From the IMG/VR virus record IMGVR_UViG_3300008121_000011: a stretch of 64,000 nucleotides of DNA; one strand, written 5' to 3'. A program made the position numbers and the translations under genes. How positions within the stretch are numbered: position 1 is the first letter of the stretch; each line of letters opens with the position of its first letter. A model generated the notes under the pieces. The model saw only the letters and a list, made by a program, of their open reading frames with translations, was not told where the DNA came from and did no database searches. Shown one piece after another: positions 1 to 64,000 of the stretch. This DNA comes from a virus.

Positions 1-120
1 CCTACAAAATTCAACCATCTGAAATTGTTGTTTGGGTAGGGAATGAATAACAGCCGCATAAGCTAAAATCATGAAGCAAGGTTAAACCCTATTATTAGCG
101 TTGAGTCAGCCCCTTGCAAC

Positions 121-153
121 AAAAAAGCCGATCGCTTGTTGGTCGGCTTTTTT
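121..153. terminator. Bidirectional rho-independent terminator hairpin
   Basis: A6-GCCGATC-(loop GCTTGTT)-GGTCGGC-T6: a 7-bp stem with one G.U pair, flanked by an A-run and a T-run. It lies about 270 nt downstream of the tape-measure stop on the minus strand. Confidence 0.6.
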
Positions 154-223
154 GTTGCGTAATCTCCTATACAAAATCCTGCGAGATACTTGCAATAATT
201 AACCAACCTATCAAAACAAGACT

Positions 224-424
224 ATGCAAGTTTGCGATATTTGCGGCGCTGAAGAGACTAATGGTAATATCTCCTTATCAGCCGACCGCAATCGGCATAT
301 ATCTGTATCTAACAAGGACTTGCATTATACAAGGTGTTGCCAGATCGCTATCAGCCGAGGGCGCAAAGGTTGTTTGAATAGATTAGGAAAAGTTATAGAT
401 CTTTCTACTCTGTTTAGTGTTTAG
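224..424 (+). CDS. Hypothetical small Cys-containing protein (66 aa)
   Basis: ATG-initiated ORF (MQVCDICGAEE...) convergent with the tape-measure gene. No recognisable family; may be non-coding. Confidence 0.2.
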   Translation: MQVCDICGAEETNGNISLSADRNRHISVSNKDLHYTRCCQIAISRGRKGCLNRLGKVIDLSTLFSV

Positions 425-425
425 A

Positions 426-3400
426 TTACAAACTCAACGCCGCCGCCCGTTGCATCTCTCTCTGAATCTGTAAAGCAATCTCTGTAGCATTACCACTACC
501 AGTCGTCACGTTTACGTTATAGGTTTTATTGCCTCCTGAATTATTAAGCACGTTCTTGGTTTGATTTGCAGGTAGGACATTAGAGCCTCTAGGCAATGTC
601 ACAAGCTCAGCACCTCGTTCTCCTACCAATGCCATACCGCCGCGGAAGTTTGTAACACCACTAGCAAAAGCAGGAACTTTGCCTACCCCTACAGCGCCGC
701 TAAGTGGTGAAGCCCCTTTGGCGACTGATAGAGCGCTGATAATTTGCTGTGCAGACTTACCAAGGATTTGTTGTATCTCAATCGCAGACGCTTTATCTAG
801 CGCCCTTTGTTGCTCTTTAAATACTCTCTCACGTTCGATTTTCTGATCCTCAAACGCCCGATCAAGCGCTAGCTCTTTCTCTTTTTGAGCTAACTTAATC
901 GTCTCTAGCTCAGCATCAGCAGCTTTCCTGAGTTCTAAATCTTCATTAGTTTGCTGTAGTTTTAAAGCACGTTCTTCATCGGCTTGCTGCTTTTTAATTG
1001 CTGCAAGTTCACCTCTCTCGAAAGCTAATTTACTAGCCTGTAATTCAGCTTCGATTTTTTGTTTTTCAGGTTTGAGTACAGTGTTCTCAAAAGCCAACTT
1101 AGCAGCGTTTTGCTCAGCATCAAAAGCCAACTTAGCAGCGTTTAATTCAGCTTCAAAAGCCTTGTCACTAGCTCTCTTGACCTCAGTGCGCTTTACATCT
1201 TCAGCTTTATCGATTTCAAGCTGCTTGGCTTTGTTGGCTTTCTCCAATTCGTCTAAGGCAAGCTGTACTTTTTTCTGCTCTTCACCCGTAGCGATCGCGG
1301 ATACTTGAGCTATTTGCTTGGCTTGAGCAACTAACTGTTCTTGGCTTTGTACTCCGCCCTGTCCTTGGGTCGCTGCTTGTGCTCTAATGCGTTCTTCTTC
1401 TTCGATTTGCGCCGCAATCCTAGCCCGATCTTCGGGCTTGGTAGTGGCGATCGCACCCTCATTACTGATTAATTGCTTAGCTTTTGACAAAGCCTCAGAC
1501 GCTTGTTTGTCACGTTGAGCGCGTTGCGCTGCAAACAACTCATCATCTTTGCGTTGCTTTTCTGCCCTCTGTTCCTTAAGTGCATTTTGCTTATCGTCAA
1601 AATCCTGCTTGAGTTTGTTTAGTTTCTCCTCGTTTGCACGTTTCTTGGCATCAAGAGCATCCTCAAGTTGTAGTTTTTTGGCATTCTGAGTGTCGTCAAA
1701 TGCGCGTTGCTTATCTTGTAAAGCTAGGGTTTGCTTTTCCTTTAGTGCCTCTGTTTCTAGCGCTTGCTTGCGATCTAGCTCACCTTTTGCGAGTGCATTT
1801 TTTTCTTCAATTGCTTTGATTGCATTGGCATTCTCACGATCTCGTTTGGCTTTGGTGTCTTCAAAGGATCGCTTGATATTTTTTTCTGCGTCTTGGTTTT
1901 GGGCTTCCCTGATTCTTTCAGCTTGCTTGCGTTGTTCATCGATCGCTGATGCTTCCTCTGCTGCTGTACTATTTACCGCAGCAATTCGATCTTCTAAAAG
2001 TTTTTTGCGTTTGGAGAATATTGCAATCTCATTGTTTAGAAGTTTTTGTAAAGCAGGGTTATCAGAAGCGCCTTGAGCTTGCGCTTTCAAGGAATTAATA
2101 GCTAAATCAATATTTTCAACCTGCTCCTTAGTTTCTTTATTAAATTTCGCTACTCCTTCGGCACCTAATCTATTTTTAGCCCCTGTAGCGTCAATGGCTA
2201 CACCGTATTTACTCAATACGTTGAGTGATTCGTCGAGGGCTTTGGTATATTCCTTTTGATTTTCAGCAAATACAATTACTTCTTTTTGTCGCCCCCTTTG
2301 CGCCCCAAAAATATCAAAGGTTGCGCCTTGCCTTCCTAGCCCGTCATCAGTGGTTTGTTCAGGCGGCGCTAACTTACCTCGTTGCGCTTGTAATTCTGCT
2401 AATTTTTGCTTGTAATCCTGCAAGCTTTTTGTCGATTCCGAAACATTAAAAGCTGATGATAATTGCTTACCTACTGCAATTAGTGGAATCGCAGCAATAG
2501 CAATTAACCCCAATGGCGTTGTCAGTGCATACGCCGCTACACTAGCAGCCGTGAGCGCACCTGTTAGCACTCCCGTACCTACAGCAAGTGCCCCTTGAGC
2601 GATCGCCGCTAATCCCGCTTTAGTGGTTAGCAGTGTAAAGGCATTACTAGCTAGGGTAGTCGCAAAGGTGAGGGCATTAGCACCAAAAGCTGCAATACCA
2701 GCCGCCCCACCAAATAACTTTAACCCCCCAACAAAAGCTGGAGCTGCCGCGCCGATCGCTGTAAGAGCCGCACCTAATGTAGCAATACCGCCAGTTAGTC
2801 CAATAATCGCGCCTAAACCTACTTGAATTGGTGCAGGTAATTGGTTGAATACGTCAACAGCCGCGCCTACAACCGCTATTAATGGCGCAAATGCTGTTTG
2901 TGTACCACGTCCTAAATTTACTAAAGCTTCATTGATTTTGTTGATTGCTGTTGTTATTGTCCCTTCAGCAGATTTAGCAACAACATCAAAACCAGTTTGC
3001 GCTTTGCCCGAAGCATTGCCAACAGCTACTAGATTCTCATTAAAGTTCTTAAGGTCGTCGTTAAGTAAAGGGACAACAGCAGTTAAACCATCAATATCTG
3101 TAAAGATTTTAGATAGCTGACTACTGGTGGTTAGGCCAGCCGCTTTTAATCGATTGAGTACACCTGTTAATCCTTCAGTTTTAAGCGTTGTAGCAGCGTT
3201 AGTGATCCCAATAGCCTCCAACACTTTTTGTGCGGATTGCGTGGGCTTGACCAAGTTGACAATCGCCTGTCTAATACCACTAACCGCAGTCTCGGTTTTA
3301 ACGCCTTTAATCGTAACGCTTGCTATGGCAGCGTTTAACTCGTTTAGTGTTACGCCCGCACTTGCAGCAATTGGCGCAACTTTACCAAGCTGACCAGCAA

Positions 3401-3977
3401 ATAATCCGATTGTAGTTTTACCTTTATCTTGGACTACTGCTAATTGGTCTACTACCTTAGCAGCATCGCTAGCAGCTAAACCATAGGCATTCAAAATTGA
3501 GGTAGTTGCATCAGCTACCGTAGCTGTGTCAGTAAAACCAGCCTTAGCACCTAATACCGATACTCTGGCAATCTCTGATGCATCAGCAGCATTAATAAAT
3601 CCACTAGATAGAATTTCGTATTGTGCTGTTAATATTTCGGTGCTGGTTACTTGATTGTTTAAATCCTTTGATAGCTTGATAGCTGTATTAGCAAAAGCGT
3701 TAGATTGAGTAGATAATGTCGCTACTTTAGTTTTGGCAGTATCAAAAGCCAAAAAAGCTTGATTAGCAGCACTAGAAACTTGATTGAAAGTAGTACCAAT
3801 CCGTTCTAATGTCTGCGATGTGTTTTGTAATTGCTCAGCTAAATCTCTAGCTTTCTCAGTAGTTGCACCAATAAATTGATTAAAAGTTACAGGGCTAGCA
3901 TCTTCAAATCCTTTTCCGATTTTTTCTAGATTGAGTTTATTGATTTCGCTGTAGTTTTTTGAGCGAAGCTTCAGCAA
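426..3977 (-). CDS. Tail tape measure protein
   Basis: 1183-aa ORF with a central Gly/Ala-rich hydrophobic segment (GAALTAIGAAAPAFVGGLKLFGGAAGIAAFGA). More than 500 aa of A/E/K/Q coiled coil follow, with internal repeats (AAKLAFD twice). The C-terminal 'GMALVGERGAELVTLPRGSNVLP' is typical of phage TMPs. It lies directly downstream of the G/GT chaperone pair. The annotated start is TTG (see 3937-4116). Confidence 0.9.
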   Translation of the reverse strand: MLKLRSKNYSEINKLNLEKIGKGFEDASPVTFNQFIGATTEKARDLAEQLQNTSQTLERIGTTFNQVSSAANQAFLAFDTAKTKVATLSTQSNAFANTAIKLSKDLNNQVTSTEILTAQYEILSSGFINAADASEIARVSVLGAKAGFTDTATVADATTSILNAYGLAASDAAKVVDQLAVVQDKGKTTIGLFAGQLGKVAPIAASAGVTLNELNAAIASVTIKGVKTETAVSGIRQAIVNLVKPTQSAQKVLEAIGITNAATTLKTEGLTGVLNRLKAAGLTTSSQLSKIFTDIDGLTAVVPLLNDDLKNFNENLVAVGNASGKAQTGFDVVAKSAEGTITTAINKINEALVNLGRGTQTAFAPLIAVVGAAVDVFNQLPAPIQVGLGAIIGLTGGIATLGAALTAIGAAAPAFVGGLKLFGGAAGIAAFGANALTFATTLASNAFTLLTTKAGLAAIAQGALAVGTGVLTGALTAASVAAYALTTPLGLIAIAAIPLIAVGKQLSSAFNVSESTKSLQDYKQKLAELQAQRGKLAPPEQTTDDGLGRQGATFDIFGAQRGRQKEVIVFAENQKEYTKALDESLNVLSKYGVAIDATGAKNRLGAEGVAKFNKETKEQVENIDLAINSLKAQAQGASDNPALQKLLNNEIAIFSKRKKLLEDRIAAVNSTAAEEASAIDEQRKQAERIREAQNQDAEKNIKRSFEDTKAKRDRENANAIKAIEEKNALAKGELDRKQALETEALKEKQTLALQDKQRAFDDTQNAKKLQLEDALDAKKRANEEKLNKLKQDFDDKQNALKEQRAEKQRKDDELFAAQRAQRDKQASEALSKAKQLISNEGAIATTKPEDRARIAAQIEEEERIRAQAATQGQGGVQSQEQLVAQAKQIAQVSAIATGEEQKKVQLALDELEKANKAKQLEIDKAEDVKRTEVKRASDKAFEAELNAAKLAFDAEQNAAKLAFENTVLKPEKQKIEAELQASKLAFERGELAAIKKQQADEERALKLQQTNEDLELRKAADAELETIKLAQKEKELALDRAFEDQKIERERVFKEQQRALDKASAIEIQQILGKSAQQIISALSVAKGASPLSGAVGVGKVPAFASGVTNFRGGMALVGERGAELVTLPRGSNVLPANQTKNVLNNSGGNKTYNVNVTTGSGNATEIALQIQREMQRAAALSL

Positions 3978-4116
3978 TTTTTGCTGATTCCGCGCCGCCC
4001 AAATTTAAGACAGGTGCTTTGATATTACCGATCGCAGATTGCAAAGTTTTGATGTCACTGATCGCCTTGTCGATGCCATCAAAACTTACTCTAATTGCGT
4101 AATTCTCATCAGCCAT
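3937..4116 (-). CDS. 59-aa ORF, probable N-terminal segment of the tape measure (offset by +1 frame)
   Basis: The ATG at 4116 lies 3 nt after the GT stop (TAGATATG). It translates as MADENYAIRVSFDGIDKAISDIKTLQSAIGNIKAPVLNLGGAESAKIAEASLKKLQRNQ*. It overlaps the TTG start of the 1183-aa ORF, and the frames differ by +1 around the run CTCAAAAAACTAC. Confidence 0.4.
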   Translation of the reverse strand: MADENYAIRVSFDGIDKAISDIKTLQSAIGNIKAPVLNLGGAESAKIAEASLKKLQRNQ

Positions 4117-4118
4117 AT

Positions 4119-4867
4119 CTAGTCACCCGCTAATAATTCAATCGTCTCGTAATCGCAAATTTCTACAACCCAATTCGGGATCTTGCCTTTCTTAAACAGC
4201 AAAGCAAACTTCTTGGCAAAGGTTACAGACATCCGTTTTTTGGCTTGCATTCTACGCAATGCTTGCAGTGAAGGGGTAAGCGATCTAAAGGCTTTCTCAC
4301 GGTCTTTAAAATCACCAGTAGCTAGGGTATTCCGCGCCGCAATCACCTCTAGTTCAGCCGATCGCTGTAACTCTTGCTCGTTAATATAAGCAAGATATTG
4401 CCTAATTACGCTGATTCGAGTAGACCCGAAATCTCCACTAAATTTGTCTCGGAATCTTGATCCTGTGAGTTTGAGGTAGATTTGATTCCACTCTTCCTCG
4501 ATGTCTTTAACGGTACGGTTGGACTTCCGTCCTTTCCCTCAGTCACGAGTTCATCAAGTTCATAGTTTTCAGTAATTCCCTCGCGTTCAGATACAAAAGT
4601 TAGCCACAAAGCCTCGATCAAAAGTATTGACTTTTTGAGTTGTGCTGTAATTTCTTCACGGCTTACAGATAATCGCACTGCCAACCATGCCGATACCTGT
4701 ACGATTTTCCACTCAGTATTGGCACTGGTCGAGCTTAAATCAATAGCGATCGCTTTATCGACTGCAATCGCTTCATCTACGGTTAATTCCCCTAGTAAAG
4801 GAATTTCAACACCAAAAACGGTTTTAGATTTAAAGGGAGGCTTTTGCTCAATCTCAAAAATTAGCAT
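4119..4867 (-). CDS. Tail assembly chaperone GT-like fusion made by -1 programmed frameshift (about 249 aa)
   Basis: The -1 frame relative to gpG is open from 4538 down to the stop at 4119. The track ORF 4119-4346 is its 3' part. Slip at G GGA AAG (4532-4538) or A AAT TTA (4439-4445) fuses the two frames. Confidence 0.5.
4406..4867 (-). CDS. Tail assembly chaperone (gpG-like)
   Basis: 153-aa acidic ORF between the putative tail tube and the tape measure. It contains in-phase slippery heptamers, and the overlapping -1 frame is open. Confidence 0.6.
   Translation of the reverse strand: MLIFEIEQKPPFKSKTVFGVEIPLLGELTVDEAIAVDKAIAIDLSSTSANTEWKIVQVSAWLAVRLSVSREEITAQLKKSILLIEALWLTFVSEREGITENYELDELVTEGKDGSPTVPLKTSRKSGIKSTSNSQDQDSETNLVEISGLLESA
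4532..4538 (-). other. -1 frameshift slippery heptamer GGGAAAG
   Basis: The plus strand reads ctttccc. On the minus strand this is G GGA AAG in the X XXY YYZ phase of the gpG-like frame, identical to the lambda G/GT slip sequence. A second in-phase heptamer, A AAT TTA, lies at 4439-4445. Confidence 0.5.
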
Positions 4868-5073
4868 ATTTGCAAAGTGATATTTTGATGTGTATTAATA
4901 TCGGTCTTTGGGATTAATACAGTGGCAACCAAAACGCGATCGCCGCTGTATAAATCCACTTTTGTTTCTTGCGTAAACTCTTCCCTTAGATAAAGCATTT
5001 CGGCAATAAGCTGCGATCCGTTTATGGTGCAGCCTATTGCGTATGCTTTAGGAGAGATTAGAAAGTCATGCAT
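4861..5073 (-). CDS. Hypothetical protein (70 aa), tail module
   Basis: Overlaps both neighbours by a few nt, suggesting translational coupling. No motif recognised. Confidence 0.4.
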   Translation of the reverse strand: MHDFLISPKAYAIGCTINGSQLIAEMLYLREEFTQETKVDLYSGDRVLVATVLIPKTDINTHQNITLQIC

Positions 5074-5852
5074 TAGGTGACAACAGCGGGATCTGTGAAT
5101 ACACTACCGTTGGCCTTGAAAGGTAAGCTTTGCTTGCTAATCGCTCCAGCCTGTACGTCAATAGTCTGGTCTGTGCAATAGCAGATAGCACGGCGAACCA
5201 ATCCCGAAGTATAACCAGCCGCAGGGGGCGGAGTAGTGACAACTACCCACATATAATTCCCTGGGGTTGAAATCACGGTAGTGCCATCGATCGCAGTTGC
5301 GCCGATCGTCAAGTTGGCTACGGTAGTTAGCCCAGCATCGATAGAACTAAACGCACCATCACAGCTAAATTCACCCGCGCCACTAACGATTTGACCTTGA
5401 TCGAATAAAGTGCTATCAAAGGTTCGCAACTGTTCATCAGCGAGGGTTACTGTACCTGTAGCTGTTGAACGCGCTCCAAGGGGAATAAAATTAGAGCTGG
5501 TGCTGTTGATCGGTATTGCAAGATGATTTGCGTCTAATGCAATTGAGCCAGTGGCAGTGTACGGCCCCGACCCAGTGCTTAACGCCGTGCTGACAGCAGT
5601 TGTAACCGTTGCGCTAACTACGTTTCCAGTTACTGGATCGGTAAATGGCAGACAAGTTCCAGCAGGGATCTTAATGGTTTGCCCAGCCGTTGCAACGCTA
5701 TAAGATACTGCAACAGTGACAGCGTTTTTAGTAGCAGCCGTGGTAACGGTAATCGCAATGCGCTTAGGGTAATTAGTATCACCTTTACCTAAAGGCACGA
5801 TCTCAACTTTAGCGCCATTACCCGTTTCAAATGTCGTGAGATTCTCACCCAT
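5073..5852 (-). CDS. Putative major tail (tube) protein
   Basis: 259-aa Thr/Val/Ala/Gly-rich beta-type ORF. Its position immediately upstream of the chaperone pair and TMP follows canonical siphovirus synteny. No diagnostic motif. Confidence 0.45.
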   Translation of the reverse strand: MGENLTTFETGNGAKVEIVPLGKGDTNYPKRIAITVTTAATKNAVTVAVSYSVATAGQTIKIPAGTCLPFTDPVTGNVVSATVTTAVSTALSTGSGPYTATGSIALDANHLAIPINSTSSNFIPLGARSTATGTVTLADEQLRTFDSTLFDQGQIVSGAGEFSCDGAFSSIDAGLTTVANLTIGATAIDGTTVISTPGNYMWVVVTTPPPAAGYTSGLVRRAICYCTDQTIDVQAGAISKQSLPFKANGSVFTDPAVVT

Positions 5853-5901
5853 GATTTTAATCCTAGATACTTTACCCTCTAGGATTGCATCAATAAATAG
5901 C

Positions 5902-5943
5902 TATAATATTGAGTACGGACTGTTTACGGACTAACTACGGACT
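5902..5943 (+). promoter_or_regulatory. Candidate promoter -10 box (TATAAT) followed by three phased TACGGACT repeats
   Basis: TATAAT lies at 5902-5907. TACGGACT occurs at 5914-5921, 5925-5932 and 5936-5943 (11-bp period), directly upstream of the ATG at 5952. Confidence 0.35.
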
Positions 5944-5951
5944 GAGATTTT

Positions 5952-6158
5952 ATGGCTGAAAGTTTAAGCAAGTTTTATCAATTAAAAGACGATGCGCAAC
6001 AAGCTTTTTTGTTTTGCGATCAAGTTATGGCGGCGCTTGGCAATCCTGATAATGCGATCGCCAAGATCAAAGAATTATCAGAGCAATCACAACTACTAAG
6101 CGAGATTGGCGACATTCTAAGAATGGCTAATGCACAATGCTTTGACCATCGCAGATGA
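5952..6158 (+). CDS. Hypothetical protein carrying an 'AIAKIKEL' repeat (68 aa), possibly the 5' part of a 380-codon gene
   Basis: Contains the motif LGNPDNAIAKIKELSEQ. It ends at TGA 6156-6158, which is in the same frame as ORF 6243-7094 with no other stop between them. Confidence 0.5.
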   Translation: MAESLSKFYQLKDDAQQAFLFCDQVMAALGNPDNAIAKIKELSEQSQLLSEIGDILRMANAQCFDHRR

Positions 6159-6242
6159 TTCCGAGGATTATGCGACATTCACGCAGCTCTTTTTAAAAAG
6201 CGTAGTGAGTATGAGATTTATGGCAGTCGCATTATTAATGAT

Positions 6243-7094
6243 TTGCTAAACTCAGTAGACCTACAAGCCCAAAAGCAAGCCTATGATCAGGAAGAAATCA
6301 AGAGGATAGACAAGGCAGAAAGAGAATCTTTTGATTCGTTGCGAGAATTGTATTTTGCGATCGCTGAAATGTTAGGTGTAAATAACGACAAGGAGATGAT
6401 CGCCAAAATCAAAGAGTTAGCCGAAATTAAAGCGGAAATAGCTTTAGGGAATATTGGCGTACTTTCTAATTTATCTTACGAGTTTCGCAGTCAGATCAAA
6501 CAAGCGCTATATAAAGGAGTCAGGAAAGACAAATATCCGTCTATTGATGAGTTCCCTGACGATGACGCTATCAGCTTTGCAGGGCATTTAATAGATCGTC
6601 ACAAACACTGGGAGCGCGATCATGAGTTTACTCAATTTGCGCTTGAGGTTAAACAGCTTTTAATTGATTCAGTTGGTAAAGATATTAGCAATGAAGAGGC
6701 GATCGCTGAGATTAAGCGCTTGCAAGCCAATCAAAACAGATTTGATTCTGCAACTTACGATCCTTTTCAAGATAAATACAAACTTGAAAATATAGAACAT
6801 GCCATTAGCTTTCGCGCTACAGCAGCGTCATATTTGGGCTGTTCCTATGACAGGAATGAAGCGATCGCCAAGATTGAACAACTTACAGGAGACAAGGATC
6901 GCGAAATTGAGCGTCTAAATCGCTGTATATCTGGTATTGCCTCGTTTTTGGACTTGCCTAGTGATGCCAAGCAACCTGATATCTGCTTTGCAATCATGGA
7001 GCTAAGGCAGAAATACAAAAAGATTAGTCGAGAGCCTTCATCATATGAGCAGATCGTCATAGTTGATTGGATCGCCCGTCTCGTTGGTAAGTAA
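6243..7094 (+). CDS. Repeat protein with an 'LG..N.EAIAKIKEL' motif three times (283 aa)
   Basis: The motifs are EMIAKIKELAEIK, EAIAEIKRLQAN and EAIAKIEQLTGD. The listed start is TTG, and the frame is continuous with 5952-6158 across a single TGA. Confidence 0.55.
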   Translation: MLNSVDLQAQKQAYDQEEIKRIDKAERESFDSLRELYFAIAEMLGVNNDKEMIAKIKELAEIKAEIALGNIGVLSNLSYEFRSQIKQALYKGVRKDKYPSIDEFPDDDAISFAGHLIDRHKHWERDHEFTQFALEVKQLLIDSVGKDISNEEAIAEIKRLQANQNRFDSATYDPFQDKYKLENIEHAISFRATAASYLGCSYDRNEAIAKIEQLTGDKDREIERLNRCISGIASFLDLPSDAKQPDICFAIMELRQKYKKISREPSSYEQIVIVDWIARLVGK

Positions 7095-7096
7095 GC

Positions 7097-7315
7097 ATGG
7101 AAGAAGGTAAATCAATAGAAATAAAAATCGTCATCACATCTGCTTTTCTTGCAGAGCTTAATAAACTTATGCCAGATTGCGAGAAGGGCAAGGGATATCG
7201 CACTGAGATAATCTATTTTTTTATCAGAGAAGGTTATCTTGCAACTAAAAATAAATCACAGCAAGAGCCGCGCCCGAATCATGGCAGTAATCGCGATTAT
7301 TTAAGGAGAAACTAA
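7097..7315 (+). CDS. Hypothetical protein (72 aa)
   Basis: ATG lies 3 nt after the upstream stop. No motif recognised. Confidence 0.4.
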   Translation: MEEGKSIEIKIVITSAFLAELNKLMPDCEKGKGYRTEIIYFFIREGYLATKNKSQQEPRPNHGSNRDYLRRN

Positions 7316-7549
7316 ATGGCTGAATCTACGGAAAGCATGGTAAACGTGAAAATCATTAGCGATGGTTTTGGCGGCATTGGCACAAAAGTTTTGTTAGAGG
7401 ATGGCACGTCAATCAAAGGTATAACAGCCGTAAGGATTAATCTTGAAGCAGGGAAAATCGTAAAAGCTGAACTTGATATATGCGTACATTCCCTCGAAAT
7501 ACAAGCACAGCTAGATTCTATTAATGTTCGCAAGATTAATATTGATTAA
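7316..7549 (+). CDS. Hypothetical protein (77 aa)
   Basis: ATG immediately follows the upstream stop, with the RBS-like sequence AAGGAGAAAC. No motif recognised. Confidence 0.45.
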   Translation: MAESTESMVNVKIISDGFGGIGTKVLLEDGTSIKGITAVRINLEAGKIVKAELDICVHSLEIQAQLDSINVRKINID

Positions 7550-7645
7550 ACAAAAAAACGATCGCCATCTAATTAACTCAGGACAGCGATCGCATTCAAG
7601 ACATAGTAAAGGAGTAAACACGCGGTCAAGCGATTTACACTGTGA

Positions 7646-7927
7646 TTATCGCATATTTCGTAAGCGTTCAATCAAAAGCAGATTACGAGCATTCTCAAGA
7701 TTAACCCGCTGCCTATTGTCTCTCACCTCACGCGATTCCGCTGGTCTCTCAACAGGCTTTTGCTTTTGCACTGTGATAATTTGTTGCACGCCTTTACCAG
7801 CTAAGTGATCGAGGTTGTAGACCACGCCGCGCCATTCAATAAAGTTGGCGGGGTAGTTGAGAGGTTCAATAGCGATCGCGGGGGATGGGATGGCGAAAAG
7901 TAGGAGGGGTAGTAGATATTTTTTCAT
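7646..7927 (-). CDS. Secreted/exported small protein (signal peptide)
   Basis: The N-terminus MKKYLLPLLLFAIPSPAIA has a Sec-type signal with an AxA site. Confidence 0.5.
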   Translation of the reverse strand: MKKYLLPLLLFAIPSPAIAIEPLNYPANFIEWRGVVYNLDHLAGKGVQQIITVQKQKPVERPAESREVRDNRQRVNLENARNLLLIERLRNMR

Positions 7928-7929
7928 GG

Positions 7930-8154
7930 TTAGTCCTGTGAATAATAAGCGGATTGGATAGCAAAATAGCCATCGCTTTGAAGTTTGCCTGATAGTTGAT
8001 GCTCTACAGGGATTTTGGCTAGGAATTTAACAGCTAAGTCATCAATATAAAAGTTGCCGTTATCATCGCCGTCCAAACTAATAACAGTTTTTGATCCGTG
8101 TTCTGGTTCGTGTCTTTTAAGCTCAGTAATAAGCTCAGACAATGTATATTTCAT
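7930..8154 (-). CDS. Hypothetical protein (74 aa)
   Basis: Its ATG overlaps the upstream stop (ATGA). Confidence 0.45.
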   Translation of the reverse strand: MKYTLSELITELKRHEPEHGSKTVISLDGDDNGNFYIDDLAVKFLAKIPVEHQLSGKLQSDGYFAIQSAYYSQD

Positions 8155-8306
8155 GCATTCACCCCTTTAAAACTTTTGAGTAAATCAGCTAATTTTGAGC
8201 ATTGCATAGCATCCTCAAACGAGATATCCATATCAAGTAAATCCAAACTATTTGAGCAGATATACTCACATTGCGAAAAGTAGGATGGGAGTAGGTATTT
8301 TTTCAT
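8151..8306 (-). CDS. Hypothetical protein (51 aa, below the ORF-track cutoff)
   Basis: Hand translation gives MKKYLLPSYFSQCEYICSNSLDLLDMDISFEDAMQCSKLADLLKSFKGVNA*. It has ATGA overlaps at both ends. Its first 7 codons are near-identical to those of ORF 7646-7927. Confidence 0.35.
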   Translation of the reverse strand: MKKYLLPSYFSQCEYICSNSLDLLDMDISFEDAMQCSKLADLLKSFKGVNA

Positions 8307-8506
8307 GATTTTTCCTTGCCAAGAAGAGCGGCAGCACGGGAAATTATATCAGCGCTTTTTCCGTAGGATATTACATAATTACGGAGTTCCTCAGCCCAAT
8401 AATCAACTCTTTTATTGTGAGCTTCAATGTTTGTAAGATCGTTTATCTTTAATTCTTGCAAACCGTCAATAATTTTTTCAACCGTGTAAAGAATACTTTT
8501 ACTCAT
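8303..8506 (-). CDS. Hypothetical protein (67 aa)
   Basis: ATGA-coupled to both neighbours. Confidence 0.45.
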   Translation of the reverse strand: MSKSILYTVEKIIDGLQELKINDLTNIEAHNKRVDYWAEELRNYVISYGKSADIISRAAALLGKEKS

Positions 8507-8913
8507 GCATTTACTCCTTTAAAAGCTCCAATAACAAATTGAAAATTGCTAGGCACAAACGGATGTGCCATCGGTACAGGACGAAATAAGCCAACACGCT
8601 TACCGCCTAAATCTAACTCACAGCGCACATTATTAAATAACGCAAAATTAGCAGGTAAACATTTGGGATCTTGAATCCATATCTTGATCGGTGTTTCCTC
8701 CACACTAGCGCCGATCGTCTCAAGTAATTGCGGATTGCTTTCACGTACAGCCCAGCCTTGCACCGCTCTCGTATCGCTATCAATCACAGGATTACCTAGC
8801 GCGTTAACCGTGCCTGTATTTACGCTATTGCGTACCCAAAACGTGCAGTTAAGCTTGTAACTGCCATCGGGGTTTTTGGGCGCAAATGGGGGTATGAGGT
8901 TAGGGAGTGGCAT
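8503..8913 (-). CDS. Hypothetical virion/connector-region protein (136 aa)
   Basis: Lies in the chain of coupled genes between the gp10-like protein and the tail tube. No diagnostic motif. Confidence 0.45.
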   Translation of the reverse strand: MPLPNLIPPFAPKNPDGSYKLNCTFWVRNSVNTGTVNALGNPVIDSDTRAVQGWAVRESNPQLLETIGASVEETPIKIWIQDPKCLPANFALFNNVRCELDLGGKRVGLFRPVPMAHPFVPSNFQFVIGAFKGVNA

Positions 8914-9094
8914 GATGTCTCTCTTTCTTAAATCTTGGAGGCTCGTAGCTTTCGCATAAATTCCGATACCGTTCAGCAGGTGTTGTTAAGTGCGCTAATT
9001 CTGGGAAAGTTGAGGGATGATGACTAATAAATTTAGACTGAGTATATCGCAAATGGTTATAAAACTCTAGCTGATCAGGGGTCATTTGTCCCAT
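8900..9094 (-). CDS. Hypothetical protein (64 aa)
   Basis: Coupled ORF. No motif recognised. Confidence 0.35.
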   Translation of the reverse strand: MGQMTPDQLEFYNHLRYTQSKFISHHPSTFPELAHLTTPAERYRNLCESYEPPRFKKERHHATP

Positions 9095-9095
9095 G

Positions 9096-9512
9096 TTACT
9101 TACCCTTCAAATGCTTGCTTAATTCAATTTTAGCGCGTTCTTTCGTCTCTGGCGACACCCCTAAAAACCGCCGCGCCTCATTGGCATATGCAAAGTACCG
9201 TTTAGCCTCACCAGTGACGCTAATCCGATAACTTCTGCCATCGCTTGATATTACTGTTATTCCTTTACGCATCGCATCAGTGCGCCGCAAAATCGTAAGG
9301 AACGCGCCAATTAAGCGCTTGTGTGCAATGTACTTAGCGCTGAGTGTTTTCCACGCCGCACCCGTATCAGGATCGCCACCCTCACGAATAATATTATCTT
9401 GCAGTGCAATCACATGATCCGCGCTGACAGTCTTTATCACAGGCTCTATGTTTTGCAGCTTGGATAAGAGCTTAGCGGCGATCGGCGTGTTGGGCAGGGT
9501 GAATTTAAGCAT
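9096..9512 (-). CDS. Putative head-tail joining / tail-completion protein (HK97 gp10-like or virion morphogenesis family)
   Basis: 138 aa. Its size, position and the pattern '...LTILRRTDAMRKGITV...RYFAYANEARRFLG' resemble that family. Judged by eye only. Confidence 0.35.
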   Translation of the reverse strand: MLKFTLPNTPIAAKLLSKLQNIEPVIKTVSADHVIALQDNIIREGGDPDTGAAWKTLSAKYIAHKRLIGAFLTILRRTDAMRKGITVISSDGRSYRISVTGEAKRYFAYANEARRFLGVSPETKERAKIELSKHLKGK

Positions 9513-9521
9513 GATGGCAAC

Positions 9522-9555
9522 AAAAAAGCGCTTACGGGTATTGTAAGCGCTTTTT
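9522..9555. terminator. Bidirectional rho-independent terminator
   Basis: A6-GCGCTTAC-(loop GGGTATT)-GTAAGCGC-T5. Confidence 0.6.
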
Positions 9556-9563
9556 AGCTTTGC

Positions 9564-9854
9564 CTATTTAGCTTTACGAGCCGTTGTCATTTCGCCACCT
9601 GCGATAAGTGGCTGTGCATTCTGCACCTCATCAAAATAGCTGATGCAGTCGCCGTCTTCAAAGTCTACGGTCACAGTCACAATCTCTGTGAAGTAGAACT
9701 CAAAGCCATCTGCTTGGCTGCCTGAGTACTCAAAATTTTTGACATTGGGAGATAGGCTTTTAGCCAGTGCGATCGCCGCTTTCTTGTCAGCTAGATCGGG
9801 GTGTGTTTCGCTGTCCCATGCGTGGTTAAAGTAGCAGTTAATTTGTGTGAGCAT
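9564..9854 (-). CDS. Hypothetical protein (96 aa)
   Basis: ATG ORF preceded by the repeated hairpin element. No motif recognised. Confidence 0.45.
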   Translation of the reverse strand: MLTQINCYFNHAWDSETHPDLADKKAAIALAKSLSPNVKNFEYSGSQADGFEFYFTEIVTVTVDFEDGDCISYFDEVQNAQPLIAGGEMTTARKAK

Positions 9855-9875
9855 TGTTGTTACCTTGTTGGTTAG

Positions 9876-9906
9876 TTGAGAGAGGGGCGGTTAAGCCCCT
9901 GATGTG
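9876..9906 (-). repeat. Repeated 31-bp intergenic hairpin element, copy 1
   Basis: TTGAGAGAGGGGCGGTTAAGCCCCTGATGTG is identical to 10779-10809. It has a GGGGC/GCCCC stem with a 6-nt loop and no U-tract. Confidence 0.6.
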
Positions 9907-9917
9907 CGCGAGTGTGG

Positions 9918-10169
9918 TTAGGCTTTGTCGTATCTATTAACAAACTGAATTGCTTGCGATATATTGTTATGCCATCTTTCAACAAAATAATCTCTCTGCA
10001 CGTCTGAATGCTGATCAGCGTCTTTGGTATAAAAAGAATTAGCCGATCCATCTCTGCTTATTGCACAACCTACAATTTGATTCCCTTTCTTGGCTTGGAG
10101 AGTGTGAGCGCTTGTTGTAACTTCAAACCCGTTAGTTGTTAGTTTTTTGATCGCGTTAGCTAATTTCAT
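9918..10169 (-). CDS. Hypothetical protein (83 aa)
   Basis: First gene behind promoter cassette copy 1, with the RBS AAAGGAGTAAACGACC-ATG. Confidence 0.5.
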   Translation of the reverse strand: MKLANAIKKLTTNGFEVTTSAHTLQAKKGNQIVGCAISRDGSANSFYTKDADQHSDVQRDYFVERWHNNISQAIQFVNRYDKA

Positions 10170-10203
10170 GGTCGTTTACTCCTTTGTTTTGTCTATACGA
10201 GTA

Positions 10204-10233
10204 ATAGTATCAGCACTAGACAAAAGGTGTCAA
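10204..10233 (-). promoter_or_regulatory. Sigma70-like promoter, cassette copy 1
   Basis: The minus strand reads TTGACA (10233-10228), an 18-nt spacer, then TACTAT (10209-10204). About 63 bp (10170-10233) is near-identical to 11116-11178. The inverted half-sites TTGTCTA/TAGACAA bracket the -10 box. Confidence 0.55.
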
Positions 10234-10261
10234 GATATTTGTAATATTTGTTTACAATTAG

Positions 10262-10534
10262 CTACTTATCCTTAGTTTTTGGCTTGTACTTATGCACTTC
10301 CTTATACTTCTCAGGATGTGCCAACTTGTATCGCAAATCATACTCAGTCTGACTCATAGGCTCATCGCCTATTGTTTGACCGCCACGTTTGCGATCGCTG
10401 TCAGTCATGGTGACTATTTTCCCTTCAGGAGTGAGACAGCCACGCCTACAGCGATATTGTTTCGCACCTGATGATTTAGCGCCGTTGTAGGTCATCGGTT
10501 TGTGACAGTACGGGCAGTCAGGACGGTTACTCAT
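10262..10534 (-). CDS. Zinc-ribbon protein (90 aa)
   Basis: CPYC-x19-CRRGC forms a four-Cys ribbon, followed by a basic C-terminal tail. Confidence 0.5.
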   Translation of the reverse strand: MSNRPDCPYCHKPMTYNGAKSSGAKQYRCRRGCLTPEGKIVTMTDSDRKRGGQTIGDEPMSQTEYDLRYKLAHPEKYKEVHKYKPKTKDK

Positions 10535-10754
10535 AGCTTAGCAACCCCTTTAACTCGCTTACTGTTTCCAATGCGTACCAAATACCGTCTGACAGCCATG
10601 AGTATTCGTAACCCTCATCAGCCATGCGTACAGATAAAATGTCGTCTTCCCATGAGTTAAAAATGTACTCTTCGCCGATCTTGCCATCGATATTGTCAGG
10701 ATGTAATTCGGCATAGCGTTGTAGGAACGCTTGGATCATGAATAATTTTTGCAT
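10527..10754 (-). CDS. Hypothetical protein (75 aa)
   Basis: ATG ORF following hairpin copy 2. Confidence 0.45.
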   Translation of the reverse strand: MQKLFMIQAFLQRYAELHPDNIDGKIGEEYIFNSWEDDILSVRMADEGYEYSWLSDGIWYALETVSELKGLLSYE

Positions 10755-10778
10755 TGTCGTTACCTTTGTGAATGTTGA

Positions 10779-10809
10779 TTGAGAGAGGGGCGGTTAAGCC
10801 CCTGATGTG
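10779..10809 (-). repeat. Repeated 31-bp intergenic hairpin element, copy 2
   Basis: Identical to 9876-9906. Confidence 0.6.
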
Positions 10810-10815
10810 TAGTAA

Positions 10816-11115
10816 TTAAAAAGCGTTGTAAGCATCGTTATACGCTTTGTCCAATTCCGTAAAAATGGCTTTTGCTGCCAAAAACTCAGCTTTAGAAATC
10901 GCGTCTTTTTGGTAGTAGTCGTTTTGAGCTTTAGTCCAGATAGGGTAGTAATCATCCCAAGCCTTCTTGGCATTGTCATAAGCGATTTGCTCTTCAGACT
11001 TACCACAAACACTAGTCCACAAAGCCTCTAATTGTTCTGCGGTTTCGATCAAGATAGTATTAAATTCAGTAGTTTCTTCGTCTTCGCCGAATAGATCGAA
11101 TTGGATAACAGTCAT
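10816..11115 (-). CDS. Hypothetical acidic protein (99 aa)
   Basis: First gene behind promoter cassette copy 2, with the same RBS. Confidence 0.5.
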   Translation of the reverse strand: MTVIQFDLFGEDEETTEFNTILIETAEQLEALWTSVCGKSEEQIAYDNAKKAWDDYYPIWTKAQNDYYQKDAISKAEFLAAKAIFTELDKAYNDAYNAF

Positions 11116-11148
11116 GTCGTTTACTCCTTTGTTTTGTCTATACGAGTA

Positions 11149-11178
11149 ATAGTATCAGTACTAGACGAAAGGTGTCAA
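11149..11178 (-). promoter_or_regulatory. Sigma70-like promoter, cassette copy 2
   Basis: The minus strand reads TTGACA (11178-11173), an 18-nt spacer, then TACTAT (11154-11149). Confidence 0.55.
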
Positions 11179-11216
11179 TAGGGCAAGCAAACTATTTTTT
11201 AGATCGTAATATTCCG

Positions 11217-11729
11217 TTACAAATACCCTGCGTAATCAAACTCAAAAATAAGTGAATCCAATAGAGAAGATTGGTCGTCCTTGGGAGTGGGGGAAGGTAA
11301 CTGCTTGTATAGATTCAGTAACTTGCAAACCTTTGCAGCAGCATAACTAAGTCCTTCATCTAGCCCCTCTTGAGTAATAGCACTTAATCCTGCGACCGAT
11401 CTAAGCGCATTAATTTGAGCGAGGCTAAAGTTGTCTAGACTCGCATGATCTTTAAGCAATACCCAAGATTTGGCCCTAAAATCTACTTCCGAATTAAGCA
11501 TAGGAGCAAACGAATCTAAGGTGCGATTGCGATAAATTATGATCTCAATGCCCTGATACATGACTGGACTGCCATTAATGATCGCGGGAAAGGACATTCC
11601 CGACTCTTCAAGAGCGGGATCGGGTAGCATCAAGATAGAGGGTTGCACAATGTCGCCAAAATACCTGATGCCAATTAGATCGGGAATAGCAGCGAGTATG
11701 GCTGCTCTGATTTCAAGCGGTGTTTTCAC
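11217..11729 (-). CDS. Hypothetical protein (170 aa)
   Basis: Long ATG ORF. No motif recognised. Confidence 0.5.
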   Translation of the reverse strand: MKTPLEIRAAILAAIPDLIGIRYFGDIVQPSILMLPDPALEESGMSFPAIINGSPVMYQGIEIIIYRNRTLDSFAPMLNSEVDFRAKSWVLLKDHASLDNFSLAQINALRSVAGLSAITQEGLDEGLSYAAAKVCKLLNLYKQLPSPTPKDDQSSLLDSLIFEFDYAGYL

Positions 11730-12039
11730 GATGGCAACCGATAAAGCTTTGTGCTAATATTGTAAACGCGATCGCCACTGCACAGAGATGAGCATACTGG
11801 CGATCGCTTGAAATATTCAAAGCTATTAATATTGATTGATAGCAATTCCGAATCGTCTAGTTTTGTGTAGCGCCGCCCGAATCGGGTTGGCGGAGATCGC
11901 AAAGCCAGAATAACAAAGAGAATGTTTTAACGATAGCTTGGAAAACTATTAGCAATTGCGATCGGACTATCAATGAACGTCGGTTTCATACCGTGTGGTT
12001 ATTGAATAAATTCCCCTAGTTGATAGGCGATCGCTTTAA

Positions 12040-12138
12040 CCGAGAGTAGCGGGAAGGTACTCGCGCCTAATAGCCATAATTAGGTTTGTCAGATGGTGGC
12101 GATCGCTGATTTACTAGGTTCGATTCCTAGCTCTTGGA
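12040..12138 (+). ncRNA. tRNA-like element 1 (99 nt): full cloverleaf but non-canonical anticodon loop and a 29-nt variable region
   Basis: The acceptor is CCGAGAG/CTCTTGG, with G3.U70 and an A73 discriminator. The D arm is GCG(G)-GAAGGTAC-(T)CGC. The anticodon stem CCTAA/TTAGG encloses the loop TAGCCATAA. The variable hairpin GTCAG...CTGAT contains a HIP1 site. The T arm CTAGG-TTCGATT-CCTAG is perfect. Confidence 0.5.
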
Positions 12139-12159
12139 TTTTATGATAAACTTTAATTT

Positions 12160-12235
12160 CTGAGAGTGAGTCAGGTCTACCATCTGAAACGTGAAGCCCG
12201 TCAGGTGTTAAGTGGTTCGATTCCACGCTCTCGGC
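12160..12235 (+). ncRNA. tRNA-like element 2 (76 nt): acceptor and T arm only, internal arms non-canonical
   Basis: The acceptor is CTGAGAG/CTCTCGG and the T arm is AGTGG-TTCGATT-CCACG, followed by a T-run. I could not draw standard D or anticodon arms. Confidence 0.4.
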
Positions 12236-12340
12236 TTTTATGTTAAATTAAATATGCGATCGCGCATAGAGCAGAAAGTGCGTAGTAAATTTTTATAATT
12301 TCCTTCTGGTCGCCAAATAATTAATGGATGTTGCATAGGG

Positions 12341-12949
12341 TTAATTAAACACAGTTTCAGCTACACAATGCGCGATCGCCTTCTGCGTTTTGGCTAACTC
12401 CTTTTTAAGCTTATCCACTTTCTTAGTTTCAATCTTTGACCACTTAAGCTCATCAACTATCTCATTAATCCTAGATGCTCGTAATTCGCCAAGTGTGGCG
12501 ATGAGAGAGGCTTTGTCATGCAACATGGGATTATGTCCCCATTTAATCACCACGCTACTATATGGTGATGATTGCGGCATCAAGCTAATCGTAATCACAA
12601 TGGTATCCGCAAAAACAGGATCGGGCGCTTTACATTGAGAGTAAACAAAGTGGAATAAATCCTGATTGCCATCATCAAATTTCTGTCCAAAGTACTGAGG
12701 TAAGCTATCAATTAAGCCATCTCGCACAGGCTTAAAAGCGATCGCCAAGCCGTCATCATCCATCGGTCTATTAGCAGCAGCAAAGCGATGAAAGTGTATG
12801 CGTAATTGTGATTTGGTATCCCAATCAAAAGCAGACTCAATCGCGCCGCCTTGCTTCAGTGATTGCTTTTCTTTGAGGTGTAGTATCCAGTTGCCACGCC
12901 CGTTACTTGTGTTTTTGGGCGGTTCGTCTATGATGTATTGCAGAATCAT
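12341..12949 (-). CDS. Hypothetical protein, possible RusA-like resolvase domain at the N-terminus (202 aa)
   Basis: The pattern 'PPKNTSNGRGNW...RPMDDDGLAIAFKPVRDGLID...FDDGNQ' loosely resembles the RusA D-x-D-N/K...D...DD motif arrangement. Weak. Confidence 0.3.
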   Translation of the reverse strand: MILQYIIDEPPKNTSNGRGNWILHLKEKQSLKQGGAIESAFDWDTKSQLRIHFHRFAAANRPMDDDGLAIAFKPVRDGLIDSLPQYFGQKFDDGNQDLFHFVYSQCKAPDPVFADTIVITISLMPQSSPYSSVVIKWGHNPMLHDKASLIATLGELRASRINEIVDELKWSKIETKKVDKLKKELAKTQKAIAHCVAETVFN

Positions 12950-12956
12950 TTATTTA

Positions 12957-13211
12957 TCAGTACAAAGGAACAAAAACAAACGCCGTAAAAATAAACCCAT
13001 TGCAATTTATTTCAATAAGTTCAACACTAAAAACAGTCTCCACAACATCAAACCCTAAACCAAGCCTTATAGTATGGCGATCATATGGTTTTTGGATGTG
13101 GGGGAATTGATTGGTTATCTCTTCAAAAGTGTTATAAATTTTCTGAAGATATGGATTTTCTTCGTATACTTGCTGGTGATACGGATTTGCGTTTTTAGTT
13201 GCTTTAAACAT
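12957..13211 (-). CDS. Hypothetical protein (84 aa)
   Basis: ATG ORF adjacent to its neighbours. Confidence 0.4.
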   Translation of the reverse strand: MFKATKNANPYHQQVYEENPYLQKIYNTFEEITNQFPHIQKPYDRHTIRLGLGFDVVETVFSVELIEINCNGFIFTAFVFVPLY

Positions 13212-13490
13212 TTAACCCTCAAAATTAACGATCGCTGACTCAATCAAATAATCAATTCCTAACTGATGTAGCGGATCGCTCGGATCGCAATAAAAGTGCC
13301 ATGTAATCACGGCTTTATCAGCAGGGTATCTCAACCAAACACGCGCTAAGTTTTTGCCATGCCTAGCAATAAATCCGTCATTGCTTTCAGTAAATTTACG
13401 GCACTTGTAACCCAATTCAATCAGCTTATTTCGGATTGCTTGCAGAATCGGCTGTGCTTCTTCCTTCTCGATCTCGTGTGTTGGGTTCAT
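13212..13490 (-). CDS. Hypothetical protein (92 aa from the ATG at 13490)
   Basis: The internal ATG at 13490 lies just after the upstream stop (13493-13495). The longer track version overlaps the upstream gene. Confidence 0.45.
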   Translation of the reverse strand: MNPTHEIEKEEAQPILQAIRNKLIELGYKCRKFTESNDGFIARHGKNLARVWLRYPADKAVITWHFYCDPSDPLHQLGIDYLIESAIVNFEG

Positions 13491-13492
13491 TA

Positions 13493-13699
13493 TTAAATAC
13501 TGATATTGATTTTCACTTTTGAGAAATTGTCGCAAGTTGATTTAAAGTCTGCAAAAGCTTTTTGAGCTTGACTTAAATCAATCATTGTGTCATTTATCCT
13601 TTGGATAGCAGCCTGTAATTCCTTATACTTCTCAGGATGTGTCAACAAAGTTGGTATGGCTCTACGGAATACGCGGCGATCGCGTGATGATTTCTTCAT
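13493..13699 (-). CDS. Hypothetical protein (68 aa)
   Basis: Shares an identical 23-nt stretch, encoding HPEKYKE, with ORF 10262-10534. Confidence 0.4.
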   Translation of the reverse strand: MKKSSRDRRVFRRAIPTLLTHPEKYKELQAAIQRINDTMIDLSQAQKAFADFKSTCDNFSKVKINISI

Positions 13700-13788
13700 G
13701 ATATAAACTCTGGATAAAGAGGATCAATATTGACAAAGCGATCTGATGAGTGAGGGATGAAAAGTAGCGGCTTCTTATGCCACCCCCT

Positions 13789-14712
13789 CTAGGAAGGGGA
13801 CTGGGCTACTTGGCGGGTATATTTGCTTACTCGTTTCCTTAAATGCATACGGCGCATTGATTTAGACTCAAGATCGTAGATATTAGTTTTAGCCTGATAG
13901 AGAGTGCGATCGCCATCAAACTTCATGTAATGCTTCTCACCTAAATTATGGGTTAACCAAAATTCAGGGGTGTTAATAGCATCATTGCAAGGTTCACACA
14001 CCTGATAACGCTTAATACCTTTGAGATGCTTACGCACGGTTTGAGGGGTACGACTGACTAAATCAGCTACTAAATCTTGAGAAACACCGTATGGCACAAA
14101 TAAGCGATGAACGAGTAGAAATCTGCCTTTAATTTTTAAACCCTTGACACCCGAAAGCATAATTGTAGATGCGTGCTTAAAAATATTCTGGGATTTCTTG
14201 ACGTGCTTTGCTAATTTCTTGCCTTTATATTTTTTATTATTCTCCTTGGTTTCTCGTTTTGCAGCATAAAATGACGCTTCCTGCTTTTGCGCTGTAGTTG
14301 CAATTACTACCTGCGATCGCACTTGGTTAGGCATATCTACAGAGTCCATCTCAAAGATCGCGCCCAAATTGCTGATATTTAGCTTTGAGCAGACTTTCTT
14401 GAGTGAAGTATAGATAAGCCTAGCGCGATCGCCTTTAATCTCCAGTAGCCAAAAAAGCCCCAGATTATACGCTAATCTAAGGGCTTTTTTAATTGTGGCA
14501 ATACTGCGATTAAATGTACGGGCAAGCATTGGTAAATCCAAGCCAACCTTACCAGCGCCTTTCCCTGCTTCACCTGATTGGTATTTGGGAGTATGAGTTT
14601 GCTTATCATGGGAACGCACAAAAAGATATAGCATTTTCACCAAATGAGGAATTTTCCAACATTGAGCAAAACTGCTATAAATTTCGACGATTCTGTGATA
14701 AACTTGTGTCAT
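13789..14712 (-). CDS. Putative DNA-binding protein (307 aa, HTH-like segments)
   Basis: The HTH-like segments are 'LPMLARTFNRSIATIKKALRLA' and 'DLVSRTPQTVRKHLKGI'. No family assignment. Confidence 0.45.
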   Translation of the reverse strand: MTQVYHRIVEIYSSFAQCWKIPHLVKMLYLFVRSHDKQTHTPKYQSGEAGKGAGKVGLDLPMLARTFNRSIATIKKALRLAYNLGLFWLLEIKGDRARLIYTSLKKVCSKLNISNLGAIFEMDSVDMPNQVRSQVVIATTAQKQEASFYAAKRETKENNKKYKGKKLAKHVKKSQNIFKHASTIMLSGVKGLKIKGRFLLVHRLFVPYGVSQDLVADLVSRTPQTVRKHLKGIKRYQVCEPCNDAINTPEFWLTHNLGEKHYMKFDGDRTLYQAKTNIYDLESKSMRRMHLRKRVSKYTRQVAQSPS

Positions 14713-14812
14713 TCGACTGCGTCTACAGTTGGATCTCCACGCACCCTTTCGAGTAACGTTAATTTTGAAGGTCAGAGATCAAAATTAACCAGTGGTGAAG
14801 CTATATTAACAT

Positions 14813-14844
14813 AAAAAAGCCCGATCAAATGATCGGGCTTTTTT
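14813..14844. terminator. Bidirectional rho-independent terminator
   Basis: A6-GCCCGATC-(loop AAAT)-GATCGGGC-T6. Confidence 0.65.
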
Positions 14845-14948
14845 ATTAAGCAGCTACCAGCCCAGCTTTTTTGAAGACCCTAATTTTGTGCGCCGATACC
14901 CTACTTTGTAAACAAATATTAAGAGTTTAAATATTTTTGGTTTTGCTA

Positions 14949-14978
14949 TTGACAAAACCTATAGACTCGATCAATAAT
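14949..14978 (+). promoter_or_regulatory. Sigma70-like promoter (copy A of a ~60-bp repeat)
   Basis: TTGACA, an 18-nt spacer, then AATAAT. The block 14938-14998 is near-identical to the reverse complement of 42868-42928. It contains the inverted repeat ACTCGAT...ATCGAGT. Confidence 0.55.
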
Positions 14979-15001
14979 AGGTTATCGAGTTAAACAAAGC
15001 C

Positions 15002-15397
15002 ATGAACGCCATGAACGCCAACCAAATCGCACAAATCGCAACCGCTTTAAACGTCTCTCCCAACCAAATCAAGAGAGCTGAGGAATGGGACAATGTCCTT
15101 TTTGTCGTAATCCACGGGAAGGGCGCTCGTTTTGTATCTAAGAAGAAGGTAATTAAAATGGATGTTTTGGCTCAAGTTGAATCAAATAATTTCGCGAGTT
15201 CCTACTCCGAGGTTTATGAGTGGCTCCTTTCTAATGCCAATCCTATCGGATGGACTTCTTCTTTTGTCGTAGCAATTGATGGCAGAAAATTTACTGTTAA
15301 AAACCTTGATGGGCGATGGTTTTCAACTGAATCAAAACCTAAAACGTCTTCTGACTTTAAGGGAATGATGAAAACAGGCGAAGAATCGGTTTTGTAA
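15002..15397 (+). CDS. Hypothetical protein (131 aa)
   Basis: First gene behind promoter A. Confidence 0.5.
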   Translation: MNAMNANQIAQIATALNVSPNQIKRAEEWDNVLFVVIHGKGARFVSKKKVIKMDVLAQVESNNFASSYSEVYEWLLSNANPIGWTSSFVVAIDGRKFTVKNLDGRWFSTESKPKTSSDFKGMMKTGEESVL

Positions 15398-15402
15398 AAA
15401 CA

Positions 15403-16071
15403 ATGAATTACTGCTACCTTTGCGCCGCCCCTAACGCTGATAAACCGTTAGTTCTCAAAGATTCATTCACTGCACATAGTAGCGCTAGATGCCCTGAGTC
15501 TAAGTATTTATGCGATCGCTGTGCATGGGTGATTCCGTTAAGGGCTTTTTATTGGAATGAAGCCAAGGGGAAATACAGCACATTATTTGCTAGGGGCTGG
15601 TCATGGCTCCTTTCTGCTGATGATGCGTATGGTTCTTATCCTAAATTTGGTAATCAACATACTGAGGGGGGGAACACGCTAGAAATAGTTGATCGCCTCC
15701 CCACACGCGCTCAAATCAGGACTTGGTTGCTTGATCCGCCAAAGCCGCCCTTTACTATTTGCATTGCGGAATCAGGGCAAAAACATATTTTGCCTTGGGC
15801 GCTAGAGGCAACTAATCGCGATTATTTCCCAGTGCAATTTGAGCTCGATACGTTGCATATATATCGATCTGCCTTTACGCATTTACTCGCACGGTACGAG
15901 GAGCTTATGGCTATGGGATTTAGCAAAACTGAAATTAATTCTGGCAACTATCGCTCTGACAAATTAGCTAAGTGCATCAGTGAGTACGCAGCATGTGAGG
16001 CTGCGATCGCTGCTAAGCGTGGTAATCGCTTGCTAGATTTGGTTAGCTATGTTGCAAAAGTATCAGAGTAA
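15403..16071 (+). CDS. Cys-rich (zinc-finger-like) protein, 222 aa
   Basis: The N-terminal Cys cluster is C5-x2-C8 ... C30 ... C38-x2-C41. See the findings for a speculative Csf1-like reading. Confidence 0.5.
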   Translation: MNYCYLCAAPNADKPLVLKDSFTAHSSARCPESKYLCDRCAWVIPLRAFYWNEAKGKYSTLFARGWSWLLSADDAYGSYPKFGNQHTEGGNTLEIVDRLPTRAQIRTWLLDPPKPPFTICIAESGQKHILPWALEATNRDYFPVQFELDTLHIYRSAFTHLLARYEELMAMGFSKTEINSGNYRSDKLAKCISEYAACEAAIAAKRGNRLLDLVSYVAKVSE

Positions 16072-16090
16072 GATATGGCAGACAGTAAAT

Positions 16091-16210
16091 ATGAAAAACT
16101 GTATATTTTGCAAGAAAGAATTTGAAGAAGCTAAAACAAAACGGCTTTGCTGTACTAGATCGTGTGCAGCAAAGTTTTCCACAGAACTGTATATCCCAAG
16201 CGATCGCTAG
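16091..16210 (+). CDS. Small zinc-ribbon protein (39 aa, below the ORF-track cutoff)
   Basis: Hand translation gives MKNCIFCKKEFEEAKTKRLCCTRSCAAKFSTELYIPSDR*, with a CxxC...CCxxxC pattern. Confidence 0.35.
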   Translation: MKNCIFCKKEFEEAKTKRLCCTRSCAAKFSTELYIPSDR

Positions 16211-16302
16211 GGGTGGCAAAAGCGCTGGTATGAAATGGGAGTGGGTGGAGTAAAGGCGTTTCACATTTGCTAAACTATTAGCAAAATCATACTTACAAAA
16301 TT

Positions 16303-16593
16303 ATGGCAGCTAAAAAAGATCCGCGCCTTGCTAAAGCTGGTGTTGATGGTTACAACAAACCAAAGCGCACTCCCAAGCATCCTACTAAATCTCATGTAGT
16401 TGTTGCCAAGGAAGGTGACAAAGTTAAGTTGATTAGATTTGGCGAACAAGGTGCGGATACAGCGGGGAAACCCAAAGAAGGTGAATCTGAAGCGATGAAA
16501 GCAAAGCGCAAAGCATTTAAAGCGCGTCATGCTGAAAACATAGCCAAAGGTAAGATGAGTGCAGCGTATTGGGCAAATTTAACGAAATGGTGA
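16303..16593 (+). CDS. Hypothetical basic protein (96 aa)
   Basis: ATG ORF (MAAKKDPRLAKAG...KPKRTPKHPTKSHVVVAKEGDKVKLIRFGEQG) followed by a strong terminator. Confidence 0.55.
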   Translation: MAAKKDPRLAKAGVDGYNKPKRTPKHPTKSHVVVAKEGDKVKLIRFGEQGADTAGKPKEGESEAMKAKRKAFKARHAENIAKGKMSAAYWANLTKW

Positions 16594-16595
16594 TC

Positions 16596-16636
16596 AAAAA
16601 AGGAGTTATTACGGATTGTAATAACTCCTTTTTTTG
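16596..16636 (+). terminator. Rho-independent terminator
   Basis: A5-AGGAGTTATTAC-(loop GGATT)-GTAATAACTCCT-T7: a 12-bp perfect stem. Confidence 0.7.
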
Positions 16637-16761
16637 ATTCTGTTAATACGCTGAAAGCTATATGTATTAACAGGTTGAGGCGAAAAAGTGATAAAATATT
16701 AGAAGCGAATCGCAAGGTTTGAAGGTGCGATCGCTTATCCACATTACCTACAGCTACTAAC

Positions 16762-17631
16762 ATGAATGATTTAATTCTACTTGAATCTGTATCCGCACGC
16801 AATGAGAAACTATCTAATCTTAGTCAGGACGCATCGCTAGACCATCTGAATAGAGCTAAGTCTCTAGTCATGGCAATGTGGCAGGGTACAGGCGTGGCAA
16901 CTACTGAACAGATGGCAGGTTACTACGAAGTTTCTATTGACACCGTAAAAATGATGCTTACTCGCCATCGCGACGAGTTTGAATCTGATGGAGTCAAAGA
17001 GATTAAGGGTAAAGACTTGAAAGTCTTATATAGTCAAGGTAGTAACGGGTTGTTACTACCAGAAAAGGCTACTCGTTTGAATATTTGGACACCTCGCGCC
17101 GCTCTTAGATTGGGAATGCTTTTGCGAGATTCTGAGATTGCTAAGCAAGTCAGAACACTTTTGCTTGATGTTGCGATGCTAGTCCCTCAACAAAACGATC
17201 GCCTGCGTGAGTTGGAATTGATTAACGAAAATATGCGGCTTGAGATTCAACGCATGGATCGCATGAGTTCGATGACTGCATTGCATGGTGTCCCTACGAC
17301 TTTATGCTTGATGGGTCGTGATAATGCGATCGTTGAAGTTGAAAAGCCAACTATTGAGGTTATTGACGATCGCCACAATCAGCAGACTAAATACAGTGGT
17401 CAAACTTGCACCCAACTCAAAGACTACATGAAGAAGCGATTTGGCATCACTTTTAGATCGGGCGCTGATGTCCAACGGGTACTAGAAGAGATTGAGACTA
17501 AATTTGGTGTCAGCTTACTTGCAGAATTACCCCGCACGGTGACGACTACTTACATTCCTGATGAACACACATCTAAAGCTATTGAGTATCTTCGTGATGT
17601 CAAGAATTGGCAGATGTTGATCGGACAGTAA
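16762..17631 (+). CDS. ORF6N/KilA-N-like DNA-binding (antirepressor-family) protein
   Basis: The pattern 'TTEQMAGYYEVSIDTVKMMLTRHRDEFESDGV...ATRLNIWTPRAALRLGMLLRDSEIAKQVR' resembles the ORF6N domain. Judged by eye. Confidence 0.4.
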   Translation: MNDLILLESVSARNEKLSNLSQDASLDHLNRAKSLVMAMWQGTGVATTEQMAGYYEVSIDTVKMMLTRHRDEFESDGVKEIKGKDLKVLYSQGSNGLLLPEKATRLNIWTPRAALRLGMLLRDSEIAKQVRTLLLDVAMLVPQQNDRLRELELINENMRLEIQRMDRMSSMTALHGVPTTLCLMGRDNAIVEVEKPTIEVIDDRHNQQTKYSGQTCTQLKDYMKKRFGITFRSGADVQRVLEEIETKFGVSLLAELPRTVTTTYIPDEHTSKAIEYLRDVKNWQMLIGQ

Positions 17632-17712
17632 GCTAAAAACATTCGCGCCCTGCGATATCGCCATCAAGGGGCGCGATAATGCTACAATCGCAGTAAATTC
17701 GTATGTTGATTT

Positions 17713-18360
17713 ATGGCGAAAAGTAAAGCCAAGCTCTCAGACTTTCGTACTCAAGAAAGAAATCTCAATAAACACCGCCCCCGTGGTATGGGGATGCTAG
17801 ACAACGTCATTGCAAAGGATGGATGGCAGGGCGCAATAACTACGGCTGCTAACGGTGAAACCTTTGCAGGAAGCGCACGCTTAGAAGTTGCACAAGAGCG
17901 CTTTGGCGATGAATCGGAGCCTATCGTATTTGATATTGATGGTACACGCCCTGTAATTCTTAGGCGGGTTGATATTCCTACTGCTGACGATCCTAGGGCT
18001 ATCAGGCTTGGCATTGCAGATAATCGCATCAGTGAAGTTAACTATGATCTAGATATTGATTTACTGCAAGAAACAGCACAAACAATCGACATTAGCGATC
18101 TATATTTTGACGATGAACTCGCAAAATTAGCAGCGCAAAAGCAGGAAATCATCGACCATCAAGAGCCTGACTTTCTCAAGTTCTCAGATAACGACAGCTT
18201 ACCCGCTTACGCAAGCGATCGCAGTGGTGGCAATAAGCAACCCATACCGATAGTCGTTGGCAGTGGCACAATGAAACGGTGGAATGAGTATAAGGAAAGT
18301 GTTGGCATAAAAAATGATACGGCGGCGTTTGAATTGCTGCTAGAATCTCAAGAGATCTAA
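17713..18360 (+). CDS. ParB-like nuclease-domain protein
   Basis: The arrangement 'ERNLNKHRPRG...AGSARLEVA...IRLGIADNRISE' resembles the ParB N-terminal domain (NxRxH...GxxR...ADN). Confidence 0.45.
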   Translation: MAKSKAKLSDFRTQERNLNKHRPRGMGMLDNVIAKDGWQGAITTAANGETFAGSARLEVAQERFGDESEPIVFDIDGTRPVILRRVDIPTADDPRAIRLGIADNRISEVNYDLDIDLLQETAQTIDISDLYFDDELAKLAAQKQEIIDHQEPDFLKFSDNDSLPAYASDRSGGNKQPIPIVVGSGTMKRWNEYKESVGIKNDTAAFELLLESQEI

Positions 18361-18370
18361 GGTGATTATT

Positions 18371-18790
18371 ATGGTGCGATCGCTAGACAACAGTAATGGT
18401 ATTCAGTATTACGGCGGGAATGATTCTGCAAAAATGGGTGGACGTATTAAGAAGGGACAGGTTGTGGGGGGATCTAATTCATCTAAATCAAAGTCGAATA
18501 GTTTTGTTTCAGGATTAAAAAGACAGGTTTCTGACACTGCTAAATATATTGGAAGTCGCACTAATAAGCTTGAATTAATTAGAATGGCAGTTCAAAATAC
18601 TAAGAATAATTTGATTGACAAAGCGATAACTGATATTAAGCGCGGAAATCAAAGATTGACTACAAAGACTAAGATTGATTCTAATATCCGTAGACAAAAA
18701 CGCGCCATGTCATCAGGTGATATTTCTCGGAATGCTGGCATTCAATCCGCAAAACGTGAATCACAAGGTCAGCTTAATCTTTTAAAATAA
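18371..18790 (+). CDS. Small basic S/G/N/K-rich protein, paralog 1 (conserved N-terminus SLDNSNGIQYYGGND)
   Basis: The ATG is at 18371 (the track starts at a GTG at 18362). The N-terminal ~26 aa nearly match those of ORF 20016-20426. Confidence 0.5.
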   Translation: MVRSLDNSNGIQYYGGNDSAKMGGRIKKGQVVGGSNSSKSKSNSFVSGLKRQVSDTAKYIGSRTNKLELIRMAVQNTKNNLIDKAITDIKRGNQRLTTKTKIDSNIRRQKRAMSSGDISRNAGIQSAKRESQGQLNLLK

Positions 18791-18793
18791 AAC

Positions 18794-20038
18794 ATGGACG
18801 GATTAAAGCCTCTCTACGGTGGTTTACTCAAGATACCCGCGCCATTAGAACTAAGCGGTAATTGGTGCGCTCACGCTTGCGCCTATTGTTTTGCTAATCT
18901 TAATGCTCCTACTCGTACACTTGACGTTAACGGTGTTTCAAGATTATTAGCTGATTATCAAAACAGGAATACCATCGAGGGTTATTTGCTGCGTGATGGT
19001 TATCCTGTAATTGTCAGTAACCACATAGATCCGTTTAGTGCCTCAAACTATCGCCAAATGATTCCTTTTATGGAAACCATGACTGAGCTAGGTATACCTT
19101 ATTCAGTGCAAACCAAAGGCGGGAAAGGATGGGAAAAAGTATTAGAGTTTATGCCGATTGGCGTTTGGTATGTCTCGGTCTCTTTCTCTGATGATGAAAC
19201 ACGCAAAGCTATAGAGCCTAGTGCGCCGCCTTTAGAGCATCGCTATGAGTTGTTAAAAGCATTAATCTCAAAAGGTCATACGGTGATTGTTGGATGCAAT
19301 CCGTGTGAGCCAGACTGGTTGCTAGACCCTATCCCATTTTTTGATCGCCTAAAAGAGATCGGCGTGTTTGGTACTTGGATGGAAAATTTGCATATTAACA
19401 CCAAGCAGAAACAGGTAATGCCAGAACGCGATCGCAAAAGATTAGGTGAAGACTTGATTGCTGATTGCCTCAAGAAAAAACATAGCGATCCTTATAGGAA
19501 AGAATTTGTTGAGATGTGTCGCGAGTATTCGCGATCTATAGGGTTAGAGAATTACAGCATTGCCAACGGTAGGTATTCAAACTTTTTTGATGCTTATAAA
19601 ATGTATCCAAAATTATTCCCAGTTGTGCAGCAATTTATTAATCGGTGCGCTACGTTAAATCGTGAGTTTTTTACACAACGAGAATGGGTGGAGTTCTTTA
19701 CTCCTTTACTGCCAACTTTTGTTACATCGCAAAATTATCACTATATTGATAGCAATGTCAGGATGTGTCCTGAAAAGGCGTTAGGGTTTAAAGTCCCCAA
19801 AAATCCAACATTTGAGACGATTTTAAAATGTTCTTTGAAGTCTCATAATGTACCTTTTCATCCTGTCAACAAAGCTGCTTTTAGCTATGCTGTAGATAGC
19901 AATGGTAATCATTTATTGGATGATGTAGATAAATTGCCTATATTATGTTATAGCGCAGATGGATGGACTCATACTATGATTGAGTATGATGACAATGAAA
20001 TTAATGGAGTCGATTATGTTGGAATCATTAGACAATAG
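18794..20038 (+). CDS. Radical SAM enzyme (414 aa)
   Basis: The CxxxCxxC cluster 'NWCAHACAYCFANLN' lies near the N-terminus. Family otherwise unassigned. Confidence 0.65.
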   Translation: MDGLKPLYGGLLKIPAPLELSGNWCAHACAYCFANLNAPTRTLDVNGVSRLLADYQNRNTIEGYLLRDGYPVIVSNHIDPFSASNYRQMIPFMETMTELGIPYSVQTKGGKGWEKVLEFMPIGVWYVSVSFSDDETRKAIEPSAPPLEHRYELLKALISKGHTVIVGCNPCEPDWLLDPIPFFDRLKEIGVFGTWMENLHINTKQKQVMPERDRKRLGEDLIADCLKKKHSDPYRKEFVEMCREYSRSIGLENYSIANGRYSNFFDAYKMYPKLFPVVQQFINRCATLNREFFTQREWVEFFTPLLPTFVTSQNYHYIDSNVRMCPEKALGFKVPKNPTFETILKCSLKSHNVPFHPVNKAAFSYAVDSNGNHLLDDVDKLPILCYSADGWTHTMIEYDDNEINGVDYVGIIRQ

Positions 20039-20426
20039 CAATGGTATCCAGTATTACGGTGGCAACGATCCCGCTAAGATGAGTGGTAGATTCAAAAAGG
20101 GCGGCAGCGGTGGAGGGTCTAGCGGTAGTGCTAAACGTAGCGCTGTAGGACAGCGTAGTAGTGTTGAGTCTAAGTTTGGTGCATTAGCAGGTAATATTGC
20201 TAAAAATCAAGCTATTCTTAAAAATCCCAGTTCAACGCCAGAACAACGGGCGATCGCGACACGCAAAATTATGGCTAACACAAGGACTGCGACGGGTTCT
20301 ATACAAAGAAATGTTGGAAGTGAGCAAATAACCTCTCGTTTTGGATTGCAATCTAGGGCGCAACAAGCGAGATCGGCGGCGCAAGCACCTTCTGTTTATG
20401 GTAATTCTCTTGGAATAATAAAATAA
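20016..20426 (+). CDS. Small basic S/G/Q-rich protein, paralog 2
   Basis: The ATG at 20016 overlaps the radical-SAM 3' end by 23 nt. The N-terminus reads MLESLDNSNGIQYYGGNDPAKMSGRFKKG. Confidence 0.5.
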   Translation: MLESLDNSNGIQYYGGNDPAKMSGRFKKGGSGGGSSGSAKRSAVGQRSSVESKFGALAGNIAKNQAILKNPSSTPEQRAIATRKIMANTRTATGSIQRNVGSEQITSRFGLQSRAQQARSAAQAPSVYGNSLGIIK

Positions 20427-20430
20427 AATA

Positions 20431-20466
20431 AGTAAGTTATATAGGGGCCTCCCTATATAACTTACT
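20431..20466. other. Perfect 16-bp-stem hairpin upstream of terS
   Basis: AGTAAGTTATATAGGG-GCCT-CCCTATATAACTTACT, with no U-tract. Confidence 0.5.
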
Positions 20467-20492
20467 AGGAATAAAGTAGACTACTTAACATT

Positions 20493-21113
20493 ATGGCAGC
20501 ACCAACAAAACATGATTGGGCAAAAATTAGCAAGGAATACATAGAAGCGCCTAGTGATGATTTGCGCCCGTCTTTGGTTGCTTTAGCATTAAAATATGGT
20601 GTAAGCATTAAATACATTGAACAGAAATGTTCAAAAGAAAAATGGGTAGAGCAATCTAAGATATTTCTAAGGCGCGTATCTCAAGAGTCAAAGCAAGAGA
20701 AAGTATCAAGCTTAGCAGGGGAACAAACTAAGTTTGACGCTGATATCTTGACGGTTGCGAGGGCATTGCAAGGGCAGATAATTGGTCATTTGAATGAAGC
20801 TAAGCAATCAAAAACGCTTCTACCCCCAAAGGATATAAGCCTGTTATCTGGCTCTCTATCGACAATCCAACGCATCGGACGTACAGCATTAGACCTTGAT
20901 ACATGGACACCTGAAAAGATTTTAAACGAGGCTAGAAGACTTGGTTTCCTACTCACCGATCCTAGAACACTTGCCAGCGCTTCAGATGAAGATAGAGCGC
21001 GATTGGGAGAGGGTAGAGACGCTTTTAGTCCAGAAGCAAACCCGTTCTCAGACATCCTCGCAACAGCAGAAGAAGCTCCAACTACATCCCCTCCAGCAAA
21101 CAATAGCCAATAG
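20493..21113 (+). CDS. terS: Terminase small subunit (putative)
   Basis: Lies immediately upstream of and overlaps terL. The N-terminal HTH-like segment is 'LVALALKYGVSIKYIEQKCSKEKW'. Confidence 0.55.
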   Translation: MAAPTKHDWAKISKEYIEAPSDDLRPSLVALALKYGVSIKYIEQKCSKEKWVEQSKIFLRRVSQESKQEKVSSLAGEQTKFDADILTVARALQGQIIGHLNEAKQSKTLLPPKDISLLSGSLSTIQRIGRTALDLDTWTPEKILNEARRLGFLLTDPRTLASASDEDRARLGEGRDAFSPEANPFSDILATAEEAPTTSPPANNSQ

Positions 21114-22395
21114 CCAAGCTAAATACACGATCGCAGTATCAGGGCGGCGCTTTGGTAAAACTATATTGCAGATATACAAAGCTCTTGAGCGTGTTGCAGT
21201 TGGAGCGCCATACAATCCAGTTGCGCCGCCTGTAGTAGTGCTAGCTGCTCCTACTTTGGTTATGGCTAGGCGGCTGCTCTGGAAGCAGTTGCTAAACACC
21301 TTACGCAATCACAAAGCAGTTGAGAGCGTTAGTAAATCTGAGTTTACGATCACCTTTAAGAATCCCGATCCGTATCGTTTCTATATGCCCGATTTAATGA
21401 TCATGGGTTTGAATGATGGCGACGGCGATCGCGCCCGTGGTTTGCGCCTATGGCATTTTGGCGGTGATGAGTGGCAAGATTGGAAGGCGAGTATTTTCCC
21501 TGAAATTATTCAACCTGCGCTATCTGATACGCAAGGCAGTACAGCGCTATTCACTTATACTCCCAAGGGCAAAGTTAATCATACCTATGAGGCTTATCAA
21601 AACGCACTTGTTGCCGATCCTAGGGTATGGCAAGCGTTTAAATATAAGAGTATCGAGAATCCGTACCTTAAAGAAGCCGATATTGAGCTACTTAGACAAA
21701 GCTTAACGCCCCGCCTATTTCGTCAAGAAATGGAAGCATCATTTGAAACTTTTGAGGGACAATTCTTTGAGACATTATCTGAATCGCACCTTATCAGCGA
21801 TCGCGACTTACCTAAAGATTTCATTTATCGCATATTGTCAGTTGATTGGGGCGCGGTAAATCCTAGAGCCTTGGTAGTTTGCGCCTTTATCGGAGATGGC
21901 TTTTATCATTGGTTTGTGGTAGATGAGTGGCGCGTGCCTAGGACAATGCAGGGGCAAGCAATATTAGAAGATGACTTTTTATACGAGTGCCATAAATTAG
22001 CTATGAAGTGGCGCGTTAACCGCTCCTTTGCCGATCCCTCTAGACCTGAAGCAATCAAGTCATTGCGAGTATGGAAACCTAAAGAGGGGCAAGTATTTAA
22101 GGAAACATTTAAAAACTATTGTTCAGAAGTCAGGGGCGCAACAAACGATTTTATCAAGGGCATTGACTTAATGAGTAGCGACTTCTACCACGAACGGATC
22201 AAAATTGTCAATACATTGCCCCAGTTTTTTGAGGAGTGCCAATCGTATCACCGCAAGAAGGATAAGTATGGCAATATCACAGAAGAAGAAGCAGATAATC
22301 AAGTGACTCATGGTATCGACTGTTTGCGCTATGCGATCGCTTCTATGCCTCCCGTTAATCGTCAATCAAGCTTTGGCAGTAGTAGAGCTATGTAA
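20986..22395 (+). CDS. terL: Terminase large subunit
   Basis: Walker A is 'VSGRRFGKT' and Walker B-like is 'LWHFGGDEWQD', with a C-terminal nuclease-type region. The first ATG in frame is at 20986, a 128-nt overlap with terS. The track start at 20941 is a TTG. Confidence 0.85.
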   Translation: MKIERDWERVETLLVQKQTRSQTSSQQQKKLQLHPLQQTIANSQAKYTIAVSGRRFGKTILQIYKALERVAVGAPYNPVAPPVVVLAAPTLVMARRLLWKQLLNTLRNHKAVESVSKSEFTITFKNPDPYRFYMPDLMIMGLNDGDGDRARGLRLWHFGGDEWQDWKASIFPEIIQPALSDTQGSTALFTYTPKGKVNHTYEAYQNALVADPRVWQAFKYKSIENPYLKEADIELLRQSLTPRLFRQEMEASFETFEGQFFETLSESHLISDRDLPKDFIYRILSVDWGAVNPRALVVCAFIGDGFYHWFVVDEWRVPRTMQGQAILEDDFLYECHKLAMKWRVNRSFADPSRPEAIKSLRVWKPKEGQVFKETFKNYCSEVRGATNDFIKGIDLMSSDFYHERIKIVNTLPQFFEECQSYHRKKDKYGNITEEEADNQVTHGIDCLRYAIASMPPVNRQSSFGSSRAM

Positions 22396-22397
22396 TT

Positions 22398-22622
22398 ATG
22401 TTTTATGGAATTAAAGTTGAATTTATCAATGACATTGGCAGCGGATTGGAGATGCAAATATTAAGATGCTTATTTCGAGATAAACCTAGCCAAAAAGTAG
22501 TAGATAAATATGTAAAAGATTGGGTCAAAAATGTTGAAGTTGCTTGTAATTCTGGAAAGTCTTTATTTAAAGTAAGTGAAGTTAGAAGAGTTAAAGTTAT
22601 TGACTTTGTTTTGATTGAGTAA
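22398..22622 (+). CDS. Hypothetical protein (74 aa)
   Basis: ATG lies 3 nt after the terL stop. Confidence 0.4.
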   Translation: MFYGIKVEFINDIGSGLEMQILRCLFRDKPSQKVVDKYVKDWVKNVEVACNSGKSLFKVSEVRRVKVIDFVLIE

Positions 22623-22630
22623 ATATCAAC

Positions 22631-22662
22631 AAAAAAGCGCCATATCACTACAGCGCTTTTTT
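22631..22662. terminator. Bidirectional terminator between convergent genes
   Basis: AAAAAAGCGC-(12 nt)-GCGCTTTTTT. Confidence 0.5.
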
Positions 22663-22680
22663 GTTGGTTAAGTCAGCTAA

Positions 22681-23412
22681 TTAGCTAAGTCCTAACCCCT
22701 TCTTCACCAGGTCCATCGGATCGGCTGTGCGGTTAAAATCACTGGTTTGACGCTTGCCACTGCCATTTGGGATATTATCGCCACTAGCGCGATTAAGTGG
22801 CTTTGCTGCTGACGGCTTCTTGGCTGCAATCTCGTTAGCCCAGTCCTCAATTGTGAATGGTACGGTCTTTTTGTCCACAACCTTAAAGCGCTGAGTGCGA
22901 TCCTTGACTGACTCAACGACAATCACCTCAAGATCGCCGTCTTCGTTTTCCACTGCTTCCAACTGCTTAGCGTATGCAGGGTTATTGGTGAAGTCATCAA
23001 GAAATTCAGATTTAAAAACCTGAGCAAAAGCGGCTTTAATTTCTTTTTTGATGAATTGCTCTTTAAACTTAGCGTCTTTTTCTTCTAGCCTTTGCAGCGC
23101 CTCCTCTTCACGTTTCTTGGCTGCTGCTTCTTTGGCTGCTGTTTCCGTTAACAGACGCTCCTTTAATGACTCAAAATCACCCGTCCGCTTGGCTCGTTCT
23201 TCTTCGTCTAAACGTTCCCTTTCCTTAAGTTGGGCCTCAAGCTGCTTAGCTCTTTTCTCTGCTGCATCAGCTTGCAATCTCAGTTTTTTGAGTGTGATTT
23301 TGACTGTTTCGTTTTCTTCTGATTCTGGCTGTTTTAGCTCATCCGCTGCGCCACTGCTAGCGCCTTCGGTAGACTCAGCGCCGCTTTCTTCGTTCTGGTA
23401 GAAATAGTTCAT
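22681..23412 (-). CDS. Putative scaffolding protein
   Basis: 243 aa, highly charged E/K/A coiled coil (LKKLRLQADAAEKRAKQLEAQLKERERLDEEE...), in the portal block next to the capsid gene. Confidence 0.5.
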   Translation of the reverse strand: MNYFYQNEESGAESTEGASSGAADELKQPESEENETVKITLKKLRLQADAAEKRAKQLEAQLKERERLDEEERAKRTGDFESLKERLLTETAAKEAAAKKREEEALQRLEEKDAKFKEQFIKKEIKAAFAQVFKSEFLDDFTNNPAYAKQLEAVENEDGDLEVIVVESVKDRTQRFKVVDKKTVPFTIEDWANEIAAKKPSAAKPLNRASGDNIPNGSGKRQTSDFNRTADPMDLVKKGLGLS

Positions 23413-23414
23413 AT

Positions 23415-24086
23415 TTAAGCTCTAGTATGTTTTCCTGATAGACTCGCGTAATTCTGTAGTTGCAAATTGTCGATAAGCCATTGCCGATCGCCATTGTATA
23501 AAGCCATTGTAGCTCTAAGATCGGAGCCACTTTGTTTTGTAATACTGTAGAACGATGGAACAGATTGACTGGTTACTCCAAGAGTGCCATCGGTCATTTG
23601 AGTATCGATAGTAGTTTTGTATGTGTCTAACCCGTCAAGCTTTGATTGTACCTCAGTTATGGCACTCGCTCCGTAGGTGTCTTCGTAGGTTGTGAGAGTG
23701 CTTTCAATTAGAGTGTAATAGTCGCGTGTGAGATTGAGGTATTTCACGATGCGATCGCGATCGTTGTTTGTCCATGTGATTCTGGGCGGAATAATTCCTC
23801 TATAGTTTTCCCTTATAGGGTATCTGAAACCTATTATTTCAGGTTGTTGTGATTCAAAAAGCAAGTTAAGAAAAGCCCCGTCTCTTTTATGTGAAGATTT
23901 TTTTAACTCCTGATTGTCGAATTTAATAACGACGACGCGATCGCGAGATTGAGACATTATTACTTCTATAAAGTTCTCTGAAGCATCTTCAATAAATCCA
24001 TACTCCCAAATACCTTGTAGAGTGTAGTAATCGCGTGTGAGATTGAGGTATTTCACGCTGCGATCATTGTTTGTCCATGTACTCAT
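23415..24086 (-). CDS. Hypothetical head-module protein with an internal duplication
   Basis: 'WTNNDR..VKYLNLTRDYYTL' occurs twice. The matching ~55-bp DNA repeats lie at about 23715-23780 and 24020-24080. Confidence 0.45.
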   Translation of the reverse strand: MSTWTNNDRSVKYLNLTRDYYTLQGIWEYGFIEDASENFIEVIMSQSRDRVVVIKFDNQELKKSSHKRDGAFLNLLFESQQPEIIGFRYPIRENYRGIIPPRITWTNNDRDRIVKYLNLTRDYYTLIESTLTTYEDTYGASAITEVQSKLDGLDTYKTTIDTQMTDGTLGVTSQSVPSFYSITKQSGSDLRATMALYNGDRQWLIDNLQLQNYASLSGKHTRA

Positions 24087-25735
24087 GATTCAGACTCCGT
24101 TTCATCTTCTTCATCATCCTCGCTATCGTCCTCTTCTTCCTCGTCATCATTCTCAGTCTCTACGACTTGACTCTGATTAGTATTAGCAGTAGCCATCTCT
24201 ACAGGCGGCGCGATCGCCACAATTTTTTGATCCTTTGGCAAGAAATTAATTCTATGCAAAATCTCAGTAGCTGCTTCTTCAGTTAAGCCTTTATTAATTA
24301 CCTGGAAAATAGTGCGAATCAAGTTCACGTCAGCAGGGGCAAGAATAAAGCTCAAATCTACGTCAATTGTACCGTGATCCTCGGTTACGTCTTTACCTTC
24401 CCACATTGCCCAATGGCAAAAGACTTGTTGAGAACATGACTCTTTATTGACCTCATACTCTTGCAGGCCAGCTTCATTTTGCCCAGCTTTGATGCTCACC
24501 TCAGTAGCAGATTGTTGGACAAATGACTCACCCAAGAAATTGAAAACAGTCTGTTTGATTAGTGATTCCAATCGGTCTAGCGCTTGAATCATAGGCGCGA
24601 CACTATTAGCATCAGCTTGCAAGTAGTAAACCTTAGCGGCTCCGATTTGGGTTAACACTGTCTCAATGACAGCAGCGCCGCCTGTAGACAAAGGGTTGAG
24701 TTTCTCTGGAATAAAATCAATATGCTCACGAACTGCCGTTGGCTGCATCTTGCGAACTGTTGCAAGCCAATCGCTAAATACTTGGTAATAGGTATGATTC
24801 TTTTGCTGTAAATCAAGTAACGGGGGTATTGTGTCCCATGGGTTAGCGCTGGTTACTGAGTAAAGCACAAAGGGGATTTGACTCAATGGCTTGCCATTGG
24901 TATCTAGCAATGGTCTAGGCTCTTCTTCTACTCGATATTCCTTTTCGCCTTTGTCGTTAGTTTCAATGCAAGTTACTGATCGCATCACAGCATAATAAAT
25001 ACGATCTTTTTCTTGCACTTTGATTAGCTCGTATTCCCAGCAATAATTTTTCATTGATTGCTTGTAACGGGTTTCGCTAATTACCTCACTCCGATCAATC
25101 GTGACGTGCTTAAGCAGTACAGAGCCGTCATTGGTGTATTCGTAATCCTTGATATCAATATCTAATCTAGGAATTAGCACTGAATAGGGGCGCAAATCTA
25201 ATTGTTGTTCAACTGCACGATTAGGGATTTCGCCAAAATTAGGATAAAGGGTAAGCACTCCTACAAAGCCATCTCTAACAGCCATGCGATCGGCTTCGAG
25301 AAAGAATGCTCTAATTGATGTGCCGCGCTTATCAAAGTTTTTGGAGGCATTGACAACCGACTCAGGTACATTGCCACTAAGCACCCATTTGCTCAGCAGA
25401 CTAGATACAATTTTGACGGCTGGCTTGAAAAAATTGACGAATAGCGATCGCCTTAATCTGAAATACCACTCTTTAGGTGTTTCGCTTGGCATGAGTGGTA
25501 AATATTCCTCAGCCAAATTATCAATAATCTGATCGAGGTTTTCGCCATAAATCCAAGCGCTTTGACCCTCGTAGAAATCTATGCAACGCCTGACATTAGC
25601 TTGCTGTCTTTGATAAGCAATGCTCTTTAATGTTGGGTTGTTATCGTCGCCAAGTATGTTACCGCCTCGATAGCCTTTAGCGATCGCCCCTGGCAATTGA
25701 TTTGGCTGTAACGTGATTAAAGTTTCTGTTGTCAT
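24083..25735 (-). CDS. Portal protein
   Basis: 550 aa, positioned between the terminase and capsid genes. It has an 'EEYLPLMPSE...YFRLRRSLFVNFFKPAV' region and an extremely acidic C-terminal tail (ENDDEEEEDDSEDDEEDETESES). Confidence 0.6.
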   Translation of the reverse strand: MTTETLITLQPNQLPGAIAKGYRGGNILGDDNNPTLKSIAYQRQQANVRRCIDFYEGQSAWIYGENLDQIIDNLAEEYLPLMPSETPKEWYFRLRRSLFVNFFKPAVKIVSSLLSKWVLSGNVPESVVNASKNFDKRGTSIRAFFLEADRMAVRDGFVGVLTLYPNFGEIPNRAVEQQLDLRPYSVLIPRLDIDIKDYEYTNDGSVLLKHVTIDRSEVISETRYKQSMKNYCWEYELIKVQEKDRIYYAVMRSVTCIETNDKGEKEYRVEEEPRPLLDTNGKPLSQIPFVLYSVTSANPWDTIPPLLDLQQKNHTYYQVFSDWLATVRKMQPTAVREHIDFIPEKLNPLSTGGAAVIETVLTQIGAAKVYYLQADANSVAPMIQALDRLESLIKQTVFNFLGESFVQQSATEVSIKAGQNEAGLQEYEVNKESCSQQVFCHWAMWEGKDVTEDHGTIDVDLSFILAPADVNLIRTIFQVINKGLTEEAATEILHRINFLPKDQKIVAIAPPVEMATANTNQSQVVETENDDEEEEDDSEDDEEDETESES

Positions 25736-25789
25736 TTTTGCAACATTAATTATTAATATGATATTATCAGCTTAATCTGAGTTAATGGG

Positions 25790-25860
25790 GCGTGATGCCC
25801 TAATTAATAAAAGATTGCGGAAAAGATTAGAAGTGATTTCTACCTTTGAGCGTGATGCCC
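25790..25860. promoter_or_regulatory. Two copies of GCGTGATGCCC, 60 bp apart, in the divergent portal/capsid control region
   Basis: The copies lie at 25790-25800 and 25850-25860. Both sit in the 165-bp gap between the divergent portal and capsid genes. Confidence 0.3.
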
Positions 25861-25900
25861 CCGCTACACAGCAAAGCACTCAAAGTTAGGAATCATAAAT

Positions 25901-26854
25901 ATGGCAGCTTTAACACTATTAGAAATGGCAAAGCAAGCCCGTGAGACGGGAGACGTTCTCAAGGCTGGCATTGTCGAGCAGTATGCAGGTAATTCTCCGA
26001 TCCTTGACGTTATTGCGTTTGAAGAAAGAGCGGGCGGTGTCGTTGAGTGGCTGCAAGAGAAGCGACTCCCCTTAATGGCTAACCGTGCAATCAACGAAGG
26101 TTTTACAGCCGATATTGGTGAAGTTGAACGACGGATCGAGAAAGTCGTGATTGCTGGTGGCGAAATCAAGATCGATACGGCTGGATTGAAGTTGTATGGC
26201 GAAAACGTCTTGACCACTCAAATTTCGATGGCGCTTAAGTCTTTACAACTTAAATGGCATGGCGATTTCTTTAATGGCGATCACGCCACTAACCCTAAAG
26301 AATTTTCTGGGTTGAAGACTCGTGCTGGTGGTACTCAACTAGTTCAAGCTGGTAGCACTTCGGGCGGTGATGCATTATCACTTAGCGCTTTACGCCGCGC
26401 TCGTTCTAGGGTTCGCGCTGTCAACCCTCGCGCCCAATTGCGTATCTACTCCAATCTTGAATTGTATTTGCGCTACCAAGATGCAATCAGCAATCCCACA
26501 ATTTCGGGTTACGTTGTCCAAACCAAGAATGACATCGGCATTGAAGCCCCTACATTTATGGGTGTCCCTTGGTTTCCTATTGAAGAAGACGCAGAGGGCG
26601 ATCAAATTCTTGGTTTTGCCGAAGTTGCAAGCGGCGGCGGATCGGCTGTAACCTCTTCGATCTACATCGTTGCATTTTCTCCTGAAGACCTTACAGGTAT
26701 TCAAACAGGCGGTATTGATGTACGTGACATGGGTGAAATGCAAACCGAAACCAAGCGATTGATTCGCATGGATTGGTTGAACAATTTCGCAACCTATAAC
26801 CCTCGTTCCTTTGTTCGCCTTGCTGGTGTAAAGGACGCTGCTTTTGTCGCTTAA
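25901..26854 (+). CDS. Major capsid protein (HK97-fold type)
   Basis: 317 aa, with RBS-like AGGAATCATAAAT-ATG. Composition and layout are typical of phage major capsid proteins, and a strong hairpin follows the stop. Confidence 0.65.
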   Translation: MAALTLLEMAKQARETGDVLKAGIVEQYAGNSPILDVIAFEERAGGVVEWLQEKRLPLMANRAINEGFTADIGEVERRIEKVVIAGGEIKIDTAGLKLYGENVLTTQISMALKSLQLKWHGDFFNGDHATNPKEFSGLKTRAGGTQLVQAGSTSGGDALSLSALRRARSRVRAVNPRAQLRIYSNLELYLRYQDAISNPTISGYVVQTKNDIGIEAPTFMGVPWFPIEEDAEGDQILGFAEVASGGGSAVTSSIYIVAFSPEDLTGIQTGGIDVRDMGEMQTETKRLIRMDWLNNFATYNPRSFVRLAGVKDAAFVA

Positions 26855-26891
26855 AAATATCAATTATGGGATATCCCATAATTGATATTTT
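26854..26891. terminator. Perfect 38-bp palindrome/hairpin at the capsid gene stop
   Basis: AAAATATCAATTATGGGAT|ATCCCATAATTGATATTTT is centred on GATATC. An A/T-run flanks each side. Confidence 0.55.
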
Positions 26892-26923
26892 GCAATGCTT
26901 TCAACCCAATCAAAGAGAAAATC

Positions 26924-27379
26924 ATGGTCTACTCAAGCGCTTTTAAATCTACTCTCCCTAGAGCTAATAACTCTACCAACACATCGCAAATCGATGCGTT
27001 GACAACCCTACGCGATTACACAGCGGCGGCTGCTACTGCAACTACTAATGGCACTCCCATTGAATATCCTTTTAATGCCGAAGAATCGGTAAAGGTGATC
27101 ATTAATCAGGCTGCTTACTCTAGCTATGCGGCTGGTACTGTTCATTGGACTCTATCTCTTGAGGTTTGCGACACTGTTGCTGGTACTTATAGGCAAGTCG
27201 CCTCTATTGCCCCCACCGTAGCGGCTGGCGCGGCTCTCAATGGTCAAGAGGTATTCTTGAGTGGTGAACAAATCAATAAAACTTTTGCTAATGCAAGGTT
27301 TTTAAGAATTGTCGCAACTAAACTCAGCACAGCAGGAAACCTCACTTTTGGCGCTTACCTCGTTCCATCTGGCCGCTAA
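26924..27379 (+). CDS. Hypothetical virion protein (151 aa)
   Basis: The ATG is at 26924 (MVYSSAFKSTLPR...). It lies immediately downstream of the capsid gene, so a decoration or accessory role is possible. Confidence 0.45.
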   Translation: MVYSSAFKSTLPRANNSTNTSQIDALTTLRDYTAAAATATTNGTPIEYPFNAEESVKVIINQAAYSSYAAGTVHWTLSLEVCDTVAGTYRQVASIAPTVAAGAALNGQEVFLSGEQINKTFANARFLRIVATKLSTAGNLTFGAYLVPSGR

Positions 27380-27382
27380 TTT

Positions 27383-27571
27383 ATGAAGATCAATCTTTAT
27401 CACCCCAAAACAGGGGAATTAAGACGAATCCATCACCATGATGTTGAAGGCTGGATTGCAGACGGATGGCTGACATCGCCCCCCGATCTAAATCCGATTG
27501 TTGAGGAAGAACCAGAAGCGATCGCACCAAAGCCAAAAGCTAAAAAATCTACACCTGTAGATACTGAATAA
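27383..27571 (+). CDS. Hypothetical protein (62 aa)
   Basis: ATG ORF, coupled to its neighbours. Confidence 0.4.
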   Translation: MKINLYHPKTGELRRIHHHDVEGWIADGWLTSPPDLNPIVEEEPEAIAPKPKAKKSTPVDTE

Positions 27572-27614
27572 CTAAACGGAATAGGCGATCGCAAGGTCGC
27601 CTATTTTAATAAAA

Positions 27615-27983
27615 ATGAGTTGCGCTCTTGAAGTACCAATTGAAAATTTTGCGGACAATCCGATAGTTATTGGTTTCCCTTGGAAAGCATCGTTATCTTT
27701 TGGCGTGGGTACTCAGGCGACTTTTGTTGGTCTTGATTTATTGCTGTACGATATCTTTTTTGCGATCGCGCCAAACGCAAAATCGTCTATTAGTATTGCC
27801 CCTACTGTTACAAAGTACTCTAACGGATTAGCGGAATTTGAATTTAGTGCAATTCAGACAGGTGTCATGTCCCCCGCAGGTCGATGGACTGGACATTGTT
27901 TTTTGCAGTTAATAGCTGGAGGATCGCCAGAATATTTTATAGAGATCGCCCCTTACGTCGTTAATCCTGTACCAATGCCATGA
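27615..27983 (+). CDS. Hypothetical virion protein (122 aa)
   Basis: ATG ORF whose stop is ATGA-coupled to the next gene. Confidence 0.45.
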   Translation: MSCALEVPIENFADNPIVIGFPWKASLSFGVGTQATFVGLDLLLYDIFFAIAPNAKSSISIAPTVTKYSNGLAEFEFSAIQTGVMSPAGRWTGHCFLQLIAGGSPEYFIEIAPYVVNPVPMP

Positions 27984-28381
27984 CGCAAATAGTTAAAGTC
28001 CTTAACTCGCCAACACGAATTATTAAATCTGCACCAATCCAGATTAATAACACTGGCGTATCAGCTAAGCAAAAATCCATAAATTTTAGTTATGGCGATG
28101 TGACTACACAAACGATCTATGCATTGACAGCAGGGCAGCGGATTACTCAGGTTGAAATTGTTTTTGATGTTGCCTTTAATGTCGTTTCTACTATTTCTGT
28201 AGGAGATAGTGGCAACACTCAGAGATTAATGACTACAGGACAAAATAATCCGCTTTCTACGGATGTTTACGCAACGACCCCGTTTTATAAATATGCGTCA
28301 AATACCAATATTTTGCTAACTCTTAATACTGGTATGGGCGCTACTCAAGGATCGGGCGTTGTTATTGTTTATTACGAATAG
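27980..28381 (+). CDS. Hypothetical virion protein (133 aa)
   Basis: ATGA-coupled to the upstream gene. Confidence 0.45.
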   Translation: MTQIVKVLNSPTRIIKSAPIQINNTGVSAKQKSINFSYGDVTTQTIYALTAGQRITQVEIVFDVAFNVVSTISVGDSGNTQRLMTTGQNNPLSTDVYATTPFYKYASNTNILLTLNTGMGATQGSGVVIVYYE

Positions 28382-28390
28382 GAGAAAGAA

Positions 28391-29068
28391 ATGGGGTTGT
28401 TTAAAGATCTAAAAGGTACGACAGAAAGCATTTTTCGCGTCGGCGTAAATGCTTGGAAAAATATTACGGGTGGGATTGCTGCTCGTAATGCTGCTGATAA
28501 TGCCGACGTAAAGGTTCAAGCGAGCCAATTTGAAAGCACTGGCAACACTGGTCTGATTATCAACGCTGACGCTGCTAATACAGGCGCTGATTGGTCTATC
28601 ACGATCAATCGTCCTGCAACTGGTATGGCGGCTGGCTACACACTGACACTGCCTACTACAGACGGATCTCCGTCTGAGTATTTGCAGACAGATGGCAGCG
28701 GCAATTTAACATGGGCTGGGGTAGGAGGATCTGCCGACAAAATGGCGGTTGATACTACTTCGTTAGCTTTTGGTACGTCTTCACCATTAACACTGTTTAC
28801 GACCCCAGCTAATGCTGTAATCCATAAAATCCAAGTCGTTATTGATACGCCTTTTAATGGCACTGCTAACGTAACTGTGGGGATTGCTGGCACTACCTCT
28901 AAATATATGGGTTCGTCCCAAAATGTCTTGCAAGGCACTGCTAAAGATGTTTACGAAACGAATCCTGGAGAGGCGGCGGCTAGTGAAGCTTTGATCGCTA
29001 CTTACGCAGCAGGTGGCGCTAGTGCTGGAGCTGCTAGAATCTTGGTGTATTACTCTGTACCGTCATAA
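28391..29068 (+). CDS. Tail-fibre-like protein (225 aa)
   Basis: RBS GGAGAAAGAA-ATG. The motif 'YTLTLPTTDGSPSEYLQTDGSGNLTWAG' is of the kind seen in phage fibre N-termini and has a paralog in the next gene. Confidence 0.45.
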   Translation: MGLFKDLKGTTESIFRVGVNAWKNITGGIAARNAADNADVKVQASQFESTGNTGLIINADAANTGADWSITINRPATGMAAGYTLTLPTTDGSPSEYLQTDGSGNLTWAGVGGSADKMAVDTTSLAFGTSSPLTLFTTPANAVIHKIQVVIDTPFNGTANVTVGIAGTTSKYMGSSQNVLQGTAKDVYETNPGEAAASEALIATYAAGGASAGAARILVYYSVPS

Positions 29069-29072
29069 TTAA

Positions 29073-29342
29073 ATGAGCTTAATACCTGATCTAAAGGGAA
29101 TCACTAATACTAGCTTCATGCTTAATGCTGGAGCTAGTCAAAGCGGATCTGACTGGCGAACTATTTTGCAATTACCAGCAACGGGTCAGGGCGCAAATTT
29201 AACTTTTACTTTGCCGCCAAATTACGGAACTTCGGGACAGATTTTACAAACCGATGGCACGGGTGTAATGACTTGGGTTACTAATACGGGCGGATCTGGA
29301 ATTAGTGAAGAGTTGGCGATCGCCTATGCAGTGGTGCTATGA
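29073..29342 (+). CDS. Tail-fibre-like small protein (89 aa)
   Basis: Contains the paralogous motif 'LTFTLPPNYGTSGQILQTDGTGVMTWV'. Confidence 0.45.
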   Translation: MSLIPDLKGITNTSFMLNAGASQSGSDWRTILQLPATGQGANLTFTLPPNYGTSGQILQTDGTGVMTWVTNTGGSGISEELAIAYAVVL

Positions 29343-29914
29343 AAATATTAATTACGAACTACACTTTTAACGCCGCCTCAAGAACAGTTACGTTTTTGGG
29401 CTATTCGCGTATTTTGCTTGATTCAATTCTGATAATCACAAACGTCGCATCCAACACGATTATTTATAATTTTGCGGGATCTGGTAAGGGCGGGACTGTA
29501 TCGGGCAACGTACTTACGCTTGATTTTGACACTAGCGCAATGTCAAATAGCGACCCCTTGCAGATTTACTACGAAGATGCGGCGATCGTTCCCGCGACGG
29601 TGCAAGAGCAGCAAAACACTGAAGATTTACTTTATTTGCTATCCGTTCAAGGCAATGCATTAGGCAAATTGGCTGAAATGGTTGATGGTGCAAATATTCG
29701 GGCGGCGCTACAGGCAAGCGCCGCTGTGATTGGCGCTGTAACCCAAAGCGGATCATGGTCTATCGCCACGGTAACAACGGTGACAACGGTGACAACCTGT
29801 TCAACCCTTACAAACCAAACACAGAACGGTGGACAACCTACTAACGATATTGTTCCAAACGCTTCAAATACGCTTGCCTGTTTGCTAAATATCAATAACG
29901 TTACTTACACATAA
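29339..29914 (+). CDS. Hypothetical tail/fibre-module protein (191 aa)
   Basis: ATGA-coupled. A 9-bp tandem repeat encodes TVTTVTTVTT. Confidence 0.45.
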   Translation: MKILITNYTFNAASRTVTFLGYSRILLDSILIITNVASNTIIYNFAGSGKGGTVSGNVLTLDFDTSAMSNSDPLQIYYEDAAIVPATVQEQQNTEDLLYLLSVQGNALGKLAEMVDGANIRAALQASAAVIGAVTQSGSWSIATVTTVTTVTTCSTLTNQTQNGGQPTNDIVPNASNTLACLLNINNVTYT

Positions 29915-29918
29915 ACCT

Positions 29919-31640
29919 ATGCGAGTACTACAAAAAAATCTACCTTTATTGCATACGCCAACGTTTCAGCAGATGTCCAATGCTCCTGCTGCGACGGTTG
30001 CAAACGCATTTGTTGCCAACGATCCTACAGGTCGAGCGCCATTTGCGCTGTACGTTGTATCTGCTACGGTGCAATATTTGTATAACGATAATGGATGGGT
30101 TCAAATTCCTTCGGGCGCTTTAGCCACGTTTGGGGCTGGGGCTTGCGCGGTATATCACCCATGGAGTAATACCTATACAGCAAACGGTGGAAGCACAACA
30201 ACAGCGACAGTAGCGGCGGCTACGCATAATATTACGGGCTTAGCGCTTGGCGAGACAATTGAGTTTGTTGTTAGTGGCACTAACAGCGGATTGCGTCGCA
30301 CAATCACAGGCGTAATTAATAACGCGGGTACAGGCACAATTACGATCCAATGGTCGGGCGCTGTTGCAACAGCGGTATTAAACACTCACACGTTTAGGAT
30401 TAGCACAGGCAGATTTTTTGTCTATGGTGGCGGTGCAACCACGGCGGGATCGTTCAAATCCTTTGATGTTGGTACTATGTCTTGGTCTGGGAACTTGGTG
30501 GTAACAGGCGTTCCAACTTTTACTAATGACGGGCGTATGGCTTTGATGTATCAGCTCCCTAAAAGCTTTCAATCAGGGCTTGCAACGGCTGTTACCAATA
30601 CCACGAATGCCACTCTTTCTGATACTACAAAAAGCTGGAAGGTAAATCAATGGACTGGCTATTGGGTAAGAATTACCGCAGGGGCGGGTTCGCCTAATGG
30701 CAGTACAGGGGCGATCAATCCGTTACTTCAAATCACTAGTAATACAGCAAATCAGCTTGTTCTCACTGGTGTTTTCACGACTCCTCCTGATACAACCTCT
30801 TCATATTCAATAGAAGGCGTACTTGCTTCTGGAGTTGCGACTTCTGGAAGTACAACAACGTTGGTTAACTCAGCTAAATCGGGCGGATCGGCGTGGACTG
30901 CTAACCAGTGGACTAACTCGCGAGTAAGAATCGCAGGGGGGACGGGGTTAGGGCAAACATCAATTATTGCTAGCAATACAGGTGACACTCTAACTATCGG
31001 TACTGTCGGCACTGCGATCGCGTCGGGTTCTATTTATGAGATTGAAGGTGATGAAAACTTTATCTATTTGGCTGGTAATGCTGCTGTTGCCATGTACAAA
31101 TACTCAATTTCGGCGGGTACTTGGGCAACGATAGCGCCAACAACCGCAAGAACGACAGCGCCAGGGGCTTCTCTAAGCTTGAATGCCGCTTACCATACAG
31201 GCTGTCCAAATTGGAGTAGTGAACCAGCGATTTTAAACGGTCGCTACCTTTATTCTTTTAGAGGCGCTGCTTCTGGGGTTGTAGATCGCCTTGATATAGC
31301 TGGAGGTACGGCTGGGGCTGCGGCGTGGGCTGTAGTTACTGTAGTGAATCAAGAGACATTCACTACAGGCGCAAGCTTTGATATCTGGAAGGGTAAAATA
31401 TACATCAGGAAAGAGTCGGCATCAGGTGTGGCGCAAAGGTTTTTTTACTATGATGTCGTTAAAAACGCACTGCTACCTTTTACCACACTAAATTACCCAG
31501 ATGGCGCGGCGTTAGCTGGGAATAAAATCTGGGTAAAAACTTTTGACCAGAACCAAACCGAGGCAGATACCGATGCCGTAAATTGGCTTTACACGCTACA
31601 ATCGACAGGTACGGCTTTACACAGAATCATGCTCTTTTAG
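29919..31640 (+). CDS. Large fibre/baseplate-like protein (573 aa) with repeated 'W..NQWT....VRI..G.G' units
   Basis: T/G/A/S-rich beta-type composition with internal repeats (SWKVNQWTGYWVRITAGAGS / AWTANQWTNSRVRIAGGTGLG). Confidence 0.45.
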   Translation: MRVLQKNLPLLHTPTFQQMSNAPAATVANAFVANDPTGRAPFALYVVSATVQYLYNDNGWVQIPSGALATFGAGACAVYHPWSNTYTANGGSTTTATVAAATHNITGLALGETIEFVVSGTNSGLRRTITGVINNAGTGTITIQWSGAVATAVLNTHTFRISTGRFFVYGGGATTAGSFKSFDVGTMSWSGNLVVTGVPTFTNDGRMALMYQLPKSFQSGLATAVTNTTNATLSDTTKSWKVNQWTGYWVRITAGAGSPNGSTGAINPLLQITSNTANQLVLTGVFTTPPDTTSSYSIEGVLASGVATSGSTTTLVNSAKSGGSAWTANQWTNSRVRIAGGTGLGQTSIIASNTGDTLTIGTVGTAIASGSIYEIEGDENFIYLAGNAAVAMYKYSISAGTWATIAPTTARTTAPGASLSLNAAYHTGCPNWSSEPAILNGRYLYSFRGAASGVVDRLDIAGGTAGAAAWAVVTVVNQETFTTGASFDIWKGKIYIRKESASGVAQRFFYYDVVKNALLPFTTLNYPDGAALAGNKIWVKTFDQNQTEADTDAVNWLYTLQSTGTALHRIMLF

Positions 31641-31649
31641 GAGAAAACA

Positions 31650-32117
31650 ATGGCTAGCAAAACAACGAAAATCCAAGGTGTTGATTCAAGTACCTTTAAT
31701 CTCACGATCGATCAATTTGATGAAGCGCTGCAAACAAATGTTCAGCGCTTGAGCCAAAACATTCCACAAGTTGATTACTCAGTACACTTTACTGACGGAA
31801 CAACCGTTAGAGCGCGGTACGACAACAATCTATCGCGATGGGACATTTCACTAGTAAGAAGTCTGACACTCACTAGTGAAAATTGTATTTTCTTGACGGA
31901 TCCCGAAGATCCCAATAGCGATTCATATTTTGAATACGATTGGGAATACCCAGCGTTGATTACTTCTCCGTTTTACAGTGAACTCATCGTTGAATGGATC
32001 CGCGACAATGTTGTGGTAAATGGGATCGTCAATCAAATCAGCATCAACTACATCCAAGAAGGCGCTTATAGAGCCTTTACAAATCTTAGTGACCAACTCT
32101 ACTGGATTCACCCTTAA
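31650..32117 (+). CDS. Hypothetical protein (155 aa)
   Basis: RBS AGGAGAAAACA-ATG. Confidence 0.45.
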   Translation: MASKTTKIQGVDSSTFNLTIDQFDEALQTNVQRLSQNIPQVDYSVHFTDGTTVRARYDNNLSRWDISLVRSLTLTSENCIFLTDPEDPNSDSYFEYDWEYPALITSPFYSELIVEWIRDNVVVNGIVNQISINYIQEGAYRAFTNLSDQLYWIHP

Positions 32118-32197
32118 CCCTTACCAAAAGCCCGTCATGTCTGGCGGTGCTGGTGCAGGATCAAGAATACCGAAATAAGCTTGCCTATTTTATAAAA

Positions 32198-33139
32198 ATG
32201 ACAGTACAAACTGATTTACAGACAAATCTAGACACTTATATCCAATCAAACTTCCAAGGCAGTTTGGAAGAAGTGTCAGCCGATCAATTGCCTTTGCAAA
32301 ACCTACTAAAATTGCAAAGTTATTTAGCGAATAGCGGTGGCGGCGGTTCTGGTGGCGTTGCTGATACGACTGCAACAGGCACAATTACCACTCAAAATCT
32401 AGTTCCCGCTGGCGTTGCAACGACTGGCTCCGCTGTATCCATAGACCTTAATAGCAAAGGTACAGTTACAATTCAAGTGACTGGAACTTATACAGGCGCT
32501 TTGTCAGCACAAATTACGACTGACGGGACTAATTGGGTTACTCCAACAAATACCGTATTTAAAAATATGACCACAGGCGCGAATAGTGCTACTATTCCGA
32601 GCGCATCCGTGGGAATTTGGCAGATTGAAGTTATCGGTCACGCAAAATTTAGATTAAGCGCTCTTGCAGCCGTCACAGGTACAGCTACTATTGCTCTTAG
32701 AGCAGCGGCAAATACTTCACAGGTAAGCGTTGCGGGTGTATCTACAGCCGCAAATCAAACAACTGGGAACGCTTCTCTAACAAGTCTTGTTGCAGCAACG
32801 ATCCCTGCGTTTACCAATAGCGCTATTAATCTGGGATCTGCCAACGCTGCTACGCTCAAGGCTAGCGCGGGGGCGGTTTACAAAATTTATTGCTACAACA
32901 AAAATGCTGCAACGAGATTTTTTCAAATCCACAATAAGGCAACTACGCCTGTAAATACTGAAGTCCCTGTTGAGTCATTCCCGATTGCTGCTAATTCAGC
33001 GCTGATAATTGATATCGCCTTTTTCGGTGCATCTGGTCGGGCTTGCAGTATTGGCGTATCATGGGCTTTCTCAACCACTGAGGCGACATTGACACTGGGT
33101 ACTGCTACTGACCAAACTAGCTCTGTGGGGTTTTTGTAA
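32198..33139 (+). CDS. Fibre-like protein (313 aa from the ATG at 32198)
   Basis: A Gly linker (GGGGSGG) is followed by a T/A/G-rich beta region. The track start at 32147 is a GTG. Confidence 0.45.
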   Translation: MTVQTDLQTNLDTYIQSNFQGSLEEVSADQLPLQNLLKLQSYLANSGGGGSGGVADTTATGTITTQNLVPAGVATTGSAVSIDLNSKGTVTIQVTGTYTGALSAQITTDGTNWVTPTNTVFKNMTTGANSATIPSASVGIWQIEVIGHAKFRLSALAAVTGTATIALRAAANTSQVSVAGVSTAANQTTGNASLTSLVAATIPAFTNSAINLGSANAATLKASAGAVYKIYCYNKNAATRFFQIHNKATTPVNTEVPVESFPIAANSALIIDIAFFGASGRACSIGVSWAFSTTEATLTLGTATDQTSSVGFL

Positions 33140-33588
33140 TGAGTGGAATTATTTTTGGTGGGAGCGGCGTAATTGCTGATGGCTCGGTAACAACAGCCAA
33201 GATTGCTGATGCAAATATTACTGCGCCAAAATTAAACGGTGCTCAATCTGGCTCGGCTCCTGTTTTTGGTGTTCGCGCATGGGTGAACTTTAATGGCACT
33301 GGCACACTAGCTATTAGGGCTAGCGGTAACGTAAGCTCTGTAACTGACAACAATACTGGCGACTACACAATTAACTTTACGACAGCTTTGCCTAATGCCA
33401 ATTATGCGGTTTCTGTTACTAGTACTAATCTCAACCCAAATAATCAAGACTTAAATGCTGTGGTGATGGGAACTGTGGCTGCTGGTGCAACTCTCAAGAC
33501 TGCCACCCAACTGCGGATAAATGTAGGCACTATTAGTGTGGCGGCTTTGATCGATGCTGCTGAAGTAAATGTTATGGTTGTTGGGTAA
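33139..33588 (+). CDS. Tail-fibre-like protein (149 aa)
   Basis: The N-terminal 'GSVTTAKIADANITAPKL' is a repeat common in phage fibres. The last 20 bp are tandemly duplicated past the stop. Confidence 0.45.
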   Translation: MSGIIFGGSGVIADGSVTTAKIADANITAPKLNGAQSGSAPVFGVRAWVNFNGTGTLAIRASGNVSSVTDNNTGDYTINFTTALPNANYAVSVTSTNLNPNNQDLNAVVMGTVAAGATLKTATQLRINVGTISVAALIDAAEVNVMVVG

Positions 33589-33610
33589 ATGTTATGGTTG
33601 TTGGGTAAAA
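33565..33610 (+). repeat. 20-bp tandem repeat, about 2.3 copies, spanning the stop codon
   Basis: GTAAATGTTATGGTTGTTGG occurs at 33565-33584 and 33585-33604, with a partial third copy. Confidence 0.8.
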
Positions 33611-33617
33611 ATGCAAT

Positions 33618-34073
33618 ATGCAAGTAATAGCTTTTACAAACGATGAAGGCGGTGTATCTATCCTTACTCCTATCCTAGATAGCGGGCTAACAATAGAACA
33701 AATTACAGAAAAAGATATTCCGCTACTCAATGGAGAGCCTATACCTTATCTGATTCTTGATGATTCGGAGTTACCCGATCGCATTGATCGCGATCGCTGG
33801 ACAATTCAAGGCAACTCAGTAATTATTGATGAATCGATCCCTTTACCTGAAACCATCAGAGAGATTGATGCAAGGCGTTTAAGGCTTGCGTTGCATCAAT
33901 TAAATCTTTTGGATACTGTCGAGACAGTGATTGCCGCATTAGGTCGTGATGCCCAAATCGAATGGGAGTATGCAACCATAATTAAAGCGAACTACCCTTT
34001 GGTGATTTCCTTATCAAGTGAGCTGGGCTTAAATGTTAGCGAGATTTTTGATATTGCGATCGCAATTAAATAA
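33618..34073 (+). CDS. Hypothetical protein (151 aa), last gene of the plus-strand fibre block
   Basis: ATG ORF. A fibre-assembly chaperone is possible from position only. Confidence 0.4.
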   Translation: MQVIAFTNDEGGVSILTPILDSGLTIEQITEKDIPLLNGEPIPYLILDDSELPDRIDRDRWTIQGNSVIIDESIPLPETIREIDARRLRLALHQLNLLDTVETVIAALGRDAQIEWEYATIIKANYPLVISLSSELGLNVSEIFDIAIAIK

Positions 34074-34941
34074 AGCTTAGTTGTACTTGTTTGCTTGGCA
34101 TTTTAGCGATCGCCTGTAAGTCTGAGCGGATATTCTTCGAGCGATCGCATATCCATAATTTTTCGGTACGCTTTGTATCGTGCTTAGTCCGCGATCGCCC
34201 ATTTGATGCGGACATAGTTGCTTCTATCTCTACGCACTTTTGCGCCGATTTAGGTGCGATATTTTGATGGTAGTTGCTTAGCACATAGCTACTTTCGCAA
34301 GCGTCAAGAGCATCGCATAGGGCTTGATAATCGTCTAGGGTGTATCCGTCGTAATGCCCTTGATTTGTCTCAGGATATGGAGGATCTGCATAGATAAGAC
34401 CATGTGGACAGTCCCAACGCTTAATAAAGTCAAGAGCATCCTCACAGCCAATATACACATCTCGCAGTCGCTCAAAACATTCTGGCAAGCGATCGGCGCG
34501 ATTTACCCATGTTGCTGCTGAGTTTTGATTGATTACTTGCGTTGCCCACCCTGCCCCAATTCCATTAGCAAAACTCATATTGCATTGAATATAAGTAGCC
34601 CAAGCAACTTTTAGATCGCTGTACTCAGATGGATTGTTATAGATTTTTCGCGCCTCACGATACTCTTCTTGGCTGTAAGGAGTGAGTTCTATCCATCGTG
34701 CTAATTCGTTAGGTTGCTCTCTTGCCACGCGCCAGAACGTGATTAATTGCTTATTCAGGTCATTAATTGCTTCGCGGTAATAGTGACTATTACCGCGATC
34801 TATTTTGCCTTTGGCATAGAGTACCGCGCCGCCTCCAAAGAACGGTTCTACATAAACGGTGTGTGGTATCGCCATGATGTGAGGGACTATTTGAGTGGCA
34901 ATACGGTTTTTCCCGCCGTAATAAGAACAGGGTGTTTTCAT
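34066..34941 (-). CDS. dam: DNA adenine methyltransferase, Dam (D12-class) family
   Basis: Contains 'YYGGK', 'VEPFFGGGAV' (motif I), 'IYADPPY' (motif IV) and 'SASNGRSRTK', collinear with E. coli Dam. The ATG at 34941 is ATGA-coupled to the upstream gene. Confidence 0.85.
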   Translation of the reverse strand: MKTPCSYYGGKNRIATQIVPHIMAIPHTVYVEPFFGGGAVLYAKGKIDRGNSHYYREAINDLNKQLITFWRVAREQPNELARWIELTPYSQEEYREARKIYNNPSEYSDLKVAWATYIQCNMSFANGIGAGWATQVINQNSAATWVNRADRLPECFERLRDVYIGCEDALDFIKRWDCPHGLIYADPPYPETNQGHYDGYTLDDYQALCDALDACESSYVLSNYHQNIAPKSAQKCVEIEATMSASNGRSRTKHDTKRTEKLWICDRSKNIRSDLQAIAKMPSKQVQLSFI

Positions 34942-35492
34942 ATAGTTACAGATACATTGCCAAGATGCCCACAGCAAGCCTTAAACTTTTTAGCTGTGAA
35001 CTTGCCAAAATAAAATAAAGTCTGACTTGTGTCATTGCCAGATTTTTTCTTTTTGCCATCGTTCTTAGGGTTTGTGAACTCAAGCCGATGGTTAAAAGTC
35101 AAATAGCAAACAGAATAATTTTGAGCATCTAAATACCAATTACTAGAAGTATTACTATTCGTAAGCAGGAAAGTATTACCAATGTGAGCATAGGTTAAAA
35201 CCATCTCTACAGCCCTCTCAATGTTGCCTTTGGAGTAAGGAGGGTTAACCCATTTATTTGGGTACTGACTCCAATCCTTACTAAATGCGTCATCAGCTTT
35301 AGTCCAAAAGGTTTGAGCTTGGATGATTTGATTGGCTCTTAGGCAAGAGAACGGATCGAGGTGAAAACCTTTAACTAAGTCTCGAAATGGGGTTACTGCA
35401 TATAGTGGAGAATAGTTCTCATCGTTTTCCTTATCTTCATCAGTATTAAGCACCAATGAAATATCAAATAAATTAGGCTGTAGAGCGATCAT
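34938..35492 (-). CDS. Phage-type N6-adenine DNA methyltransferase (NPPY)
   Basis: 'FHLDPFS...WSQYPNKWVNPPYSKG...LLTNSNTSSNWY' matches the phage Dam-type layout (LDPas...W..vwvNPPYs...st.W). Confidence 0.7.
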   Translation of the reverse strand: MIALQPNLFDISLVLNTDEDKENDENYSPLYAVTPFRDLVKGFHLDPFSCLRANQIIQAQTFWTKADDAFSKDWSQYPNKWVNPPYSKGNIERAVEMVLTYAHIGNTFLLTNSNTSSNWYLDAQNYSVCYLTFNHRLEFTNPKNDGKKKKSGNDTSQTLFYFGKFTAKKFKACCGHLGNVSVTI

Positions 35493-35683
35493 AATTTCCT
35501 CTCTCCCATAAATTCACCTTTAGCCATCCGCACAAAAGCCGCCTGATCGCTCAAATATTTGATATGCAAGTCTTTCAGCATCTCGATCAACACACTGCGA
35601 TCGCGTATATCTGCAATCTGTTCGCAGAATTGATGATGCGTGAGTTGCTTCTCTAGGGGTAAGTTACTCATGTCCTGTGTCAT
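35489..35683 (-). CDS. nblA: NblA-like phycobilisome degradation protein (64 aa)
   Basis: Its size and the pattern 'LPLEKQLTHHQFCEQI......LIEMLKDL...Y......F..MAKGEFMG' parallel NblA (LSLEQQF...F..QV..MS..QA..L..L..Q.M......LLK..WG). Judged by eye only. Confidence 0.4.
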   Translation of the reverse strand: MTQDMSNLPLEKQLTHHQFCEQIADIRDRSVLIEMLKDLHIKYLSDQAAFVRMAKGEFMGERKL

Positions 35684-35889
35684 GATTGTTTGTCAAATCC
35701 AAAATAAAAATATTTCCACGAAATTGAAAAACAATATTTACCGTTGTAAAACTCAAATCTTGAATAAATAGGAACCTTCCAAATAGCTAAAGTCAGATTC
35801 CCCAACTCAATGCGTAAGAGGTTTACGCCCTTGAGTTCATCGTCTTTAGAATCTCCGATTTGAATCATAATCCCTTCAACTCTTTCCAC
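35680..35889 (-). CDS. Hypothetical protein (69 aa)
   Basis: ATGA-coupled. Confidence 0.4.
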   Translation of the reverse strand: MERVEGIMIQIGDSKDDELKGVNLLRIELGNLTLAIWKVPIYSRFEFYNGKYCFSISWKYFYFGFDKQS

Positions 35890-36074
35890 TCAGTAACCAA
35901 CATTCTGAATGCCGCCAAGTCCTGATTAATTTGGCGATCAACTACAACCTTACCAATTCCGTGATCTGCCATGCGATCGCGTACCGACTCTACAAGCTTA
36001 TTGATGGCTTGCTCTGTACCTGCGATCGCGTCTTGTCTGATTTGTGCGTTCATAATAATATTTCCGACCGTCAT
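35865..36074 (-). CDS. Hypothetical protein (69 aa from the ATG at 36074)
   Basis: The ATG at 36074 is ATGA-coupled to the upstream stop. Confidence 0.4.
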   Translation of the reverse strand: MTVGNIIMNAQIRQDAIAGTEQAINKLVESVRDRMADHGIGKVVVDRQINQDLAAFRMLVTEWKELKGL

Positions 36075-36346
36075 AATTTCACACACCTAACTAGTGGTTT
36101 GCCATACGCTGTTAGAGTTACAGCGCCATGCTCTTCTAATAAATTCTGGAAGTCAAATAAGCTTTTACGCATCGCGTCAACTCCAATCTGTTTATCTTGA
36201 GTATCAGATTTAGCTTTAACAATCGTGAATATAGGCAACTGGTTAGAGGTTACGATATATTCTTTTTTACCAGCTGCCACGGGGCGACATATGCGAGTAG
36301 GGGCTTTACGAAACTCTGAGATTGTGATGTATTCTGCTACAATCAT
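36071..36346 (-). CDS. Hypothetical protein (91 aa)
   Basis: ATG ORF. A weak Phd/YefM-like N-terminal pattern was not judged sufficient for a call. Confidence 0.4.
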   Translation of the reverse strand: MIVAEYITISEFRKAPTRICRPVAAGKKEYIVTSNQLPIFTIVKAKSDTQDKQIGVDAMRKSLFDFQNLLEEHGAVTLTAYGKPLVRCVKL

Positions 36347-36465
36347 TTACTTTACCCAATGCTTAGCGATAATCCTTCCATTATCTCTTTCCAAATAATT
36401 TAATAATGCGATCGCGCCTACCCTTGATCGCGTGAATGTGGCTTCCAGTAGGGGAAGGGGATAAT

Positions 36466-36567
36466 TTAGCTGTTAGCCCAAAAAACACCAAAAAGAGGAA
36501 CAACAAAAACTAAAACCGCAAAAAACAACCACATAAAAATGTCGAGAAATGCCCCAATGTTTTTCAT
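36466..36567 (-). CDS. Hydrophobic micro-protein (33 aa, single TM)
   Basis: MKNIGAFLDIFMWLFFAVLVFVVPLFGVFWANS*. Its ATG lies about 45 nt after the stop of the Gly/Tyr-repeat ORF, preceded by AAGGAAAGAAAAG. Confidence 0.35.
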   Translation of the reverse strand: MKNIGAFLDIFMWLFFAVLVFVVPLFGVFWANS

Positions 36568-36613
36568 GGAGTGCCAATTTTTCAGACATAATCTTTTCTT
36601 TCCTTGATAGTTG

Positions 36614-36925
36614 TTAGCCATAGCCATAGCCATAGCCAGAGCCATCGCCAGAGCCAGAGCCATCGCCATAGCCATAGCCAGAGCCATCGCCAGAGCCAGA
36701 GCCGTAGCCAGAGCCATAGCCAGAGCCATAGCCATAGCCAGAGCCATAGCCAGAGCCATCGCCATAGCCATAGCCAGAGCCATAGCCATAGCCATCGCCA
36801 TAGCCAGAGCCATCGCCAGAGCCATAGCCATCGCCATAGCCAGAGCCATCGCCATAGCCATGGCCAGAGCCATCGCCAGAGCCAGAGCCAGAGTCAGAGT
36901 CATAATCAGTATTTAGATCTTCCAT
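36614..36925 (-). CDS. Gly/Tyr/Ser/Asp low-complexity repeat protein (103 aa)
   Basis: The ATG at 36925 has a strong RBS (GGAGGTTGCTGT-ATG) and overlaps the upstream stop region. The product is MEDLNTDYDSDSGSGSGDGSGHGYGDGSGYGDGYG...GYGYGYG*. Confidence 0.5.
   Translation of the reverse strand: MEDLNTDYDSDSGSGSGDGSGHGYGDGSGYGDGYGSGDGSGYGDGYGYGSGYGYGDGSGYGSGYGYGSGYGSGYGSGSGDGSGYGYGDGSGSGDGSGYGYGYG
36617..36900. repeat. About 280 bp of degenerate hexanucleotide repeat (GCCATA/GCCAGA/GCCATC)
   Basis: Directly visible. It is open in several frames on both strands because of the 6-nt periodicity. Confidence 0.9.
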
Positions 36926-37200
36926 ACAGCAACCTCCGCGATTGAATCTTTCGCGATTTCTGTCACTGACAGAATTTCAATCACTTCAGTGACTATGATT
37001 CTGTCAACTTCCGCAGGAAATTTGCAATTACTAGGATCACTAGTTCCTGTTTGAGCTAGCTGAGAAAGGGATGCTGCCCCTGCCCATTTCCATAAACGCC
37101 GAGCGTTGCGTATTGTTGCTTGCTTACCTTCAAAAGCTTCAAGAAATCCCGCGAATACACCCGCGCTGTAAGTTCGCACAATTACATATTGATCAATCAT
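36913..37200 (-). CDS. Conserved-looking hypothetical phage protein (95 aa)
   Basis: ATG ORF (VIVRTYSAGVFAGFL...ARRLWKWAGAASLSQLA). Confidence 0.5.
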   Translation of the reverse strand: MIDQYVIVRTYSAGVFAGFLEAFEGKQATIRNARRLWKWAGAASLSQLAQTGTSDPSNCKFPAEVDRIIVTEVIEILSVTEIAKDSIAEVAVWKI

Positions 37201-37331
37201 TTATCCGCACCTCTGTTTGTGTTAATCGTTAATCTCTTAACTTTTTACATAATAGTACAATCCTTACAAAACATACAATACCCTAACCATAACTATCCAT
37301 CACAATAAACCCGCAAAACATAGACTAAAAT

Positions 37332-38495
37332 CTATGGCTGGATATCGCGATACCGTAGCAGACTGCACTCGTTATCAGGGGCGGCTTTACGGAACTCTAA
37401 TCCGTAAGCGCTGTAATCGAATCTGTGGGTTTTCCTAAAGGTATTCCTAGCAAATGGACATCCTCTAGATATTGCAAGCTGATAAGCCATCTCTAGCGTC
37501 ATCCATTCGTTCTCAAATTCTGTTGCTTGCACCCGTGAGAAGAAAGAAATCTCATGATGATCGCGATTGTAGCGATGGATTTCCCCTGCTACAGAGCGAT
37601 TGTAGAGAAGTTTGGATAATTTTCTTAGCTCAATATTCTCGCCTAGCAGCTCGTTCAGCTTGTAAGCAATTGTTACAGCATCCTGCCATTTATCGGTAAG
37701 CACTGAGTTAATCTGCTCAGTCGAGATAATCCGTTTAGCGACTCCCTTCTGTTTGTCTGATTCAACTTTCTTTCTGGTGCGTGTGCGTTTTGGATTACTC
37801 CAATCAAGTAGCAATTTAGAAACATCAGGGTGCATCCTATACCGTTTTTTGAGCGATGGTAGATACACTTTTAGGCTTGCATATTCACCACTGCTAGTTT
37901 TGTAAGCAAGCAAAGCTTTAATCCGTTGACCATCGGGGCGATCGCGGATCGGTGGTTTTTGTCGTGGGCATAACGGGGCACTGTAGGCAAAAAAGCTGTA
38001 TAGATTCAGGATTGATTGCAAACCACTCAGACAGGGCTTTAGGCACGCAAAAACATATAGATACGTTGGTGATTTGCGATCCGTTAATCTTTGACCTCGT
38101 ACTCGTTTACGTGGCTTTTTGGGTTTTGGCTTTGTCGCAACATTCTTGGGCGGCTTTGTCTTTGGGCGATCGTTTTTCGGTTTTGGCGGTGGAGCTGCGA
38201 TCGTCTCTAACTCTGGTTCAAGCCTAGCTTTTGGCGGTTGTAGTTTTGGCGCATCACCAATATGCAAAACTTTGCGATCTAATAGGGATTTCCAGAGGCT
38301 AGACCATTGATTTCTGAGCGCTAAATACTGAGCTACGAATAACGCATTAGTGGCAATAGCGCGATCATCTTTGAGCTTGCGCCTTTGCTCATGTTCTGCG
38401 ATCGCACTTAGGATCGGCGCAACTTGCCGCCATATTGCGGGGCTGGTATCAGGGGATGGGATAGAGGGGATGCAGATGGGGAGGGATGGTTTCAT
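37332..38495 (-). CDS. Hypothetical basic Pro/Lys-rich protein (387 aa), adjacent to the iterons
   Basis: The ATG is at 38495 (MKPSLPICIPS...). The central tract is PPPKPKNDRPKTKPPKNVATKPKPKKPRKR. An origin-binding role is speculative. Confidence 0.5.
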   Translation of the reverse strand: MKPSLPICIPSIPSPDTSPAIWRQVAPILSAIAEHEQRRKLKDDRAIATNALFVAQYLALRNQWSSLWKSLLDRKVLHIGDAPKLQPPKARLEPELETIAAPPPKPKNDRPKTKPPKNVATKPKPKKPRKRVRGQRLTDRKSPTYLYVFACLKPCLSGLQSILNLYSFFAYSAPLCPRQKPPIRDRPDGQRIKALLAYKTSSGEYASLKVYLPSLKKRYRMHPDVSKLLLDWSNPKRTRTRKKVESDKQKGVAKRIISTEQINSVLTDKWQDAVTIAYKLNELLGENIELRKLSKLLYNRSVAGEIHRYNRDHHEISFFSRVQATEFENEWMTLEMAYQLAISRGCPFARNTFRKTHRFDYSAYGLEFRKAAPDNECSLLRYRDIQP

Positions 38496-38599
38496 AGTTT
38501 TACGCAAATGTTAGAAATGTTAAGCTGTATAGAGTAATCTCTATGATAAGTGTGTGTAGTATATGTATTACACAATGTAGTATTAATATATTTCTATTT

Positions 38600-38810
38600 T
38601 TTTTGTAACGTTGTAACACTTACATATAGAACGTATATACAGTAAGTATTTAGATGTGTTACAAGAAGTGTTACAAGGTGTATATTCAGTAATATTTTAG
38701 TAACGCATTACATGTATTTTTGGAAGTGTTACAAGTGTGTTTGAGGTTGTAACGCTTGTCTAACCTATACAGAGTATGCGATTAAGGTTAAGTGTTACAG
38801 TGTTACAAGG
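38600..38810. repeat. Iteron cluster (AAGTGTTACAAG / inverted TTGTAACACTT), putative replication origin
   Basis: At least 8 copies of the GTTACA/TGTAAC core lie in both orientations, for example at 38611-38621, 38655-38677, 38725-38736, 38748-38753 and 38791-38809. They sit in an AT-rich 365-bp gap next to the primase-helicase gene. Confidence 0.6.
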
Positions 38811-38873
38811 TATATAGGGAAAGTTGACATAAAAAAATACTAGTAAGTTTAATTTTCATACTTGCAACAAATA

Positions 38874-40961
38874 CTAGAAAAATTCATCATCATCACTCGT
38901 GCTGTTAAGGACAGGTGGAGGTGTAGTTGGACTTTTCCAAATATCCTGTCTAGTCGGATCTGATAAATTTGGATATCGCATAGGTGTTCGAGGTTGTACA
39001 GCGATCGGTACTTGCTTGGGAGTCATGGGATAAAGCGCTTTACCTTTATCGGTTAACATCCAAACACCAAAACGAGATCCTTGTGGTTTTTGCGACTCTA
39101 CAAGCCCTTTGTTTTTTGCGCGATGCATTGCAACTCTGAGTGTCGAAACTGTCGTAGAGCATCGAATAGCTAACTCATCAGCAGGCATTGAGCCATCCTT
39201 TAACACTCCTAAAGCTATAGAGGTTACGTCATCATGGATTTTTCCTGATTTTGTTTCCCCCAAATAGGAAAACACGCCCTTTTCTTTCCAGTCTTCAGTT
39301 TGATTAAATTCAAGATCTAAAAATAGCTTCTCGCTGTCCCTAGTTTTAGGCATTGTGAGCTTAAGCAAGTTGCAGTCTGGATTATCAGGGGCGGCGCTTT
39401 CTAATCTCCAGACTGCCCAAACAGGTGCGGTAATTCGCAAACTACCGCTCTCTGTTCCTGTTTTGTTAAGGTGATGGATTAACAAGCTAGCAGCGTTATA
39501 GTTGCCTAGTAGATCACGCAATCTATAAATTGCGTGTGCAAATTCAGCGTCGTTTTCGGATATGCCACTATTTAGGGTGATGGAAGTTAATGAATCAACT
39601 ACAACGAAATCAGGTTTAAACGTGTCTAGTTCCTGCTCTAATTGACGCAACATCTCAAGCCTGAAATTAGAGATGATTCGCACATTGTCACTAAATTCTG
39701 GTAGTTGATCCGTCCCCATTTCCCTAAATCTTTTGCGAGTTGTGCGATCGCTTTGATCGCCTGAAATAAACATCACCTTGCATGATTTCATTGCAGATTC
39801 ATTAAGAAAAATACTGCCCTCTCTAAGTAGTTTATGCATGAGAAACATTGCAAAAATAGACTTGCCTCGACCAGGAGAACCAGATAATAAAATCATCTCT
39901 CCGACTGCCATCATGTTAGATACCAGCCAATTAATTTCTGCATCGCCTTCATTCATGAAATCTTTAGCCGATCTGCTAACCATCGGGGCGGTATACATAT
40001 CAGCCGATTTAATGGCTACGCACTTATCAAAAGATGGTTTGTCAATCTTGTGAGCTAGCCTAATATCTCTAGCTAAGGTCATCTGCCTAATAGGATCTGT
40101 CTCAGCTAGCCAATACTTGATGCTTTGCTCTAGCTTTGTGTTTTCATCAATGTTGACATCAGGAGCGATCGCATCTCCAATGACTTCAGTTATTTTTGTG
40201 ACAGCATCTTGGATGGTCTTCTTGTCTGCACCGTCATTAATCCAGTCTGCGACATCCAAACCGCCGTTACTTGGTAAATGTTGCCAAAAGAAATTGTGGG
40301 GCGGGGCTAAAAGCTGTTTTAAAGGCGTTGATTTTGCCTCAAGAGCTAATCTAGCCTTAGTCATAAACTCAACGCCTGTAATGTCTCGATCTGGGCATAG
40401 CACAACCCATTTGCAAGCTGAAAGTATATCAATGTGTTCTTGGCTAAAAGTTTTACCGCGAATCGTAGTGGCAACAAAGCCCAAATCATTTAGAGCTTTC
40501 GCACAGCTTTCTCCTTCAACTAGAAATACATGACGTTCCTTGGCTGCGATTACAGCCTCTTGATTGAATAAGGGGAATGAAGTTTCTGGAATATCCCCCA
40601 AACCCGATCGCGTATTCCATTGACCTTCTCTAAATAAGTACGGATATACACCTTGTTTCTTTCCTTCAGCGTATTTCGTGATGACTTTGAGAACTGGTAT
40701 ACTGTCTCTTGTGTAAATGTACTCAATCGTCTTGTCAGGTCGTGGAGCCTTCTCTTCTACCTTCAACTTCAAAAACGGGAAACCTTCTTTGTCTGTTGTG
40801 TCTGTCTCTTCTAAATAATCAGGCAACAGCAAAGAATCCCTTTTTAACCTAGTACAAAGCACTCTAGAAGTATCACCAGTTCCGATCGTATAGCACCAAT
40901 CTCCTTTTAAACAAACAGGGCATGGATTTGACTTGGATACCCTTATTCTTTCAGCTAGCAT
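38874..40961 (-). CDS. Bifunctional primase-helicase (zinc finger + TOPRIM + RecA/DnaB-like P-loop + C-terminal wHTH)
   Basis: Contains 'CPVCLKGDWC', TOPRIM 'FLVEGESCAKAL'/'LCPDRDITG', Walker A 'GSPGRGKS' and Walker B 'FVVVDSL'. Confidence 0.8.
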   Translation of the reverse strand: MLAERIRVSKSNPCPVCLKGDWCYTIGTGDTSRVLCTRLKRDSLLLPDYLEETDTTDKEGFPFLKLKVEEKAPRPDKTIEYIYTRDSIPVLKVITKYAEGKKQGVYPYLFREGQWNTRSGLGDIPETSFPLFNQEAVIAAKERHVFLVEGESCAKALNDLGFVATTIRGKTFSQEHIDILSACKWVVLCPDRDITGVEFMTKARLALEAKSTPLKQLLAPPHNFFWQHLPSNGGLDVADWINDGADKKTIQDAVTKITEVIGDAIAPDVNIDENTKLEQSIKYWLAETDPIRQMTLARDIRLAHKIDKPSFDKCVAIKSADMYTAPMVSRSAKDFMNEGDAEINWLVSNMMAVGEMILLSGSPGRGKSIFAMFLMHKLLREGSIFLNESAMKSCKVMFISGDQSDRTTRKRFREMGTDQLPEFSDNVRIISNFRLEMLRQLEQELDTFKPDFVVVDSLTSITLNSGISENDAEFAHAIYRLRDLLGNYNAASLLIHHLNKTGTESGSLRITAPVWAVWRLESAAPDNPDCNLLKLTMPKTRDSEKLFLDLEFNQTEDWKEKGVFSYLGETKSGKIHDDVTSIALGVLKDGSMPADELAIRCSTTVSTLRVAMHRAKNKGLVESQKPQGSRFGVWMLTDKGKALYPMTPKQVPIAVQPRTPMRYPNLSDPTRQDIWKSPTTPPPVLNSTSDDDEFF

Positions 40962-41091
40962 TCTTCTTTTTCTCCGCGATTTTCTCAGATTCGATCAAAA
41001 GTTTATCCACAATCTTACTGCTAGTTTTTGTGTAAGGCAGTGAGGTAATAATGCTAGTAGTAATGTCTATTACTGATTTTTTAACGCTCAT
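40951..41091 (-). CDS. Hypothetical protein (46 aa, below cutoff)
   Basis: MSVKKSVIDITTSIITSLPYTKTSSKIVDKLLIESEKIAEKKKNAS*. ATGA-coupled upstream and overlaps the primase start. Confidence 0.3.
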   Translation of the reverse strand: MSVKKSVIDITTSIITSLPYTKTSSKIVDKLLIESEKIAEKKKNAS

Positions 41092-41246
41092 GCTTTTACC
41101 CCTGCATCGGCGATCGCTTTCTCAAGGGCTTCAACCAAAATCTCGGATATTGGCTTATCAAGAGTTTTTGATGCGATCGCCGCATCAGTTCGGAATTTTC
41201 GGGTAACTCGAACATTAATCAATACGTTGTCATCAGGTTGTTTCAT
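41088..41246 (-). CDS. Ribbon-helix-helix (CopG/Arc-like) protein (52 aa, below cutoff)
   Basis: MKQPDDNVLINVRVTRKFRTDAAIASKTLDKPISEILVEALEKAIADAGVKA* has a beta-strand followed by two helices. The inverted repeat GTCTA-N6-TAGAC (41265-41280) lies just upstream. Confidence 0.45.
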   Translation of the reverse strand: MKQPDDNVLINVRVTRKFRTDAAIASKTLDKPISEILVEALEKAIADAGVKA

Positions 41247-41314
41247 AATCTTTTTTGTGTAGATGTCTATAATTGTAGACTATTTTAAGTAAAGTAAATC
41301 ACAAATTTATCAAT

Positions 41315-41362
41315 AAAAAGCCCTGAATGCATAGAGTTTTGTTTATGCATTCAGGGCTTTTT
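41315..41362. terminator. Bidirectional rho-independent terminator
   Basis: A5-GCCCTGAATGCATA-(10-nt loop)-TATGCATTCAGGGC-T5: a 14-bp perfect stem. Confidence 0.7.
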
Positions 41363-41363
41363 A

Positions 41364-41570
41364 TTATTTCACTTCATCATTAATTTTTTGTTGCCAAATC
41401 TGATGTTTGAGTTTTTTATTCACGGTTTGAACGGGATGCGCGATCGCAAGTTGCCAAGGTTTCTTATGACGCGGATCGCCTTCCATAATGGCTAGTGACC
41501 ACGCCCGATCTCCTCCGTGCTTAGCGATTGCGATACGTTTTAAATCGTTAAGAGATTGTGGTTTACTCAC
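41364..41570 (-). CDS. Hypothetical protein (68 aa)
   Basis: Coupled ORF. Confidence 0.4.
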   Translation of the reverse strand: MSKPQSLNDLKRIAIAKHGGDRAWSLAIMEGDPRHKKPWQLAIAHPVQTVNKKLKHQIWQQKINDEVK

Positions 41571-41776
41571 GCCGCCACCTCAGACTTAGCGATCGCCGCT
41601 TTATAAAACTTTTCGAGATTGCGTTGCATCGCGCCATGATGATCGGCTTTGCGATGACCTTCTAAAAAATCAATCAAATCAGCGCCAGAAATTTTAACCC
41701 TTGGTTTTGACTTTTTGCTCTTATCAAAAATACGAACCCATCCACTGCGATCGCCGCCAATAAAACTGTAATTCAT
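41567..41776 (-). CDS. Hypothetical protein (69 aa)
   Basis: ATGA-coupled. Confidence 0.4.
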   Translation of the reverse strand: MNYSFIGGDRSGWVRIFDKSKKSKPRVKISGADLIDFLEGHRKADHHGAMQRNLEKFYKAAIAKSEVAA

Positions 41777-42036
41777 GCTAAACGCTCCTTAGCTTTTGCC
41801 ATTTCACCGTTGCCTAATGCTTTACGCAAATCCTCTATTGATTGCAGTTTTTCTGCTGGCGGTTCAGTAGCGATCGCCAAACCTTTAATATTTGCTCTAG
41901 CAATCAAATCATCGATCGCTGCTTCGATAGTGTCGTTAATTGTTTCTCCCAAAACCTCAGACGCAATTCGGGCGTTACGGTGTTTGTCAGGGGGGATATA
42001 AGCCTTAACTTGGCTGTGTGTAGCTGCTTTGCCCAT
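41773..42036 (-). CDS. Hypothetical protein (87 aa)
   Basis: ATGA-coupled. Confidence 0.4.
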   Translation of the reverse strand: MGKAATHSQVKAYIPPDKHRNARIASEVLGETINDTIEAAIDDLIARANIKGLAIATEPPAEKLQSIEDLRKALGNGEMAKAKERLA

Positions 42037-42189
42037 CGCTTTTTTGTTTACCTAAACTTGATTACTTAATAAGTATGGTACGATTGTACGCAAATAAACC
42101 ATTAATTTACAAATCCCAACCCTGTAAAGCATAGATATTTCTCTATGTGTGGCGACACAAAAAAGCTGCTATCTAAGCAGCTCCCAAAA

Positions 42190-42498
42190 CTATGTTTTTG
42201 TTAATTTCCGTTCAACCTTTGCAACAACTTGCCTGATGTTCTCAGGATCGCGCCCTAGCTTTTCGGCTGTTGCGACAACTTTGCGATCGCACTCGATCCA
42301 AGTTGTGTAAATCTCCCATTGCAAGGGAGTAATCCCAAAATACTTAAGCACAATTGCTTGTACTGTATGCGATGCGTTGTCGCCAATAGCGGCGATCGCA
42401 TCTCCTAAGATGGGGCTAAAACAGTAGGAATATGTTTTAGCCTTTATTTCGGGCGGTTTCTTAGGTCTACCGCCTCCGCGAGACCCGCCTCTAGGCAT
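42190..42498 (-). CDS. Putative HTH DNA-binding protein (102 aa)
   Basis: The ATG is at 42498 (MPRGGSRGGGRPKKPPE...). The C-terminal 'VATAEKLGRDPENIRQVVAKVERKL' resembles sigma region 4 / HTH. Confidence 0.4.
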   Translation of the reverse strand: MPRGGSRGGGRPKKPPEIKAKTYSYCFSPILGDAIAAIGDNASHTVQAIVLKYFGITPLQWEIYTTWIECDRKVVATAEKLGRDPENIRQVVAKVERKLTKT

Positions 42499-42862
42499 AA
42501 ATAACACCATCTGGATCGTCGGCTTCTACTTCTTCACCGTCTTCATTGCGAAGAGTTTTTACTTTTTCGGGTCTGAGTGAAGCCAGTTTAAAATCTTCTT
42601 GTAATACCTTGATTAAAGATGCAACTTCAGACTGAATGCCATACTTGAAGCCAAAATAACCACCTTTAAATTCGCTGTCAATTGCCTTGATCGAAAAGTA
42701 GCCATTGCCAAAGTAGACTCTAATTTCGTCATCTTTTTTATCCCATACACGAGCTCTTACAAAACCAGCAGCTCTGTTATGCCATTCAGATCCTTTTGAT
42801 TGATTCCAAAGAGTTTGTAATTTTTGTGCAAACTCTAAACCCGAAATTAGTTGTTGTGTCAT
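42491..42862 (-). CDS. Hypothetical protein (123 aa)
   Basis: First gene behind promoter copy B. Confidence 0.5.
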   Translation of the reverse strand: MTQQLISGLEFAQKLQTLWNQSKGSEWHNRAAGFVRARVWDKKDDEIRVYFGNGYFSIKAIDSEFKGGYFGFKYGIQSEVASLIKVLQEDFKLASLRPEKVKTLRNEDGEEVEADDPDGVIYA

Positions 42863-42893
42863 TGCTTTGTTCCTTTGTTTAACTCAATAACCT

Positions 42894-42922
42894 ATTATTG
42901 ATCACCCTATAGGTTTTGTCAA
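42894..42922 (-). promoter_or_regulatory. Sigma70-like promoter (copy B of the ~60-bp repeat)
   Basis: The minus strand reads TTGACA (42922-42917), a 17-nt spacer, then AATAAT (42899-42894). The block 42868-42928 is the near-identical inverted copy of 14938-14998. Confidence 0.55.
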
Positions 42923-42951
42923 TAGCAAAACCAAACTATTTTTATAGACAC

Positions 42952-42979
42952 AAAAAAATCCGTCGCGGGCGCAACGGAT
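42952..42979 (-). terminator. Rho-independent terminator ending the Cas-like operon
   Basis: The minus strand reads ATCCGT-(TGCGCCCGCG)-ACGGAT-T7, 18 nt after the stop at 42997. Confidence 0.6.
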
Positions 42980-42996
42980 GGGGGCGTGAGGTTAGT

Positions 42997-43584
42997 TTAT
43001 TCAAAAAACCCGCATCCTAGATGTTTGCGACCTCCCAACCCTTTCTCTTGTAATACCAAAGACTCGTTAGGGCGCAAATCTGAAAACATTACAGGGTATA
43101 CAGCACACGGCTGCTTTTTAATAATTAGCTGCTCTTTGCGCCCTATTGTTGGCAGTGTATTAATATCAAACTTTGCTAGTTGCTTGCCTAGCGACACCGC
43201 AAACCTAGTAAGATCGGGTTCACGATTGTTGTCGGTTTTAATTGATACCCAAGCCGCTAGATTCTCTTGAGATTTTAGCTCTGTGCCATTAACCAGCTTG
43301 AGTTTAATCAACTCTTTGCCTAAATGGATTTGACAATCAAAAAGCATCGTTAGCTCTGTAATTAAATCTTTGGAGCAACGTAGCTTTATATTGCTTTGAG
43401 TTAAACGTAATGTGCGATCGTCAAAAATATTTGTGTTACTGATTCTACCGATCGCCCACTCAGGGTTATCTTTGAACTTAGGAGATAAGCTGGTCAGCGC
43501 TGAATATAAGCAATAGTGATAATTCCGTGGGATTAACGCCCCTTCAATACTGAATAAAAATTCTATAAAATTGCAGTTAGGCAT
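42997..43584 (-). CDS. Cas6-like RAMP endoribonuclease (195 aa)
   Basis: The C-terminal glycine-rich loop 'GLGGRKHLGCGFFE' is of the Cas6e/Cmx6 type (G.G..K.fGcG). Its size and beta-rich layout fit Cas6. The start overlaps the cupin stop by 8 nt. Confidence 0.45.
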   Translation of the reverse strand: MPNCNFIEFLFSIEGALIPRNYHYCLYSALTSLSPKFKDNPEWAIGRISNTNIFDDRTLRLTQSNIKLRCSKDLITELTMLFDCQIHLGKELIKLKLVNGTELKSQENLAAWVSIKTDNNREPDLTRFAVSLGKQLAKFDINTLPTIGRKEQLIIKKQPCAVYPVMFSDLRPNESLVLQEKGLGGRKHLGCGFFE

Positions 43585-43936
43585 TGATAATCACCAATCT
43601 TTTTTCACTATCTACAGGTTGATGCTTGTTTGCAATAGATAAAAGAAAAAGCCCGTCATTTCCAGCCCTTACCCTATGAGGTTGCGAACCTTCAACAAAA
43701 TAGCAAGTTCCTTTGATGATTGGTTGTGTTTCATCGCCGCAATCAATCCATCCAGACCCCTCTACTCCAAACAAAATATGATCACCCTCATGGGTATGAA
43801 GAGAAGTTTTTTCATTAGGTGCAAAATTCAACATATCAGCAGCAAAGTTATCTTTTTTTACCAGTGGCAATCCGACAGCTTGACTGCCATGCATCTGATA
43901 CCAGTAATCAGCATCTAAATAATTTTTAATTTGCAT
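43577..43936 (-). CDS. Cupin-domain protein (119 aa)
   Basis: Cupin motif 1 is 'SLHTHEGDHILFGVEGSG' and motif 2 is 'GTCYFVEGSQPHRVRAGN'. Confidence 0.75.
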   Translation of the reverse strand: MQIKNYLDADYWYQMHGSQAVGLPLVKKDNFAADMLNFAPNEKTSLHTHEGDHILFGVEGSGWIDCGDETQPIIKGTCYFVEGSQPHRVRAGNDGLFLLSIANKHQPVDSEKRLVIINA

Positions 43937-44594
43937 ACAACAATCCTTTTAGGTATTCAAAATATTCTGGGGCGATCGCTCGAAACTCTTCTAATCTTGC
44001 AGCTTGATATTGATTGTTAGTATTTTTGCTGACATGATCTGTAGTTCGTTTTGCGCCTAAATCATAGGCTTTTAGGTATGGTAATTCATGGGAAAGCGTA
44101 TAAGCCCAAATATCGTTTTCACTCCAATTAAAAACAGGGCAAGCTCTGTAATCTCCTTTTTTGTATTGATAGATAGCGCCATTTTTTAGCAAGGTTGCTT
44201 TACGTTTTGCGCTTTCTTCTATCCGCAATCCAACAAAAGCGACTGGATAATCAATCCATAATTTTTGTGACTTAACTTTGTTAGGGACATGATCACCTTG
44301 CATTAAAATAGTTTGAATGTTTAGCCCAAATTTGTCCTGATATTTTGATTCTGTTTCAGCATAGTTACTAATCATTTCTCTTTCATAATGTCCAAAAGAA
44401 ATAGCCAAAATATTAGGACAAATCGACTGCACTAAATGAAGCATTACGACTGAATCTTTACCCCATGACACCGCAACATAAGAAGGAGCGATCGCTAAAG
44501 CCTCTCGAATAATCTCTTTAGCTTTCTCAACTTTGCGCTTAAACGTTGGCAGTGTCGCGTGAGCCAAGAATGCATCGCGTTCTATTCTCTCCAT
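43926..44594 (-). CDS. PAPS-reductase-family (CysH-like) PP-loop protein
   Basis: The PP-loop is 'VSWGKDS' (SGGKDS-type), with 'FVGLRIEESAKRK' and 'PVFNWSENDIWAY', all typical of the family. Confidence 0.75.
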   Translation of the reverse strand: MERIERDAFLAHATLPTFKRKVEKAKEIIREALAIAPSYVAVSWGKDSVVMLHLVQSICPNILAISFGHYEREMISNYAETESKYQDKFGLNIQTILMQGDHVPNKVKSQKLWIDYPVAFVGLRIEESAKRKATLLKNGAIYQYKKGDYRACPVFNWSENDIWAYTLSHELPYLKAYDLGAKRTTDHVSKNTNNQYQAARLEEFRAIAPEYFEYLKGLLYAN

Positions 44595-45268
44595 ACATTA
44601 TCCGTAGGCATATAGCATATAGTTCTATTGGATTGCAGAAAATACGGTGTTCGCCACCCCCAGTTCATCATATTGATAGATTGAGGCTGTGGAATCATAT
44701 TAATTGGCATTGGTCGGGCTAACCTATCACCTCTCCACAAATGCCAATCATGTTCAAAGGGTAGTACTTCCCATTTGTGTACCTGTCCGCAACCTTGCGA
44801 TCGCTTCTTACCAAGATGCGTAACATTTAGAATTAGTTCGCTAATCTTGTCAGCATTGCCAATCGCAAACCAGTGTATAGTCTGCATTTCGCGATCATAT
44901 CGTGGTAAATCATAGGCTTTAAAATGCCCTTGCGAACTATCAACCTTAGCTTTCTTTTTACCCCAATCAAGGTGTAGTTCTTGCTTGTCCCATCGCTTAC
45001 GGTAACGCTGAGTTTGTTGATGATTTTCGATGTAGTGTGGTGAACTCACGGCCCAATACCACTCGCCTTTGAGCGTCTTCCGAGCGATCGGCATTTCATC
45101 AAAAATCAAGGGCAGATTCTTTTCGGCATCCGCAGCCGTTGGATTGGGCGTGATTAACCCTAATTGGTCTAACAATTGATACTCAATCAGAGCATCAAAG
45201 CTCGGACTCCAATCATCATAGGCAACTAGCGGCGTTGCCATGTGTGCAATTATTTGGAGATTATCCAT
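44582..45268 (-). CDS. csf3: Cas5-like RAMP protein (Csf3-like)
   Basis: The N-terminus is 'AHMATPLVAYDDWSPSFDALIEYQLL' and the G-rich loop is 'LGKKRSQGCGQVHKWEV'. It lies immediately downstream of the Cas7-like gene (8-nt overlap). Confidence 0.45.
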   Translation of the reverse strand: MDNLQIIAHMATPLVAYDDWSPSFDALIEYQLLDQLGLITPNPTAADAEKNLPLIFDEMPIARKTLKGEWYWAVSSPHYIENHQQTQRYRKRWDKQELHLDWGKKKAKVDSSQGHFKAYDLPRYDREMQTIHWFAIGNADKISELILNVTHLGKKRSQGCGQVHKWEVLPFEHDWHLWRGDRLARPMPINMIPQPQSINMMNWGWRTPYFLQSNRTICYMPTDNVWRE

Positions 45269-46466
45269 TGAGTAAACTCCTAATATCGCTCTTAGAATCA
45301 GCTAGAAACCCTTTGTAATCTTCAAGATATTCTTTGTACCTTGCATGAGATTCAGAGGCGCGATCGCTTAGTTTTTGAGCGTGAGGTGTAATCGTCATAA
45401 ACTCACCGCGATCGCCGTCAGCGGTCTCAAACCAAAACTGCATAGAGCATAGTCCGCAACCCGTTCCTGATTGACCGCCCAAGTATGGCGATTCTGCAAA
45501 CTTGAGTAAAGCATCTGCAATAAATCCTTCCTCAATTCTGGTTACGTTGGCACTCCAAAAACTGTAGAGAGTCGCACCTGTTTGTAAAAGCCAATTACCC
45601 ATGATCATTTGTTGGCTTTTCTCTTTTTCAGGCTTTGCTTTTTCGCCTTTCCCTTTCTTGGTTTCAGGCTCCGAAACAATGCCAAATAAATCGCCTTGAG
45701 TCAGCATCTTTGGAGATTCTGGAGTAGCGCCAATTAGATGTTTTGCAAAGTTAGGATCATGCAATGAATCGCGCCTTGTCTTTTGGCTATAGGTAAGCCA
45801 ATCGGAATAATATCGAAGCTTCTCACCTAAAAATGGCATCCATTCAGCAAGCAATGCCTTTAGATTGTATTGAGAAACCTTGGTATCAATTCCTAGCCAT
45901 TGATTCACTCGTTGACTATGCTGTAAGTCTTTACCATCAATAATCTGCTCTAGCGCTGAAATTACGTCAATAGGTAGCGCAGGAGGAAACTGTCGATAAA
46001 TATATTCAGCACTTTCTACACAAGCCAAATAAGCATCACCAACAGCGATCCGACCGTGCACCATTTGAGCATCGCCAACACCAAACAATCCTTTAGGTTT
46101 GGCAGTTCCTAGTACTGAGAGGCATGGCAAAAGCTGACGGATTTTTTTGTCCAAATCCAAATCATTACCCGTGCCACCATCGATCGCACCGCCGCAAAAT
46201 AGAGCGTGATGCATCGTTGGCGATACTTGCACACCAATCTGAGAGAGGAAAGAATCAATACCACAGCGTCTCAAAATACGATTGCGTAGCGAGTTACCAG
46301 AAAGACAAAACACCTCAGAGGGATTTCCCTCTAAATCTGTCACTTTCAACGTTCGTAAATTGGTTTGATTGCCTACAGACTCACTGATGTGGCTTAGCGG
46401 CTGCAACAGTGTAATTTGCAGGTGTAGCTTGATATTATGGCGATCGTGTGGGTTGTAATTAAGCAT
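45261..46466 (-). CDS. csf2: Cas7-like RAMP backbone protein (Csf2-like)
   Basis: Contains 'ITLLQPLSHISE', 'CLSGNSLRNRILRR' (the G.S.R..LR RAMP motif), 'LFCGGAIDGG', 'LSVLGT' and the C-terminal 'LGGQSGTGCGLCS'. A Lys-rich insertion KKGKGEKAKPEKEK is present. Confidence 0.55.
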   Translation of the reverse strand: MLNYNPHDRHNIKLHLQITLLQPLSHISESVGNQTNLRTLKVTDLEGNPSEVFCLSGNSLRNRILRRCGIDSFLSQIGVQVSPTMHHALFCGGAIDGGTGNDLDLDKKIRQLLPCLSVLGTAKPKGLFGVGDAQMVHGRIAVGDAYLACVESAEYIYRQFPPALPIDVISALEQIIDGKDLQHSQRVNQWLGIDTKVSQYNLKALLAEWMPFLGEKLRYYSDWLTYSQKTRRDSLHDPNFAKHLIGATPESPKMLTQGDLFGIVSEPETKKGKGEKAKPEKEKSQQMIMGNWLLQTGATLYSFWSANVTRIEEGFIADALLKFAESPYLGGQSGTGCGLCSMQFWFETADGDRGEFMTITPHAQKLSDRASESHARYKEYLEDYKGFLADSKSDIRSLLNG

Positions 46467-46983
46467 TGATAGTAGCCTCTACATCTAGAGTATTTTCTGT
46501 TTCTTCTGGAATATTCAAAGCGCGATCGCTTTCAAAGCGAACACGACAAAAAGTAGTAATAATGTGCGGTTTTGATTTGCACAAACTGAGGATATGTCGA
46601 TCGCTTATCCCTTCAGGCTTGAGGGAGTTGAGAATATCTTGCCATCCGAGCCATCGCAAATGTTGATCGCTATCAATTTGTTGAATGTCTCCCATGCTTC
46701 CATCTTCATTCACGGAAGCCCGTAAAATTACCTGTTTTGGCGCAATGATGCGAGTCCATTCTTTAGGATTGAGATGTGCAACGATTAGCTTTTTTGCCAG
46801 ATTCTCAATGTAATCATCAATACTTCTTGAGGGAATAGCAGCATTTTGGATACTACTCTGAAAGTATTCCCAAGTCTTCAAACCCATTGCAGGGCTTTTG
46901 CCTTTATCTCTACAGCGAAAAACCCAGTAACTAAGCGCACTGGCTAAAGCTGTAACCCTGTCTTCCGTTCCTATTCCATACAT
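46459..46983 (-). CDS. Hypothetical helical protein (174 aa) in the Cas11/small-subunit position
   Basis: Overlaps the Cas7-like start by 8 nt. No motif; assignment is by position only. Confidence 0.3.
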   Translation of the reverse strand: MYGIGTEDRVTALASALSYWVFRCRDKGKSPAMGLKTWEYFQSSIQNAAIPSRSIDDYIENLAKKLIVAHLNPKEWTRIIAPKQVILRASVNEDGSMGDIQQIDSDQHLRWLGWQDILNSLKPEGISDRHILSLCKSKPHIITTFCRVRFESDRALNIPEETENTLDVEATINA

Positions 46984-47011
46984 AAATATTTCTCGTACAT
47001 CTACGGTGTTT

Positions 47012-47356
47012 TTATTCTAGATCACAAACAGCATTCCAAGCCGCCAACTTAGCTTTACCGACAGACACACCACGCGTCCTAGCGTGGTCAAAAGCTTTAT
47101 TACGCAGTCTACTTAATTCCCGCTGTTTTAGCTCCTTTGGTGTCGCCTTACGTAGCTTAGGGATAGCGCGATAATTACCCTCAACGCATTCAATATGCAA
47201 GCGCCTGTTACCGTATGCGATCGCGCCTTGGTTAAGAAGTAAGCGCAATGCGCTCGTATTGATTTGCGTGCATATTTCAATGTAGCGCAAGGAGTAAGAG
47301 CCGCGATGGGCATCAAAGAAGCCGATGAGCTTGGCTCGTTCAATTTCTAGAGGCAT
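47012..47356 (-). CDS. Hypothetical basic protein (114 aa)
   Basis: Its ATG shares one base with the stop of the upstream P-loop gene. Confidence 0.45.
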   Translation of the reverse strand: MPLEIERAKLIGFFDAHRGSYSLRYIEICTQINTSALRLLLNQGAIAYGNRRLHIECVEGNYRAIPKLRKATPKELKQRELSRLRNKAFDHARTRGVSVGKAKLAAWNAVCDLE

Positions 47357-47928
47357 TATGGTTCCTCTAAATAATCTTCAACAAATTTCACCCGATCACC
47401 CAAATCCAAACAGTCCCTATGCAACTCCTTATAAGGCAAATTTAGATGATTGAGCATCCCTAAAAGCTGAGTATGCAACTTGAATATTAACGGTTGATTA
47501 ATCGCCGCTTTGTACTCACGCTCGACAAAAGGGATGGCAGGGGGAATTAATACAATTTTGTCAAAATACCGAGCCGTAACATTAAAGCAAGTTTGTAAGT
47601 AAACCATGACTCTTGACTGCATACGCTCGTTTAGTTCACCATTGCCAATGTCTGCTAATAGGTAAGCAACCATATCGAGAGGTGTGCGATCGCTAATAAA
47701 GCTAGGCTCGTCAACGTTAAACCAGATATTCCCAGTTTTATCTAAAATCTCCTCTTGTAAACGCAATCTAATAAAAATATCCAATTTGTCGGACGGGTGG
47801 AAACCATGTTGCAAAAACACACTACTCGCATCAATAGGGATATATGGAATCCCTAGCTTTTGCGATAAGGCGATTGCTAGTGTGGTTTTGCCCGTGCCAT
47901 GCGCACCGCATAATCCGATGTTAGCCAT
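47356..47928 (-). CDS. P-loop NTPase / small-molecule kinase-like protein (AAA_28/NadR-like)
   Basis: The ATG is at 47928 (MANIGLCGAHGTGKTTLAIAL). Walker A lies at the extreme N-terminus, with 'FISDRTPLD' and a ~190-aa size typical of nucleoside/nucleotide kinases. Confidence 0.55.
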   Translation of the reverse strand: MANIGLCGAHGTGKTTLAIALSQKLGIPYIPIDASSVFLQHGFHPSDKLDIFIRLRLQEEILDKTGNIWFNVDEPSFISDRTPLDMVAYLLADIGNGELNERMQSRVMVYLQTCFNVTARYFDKIVLIPPAIPFVEREYKAAINQPLIFKLHTQLLGMLNHLNLPYKELHRDCLDLGDRVKFVEDYLEEP

Positions 47929-48145
47929 TGTCTTCACCTCCAATATCAATTACTTCCTTGTCCAAGCACTGCATTATCAGTGCTAACTCGCCTTTTAGAT
48001 CTTCCAGTGTTGCGCCAACAGGTGTTACTTCTTTGTGACTCCAACTGGTTAATTCGCCCTTACTATTTGGGTAAAACTCGCGGATAGCAAGCACCTCATC
48101 GCCATTTTCAAGGGTTTGCTTTGAGATTCGATACGTCCAACTCAT
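47921..48145 (-). CDS. Hypothetical protein (74 aa)
   Basis: ATG ORF in the operon. Confidence 0.4.
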   Translation of the reverse strand: MSWTYRISKQTLENGDEVLAIREFYPNSKGELTSWSHKEVTPVGATLEDLKGELALIMQCLDKEVIDIGGEDNG

Positions 48146-48189
48146 TATTTAACCTCAGTTAACCTGTGAATAGTCCAATGTGTGGATCC

Positions 48190-48423
48190 TCATTTCAAAT
48201 CCCCAACAATCATCTCAAAAATGCTATGGGTGCAACAGCCCATAAATTTAAAATTATCTGCGGCGATCGGGTCAGTTGGATTACCGTCGGCATCAGTCCA
48301 AAACATTTGCGGTTTATATGGTTCGCCGTTTAGCGTGAACTCAATGCTTTCAATGTTCTGGCTATCCCAAAGAGCTTTTTGCGCTAGCCATGCTTGGATG
48401 TCTTCAATCTTGACGATCATCAT
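48190..48423 (-). CDS. Hypothetical protein (77 aa)
   Basis: ATGA-coupled. Confidence 0.4.
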   Translation of the reverse strand: MMIVKIEDIQAWLAQKALWDSQNIESIEFTLNGEPYKPQMFWTDADGNPTDPIAADNFKFMGCCTHSIFEMIVGDLK

Positions 48424-48662
48424 TCTTTACGCTCCTTATTCCTTAAATTAATTTCCTTGTCAGTAGCCAAAACCAGCACACTAGACCAAATACAGGTAAA
48501 GATCGCGATAAACAAAAGCCCCTTACCTAATGACTCCCATATGAACCAAAAGAAACCAGCGATCGGAATTAGTAAAACAAAGGCAATGGTTAAACACATG
48601 CCAGCGCCTAATTGATTTTCTTCTAGCTCTTTGTCAGTCTTATCTGCAAATAATCTAGCCAT
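48420..48662 (-). CDS. Membrane protein (80 aa, two TM segments)
   Basis: The hydrophobic stretches are CLTIAFVLLIPIAGFFWFIW and LLFIAIFTCIWSSVLVLA. Confidence 0.45.
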   Translation of the reverse strand: MARLFADKTDKELEENQLGAGMCLTIAFVLLIPIAGFFWFIWESLGKGLLFIAIFTCIWSSVLVLATDKEINLRNKERKE

Positions 48663-49192
48663 TACCCTTTACTCTCCTGTGTGTCTAAATCACCGTTATA
48701 CCGCCCTGTCTCTGAGTAATCATGCCTAGGATAAGCCGTCTCAGCAAATACGATTTGACCAATTCGCATAAGTGGATAAATAGGTTGCCAAGTCCAAAGA
48801 CGGTGATTTAGCAACTCTAAGGTCAGCTTTGAATTATTAAAACCACCATCAATCCATACTGCCAAAACGTGACCCCACCCTGATCGCCCTCTACTTGACT
48901 TAAGTCTAAACTCTGCTGAGTAATTACTCGGCATATTGAAAGTCTCGTAGGTACAAGCCAGAATAAAACTTAGTGGCGATACCCAAAACGGGTTTGATTC
49001 TGAGTACTTGGTTAAGTCGTGAGTAGTAAACTCTTGACCTGTTAGACCTCGTTTAAGCCAGTTGTTCTCAGTTTTCAGCGTGTAGCCTATCCGCACATCG
49101 AGTGATTGTGGGTTAAGCATTGCTTTGTCAAATGGCACGATAACGCCTTTTTCTTCGCAAAGCTTTTCGATTTCGTGGTCAACTAGCGTCAT
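48662..49192 (-). CDS. dcd: dCTP deaminase family protein
   Basis: 'LNPQSLDVRIG', 'ILACTYETFNMP', 'RLKSSRGRSG', 'WIDGGFNNSKLTLELLN' and 'MRIGQIVF' are collinear with E. coli Dcd. Confidence 0.75.
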   Translation of the reverse strand: MTLVDHEIEKLCEEKGVIVPFDKAMLNPQSLDVRIGYTLKTENNWLKRGLTGQEFTTHDLTKYSESNPFWVSPLSFILACTYETFNMPSNYSAEFRLKSSRGRSGWGHVLAVWIDGGFNNSKLTLELLNHRLWTWQPIYPLMRIGQIVFAETAYPRHDYSETGRYNGDLDTQESKG

Positions 49193-49340
49193 TTTTAAAT
49201 AACCTCAAAATCCTAGAACTAGCACCCATCTTCTGAGCTTTTGCGCGAGACGCTTCTACCCTATACCGATCTTCCATTTGCTGTGATGAAATGGCGATCG
49301 GGATACGCTGTTTTTCTGGCTGTTTTTCTGTGTCACTCAT
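49179..49340 (-). CDS. Hypothetical protein (53 aa, below cutoff)
   Basis: MSDTEKQPEKQRIPIAISSQQMEDRYRVEASRAKAQKMGASSRILRLFKNDAS*. Overlaps the dcd start. Confidence 0.3.
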   Translation of the reverse strand: MSDTEKQPEKQRIPIAISSQQMEDRYRVEASRAKAQKMGASSRILRLFKNDAS

Positions 49341-49342
49341 GG

Positions 49343-49522
49343 TTAAAACATCTCATTAAAACTAAGTGAATCCCAAAAATATTGTCTAGACTCTCCAACG
49401 GTTTCTAGATATGGATCTTTAGTCACTACCATCCACCACAAAGCAAACATGTAGTAAGGATAAGTTACGCAACACTTAAAATCTGACCACTTTAAATAAA
49501 ATCTAATCTGCCAATTTCTCAT
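49343..49522 (-). CDS. Hypothetical protein (59 aa, below cutoff)
   Basis: MRNWQIRFYLKWSDFKCCVTYPYYMFALWWMVVTKDPYLETVGESRQYFWDSLSFNEMF*. Confidence 0.3.
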   Translation of the reverse strand: MRNWQIRFYLKWSDFKCCVTYPYYMFALWWMVVTKDPYLETVGESRQYFWDSLSFNEMF

Positions 49523-49525
49523 ACT

Positions 49526-49726
49526 CTAAAGCCTCTTTACCTTAATCAAATCACCAATCTTGCAGTAAAGCACCGCACACAAAGCATCGATTAAATCGCG
49601 CTCTAAATACTCAAACCGATCTTGCTCAAGCCTTGATATCTTCTGAGTCGAAGTATTGCAAAGCTCTGCTAGTTGTTTTTGAGTTAACAATCGCGCCTTG
49701 CGTAAGCATTTTAAGTTTAGCTGCAT
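49526..49726 (-). CDS. XRE-family (Cro/CI-type) HTH transcriptional regulator
   Basis: The ATG is at 49726. 'LRKARLLTQKQLAELCNTSTQKISRLEQ' is a classic HTH_3 pattern. Confidence 0.7.
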   Translation of the reverse strand: MQLNLKCLRKARLLTQKQLAELCNTSTQKISRLEQDRFEYLERDLIDALCAVLYCKIGDLIKVKRL

Positions 49727-49950
49727 AGCTTTAGCTCCTGATATTTGCGCTCTAATTCTGGCAGTCCACACTCAAGATCACCATTGATGCTTAATTCAAA
49801 CCATTTACCAGTAAATTTAAAATACTCATACGAATATTGCTCTAACTGTTTATTCCAGCGAATATTAAGATTAGATTCAGTGCGTACATACACTTTATCT
49901 TCATACGCCAAAAAAGAGGTGGTAACTGTATTTTCTCTAATTATCTCCAT
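49717..49950 (-). CDS. Hypothetical protein (77 aa), first gene of the leftward operon
   Basis: The ATG is at 49950 (MEIIRENTV...). Confidence 0.4.
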   Translation of the reverse strand: MEIIRENTVTTSFLAYEDKVYVRTESNLNIRWNKQLEQYSYEYFKFTGKWFELSINGDLECGLPELERKYQELKLCS

Positions 49951-50138
49951 TACATAAACACCCTTGAGCAACTACTCACTATCATACTACTTACTCGTCA
50001 TTTATTGATTAGCTTTTACTTATATAAAATGGCTAAAAGTACTGATAATACTAATCATTAAAATATTGGCTATCCTTCAAAAGGGTAGTATCTTTAGTAC
50101 ATAAACAATCAAGAAACAGGAAAACAAAGGAGTAAACC

Positions 50139-50549
50139 ATGAGTCGTAAAGTTCGTAGAGTCCCCACTGATTGGGATCATTGGAGTTATTCAGATCAGCC
50201 ATTATTCGACAATTTCAAAGCTGAACTAGCGCGATGGGATGAGCATAACGCTAACTGGGAGAAAGGGCTTTATTTTGATTACATCAATAAAACTTGGGCT
50301 CCAATCCCTAGTCAATACAAGGTTTATGAGTATAGCCAATGGGATAATCCACGCCCCGATCCTGCTGATTACATGCCAGATTGGGATGAATCAGAGCGTA
50401 CACATTATCAAGCTTACGAGAATGTGACTGAAGGTACTCCTATCTCACCAGTATTTGCAACTGAGGAAGAGATGATCGATTGGCTTGTACAAAATGAGTC
50501 AGGCGATCGCGGATATTGGGTTAACGCGATTAGGAATGGAATTTATTAA
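50139..50549 (+). CDS. Hypothetical Trp/Asp-rich protein (136 aa)
   Basis: RBS AAAGGAGTAAACC-ATG. First gene of the rightward operon. Confidence 0.55.
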   Translation: MSRKVRRVPTDWDHWSYSDQPLFDNFKAELARWDEHNANWEKGLYFDYINKTWAPIPSQYKVYEYSQWDNPRPDPADYMPDWDESERTHYQAYENVTEGTPISPVFATEEEMIDWLVQNESGDRGYWVNAIRNGIY

Positions 50550-50568
50550 TTTTTTGAGGGAAACAATC

Positions 50569-50847
50569 ATGATCAGAACAACAGCAGGGCAAATCAGCGC
50601 TTCATCCTATGGAGTAATCGACACTAAAGAGATTGCTTTATTCTTTGGTGCATCACAAACAGCGTCAATCATTGACTTGATTGATTATCCTATCGATTTA
50701 GATACACATAAACTAGCTGAGTTTGCATTGTCATTGCCTGATAACCAAGCGGCAACAATCACAGGATTGTTGGATGCAATTATTGGGATTGTCGCTATTG
50801 AATCGCAACCAATTGTAGGAATGACTGAGGTTTATTGTGATGACTAA
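50569..50847 (+). CDS. Hypothetical protein (92 aa)
   Basis: The ATG at 50569 has the RBS GAGGGAAACAATC. Confidence 0.45.
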   Translation: MIRTTAGQISASSYGVIDTKEIALFFGASQTASIIDLIDYPIDLDTHKLAEFALSLPDNQAATITGLLDAIIGIVAIESQPIVGMTEVYCDD

Positions 50848-50989
50848 ACCCGTAAACCACTACGCATCAACCACGCCGATGCCTGATTGGCTTGAGGCTG
50901 AGATTGTGGAATATCTTGCAGATATAGTTATTAACTTGGGATGGGCTTTGAAGACTGAAATTTGTAATTTTAGACATCACCGTGCATGA
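50840..50989 (+). CDS. Hypothetical protein (49 aa, below cutoff)
   Basis: MTKPVNHYASTTPMPDWLEAEIVEYLADIVINLGWALKTEICNFRHHRA*. Confidence 0.3.
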   Translation: MTKPVNHYASTTPMPDWLEAEIVEYLADIVINLGWALKTEICNFRHHRA

Positions 50990-51030
50990 CTAGCTAAGCT
51001 AAAATCGATAAAACCTACCTCCAAAATCAC

Positions 51031-51318
51031 ATGCTAAATACTTTGGATTTTGCCAGAAAAAAGCAGATAATCAGAAGTTTTCGAGAGGGGATTTATCAGA
51101 ATTTTAACTATAAGTGCGTATACTGCGGATCGCTAGCACAATCTCTAGATCACGCAAAGCCCAAGGCAAAAGGTGGCGAAACAGTGGCAAGCAACTTATT
51201 ACCTGCTTGCTTGCCTTGTAATCGCGATAAAGGTAGCCAAGAGCTATTTGCGTGGTATAGAGCGCGGTACTACTGGACTCAAGAGCGTGAAGCGGCGATC
51301 GCGAATTGGATTAATTAA
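51031..51318 (+). CDS. HNH endonuclease
   Basis: CVYCGS...LDHAKPKAKGG...NLLPACLPCNRDKG. Confidence 0.8.
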   Translation: MLNTLDFARKKQIIRSFREGIYQNFNYKCVYCGSLAQSLDHAKPKAKGGETVASNLLPACLPCNRDKGSQELFAWYRARYYWTQEREAAIANWIN

Positions 51319-51329
51319 TAACCCACGGC

Positions 51330-51369
51330 AAAAAGAGAGAGCGATCGCAATGATCGCTCTCTCTTTTTG
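51330..51369. terminator. Bidirectional rho-independent terminator
   Basis: A5-GAGAGAGCGATC-(GCAAT)-GATCGCTCTCTC-T5. Confidence 0.65.
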
Positions 51370-51492
51370 CCTATTTATAAGGCTTAGGCTTTGGCTTACC
51401 TTTGGGCTTGGGCTTCATTTTCATGGCAGTGGTTTTGTGGCTTTACACTTTTATTATCGCAGATTGTCCTCAAGATTTAATTTAATAGATCA

Positions 51493-51666
51493 TCACTCAA
51501 TTCTAGTATTAGTAACAACGATCGCCGCTAGCTCACGGTTGATCTTGCTGCGTAGTTCAATCAGTTGAGCGCGTAACGCTTTTTCGTCTAAGCCCCTGTT
51601 TTGGGCGGAGTATTTCATCTCGTCGGTTAGGGCATACAGCCTTGTGAAGTCTGTCGTTTTACACAT
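51493..51666 (-). CDS. Hypothetical protein (57 aa from the ATG at 51666)
   Basis: MCKTTDFTRLYALTDEMKYSAQNRGLDEKALRAQLIELRSKINRELAAIVVTNTRIE*. The longer track ORF (to 51867) overlaps the upstream gene in another frame. Confidence 0.4.
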   Translation of the reverse strand: MCKTTDFTRLYALTDEMKYSAQNRGLDEKALRAQLIELRSKINRELAAIVVTNTRIE

Positions 51667-52246
51667 AGGAGTAAATGAGTTTTTGAATATCCTGGTATTT
51701 AAGCATATGTTGCCAGTTGCCAAGTTGAATCCATTCGATAGATGTATTTTTGAATAGCTGTGGAGACTCATCGCATTGCTTGCATGGAATCGTAGGGTTG
51801 ACGGTGCATTTAAGATATTGCGAATCCGCAAAGTAAGGACACTGCTTATAAACTTCAATACTCTCACTTAGGAAGTAATCCTCCAAAGCCTTGTAAAGCA
51901 AAGGATGTAAACAACCTTGAAACGACCCGCCATATATCCGCAAAGCTATCCCTAGATTATTTGTGGCAAGGGCATAACCGATTAGGTTGAAGCAAACATT
52001 AAAGCCAGTTCCCATCTCTTTTATTGTGAACCCGTTGTCACTAATCCGTAGACCTTTAGGGTAAAAGAATAGTTGCCTTTCAGGGAATAACTCTAGAGCG
52101 ATTCCTTCAAGGTCAAAGCCTAGATTGTTCATTTGCTGGATTAGTTTTTTGGTGTTTTGGTTGCTCTCTAGAACTAGTTCATGAGCTGCTTCTAATTTGT
52201 CGTTAGTGCAGTGAAAGCGATCGCTTAGCCAGTAGATTTCGATCAT
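51659..52246 (-). CDS. Hypothetical protein (195 aa)
   Basis: The ATG at 52246 is ATGA-coupled to the upstream gene. Confidence 0.5.
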   Translation of the reverse strand: MIEIYWLSDRFHCTNDKLEAAHELVLESNQNTKKLIQQMNNLGFDLEGIALELFPERQLFFYPKGLRISDNGFTIKEMGTGFNVCFNLIGYALATNNLGIALRIYGGSFQGCLHPLLYKALEDYFLSESIEVYKQCPYFADSQYLKCTVNPTIPCKQCDESPQLFKNTSIEWIQLGNWQHMLKYQDIQKLIYSYV

Positions 52247-52458
52247 TTTGCTAACCTCTGGAAATAGTGGCAAGTGTATCTGTTACCAGTCTTAATCACA
52301 ACGTTACCGCCCTTTTTGCGACATAGCCTAGAAGCCTCTTGATTGCTTCTAGCTGTGATTTTACCAAGGTCAGAGAAGCCATTGCCAACGGTGCGGTTAA
52401 CTTGTGCGATCGCAGGGGTGGAAATAGAAAGCAATGCGAGGATTAGTAGACATTTCAT
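52243..52458 (-). CDS. Small secreted protein (signal peptide)
   Basis: MKCLLILALLSISTPAIAQV has an AxA cleavage-type site. Confidence 0.5.
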   Translation of the reverse strand: MKCLLILALLSISTPAIAQVNRTVGNGFSDLGKITARSNQEASRLCRKKGGNVVIKTGNRYTCHYFQRLAK

Positions 52459-52529
52459 GGTTTAATATTTGGTAGAAATGCAGTTTTTCGGGTTTCAGCG
52501 ATCGCTTGTCATGGGGCGATCGCTGATTT

Positions 52530-52706
52530 TTAATGAAGTAGCAAAATAGCTTGATTGATTAAATCATCTCGCGATTCGTAGCCTAGCTCTTTCCAATTGT
52601 TAAGCAGTGATAGATTCTCAGGAATGGCTTTGAATCGGAAAAAGGTTTTTGCTTTACCAGTGTTTGGTCTAGCGCCGCCTCGTCCGATGCCTTTGGATTT
52701 AGTCAT
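52530..52706 (-). CDS. Hypothetical basic protein (58 aa, below cutoff)
   Basis: MTKSKGIGRGGARPNTGKAKTFFRFKAIPENLSLLNNWKELGYESRDDLINQAILLLH*. The N-terminal GRGG.RP motif resembles that of ORF 42190-42498. Confidence 0.35.
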   Translation of the reverse strand: MTKSKGIGRGGARPNTGKAKTFFRFKAIPENLSLLNNWKELGYESRDDLINQAILLLH

Positions 52707-52857
52707 AGTCGCTTAGCTTTTCCCATAAATGAGCAATTAAACGATTGCGAGAATCGAAAGAAGAAAAACTCATACAAAATAGCCACCAGCTAAAATTTTG
52801 TTTCACTTGCCAAAAGCCAAAAAGAATTGAATAGTAAATTTCTAATAAGTTGTCCAT
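52699..52857 (-). CDS. Hypothetical hydrophobic protein (52 aa, below cutoff)
   Basis: MDNLLEIYYSILFGFWQVKQNFSWWLFCMSF... Confidence 0.2.
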   Translation of the reverse strand: MDNLLEIYYSILFGFWQVKQNFSWWLFCMSFSSFDSRNRLIAHLWEKLSDYD

Positions 52858-52910
52858 GATGCTTTATCCTTTTACGAATCGGGTAGCGAACCCGTGAAAC
52901 GCTAGTTAAT

Positions 52911-53210
52911 TTAACGAATGACGTTTACTTCTTTTTCAAAAAGTTGAATAAACAATTCTTTAGGAATATCAGATTCAAAAGCTTCAACTTCTTTGTCATC
53001 ATCTTCAAGTGGTTTTACTTGAAACGCTTCGTCAAGCCATTCAGTATTTGCATAATCAAGATCTTGATCATCAAATTCATTTTGCCAAGCTTCAATTGCC
53101 TCTTTAGCATCTTGATGAATACGATCAGTTAATCCGCTTAGGAAGCGTTCATCACTATTTTCTTCCGACTTAAAATAAACGCCTTGGTTCTTGATATAAA
53201 AATGTGCCAT
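52911..53210 (-). CDS. Hypothetical acidic protein (99 aa)
   Basis: ATG ORF rich in D/E (a DNA-mimic-like composition). No family assigned. Confidence 0.45.
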   Translation of the reverse strand: MAHFYIKNQGVYFKSEENSDERFLSGLTDRIHQDAKEAIEAWQNEFDDQDLDYANTEWLDEAFQVKPLEDDDKEVEAFESDIPKELFIQLFEKEVNVIR

Positions 53211-53324
53211 GATGCGTTATCTCCTTTGTGTTACTTGTGTTTGCGGCTTTCTCTCTCAGCCATGAATACATTAAAACATCATCCCTTTGAATTGTCAACT
53301 AATTCATAGGGATAGGGTTTAATC

Positions 53325-54377
53325 TTAATATTTGGTTACAATTGGGGAATATTGAATGATCGATTGCAAAATCTTTTGATACATCAGGGAAGGTACTGAG
53401 TTACCGATAATTTTGCCGTCTAATGACTTTTTGCCACTCCACTGATAGTTATCAGGAAACGACTGTAAACGAGCTAAGCAAGCAATGTCTAGAGCTACGA
53501 TACGAGTGTTTAATATGGCGTTAGCCCTGTGATAATGCCCATCTTGACCCATTGCTCGTAATGTCCAACACGGCTCTGTTGCCTCTCGTGCTTGGAGTTC
53601 GCGATCGCTTCTTGCTCCTGTGTTTTCGATTAAAACGCAACGAGTAGGATGCTTATCAATAGTTGCTGTTTGAGTAAAACAAGGTCTATCAGGCGATCGC
53701 ATATCTGGAATTTTATTGTCGTGGCTAACATAAGTTCCTGACAATAGCAATGATTCTGTAAGTTCTTTAGGCAATGCCTTCCACTGCCAAGCCACCAGAT
53801 CGCTATCAGGTAAATCATGCACCTTATCAGCGATCGCCTGATACCATCCAATATGCTTTTCAGGCAGTGGCAACGATGGAATAAAGCCATCTTTGACAGC
53901 AATTAAAATCAATCGGCGGCGCGATTGCGGGACTCCAAAATCAGCAGCGTTAAGTACCTGCCAATTACAGAAATATCCAAGCTTGTGAAGCATCTCAACA
54001 ATCAAATGGAATGATTTAGATTTGCGATATGCTTCCACGTTCTCAAGGGTAAAATGCTTAGGCTGTAGTACTTGGATAAATTCTGCTACCTTTTGGGCGC
54101 AGTCAATATCAAGCTGTGCTTCTCCCTTGTTTGCGTTAGCTGTTGAAAATTGCTTACAGACTGGGCTAGCGTGAAGAATATCGGGCTTTTCAAAGCGATA
54201 CGGATCGCAATCAAGAATATTAGCAACATGCATTTTGCCGCCTATATTTGCTTTGTGGATTTCAGCGATCGCAGGATCATATTCCACTGATTCACATGGT
54301 TCTAGTCCTGCGGCGATCGCTCCTAAATCTGCACCACCGCCACCAGCAAATAATGCTGTAAATGTTTTTTTACTCAT
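53325..54377 (-). CDS. DNA (cytosine-5)-methyltransferase
   Basis: The motifs are I 'FAGGGGADLG', IV 'SPVCKQFS', VI 'LENVEAY', VIII 'QSRRRL' and X 'GNSVP'. The ATG at 54377 is ATGA-coupled. Confidence 0.85.
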   Translation of the reverse strand: MSKKTFTALFAGGGGADLGAIAAGLEPCESVEYDPAIAEIHKANIGGKMHVANILDCDPYRFEKPDILHASPVCKQFSTANANKGEAQLDIDCAQKVAEFIQVLQPKHFTLENVEAYRKSKSFHLIVEMLHKLGYFCNWQVLNAADFGVPQSRRRLILIAVKDGFIPSLPLPEKHIGWYQAIADKVHDLPDSDLVAWQWKALPKELTESLLLSGTYVSHDNKIPDMRSPDRPCFTQTATIDKHPTRCVLIENTGARSDRELQAREATEPCWTLRAMGQDGHYHRANAILNTRIVALDIACLARLQSFPDNYQWSGKKSLDGKIIGNSVPSLMYQKILQSIIQYSPIVTKY

Positions 54378-54655
54378 TGCACTAGCTCCACCAACTCGCA
54401 TTCATAAGCAAAAAGATTGTCAGCAATCTCACCCTGACTAGAACCGCCTTTTGCTAAATAATCAAAACAACGCTCTGATGCGATCGCTGATTCTGGTAGC
54501 TGATAAACTTTATTGCCAATATATGCAAAGTGTTGGGTAACGTGAGCATCAGTATAACCCATCTCTCGCAAGGCAAGAGCTAATGGTGACTTACTAGGAT
54601 ACTTTGCGGCGGCGATGTGCGCGGCGGTTACAGACACTTTGATTGTACTTAGCAT
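54374..54655 (-). CDS. Hypothetical protein (93 aa)
   Basis: Coupled ORF. Confidence 0.45.
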   Translation of the reverse strand: MLSTIKVSVTAAHIAAAKYPSKSPLALALREMGYTDAHVTQHFAYIGNKVYQLPESAIASERCFDYLAKGGSSQGEIADNLFAYECELVELVQ

Positions 54656-55044
54656 CGCTTCAACCTCTTGACTACTTCCTTTTTGTACTGCTCTTTCTTC
54701 TCTTCTTTCACCCGCTTCGCCTTAGCCACGGGATGAGCTAGCTCTGATTCAAGGAAATCGGCTAGTTCGGCGGGGTTGCCTTGTTCGTCTACGATCGCAT
54801 AATCATAGTTAGGATTGTCAGTCTGATGGCGTTCCATTATGAGACGCAATACATCAAGTCGGGCGGTGTACTTGGTTACATCTTCATCTTTGCGGATGGT
54901 GCGGATGAGTTTAAATTTCTTATCGCTCATTTGCTTCTTTTGCCAATAGTGTAGCCAAGGGTAAAAGAAGAAATACATAAAGACACTAGACAACAAATCA
55001 CAGTAAAAATAGATACTCCGATCATAATCAACTCCTCGCAACAC
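54649..55044 (-). CDS. Hypothetical protein (start uncertain; up to 131 aa)
   Basis: The track start is a TTG. Internal ATGs lie at about 54978 and 54930. The C-terminal part is charged. Confidence 0.4.
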   Translation of the reverse strand: MLRGVDYDRSIYFYCDLLSSVFMYFFFYPWLHYWQKKQMSDKKFKLIRTIRKDEDVTKYTARLDVLRLIMERHQTDNPNYDYAIVDEQGNPAELADFLESELAHPVAKAKRVKEEKKEQYKKEVVKRLKRC

Positions 55045-55288
55045 TACAAGCAGCTAAAAAGTTAGCTAGAGTCAGGTGATCAGCACCTGTGAGATATGGC
55101 TCGGATTCTGTTTCGCTTGTGTACTTTCTGGCGACCCAGCATAGTTGAGGTACAGAAGATTCAAACTCAATCCCCTCAATTATCATCGGGATATCTTTCT
55201 GTAAATAGCAGTAGGTATATCCATCTAAAGTAATTGTGCGTCCTTCCATTAGTTCGCTAACGGCTTTTTCTGCGTAGGTTTTAGACAT
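55028..55288 (-). CDS. Hypothetical protein (86 aa)
   Basis: ATG ORF. Confidence 0.45.
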   Translation of the reverse strand: MSKTYAEKAVSELMEGRTITLDGYTYCYLQKDIPMIIEGIEFESSVPQLCWVARKYTSETESEPYLTGADHLTLANFLAACSVARS

Positions 55289-55331
55289 AGTTGTAATGTT
55301 AAGGCGGCATTGCGCCGCCTGTGAGTGTGGG

Positions 55332-55904
55332 TTAGTTAGCTGTTAAGCGCTTAGGAACACGAAGCGAAATCAATTGGAAGTCTTTAACATTGAAGCCACT
55401 TCCAGTCTTTTTAGTGCCTTGATAAATGATCTTGTAAGGTTCTCCAACAGTCGCACCGTCAAAAGCATCAACTAGGATCGTGCCGCCGTTCATGTAGGCG
55501 TTAACGCAATCATCTTCACGTTGCAACCAAGCGACACATTCAATCTTTTTAAGCTCTCCCTTGTCAGCTTTTTCAATGATCTTTTTACCCATGTAAACAA
55601 TGCGATATTCTTTGCCTTCATCGGATTTGTCAAACTCCTTGTAACGAGGGGTAAAGTTCATCCCATCTTCGTAAGTTTCGATCTCATCCAAGGTGTTTAG
55701 CACTTGTTCAAGTGTGCTAGCGCTGACTTTTACAGGTGTTGCAGTCAGTCCAGTATCATTGTCTTTATCATTCAATAAAGCAATAGATTCTGATTCTTGC
55801 CTTACTGCGAGTTGATTAGATCCAGCTTGATTGGCTTCATAGACAGCCATCAAATCGGTTTTAGGCGCTTCTGTGAATTGTTCTTGCTCTTTAGCTTTCG
55901 CCAT
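55332..55904 (-). CDS. Hypothetical protein (190 aa)
   Basis: The ATG at 55904 has the RBS AAGGAA. Confidence 0.5.
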   Translation of the reverse strand: MAKAKEQEQFTEAPKTDLMAVYEANQAGSNQLAVRQESESIALLNDKDNDTGLTATPVKVSASTLEQVLNTLDEIETYEDGMNFTPRYKEFDKSDEGKEYRIVYMGKKIIEKADKGELKKIECVAWLQREDDCVNAYMNGGTILVDAFDGATVGEPYKIIYQGTKKTGSGFNVKDFQLISLRVPKRLTAN

Positions 55905-55985
55905 AATAATTATTCCTTGTAAATAAATGACTCTGTATTGAGCCAATGCAATCGCCAAAATACTGCGAGGATGGCGATCGCTGAT

Positions 55986-56423
55986 TTAATTGATAGTTGC
56001 TACAGAGGCATTATTCCTGATAGCGTATCCAAACTCCTTGCAGAGCTTATTAATTAACGATTGGTGAAGATCAATAATTTTAAGTTCCCATTTACCCTCA
56101 AAAACTCTTTCTGATTCTCTTAACTCCATAAATAGAAATGGAATAGGTTTGTTAGTTTTTTTGCACTCGTAAGCGCTTTTAGTAAAGCGATCAATCATTG
56201 CATTAGCATCTTTTTTAGTTGTAAATCCAATGTATGCAGTAACCTCCCATCCATGACGGGATAAAGGATCTGACATAACGACTAAGCGATCGCCTAAGAT
56301 AGCTAACTCAAACCCTAAATCCGCTGATTCAGTAATTGCTAATTCTTTTTTTAATGAAATGATCGCATCATTTAAGGTGCTGATTTCTGCTTTTAGTACG
56401 GCTGATACCGATGGTAAAGTCAT
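55986..56423 (-). CDS. Hypothetical protein (145 aa)
   Basis: Its ATG shares one base with the upstream stop. Confidence 0.5.
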   Translation of the reverse strand: MTLPSVSAVLKAEISTLNDAIISLKKELAITESADLGFELAILGDRLVVMSDPLSRHGWEVTAYIGFTTKKDANAMIDRFTKSAYECKKTNKPIPFLFMELRESERVFEGKWELKIIDLHQSLINKLCKEFGYAIRNNASVATIN

Positions 56424-56689
56424 TATTGTTCACTCTCTAGCTCAGATTTATCAACTTTTTGACCGTACTTAGTAAACGATTCTGTATAGTCTGGAGTGTG
56501 TTTTTTGTAGCTTGGTGGAACGTTGATTTTAACTGTTTCCTTGGCTACTTCAAATAAGGTGTCAAACACTTCGCCAATGTCATCACCTTCATCGCAACTA
56601 GCCCAAATAATAGCGCCGATCTCTGCTGCTTCGTAGTTGCCTAAATTGAACTTACGCTTATATTCAGCTCCAACTTTTTCTAATCTCAT
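56423..56689 (-). CDS. Hypothetical protein (88 aa)
   Basis: ATG ORF. Confidence 0.45.
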   Translation of the reverse strand: MRLEKVGAEYKRKFNLGNYEAAEIGAIIWASCDEGDDIGEVFDTLFEVAKETVKINVPPSYKKHTPDYTESFTKYGQKVDKSELESEQ

Positions 56690-56957
56690 GATGTTTACCT
56701 GTGTGGATTAATGTTAATAGCGATCGCCCAAATAATAGGCGATAAGAATGCGACGCAAAGCCAGTAAAGCATTTGCTGATGGTAGTAGTAGTCGTATGGG
56801 GTCATGTGCTAAACCTCCGTTAGCTCTTCTTCTTTGACGGGTCTTTCAACCCTATTACCACAGCGGATCAAATAATCGTATCCTGCGACGTTGCCTAGAG
56901 TGTCGATTATTGTGGCGATCGCGCCTTGGTAAAGGACTTGCTGCGATGGTTTGTACA

Positions 56958-57539
56958 TTAGATTAATGCTCCGCAACCGTAACGAGCGCTAAACACAAAA
57001 GCGTCATCGCCAAAGTTATCGCGTGGCGAATAGGTGGATTGAAAATCATCGGCTGTCAATGCGCCTTGAGCTGCGATACGAGCGGCGCGATCTAGCTCCC
57101 ATTGATCAATCTTAGCTACGGTTTCGCAAATAGCAGGGGTAGCAGGAAGCAGATCTTCGTATGCTTGCTTAGCTTCAGTGGCGATCGCTGCATCGCTTTT
57201 AGCTTTGACAATCTCTAGGGAGATTTCATCTAGCACTTGCCAAGCATTTGCTTTTGTGGTCGTGTAGTAATCACCATGATTACTGCTAATCTGTTCGCCA
57301 AGTTCATTAAACTTTGGGGGGAAAAGAGTGATACCTTTTGGATAGAGTTGAATTTCTACACCCATAGACTTAGCGCGATCGCTAATCTCTTGTAGTGAGC
57401 GGGATTTTGGGGCGCGTGGTTTAGTGATACCAGCGCGTTTGTTAGACTCTCTTACCATCGCATGAGCGTCTCTGGCTGCGATTGTAGATGTGCTGCGGCG
57501 GAGATCGTAACCGCCAATGATTTGGAATGTGTCTGACAT
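56958..57539 (-). CDS. Hypothetical protein (193 aa), first gene of a leftward operon
   Basis: ATG ORF next to a divergent control region. Confidence 0.5.
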   Translation of the reverse strand: MSDTFQIIGGYDLRRSTSTIAARDAHAMVRESNKRAGITKPRAPKSRSLQEISDRAKSMGVEIQLYPKGITLFPPKFNELGEQISSNHGDYYTTTKANAWQVLDEISLEIVKAKSDAAIATEAKQAYEDLLPATPAICETVAKIDQWELDRAARIAAQGALTADDFQSTYSPRDNFGDDAFVFSARYGCGALI

Positions 57540-57678
57540 GATGCGTTACCTTTGCTTGCTTGTGTTTTCTTAACTGTAAATACAATAACACGAATAGCTC
57601 AAAATAAAACATTAAAATAAATATTCTTTTTTACTCAAAGTATGATACCTTGTAAATGTACTGATTAGTAAGGCATAC

Positions 57679-57864
57679 ATGGCTATTGAAACTAAACAAA
57701 TTATTCGTGGCGCTCGTAAAACGTTGTCTATACAGTTAGAAGATTTGGAAACATTGAAGAGGTTGAAGCGGGGCAAAGAAAGTCTTGCTGTGACTTTCCA
57801 TCGCATTGTAGATAACGCTGAAATGTATGACGCAATCATGAAAGCTGGAGAGGCTAAATCATGA
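57679..57864 (+). CDS. Hypothetical small protein (61 aa)
   Basis: ATG ORF, ATGA-coupled to the next gene. Confidence 0.4.
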   Translation: MAIETKQIIRGARKTLSIQLEDLETLKRLKRGKESLAVTFHRIVDNAEMYDAIMKAGEAKS

Positions 57865-58118
57865 TTGAAGGTGTTTTGATCTTTGTGATCGCGGTTTCCT
57901 ATGGCAGCATCATTAAGATTGTTTCTGACGGTAAATATTACTCAAGTGAATACAATTACTCAGGGACATATCTATATTGGTTTTTAGTTGGCTGGTTTGT
58001 ATTTCCTTTTTGGGTTATCTATAAATTCTGGAAATGGTTTTTAACTGAGATGCCAAGTCAAATCAAGGAATGGAGAAGAGAAAGAAGATGGAGAAGAGAA
58101 AGAAGATGCAGCAAATAG
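57861..58118 (+). CDS. Membrane protein (85 aa) with an Arg/Glu-repeat tail
   Basis: Has two TM-like stretches. The tail EWRRERRWRRERR is encoded by an 18-bp tandem repeat. Confidence 0.4.
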   Translation: MIEGVLIFVIAVSYGSIIKIVSDGKYYSSEYNYSGTYLYWFLVGWFVFPFWVIYKFWKWFLTEMPSQIKEWRRERRWRRERRCSK

Positions 58119-58540
58119 AAGACCAAAAAGTCCTACACTCAGTAGAAAACCTCACGCATCTATACCGCGCTCGACGGTATAACACTGGTAATCGTAGTCT
58201 GTCGCTACCTTATCAGCATATTTACTTTGGTGATACTGCTTTTTCATGGCTGAATTTTATCGGTAAATCAGTATCTAATACTTGGCTAACCTTGTACGAG
58301 CCTTGCCCTGTAGTGAAAACTACGGCGATGGAAATCATTGTGGTATCACAGGATCTATCGCCAGAAATCCTAGAAATATTTCCAGACCTCTACAAGGGCG
58401 GTAGATTCCATGTCAACAAAGCCAAGCTACAGCAATCAGGCAGGGCTTATCACTCGCGGCACGGCGAGTATTTCTATATTGATGTGCCTGATAGCGCGAT
58501 CGCATTAGAAAGTAAAGAATTATTGGAGGTTGCATTGTGA
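58106..58540 (+). CDS. Hypothetical protein (144 aa from the ATG at 58106)
   Basis: The track start at 58070 lies inside the 18-bp tandem repeat. MQQIEDQK... is the more likely start. Confidence 0.45.
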   Translation: MQQIEDQKVLHSVENLTHLYRARRYNTGNRSLSLPYQHIYFGDTAFSWLNFIGKSVSNTWLTLYEPCPVVKTTAMEIIVVSQDLSPEILEIFPDLYKGGRFHVNKAKLQQSGRAYHSRHGEYFYIDVPDSAIALESKELLEVAL

Positions 58541-58599
58541 AATACGCTGGCGCTGAATGGCTGCAAAACCAAATCAACTACAGAAAAAATCCTTTTTAA

Positions 58600-58920
58600 T
58601 TGTCGGATTTTGCCAAAGAAATCGCTGATATTATGGGGCAAGTTGAGGCGGGTTTATACCATTGGGAAAATGTTGTTTCTAATAAAGGCTGGCAAGGCGG
58701 CGATCGCATTGATTTAAATTACCCTTGTAAATTAAGGACTGGCTTTTTTGGCGGCTCATTAACTTTGCTTGTACTGCTATGCCATGCCAAAAAGATTCAA
58801 CTCACGATCGCGCCTTGTTCTCCTATATCGCTCAAATTGTCTTTTGTAAAAGCATTAGAGCAATCAACTATCGACGATGCGATTGAAACCCTAAAAGATA
58901 CTGTAGAGGCTATTTTATGA
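58600..58920 (+). CDS. Hypothetical protein (106 aa, TTG start in the track)
   Basis: Start uncertain. Confidence 0.35.
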   Translation: MSDFAKEIADIMGQVEAGLYHWENVVSNKGWQGGDRIDLNYPCKLRTGFFGGSLTLLVLLCHAKKIQLTIAPCSPISLKLSFVKALEQSTIDDAIETLKDTVEAIL

Positions 58921-59132
58921 ATCAACAAATCAAGATCGCCTACCTACTCCAGCGATTTATCTCAGATCGCAACGAGTGGAAAACACTGAGATCCAACAAG
59001 AAAGAATCTGATGCAATCAAGTTACTGAAGCGGATGAGATTGCGTCATCCTGAATTACAGTATCGGGTTGCGATTGAAGAAGAGACTACTACGATTACTG
59101 TTGTAAAGGTTGTTAGAGGGATTGAATTATGA
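58917..59132 (+). CDS. Hypothetical protein (71 aa)
   Basis: ATGA-coupled. Confidence 0.45.
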   Translation: MNQQIKIAYLLQRFISDRNEWKTLRSNKKESDAIKLLKRMRLRHPELQYRVAIEEETTTITVVKVVRGIEL

Positions 59133-59476
59133 TCTTTGAACTCAGTCGCGACTACGCCCGCGCATGGCAATTGATACAGCAAGGCGATCGATTAGCATGT
59201 GAGTATGATCGCCGTATTCATAGAGATGTTAGCAAGTGTTCAATAGGTGACACGAGTACGATTGCTATTAGTTCGCAAATGCTTGTTGCTTTGTATTTAC
59301 CTACAGCTCTTGATGATTTCGCCAAGCGTTGCACAGAGCTTAATACTGAATTTTATCTACCACTTGCTGACAATACGATCGTGATTTCTGAGGAGCGTTT
59401 AACAGAAATAACCTCAAAAGTCATTGACAGGAATTTTGAAAATTTAAAAAAATATCGTAAGGGAGAAGCATCATGA
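59129..59476 (+). CDS. Hypothetical protein (115 aa)
   Basis: ATGA-coupled. Confidence 0.45.
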   Translation: MIFELSRDYARAWQLIQQGDRLACEYDRRIHRDVSKCSIGDTSTIAISSQMLVALYLPTALDDFAKRCTELNTEFYLPLADNTIVISEERLTEITSKVIDRNFENLKKYRKGEAS

Positions 59477-60000
59477 AAGCTCCTATTGTGCCAGTTACAA
59501 GATCTGAGCGAGAAAAAGCTATCGACGATCGCATTGCCAATATTAAAAACGATTATGGGTTTACTCTTGATCTCAGTCATCTAGGATTAAGAGAAATACC
59601 CGAAAGAGTTTTTGCTTTGAAACATCTGCAAAGGCTTGATGCAAGGTGCAATCAGATTGAATTTATTGACAAAAAAATCAAAGCGTTAAAAAAACTTGAA
59701 AGCTTAGACTTATCTGGCAATCGGATTGAAGAAATTCCTGAAGAGATTAAGTACTTAAAAAGGCTTGAACGCCTTAATTTAAGGAGAAATTACATTTCAA
59801 CTATCCCAGAGTCTTTAACCTATTTGAAGAAGCTAAGATACTTGAATTTAGACAATAACCAGATTAACGAAGTTCCGTTTTTTCTAGGTACTCTTGAAAA
59901 GCTAACTAATATATGGCTTTGCGAAAACAACATTAAAGAGTTGCCTAGCTCTTTTGATGGCAAGGCTGGCAAGTTTGGCTATTGGATTTATTATGAGTAA
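59473..60000 (+). CDS. Leucine-rich repeat (LRR) protein (175 aa)
   Basis: About six consecutive 23-residue LxxLxxLxLxxNxIxxIP units (LKHLQRLDARCNQIEFI / LKKLESLDLSGNRIEEIP / LKRLERLNLRRNYISTIP / LKKLRYLNLDNNQINEVP / LEKLTNIWLCENNIKELP). Confidence 0.8.
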   Translation: MKAPIVPVTRSEREKAIDDRIANIKNDYGFTLDLSHLGLREIPERVFALKHLQRLDARCNQIEFIDKKIKALKKLESLDLSGNRIEEIPEEIKYLKRLERLNLRRNYISTIPESLTYLKKLRYLNLDNNQINEVPFFLGTLEKLTNIWLCENNIKELPSSFDGKAGKFGYWIYYE

Positions 60001-60157
60001 ACCCAGAAAATCAGCACCCAAGAAAGAACCGACAGTTGAGGCAACGCCGATCATTGAGCGATACCGATCGCGCCACACTTGGAAGGAGTTCGTTGCGCTT
60101 TATGTACCAGCGGATGCGGATAAGTACCCAACTATGCATAGAGAGTATTTAAAATAA
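59993..60157 (+). CDS. Hypothetical basic protein (54 aa)
   Basis: The ATG at 59993 overlaps the LRR stop. Confidence 0.35.
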   Translation: MSKPRKSAPKKEPTVEATPIIERYRSRHTWKEFVALYVPADADKYPTMHREYLK

Positions 60158-60198
60158 AAAAATGAACTACTCAATATTTTCGAGTAGTTCATTTTTTT
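60156..60198. terminator. Bidirectional rho-independent terminator
   Basis: A-run-ATGAACTACTC-(9-nt loop)-GAGTAGTTCAT-T6. Confidence 0.65.
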
Positions 60199-60397
60199 AT
60201 TTCATTTCTCGTTGCCAATCGTGGCAGTCGTTAGCAGCGTAAAAACCAGCGCTATCCCGTGGCGGTACTTTGGTACAAAGCCGCCAATTATTAAATCGGC
60301 AGTTGTGGCAACCTTTCAGCGATCGCGCATCATGGGTGTTTTCCAGTAATTCTTTGCAGACTTTTTCGGTTTGATGCTTGGTTAGTTGTAGTTGCAT
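60197..60397 (-). CDS. Hypothetical Cys-rich protein (66 aa)
   Basis: ATG ORF containing five Cys (C14, C30, C33, C41, C58). Confidence 0.4.
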   Translation of the reverse strand: MQLQLTKHQTEKVCKELLENTHDARSLKGCHNCRFNNWRLCTKVPPRDSAGFYAANDCHDWQREMK

Positions 60398-60473
60398 GTT
60401 TTATTTTGTGTTTTAACAGTTATACTAAAGTTGCATTGTTACCTTTGTTTAACTTGTTACTTTCTTGATCAAA

Positions 60474-60510
60474 GGCGGATCGCGCTCCCTACAGCGAATC
60501 CGCCTTTTTT
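60474..60510. terminator. GC-rich hairpin with a T6 tract
   Basis: GGCGGAT...ATCCGCC followed by TTTTTT on the plus strand. It lies between two minus-strand genes, so its polarity is unclear. Confidence 0.4.
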
Positions 60511-60523
60511 ATTGTCGATATTT

Positions 60524-60763
60524 TTACTCTATGCCGTAATCGCGATTTGGCTCTAATCGCGCCTCAATATTGCTTACTTGCTGCTCTAGGGTTGAGACTC
60601 GGCTGACGATCGAATGTTCAGCATATTTCGCCTCACAGGTTTCTACTACTACCTCACTAAAAGATACTTTCTTCGTGTCTGTGCTTCGAGCGTCCGCACA
60701 TTTCTGAATCGCGATTTTTAAATCTTTCGGGAATCGGATCGTTGTGACTACACTTTCTGTCAT
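60524..60763 (-). CDS. Ribbon-helix-helix (CopG-like) regulator
   Basis: The N-terminal 'TTIRFPKDLKIAIQKCADA...VSFSEVVVETCEAKY' fits a beta-alpha-alpha layout. The gene is divergent from the operator array. Confidence 0.5.
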   Translation of the reverse strand: MTESVVTTIRFPKDLKIAIQKCADARSTDTKKVSFSEVVVETCEAKYAEHSIVSRVSTLEQQVSNIEARLEPNRDYGIE

Positions 60764-60808
60764 ATATCTACAATCAAAAACTATTTACAAATTAGCATAC
60801 AAAGCGTA

Positions 60809-60837
60809 TTGACACTACTTAATACGGGGTGTATGCT
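60809..60837 (+). promoter_or_regulatory. Sigma70-like promoter
   Basis: TTGACA, a 17-nt spacer, then TATGCT. Confidence 0.55.
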
Positions 60838-60848
60838 GTTTTGTAGTT

Positions 60849-60910
60849 AAACGAATTCGCACGAATTCGTTATTAATTCGCCGAAGTCAAAACGAATTCG
60901 CACGAATTCG
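60849..60910 (+). promoter_or_regulatory. Operator array: a 21-bp direct repeat in two copies, each with two CGAATTCG palindromes
   Basis: AAACGAATTCGCACGAATTCG occurs at 60849-60869 and 60890-60910, with a TAATTCG half-site between them. The array lies between the promoter and the ATG at 60917. Confidence 0.6.
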
Positions 60911-60916
60911 CTAGAG

Positions 60917-61234
60917 ATGAAAACAGCTTTACCAATCCCTACCTATGCAAACTCAGTAAAAAATATCTTGCTGACTGCTTACGACTGCTTCACTACAAAG
61001 GATTTGGCGCAATTAATTACCGCACAATATCCAAGCTTAAGTTTTGATTCACAAGTTCGCTTAGCTCAAATGGCGGCTAAAGTGATTCGCAATCTCAGCC
61101 CATCCATTGCTCAAAAGCATGGATACCAAACTGAAGATCTAAAACCAAAAAAACTAGATGGCATTGCCGTCTATTCCCGCATGGGAGCCAAAGCAATTCT
61201 CGAATACATGAACTATCAGGTAACACTTTTATGA
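60917..61234 (+). CDS. Hypothetical protein (105 aa)
   Basis: First gene behind the operator array. Confidence 0.5.
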   Translation: MKTALPIPTYANSVKNILLTAYDCFTTKDLAQLITAQYPSLSFDSQVRLAQMAAKVIRNLSPSIAQKHGYQTEDLKPKKLDGIAVYSRMGAKAILEYMNYQVTLL

Positions 61235-61548
61235 GTCTTAGAAACGATGCAAAGGGACAAAACACAGAGCCTAATTCTGGTTCTCAAAAGACTTTTATCA
61301 ATACCGATCTGACTGCTGATTTTGAAGCAGGGATTGAACTTGTTAATGCTAGGGTTAAAGCTTTTGGTGCTGGCGTTAATTACCGTATGGCACAAGTGCA
61401 AGGCGCGATGTCTAGCTTTGCAGGAGCTAAGTTTGTAATTGCTGACGCTACTTATCAGCGCCCTGCATTGCCTCCTTCAGAAGAAGAGGTAAAACAATCT
61501 GTAATGGCTTTAATCTACACTGTTTCAACGTCTCAAGAGGTAGCATAA
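61231..61548 (+). CDS. Hypothetical protein (105 aa)
   Basis: ATGA-coupled. Confidence 0.45.
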   Translation: MSLRNDAKGQNTEPNSGSQKTFINTDLTADFEAGIELVNARVKAFGAGVNYRMAQVQGAMSSFAGAKFVIADATYQRPALPPSEEEVKQSVMALIYTVSTSQEVA

Positions 61549-62156
61549 TGGCTAGCGATTTAGCAATTATTGACGATGCTGCTGAGATCATGCGATCGCT
61601 TCCATCGGAATTACAAAATGATTCCCATATGATGAATTGTGTGATAGAAGGCTTGCAAGCTGGCTTGATGAAACTTGAAGTTCAAGCGATCGCCAACAAA
61701 GCGGCGATCGCTAGATTGGAGGAAGTTGTATCACAAGGATTTAGTTTAGTTAACACTGAAATCCAAGGCATTAAGCACAGCCAAGATATTGATCGTGTTC
61801 ATGCCGAGTATGCCAAAAAGGAAGCTACTGAGGCTAAAAATTTAGCTCAGCAAGCATGGCAAGAGGCGCAAAAGCTTGCGATCGGTGTTGCCAAGGCTGA
61901 AGCTAAAGCAGATGGAGCTAGAGATTTAGCCAAATCGCGAGGCATGAACATAGATCCCTATTGGGGTATGGGCTTAACCGCGATCGCTATTTTTGTCACT
62001 CTTGCCATGTTTACCAGAGTTGAAAAAGTAGAAGAGTATAAGCCGCGCACTCAATCTCAGCAATCCGCGCCAATTTATTCATGCGATCGCTCTGCTATCA
62101 ATGTTTCTGGCACTACAGATTTTAGTAAGTGCAAAAAGTTGAGTGGTGAAGTATGA
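61548..62156 (+). CDS. Coiled-coil membrane-anchored protein (202 aa)
   Basis: A long A/E/K coiled coil is followed by the TM segment GMGLTAIAIFVTLAMF. Confidence 0.5.
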   Translation: MASDLAIIDDAAEIMRSLPSELQNDSHMMNCVIEGLQAGLMKLEVQAIANKAAIARLEEVVSQGFSLVNTEIQGIKHSQDIDRVHAEYAKKEATEAKNLAQQAWQEAQKLAIGVAKAEAKADGARDLAKSRGMNIDPYWGMGLTAIAIFVTLAMFTRVEKVEEYKPRTQSQQSAPIYSCDRSAINVSGTTDFSKCKKLSGEV

Positions 62157-62290
62157 CTAATTATGCGTGGGCTTTTTGGATGGCTCTCTTTTCCGTTTGG
62201 ATTGTTTACGGAATTAGCAAAATGTTGCCATCTATTCCAATATCAATTACAGAAAAAGGAGCTTTGATATGGCAACTTCCCAAGAAGTAA
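62153..62290 (+). CDS. Small TM protein (45 aa, below cutoff)
   Basis: MTNYAWAFWMALFSVWIVYGISKMLPSIPISITEKGALIWQLPKK*. ATGA-coupled. Confidence 0.3.
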   Translation: MTNYAWAFWMALFSVWIVYGISKMLPSIPISITEKGALIWQLPKK

Positions 62291-62688
62291 AGGCGGCGCT
62301 AGCTCAAAAGATGGCAGGGGGTAGCGCTCCTGCAAGGGATAGCGCTCCTGTTAGTTCTAATTCAGTCGGCGAACAAATACAAGATCGCTTTATTAAAGGA
62401 ACCTTGATAGACGATCGCATTATTGGATTTTTGCAAAAAGCCGCCACTATTATTTTTATAGTCGCTTTGCTTGGCGCTTTGTGGTTATGGGCTGAAAGAT
62501 CTTTTGGAGTAAGAGTTTTAGCTCCTTATCGCATTTGGTCGCCTTCAATATTCATGGTTGTAATGATGTTTGTGGCTAAGCCATTTTTGCGCCTTGGTTG
62601 GTTTGGATGGGCTTTTGTTCTAGTCCAATCAATTAACCTATCTGGCTATCTATTCCAGACTATTCAAAGCGTAACTGGGGTGCGTTAA
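62269..62688 (+). CDS. Multi-pass membrane protein (139 aa)
   Basis: Has three hydrophobic stretches: AATIIFIVALLGALWLW, IFMVVMMFVA and WFGWAFVLV. Confidence 0.5.
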   Translation: MATSQEVKAALAQKMAGGSAPARDSAPVSSNSVGEQIQDRFIKGTLIDDRIIGFLQKAATIIFIVALLGALWLWAERSFGVRVLAPYRIWSPSIFMVVMMFVAKPFLRLGWFGWAFVLVQSINLSGYLFQTIQSVTGVR

Positions 62689-63644
62689 TGGAAGTTCCAG
62701 GTGATCCTCTTGTTGCATTTTTTCAGTTACCTCAAAAAGTGCAAAATTGGTACGAAAAGCTAATGGTAGAGACTGCTTGGGAAAACGGAGTTGATTACGA
62801 TTTTTCTAATATGTGGAATTTGATGGATCGTTCTGAGCAGTGGAAAACTATCGCAATGTTGATTAAAGAGTCAGCACCCAAAGATCAGCCATGCCCTAGA
62901 GTTGTTCTAAACAAACGCGCCGTCCCTCTTAAAACTCCATTGCTTCAAAAAAAAAGCGTTCAGGACTGCGTACCAATCTCAAGCCAGTTCGTAAATGAAT
63001 TTGAAGATAGCCCAACAGATAAGGTAAAGCACGTTTTACTAACTTGGCAAAATGTGCGACTTGTTGGTATGCGCGGATCTGGCAAAACTTCTAAAGCAAG
63101 ATGGATTTGTCAGCATCGCATTAAAGCAGGGCAAAAAATCTACTGGGTTAATCCCCACCTAAGTTATGAAGATAAAGTCTTGCTTCAGTCTTTAGGTGTG
63201 GTAATCGTTGGGGGCGGTCGTGATTATGAGGCGATCGCTAGATTTTGTTCTCATTATTGTGAAGGTGATAACTCAATTCTTAACAAGGAATATGAGAGAT
63301 ATGACTCTGAACCTAATGCAGTATTTGAAGCTGAAACAATTGTTTTGGATGAGCTGACTAATTATAAAGAGCAAGTTGGCGATCCTATTTTGACTTTTGT
63401 TAAAGCTTCTATTCAGGAATTTAGCAAAATTAACCGCTCAGTAATTTATATTACTCATAATACAACCCTGTCCTGTATGGGTGCGCCCGATGGCTTTTCT
63501 CAAGCGATTAAAGATAACTTATTTGATTTAAAACTTGAAGCAGATCCTATGAAAGGGAATCGCGTTCCCAAGGCGATTGCTAAATACCGAATGCCAAATA
63601 CTGATAATTGGCTAGATGTAAAAATACCTGTGGAGTGGCAATAA
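62688..63644 (+). CDS. P-loop ATPase (318 aa)
   Basis: Walker A is 'GMRGSGKTS' and Walker B is 'TIVLDELT'. Family unassigned. Confidence 0.55.
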   Translation: MEVPGDPLVAFFQLPQKVQNWYEKLMVETAWENGVDYDFSNMWNLMDRSEQWKTIAMLIKESAPKDQPCPRVVLNKRAVPLKTPLLQKKSVQDCVPISSQFVNEFEDSPTDKVKHVLLTWQNVRLVGMRGSGKTSKARWICQHRIKAGQKIYWVNPHLSYEDKVLLQSLGVVIVGGGRDYEAIARFCSHYCEGDNSILNKEYERYDSEPNAVFEAETIVLDELTNYKEQVGDPILTFVKASIQEFSKINRSVIYITHNTTLSCMGAPDGFSQAIKDNLFDLKLEADPMKGNRVPKAIAKYRMPNTDNWLDVKIPVEWQ

Positions 63645-63835
63645 TGACGCTAAATCAAAATATTCCATCAAAACTAAAAGAAGAACTTACTGAGCTTTTG
63701 ATGCAAGTTCGCAACCCTCACAAAGTGGTTATTTCACCCAAGTTTGATAACGTTAACTACAGGTATTATTTATTACCTGATGGCACGTACAGACAAGATA
63801 AACAGACTTTTGGAAACAATGGAAAACTCAACTAA
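63644..63835 (+). CDS. Hypothetical protein (63 aa)
   Basis: The ATG at 63644 overlaps the upstream stop. Confidence 0.4.
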   Translation: MTLNQNIPSKLKEELTELLMQVRNPHKVVISPKFDNVNYRYYLLPDGTYRQDKQTFGNNGKLN

Positions 63836-64000
63836 TTTATTTCTAATTCCAATCACTCTAATCGTCATCGCTTTTGTTTGCCGATGGCATACGGCGTTTG
63901 TGGAATCGCAGATTGAGGGTCGCGATCGTAGATTGAGAGAAGTTAAGATCGCGTGGTTGCGTCGCTGTTATGCGGTAAGCATGGTCGAGCGATTGGACAG
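63819..64000 (+). CDS. Partial CDS running off the window (TM protein N-terminus)
   Basis: The ATG is at 63819 (MENSTNLFLIPITLIVIAFVCRWH...). The frame is open to the window edge. Confidence 0.35.
   Translation, partial: MENSTNLFLIPITLIVIAFVCRWHTAFVESQIEGRDRRLREVKIAWLRRCYAVSMVERLD

Follow-up and report, generated by a model that had tools for sequence, protein, structure and literature searches.

A type IV-B-like CRISPR-Cas module with added Cas6 and cupin genes in a freshwater cyanophage

INTRODUCTION

Phage-borne type IV-B CRISPR-Cas loci are already known. Type IV-B loci that contain Cas6 have been described as rare exceptions, with 12 instances (Pinilla-Redondo et al., PMC7038947), and an Actinomyces plasmid pairs a IV-B locus with a Cas12b3 mini-array (PMC12669027). 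The sole IV-B complex that has been studied bound heterogeneous non-CRISPR RNA (PMC7937560, PMC8175902), and the IV-B CysH-like protein is viewed in reviews as an inactivated reductase (PMC11656645); both points count against the explanation we favor below. Here, we describe a complete and selectively maintained type IV-B-like module with an added Cas6 and cupin, carried by a freshwater cyanophage and located in a 64,000-nucleotide stretch of IMG/VR record IMGVR_UViG_3300008121_000011 (the window). The gene combination was at first thought to be undescribed; this does not hold for IV-B with Cas6 (PMC7038947) but does for the cupin, as our literature search found no description of IV-B combined with one. 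Loci used for comparison are given as L numbers.

RESULTS

The operon and its surroundings. The module's main operon consists of six overlapping ORFs on the minus strand (Table 1), and the overlaps of 8, 8, 13, 11, and 8 nt in the ORF list, like the gene coordinates, match the original prediction exactly. All of the motifs that had been quoted are present in the translations, both those of the 401-aa protein (CLSGNSLRNRILRR, LFCGG, LSVLGT, and LGGQSGTGCG) and those of the other operon products (LGKKRSQGCGQV, VSWGKDS, GLRIEES, and GLGGRKHLGCGFFE), and HMM searches returned matches for all six proteins, upholding their assignment as type IV Cas11, Cas7, Cas5, CysH-like protein, cupin, and Cas6. 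A hairpin with a T-run was found where a terminator had been noted; its stem shows compensatory changes among relatives and the hairpin is missing from L027, so we regard it as an ordinary terminator. The XRE, dcd, and P-loop kinase genes expected upstream were each recovered by family match. A 114-aa ORF that keeps its position immediately upstream of cas11 in the close relatives L004 to L014, L021, L023, and L024 (91 to 97% identity) gave no match in family profile searches. All six operon genes are under purifying selection (dN/dS of 0.04 to 0.41 versus three relatives), and together with csf1 they make up seven module genes that are all intact in the window.

Table 1. Features of the module and its surroundings in the window
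Feature	Coordinates	Strand	Basis
HTH_26 gene, last 15 codons, cut by window edge	1..47	+	
Second copy of promoter-like 26-mer, upstream of 131-aa ORF and csf1	14939..14964	+	
131-aa ORF just upstream of csf1	15002..15397	+	
csf1 (222 aa), type IV large subunit, 27 kb from operon	15403..16071	+	PADLOC
Promoter-like element directly after operon terminator	42907..42932	-	TTGACA, 17 nt, AATAAT
Intrinsic terminator at operon end	42958..42979	-	Hairpin + T-run
cas6 (195 aa), Cmx6/type I-B-like	42997..43584	-	PF09559, TIGR02807, AF2 + Foldseek
Cupin (119 aa), putative partner of CysH-like protein	43577..43936	-	PF07883
cysH-like PP-loop protein (222 aa)	43926..44594	-	PF01507
csf3/type IV Cas5 (228 aa)	44582..45268	-	PADLOC, TIGR03116
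csf2/type IV Cas7 (401 aa)	45261..46466	-	PADLOC, AF2 + Foldseek
cas11-like small subunit (174 aa), first gene of module	46459..46983	-	PADLOC
114-aa ORF upstream of cas11, uncertain module member	47012..47356	-	
AAA_28 kinase-like gene upstream of module	47356-47949		Family match
dCTP deaminase (dcd) gene upstream of module	48662-49192		Family match
HTH_26/XRE gene upstream of module	49526-49771		Family match

The core proteins. The Cas11-like protein matched PADLOC typeIV_Cas11 (PDLC01696; E = 5.2e-13) and is 41% identical to the product of the gene preceding cas7 on the Gloeobacter plasmid pGMOR1. Csf2 matched PADLOC Csf2_0_IV (E = 3.7e-43) and scored just 26 bits against TIGR03115, under the cutoff of that model; Csf3 matched over its full length both PADLOC Csf3_0_IV (E = 2.2e-47) and TIGR03116 (E = 1.3e-17), the latter with 64 bits versus a cutoff of 140. 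AF2 models searched with Foldseek confirmed the Cas7 and Cas6 folds. The best matches of the Csf2 model (pLDDT 82.8) were type IV-A3 and IV-A1 Csf2 (E = 2.6e-13), followed by IV-B Csf2 7jhy (8e-7) and Csm3.

Cas6. Profile matches to PF09559 (E = 6e-33) and to TIGR02807 cas6_cmx6 (102 bits, over the cutoff of 98.85) were obtained for Cas6, and the top Foldseek match of its model (pLDDT 85.4) was the type I-B CAST Cas6 8fcu_B/8fcj_B (TM 0.81, E = 9e-15); among solved structures, the nearest is the Cas6 of a cyanobacterial type I-B Cascade, in keeping with a role as a subunit of the complex. Of the earlier label "Cas6e/Cmx6-type," the Cmx6/type I-B part is borne out and the Cas6e part is not. Whereas the canonical Cmx6 motif is P-x-D-H-G-Y, the window Cas6 has P-R-N-Y-H-Y, with the histidine shifted by one position, which makes its predicted catalytic competence uncertain. 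Its clade is small and distinct, with 3 cluster representatives at E ≤ 1e-30 in an exhaustive search, beyond which identity drops to 35% or less. More broadly, about 55 loci were informative, and about 26 of them have a Cas6 in or beside the IV-B operon, with at least nine different gene orders; these proteins, all PF09559, share only 26 to 38% identity with one another or with the window Cas6. On these comparisons, the association of Cas6 with IV-B is not accidental.

The CysH-like protein and its partners. The CysH-like protein matched PF01507 PAPS_reduct (E = 1.8e-17), carries the PP-loop variant SWGKDS, and is 40% identical to its pGMOR1 homologue and 59% identical to that of L092. As read from the translation, its C-terminal third contains no cysteine and thus no catalytic Cys of the ECGLH type. 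The cupin matched PF07883 Cupin_2 (E = 8.9e-9), and its HTHEGDH and PH motifs are kept across homologues. Among the IV-B loci surveyed, the cupin is restricted to Cas6-bearing loci and invariably lies beside cysH, as in pGMOR1, L034, L044, and L092; homologues also come after a different SGGIDS-motif protein in L091 and L093, among them a 61%-identical cupin in a setting without cas genes. Close relatives fill the cupin slot with a Coq4-like protein, a PTP phosphatase, or a DPPW methyltransferase-like protein, and when the partner is swapped, the C-terminal part of CysH differs too, with the first ~62 residues remaining identical. We infer that the CysH-like protein and the cupin form an enzyme pair.

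A displaced csf1. The original prediction held that the locus lacks an adjacent csf1; the gene is in fact present in the window, displaced by 27 kb. Its product matched PADLOC Csf1_0_IV (E = 6.6e-27), carries N-terminal CxxC...CxxC motifs, and is 77.5% identical to the operon-terminal Csf1 of L003 and 45% identical to the protein after the cupin on pGMOR1. The csf1 gene is a separate transcription unit from the six-gene operon. The promoter-like boxes behind the operon terminator sit inside GGTTTTG..CAAAACC, and this 26-mer has 2 matches in the window versus 0 expected, the sole other copy being that upstream of csf1. The element is found after cas6 in every relative, and in L027 this putative promoter drives a 104aa-60aa-csf1 unit. 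The 131-aa ORF before csf1 had no match to any family in profile searches; its homologues adjoin IV-B genes in L015, L016, L018, L022, L044, L053, and L063.

Carrier phage and relatives. As had been proposed, the module is carried by a tailed cyanobacterial phage: it encodes tape-measure, portal, TerL, and primase-helicase proteins, the HIP1 sequence GCGATCGC occurs 102 times in the window versus 0.46 expected, and the relatives, found among IMG/VR contigs and in bins of Pseudanabaena or Cyanobacteriota, agree with this host. The locus is a member of a large clade of freshwater-cyanophage type IV-B loci. Its architecture recurs across several metagenomes with 91 to 99% protein identity, and the IV-B core with Cas6 and cupin is also present in pGMOR1, L034, L044, and L092, where the same gene set is retained at 35 to 65% identity.

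CRISPR arrays. The locus had been called array-less, which is correct inside the 64-kb window, where TRF, a repeat search, a mini-array scan, and Rfam found no CRISPR array, and where no solitary repeat or conserved hairpin was found that could serve as a Cas6 RNA substrate; it is not correct for the phage. A near-identical contig (99.8 to 100% identity to window positions 1 to 11855) extends beyond position 1 and has a five-repeat array beside a Cas12f-like gene, 0.2 to 2 kb outside the window. Frame +2 of positions 1 to 47 reads YKIQPSEIVVWVGNE followed by a stop, the C-terminus of the HTH protein of L081, a contig 99.96% identical over positions 1 to 2765. In the near-identical contig, this HTH gene has the Cas12f-like gene and the array as its neighbors. 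The array repeat occurs in four IMG/VR contigs only, and a search of the metagenome collection revealed no array built from it.

DISCUSSION

For the mechanism, the RNA source, and the benefit to the phage, we infer the following. Cas6 would bind a hairpin-bearing precursor RNA, probably cleave it, and stay bound to the hairpin at the 3' end, the behavior of Cas6 in type I-B Cascade and type IV-A complexes; Csf3 would cap the 5' end, Csf2 and Cas11 would polymerize along the RNA, and Csf1 would complete a Cascade-like complex with neither nuclease nor helicase, which would bind complementary nucleic acid and not cut it. Together with its swappable partner (in this phage, the cupin), the CysH-like PP-loop protein would form an ATP-dependent enzyme pair that acts either on the nucleic acid held by the complex or on a small molecule. 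Because most Cas6-bearing relatives have no array in the DNA examined, the guide RNA would most likely come in trans from host CRISPR arrays; it may also derive from the phage's own five-repeat array. The phage would likely gain in competition with other mobile elements or by interfering with host defense. Besides the two literature points given at the outset, this explanation has against it that no RNA substrate was found in the window, that the Cmx6 motif is altered, that csf1 is transcribed separately, and that the array repeat has the shape and narrow distribution described below.

An anti-CRISPR role has already been discussed for IV-B (PMC7038947, PMC8175902): the phage Cas6 would cut host pre-crRNA and the IV-B proteins would trap the products in an inert complex, a sponge that would starve the type I or III effectors of the infected host. 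Such a role would fit the Cas6 family being shared with cyanobacterial type I-B/I-MYXAN systems, the operon lying within an early-type transcription unit with an XRE-like gene at its head, and most Cas6-bearing relatives having no array of their own in the visible DNA. It would, however, leave the near-universal CysH-like gene and its swappable partners without a role, and seven genes would be a very costly anti-CRISPR (PMC7038947). Moreover, outside its own small clade the phage Cas6 shares no more than 35% identity with any Cas6 and was therefore not recently copied from a host, and this analysis turned up neither a host nor a host repeat or host-derived repeat unit; we consider this role possible but unlikely.

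If the Cas proteins were a mere RNA/DNA scaffold for nucleic-acid or nucleotide modification, without guide specificity, the purifying selection on a sequence- and structure-specific Cas6 in many lineages would be left unexplained. The chemistry would fall to the CysH-like protein and cupin, tied to the neighboring dCTP deaminase and P-loop kinase. In line with this, dcd and the AAA_28 kinase-like gene precede the operon, a ThyX-like gene and AAA_28 lie immediately upstream in one relative, the phage also has Dam, a cytosine methyltransferase, and a radical SAM protein, CysH partner enzymes are exchanged as cassettes, a cupin follows another PP-loop-motif protein where there are no cas genes, and the RNA bound by the studied IV-B complex was non-specific. 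Still, the neighborhood may simply mirror the early-gene layout, and the sequence names no modification chemistry, leaving this reading improbable.

It is also quite improbable that the IV-B complex shares guides with the phage's type V-F-like locus, the five-repeat array (repeat GTGAAACTTCTGGTTAAGCGATCGGCTGATTGGAAG) being processed by Cas6 or the Cas12f-like protein and the nuclease-free complex silencing competitors with the same spacers. Both systems are encoded on the near-identical contig, and Cas12f-like genes with long arrays lie 1 to 7 kb from IV-B in distant relatives (within 10 kb in L048, L051, L052, L054, and L056 to L059), recalling the Actinomyces plasmid; in addition, no anti-repeat of ≥11 bp was found near the Cas12f-like gene and hence no obvious tracrRNA. 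Against this, no Cas6 is seen in the visible DNA of the array-bearing distant relatives, the repeat is missing from an 80-kb Cas6-bearing relative, so that Cas6 is independent of it, and two of the four repeat-bearing IMG/VR contigs keep the array and Cas12f-like gene with only fragments of IV-B. In shape, the repeat differs from the usual substrates of Cas6, as its hairpin extends to the 3' end and leaves no 8-nt single-stranded tag usual for Cas6 enzymes, and the spacers matched nothing in IMG/VR, in the window, or in the fetched loci.

A reading of the locus as a decaying and non-functional remnant, which the lone cas7 and cas5 fragments in related phages (L025, L026, and L067), csf1 fragments upstream of cas6 (L009, L014, and L035), and insertions and rearrangements in the region might suggest, is very hard to reconcile with seven intact genes, the low dN/dS, an architecture repeated across metagenomes, and a gene set kept from this phage to pGMOR1, and we dismiss it.

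The full explanation we prefer, which joins the identity of the module to a guide-RNA complex, a CysH/cupin enzyme pair, and a benefit to the phage, we hold with belief and doubt in about equal measure. A type IV-B module equipped with Cas6 offers a route to the RNA partner and the function of type IV-B systems.

Composition of the operon

Profile searches with PADLOC, Pfam, and NCBIfam models matched every family proposed for the operon and its expected partner (Csf2, Csf3, Csf1, Cas11, Cas6, PAPS_reduct, and Cupin_2), and the locus is described here by gene, with coordinates and model matches collected in the table. In the ORF listing, the six chained minus-strand genes lie exactly where the original prediction had placed them, with successive overlaps of 8, 8, 13, 11, and 8 nt, and all of the protein motifs it had quoted are present in the translations. 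The terminator after the last gene is a stem-loop with a T-run, and the genes expected upstream were recovered on the same strand (an HTH_26/XRE gene, a dCTP deaminase gene, and an AAA_28 kinase-like gene); it is plausible that the whole string down to cas6 is transcribed together.

The curated NCBIfam models for Csf2 (TIGR03115) and Csf3 (TIGR03116) scored far under their curated cut-offs, the latter with a full-length alignment (E 1.3e-17); because these models match only under cut-off, we regard both proteins as divergent members of their families. The proposed identities held up in structure prediction: type IV Csf2 chains ranked first for Cas7 and a type I-B Cas6 ranked first for Cas6. 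By Foldseek, the AlphaFold model of Csf2 (pLDDT 82.8) was nearest to type IV-A3 and IV-A1 Csf2, followed by the partial IV-B model of 7JHY Csf2 and by type III Csm3. The cupin scored 35.4 bits against Cupin_2 (cut-off, 27.2), and its HTHEGDH and PH motifs are kept in homologues. In the CysH-like protein, the PP-loop takes the variant form SWGKDS and the C-terminal third of the translation contains no Cys, which fits the IV-B "CasCysH" description (PMC8175902); in the literature, we found CasCysH only in a 2021 review. Among the ten proteins from 42491 to 49192, there was no family match to a helicase or effector nuclease, and the operon region has neither DinG nor an adjoining array, the pair by which type IV-A is recognized; across the window, the replicative primase-helicase was the one helicase seen. 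Neighboring ORFs of 114, 131, 123, and 106 aa had no family match in profile searches. The phage encodes the complete parts list of a type IV-B-like effector module, and the module is conserved.

Features of the phage genome and of related loci (window coordinates unless a locus is named)
Feature	Location	Strand	Length	Match or content
Six-gene operon	42997-46983	-
Type IV Cas11		-	174 aa	PADLOC typeIV_Cas11, E 5.2e-13
Csf2/Cas7		-	401 aa	PADLOC Csf2_0_IV, E 3.7e-43
Csf3/Cas5		-	228 aa	PADLOC Csf3_0_IV, E 2.2e-47
CysH-like		-	222 aa	PF01507 PAPS_reduct, E 1.8e-17
Cupin		-	119 aa	PF07883 Cupin_2, E 8.9e-9
Cas6		-	195 aa	PF09559, E 6e-33; TIGR02807 cas6_cmx6, above curated cut-off
Terminator	42979-42958
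Promoter-like 26-mer	42907-42932	-
Promoter-like 26-mer	14939-14964	+
csf1	15403-16071	+	222 aa	PADLOC Csf1_0_IV, E 6.6e-27
Primase-helicase	38874-40961
Radical SAM	18794-20038
Dam-type methyltransferase	34066-34977
Cytosine-type methyltransferase	53325-54401
dCTP deaminase	48662-49192
tRNA-3'-end-like elements	12040-12250			GGTTCGATTCC plus acceptor-like stem
Hexamer array	36563-36957			TAGCCA, 46 copies, higher-order period 42
Iterons	38641-38807			GTGTTACA type
Duplicated segments	10171-10233/11116-11178			97%
Duplicated segments	9871-9906/10774-10809			94%
Type V-F-like locus	L081:12022-14325			HTH regulator, Cas12f/V-U2-like gene, array
Type V-F-like locus	L071:15338-17367			HTH gene, Cas12f-like gene, array
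Array with Cas12f-like gene	L048:17713-21100
Array with Cas12f-like gene	L056:14179-18014
Array with Cas12f-like gene	L057:16366-19307
Array with Cas12f-like gene	L058:14215-20843
Array alone in fetched DNA	L054:16603-17071
Cas12f/V-U2-like gene alone in fetched DNA	L051/L052 ~19344-21119
Cas12f/V-U2-like gene alone in fetched DNA	L059:13606-14952
pGMOR1 type IV locus	L001:7026-12458			cas11-cas7-cas6-cas5-cysH-cupin-csf1
csf1 N-terminal fragment	L009:13065-13232
csf1 N-terminal fragment	L014:4810-5001
csf1 N-terminal fragment	L035:15002-15235
Csf1 peptide on Cas6	L027:1964-2005			MTNCYLCAAPNAEK
Cupin outside cas loci	L091:213-2342
Cupin outside cas loci	L093:6242-8369
tRNA-like element between repeats	L015:6598-6729		72 nt	two perfect 30-nt repeats

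csf1 lies in a separate unit

The original prediction had a core lacking an adjacent csf1, but the gene is present in the phage. Using tblastn with proteins of related loci, we located csf1 elsewhere in the window, 27 kb from the operon; its product is 77.5% identical to the Csf1 that closes the operon in a close relative (L003). Upstream of the gene come an ORF of 131 aa and a 26-nt promoter-like element, GGTTTTGCTATTGACAAAACCTATAG, of which the window has a single further copy, inverted and directly after the cas6 terminator. In another relative, L027, the same element after cas6 heads a 104aa-60aa-csf1 unit. The simplest reading would be that the transcription unit following cas6 is normally that of csf1, and that in this phage lineage the two were parted by a rearrangement between inverted promoter copies.

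Relatives and carrier

A search of the word-indexed database with Cas7 gave 202 homologues; most come from freshwater metagenomes, on contigs of 40-125 kb. We classified 57 loci from IMG/VR, two cyanobacterial MAG contigs, and one Gloeobacter plasmid, each fetched with 10 kb on either side of the match; the commonest gene order was the textbook cas11-csf2-csf3-cysH-csf1. The record of the plasmid, pGMOR1 of Gloeobacter morelensis, names only cas6, a reductase-family gene, and the cupin, so its type IV locus is unannotated in RefSeq.

The window carries tailed-phage genes (tape-measure, portal, large terminase, and primase-helicase), and HIP1 octamers occur 102 times where 0.46 would be expected. 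Its relatives come from IMG/VR, with some of the contigs binned with Pseudanabaena or Cyanobacteriota, and the deposited phage genomes of INPHARED gave no DNA or Cas7 protein match. Judging by where the genes in common lie on the related contigs, the carrier genome is probably circularly permuted and about 74-80 kb long. The radical SAM, methyltransferase, and dCTP deaminase genes suggest that the phage DNA is modified. The two tRNA-3'-end-like elements lie in a noncoding gap, and both ARAGORN and Rfam were negative for window 11700-12400; these elements, and the one between the L015 repeats, may be attachment-site remnants or an unrecognized small RNA. The TAGCCA array lies inside overlapping ORFs and on the minus strand would encode a Gly-Tyr-rich repeat protein. 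The iterons immediately downstream of the primase-helicase gene possibly serve as operator sites or mark an origin of replication. Two pairs of near-identical noncoding segments, about 0.9 kb apart, read on the minus strand as promoter and Shine-Dalgarno modules; a small-gene cassette may thus have been duplicated in tandem.

Cas6

Type IV-B is defined without Cas6 and arrays (PMC7038947, PMC8175902, PMC11656645, and PMC12669027), and it is chiefly through its final gene, cas6, that this operon departs from the definition. The product scored 114.9 bits against PF09559 (cut-off, 26.7) and 102 bits against TIGR02807 (cut-off, 98.85), and its AF2 model (pLDDT 85.4) has a double ferredoxin-like (RAMP) fold. 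The original prediction had likened its glycine loop to the Cas6e/Cmx6 type; the protein belongs to the Cmx6 family and is not Cas6e-like, its model lying closest to the Cas6 subunit of a cyanobacterial type I-B Cascade. The nearest solved structure is the type I-B CAST Cas6 of a Peltigera membranacea cyanobiont (PDB 8FCJ/8FCU chain B; sequence E 3e-10; TM 0.81 to 8fcu_B), which shares the G-rich C-terminal loop, conserved here as GLGGRKHLGCGFF; at about 25% identity, however, the phage protein is shorter, lacks the hairpin insertion before the last strands, and has type IV rather than type I partners. The N-terminal Cmx6 motif P-x-D-H-G-Y reads P-R-N-Y-H-Y in the phage clade, with the His moved by one position, and the solved I-B CAST Cas6 has N at the canonical catalytic His site. 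No repeat or solitary repeat unit that could serve as a cognate repeat RNA was found within the 64-kb window. The hairpin after cas6 was ruled out as a Cas6 site by its T-run, by compensatory changes, and by its absence in L027.

The clade of the window Cas6 is small, with three cluster representatives at E<=1e-30 in an exhaustive search; the Cas6 proteins of other IV-B loci are 26-38% identical to one another or to it, and all belong clearly to PF09559. Cas6 is present in about 26 of about 55 informative loci, many of which are near-duplicates of each other, and takes part in at least nine gene arrangements, standing after the cupin, Coq4-like, or methyltransferase-like gene, in the cas7/cas5 or cas5/cysH gap, or upstream of the operon, among other positions. 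Three loci have csf1 N-terminal fragments upstream of cas6, and the L027 Cas6 opens with a Csf1 N-terminal peptide. Both resemble recombination scars and suggest that Cas6 cassettes were inserted where csf1 stood.

CysH and its partner genes

The cupin was seen in the window type, in pGMOR1, and in L034, L044, and L092, each time adjoining cysH and each time in a locus that has Cas6. In relatives at 90-96% Cas7 identity, cysH has different neighbors: the cupin, a weakly Coq4-like gene (HDxxH), or a PTP-family phosphatase gene, which stands before cysH; in L027, a DPPW methyltransferase-like protein is encoded beside cysH. The CysH proteins of the cupin and Coq4-like variants are identical over their first ~62 residues and then diverge, to 55% identity overall. 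When the window is compared with three relatives (L007, L013, and L024), synonymous divergence amounts to 0.4-0.6 for cas11 and cas7 but falls to 0.03-0.17 for the four 3' genes (cas5, cysH, cupin, and cas6), so that the operon is a mosaic produced by recombination. Two phage contigs without cas genes (L091 and L093) also carry a cupin, 61% identical to that of the window, where it follows a 375-aa SGGIDS protein and a 214-aa protein, neither with a Pfam match; by its motif, the former may be a PP-loop enzyme. Taken together, the adjacency of the cupin, the swapping of partners, the divergence of CysH, and the pairing of the cupin with the SGGIDS protein suggest that the CysH-like protein acts with a small partner enzyme.

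A Cas12f-like gene and array in a near-identical contig

TRF, repeat searches, a custom repeat-pair scan, and Rfam revealed no CRISPR array or solitary repeat within the 64-kb window; a single repeat pair (38641/38699) is spaced as in an array, but it belongs to the iterons beside the primase gene and was rejected. A 30-nt repeat pair in L015 ending in GGGATTGAAAG was discarded as a mini-array, as its repeats flank the tRNA-like element and its motif is absent from the window. The description of the locus as array-less therefore stands for the window, but it very probably does not extend past its edge. A JGI contig, Ga0226817_10000011 (73.7 kb; L081), is 99.8-100% identical to window 1-11855, and the first 47 bases of the window code for the C-terminus of an HTH protein encoded on it. 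Directly past window position 1, this contig encodes the HTH regulator and a 581-aa protein matching Cas12u2 and Cas12f models at ~1e-104, in which candidate RuvC-like GLDFGV, IEDT, and NADNNAS motifs can be read. The array follows the Cas12f-like gene directly, ~2 kb past window position 1 and 45 kb from the IV-B operon, and has five 36-nt repeats (GTGAAACTTCTGGTTAAGCGATCGGCTGATTGGAAG) with spacers mostly of 35-37 nt. Given this near-identical contig, the phage genome very probably has a type V-F-like CRISPR locus with its array, starting about 0.2 kb outside the window.

In the metagenome collection, the repeat had no exact match as an array, and a shorter pattern of it gave 11 single matches, consistent with chance. 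No tracrRNA-like anti-repeat of at least 11 bp was found near the Cas12f-like gene. The spacers of nine arrays had no match in the window or the fetched loci, and in IMG/VR two spacers from the array of the phage itself matched nothing but that array. Cas12f/V-U2-like genes (622-627 aa) also lie no more than 10 kb from the IV-B genes in distant relatives, which keep the textbook IV-B order and show no Cas6 in the fetched DNA; long arrays, of up to 28 repeats, accompany such genes in four loci, and further loci have the array or the gene alone in the fetched DNA. The pairing of IV-B with a type V-F-like locus is therefore a recurrent one in these cyanophages.

Comparison with known systems

With type IV-B (e.g., the Mycobacterium sp. 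JS623 Csf complex, PDB 7JHY), the phage shares five components (Csf1, Cas11, Csf2, Csf3, and the CysH-like PP-loop protein without the catalytic C-terminal Cys), carriage on a mobile element, and a lack of helicase, nuclease, and adaptation genes. It differs in having Cas6 and a cupin in the operon, a distant csf1, and divergent sequences, in being a cyanophage rather than an actinobacterial plasmid, and in very probably having an array, though one beside a type V effector. Type IV-A (Csf1-Csf2-Csf3-Csf5/Cas6 with DinG and an array; PDB 8RC2, 8RC3, and 7XG1) likewise has the Csf2 backbone, providing the best structural matches, a Cas6-family subunit expected on the crRNA 3' hairpin, and no nuclease; the phage, however, has no DinG or other helicase and no adjoining array, has Cas11 and the CysH-like protein, and its Cas6 belongs with the I-B/Cmx6 family rather than with Csf5 or Cas6e.

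Type IV-B is already known in prophages, lytic phages, and an archaeal virus with a mini-array. That virus, a Bathyarchaeia "Fuxiviridae" member (PMC10541130), also combines IV-B, a CysH-like gene, and a short array, but there the mini-array is part of the cas locus, with neither Cas6 nor a cupin reported, whereas the phage array flanks a Cas12f-like gene 45 kb away. The 2025 classification (PMC12669027, Extended Data Fig. 7) illustrates an Actinomyces conjugative plasmid that likewise unites IV-B, a type V effector, and a short array on one mobile element; its effector is Cas12b3, a V-B variant with a disrupted RuvC, whereas the phage protein matches Cas12f/V-U2 models. Part of the gene combination has been noted before: Pinilla-Redondo et al. 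2019/2020 (PMC7038947) counted, but did not analyze, 12 IV-B loci with Cas6 as rare exceptions. We found no paper on a cupin with IV-B. In contrast to those exceptions, Cas6 here is frequent in one phage clade, in many positions, and tied to a cupin or Coq4-like CysH partner. As far as we have checked, the Cas6-rich cyanophage clade, its swappable CysH partners, and its recurrent Cas12f-like neighborhood are undescribed.

Possible mechanisms

In the mechanism that we infer for the module, and hold about as likely as not, Cas6 would bind a hairpin RNA, probably cut it, and stay bound; Csf3, Csf2, Cas11, and Csf1 would assemble on that RNA into a nuclease-free complex, and the CysH-like protein and the cupin would contribute an ATP-dependent chemical step. 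The RNA would most likely come in trans from host arrays and, in this phage, possibly from its own array. The full proposal, that the cyanophage-clade IV-B is guide-RNA-dependent, with Cas6 loading crRNAs in trans from host or V-F arrays and CysH and a swappable partner (cupin, Coq4-like, phosphatase, or methyltransferase) chemically modifying the bound target with no cleavage or silencing, is very unlikely to be right in every part. Against the mechanism inferred above, the substrate RNA was not found, the His of the Cmx6 motif is shifted by one residue, and the only IV-B complex studied carried heterogeneous RNA (PMC8175902).

As rivals to the inferred mechanism, the module may be a sponge for crRNAs, which we consider unlikely, or a scaffold for modification that needs no guide, which is quite unlikely. 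It is decidedly unlikely that its guide RNAs are shared with the phage's type V locus: the L081 repeat folds into a hairpin reaching the 3' end, a form not typical of Cas6 substrates, no more than four IMG/VR contigs have the repeat, two of them keeping the array with IV-B reduced to fragments, and an 80-kb Cas6-bearing relative lacks it; neither repeat fold, repeat distribution, nor spacer matches gave evidence that this array is a IV-B or Cas6 substrate. Decay, as seen in the IV-B copies of relatives L025, L026, and L067, is highly improbable for the window copy, since all of its genes are intact, with dN/dS of 0.04-0.41 against three relatives, and the gene set is retained over 35-65% protein identity.

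Implications

Reviews from 2024 and 2025 leave type IV-B as the only common CRISPR-Cas subtype without a known function; its RNA partner and the part played by CysH are likewise unidentified. A clade with Cas6 beside the IV-B genes offers a direct experimental route, as the RNA bound by Cas6 would be the RNA on which the complex is built. Partner swapping, together with the occurrence of the cupin with a second PP-loop-motif protein outside CRISPR loci, points to a two-enzyme reaction of CysH rather than a dead reductase, and the recurrent co-occurrence of IV-B with Cas12f-like genes and arrays raises the possibility of guide RNAs shared by both. If the guide-dependent modification mechanism is true, cyanophage IV-B would be an RNA-guided, nucleic-acid-modifying CRISPR-Cas system.
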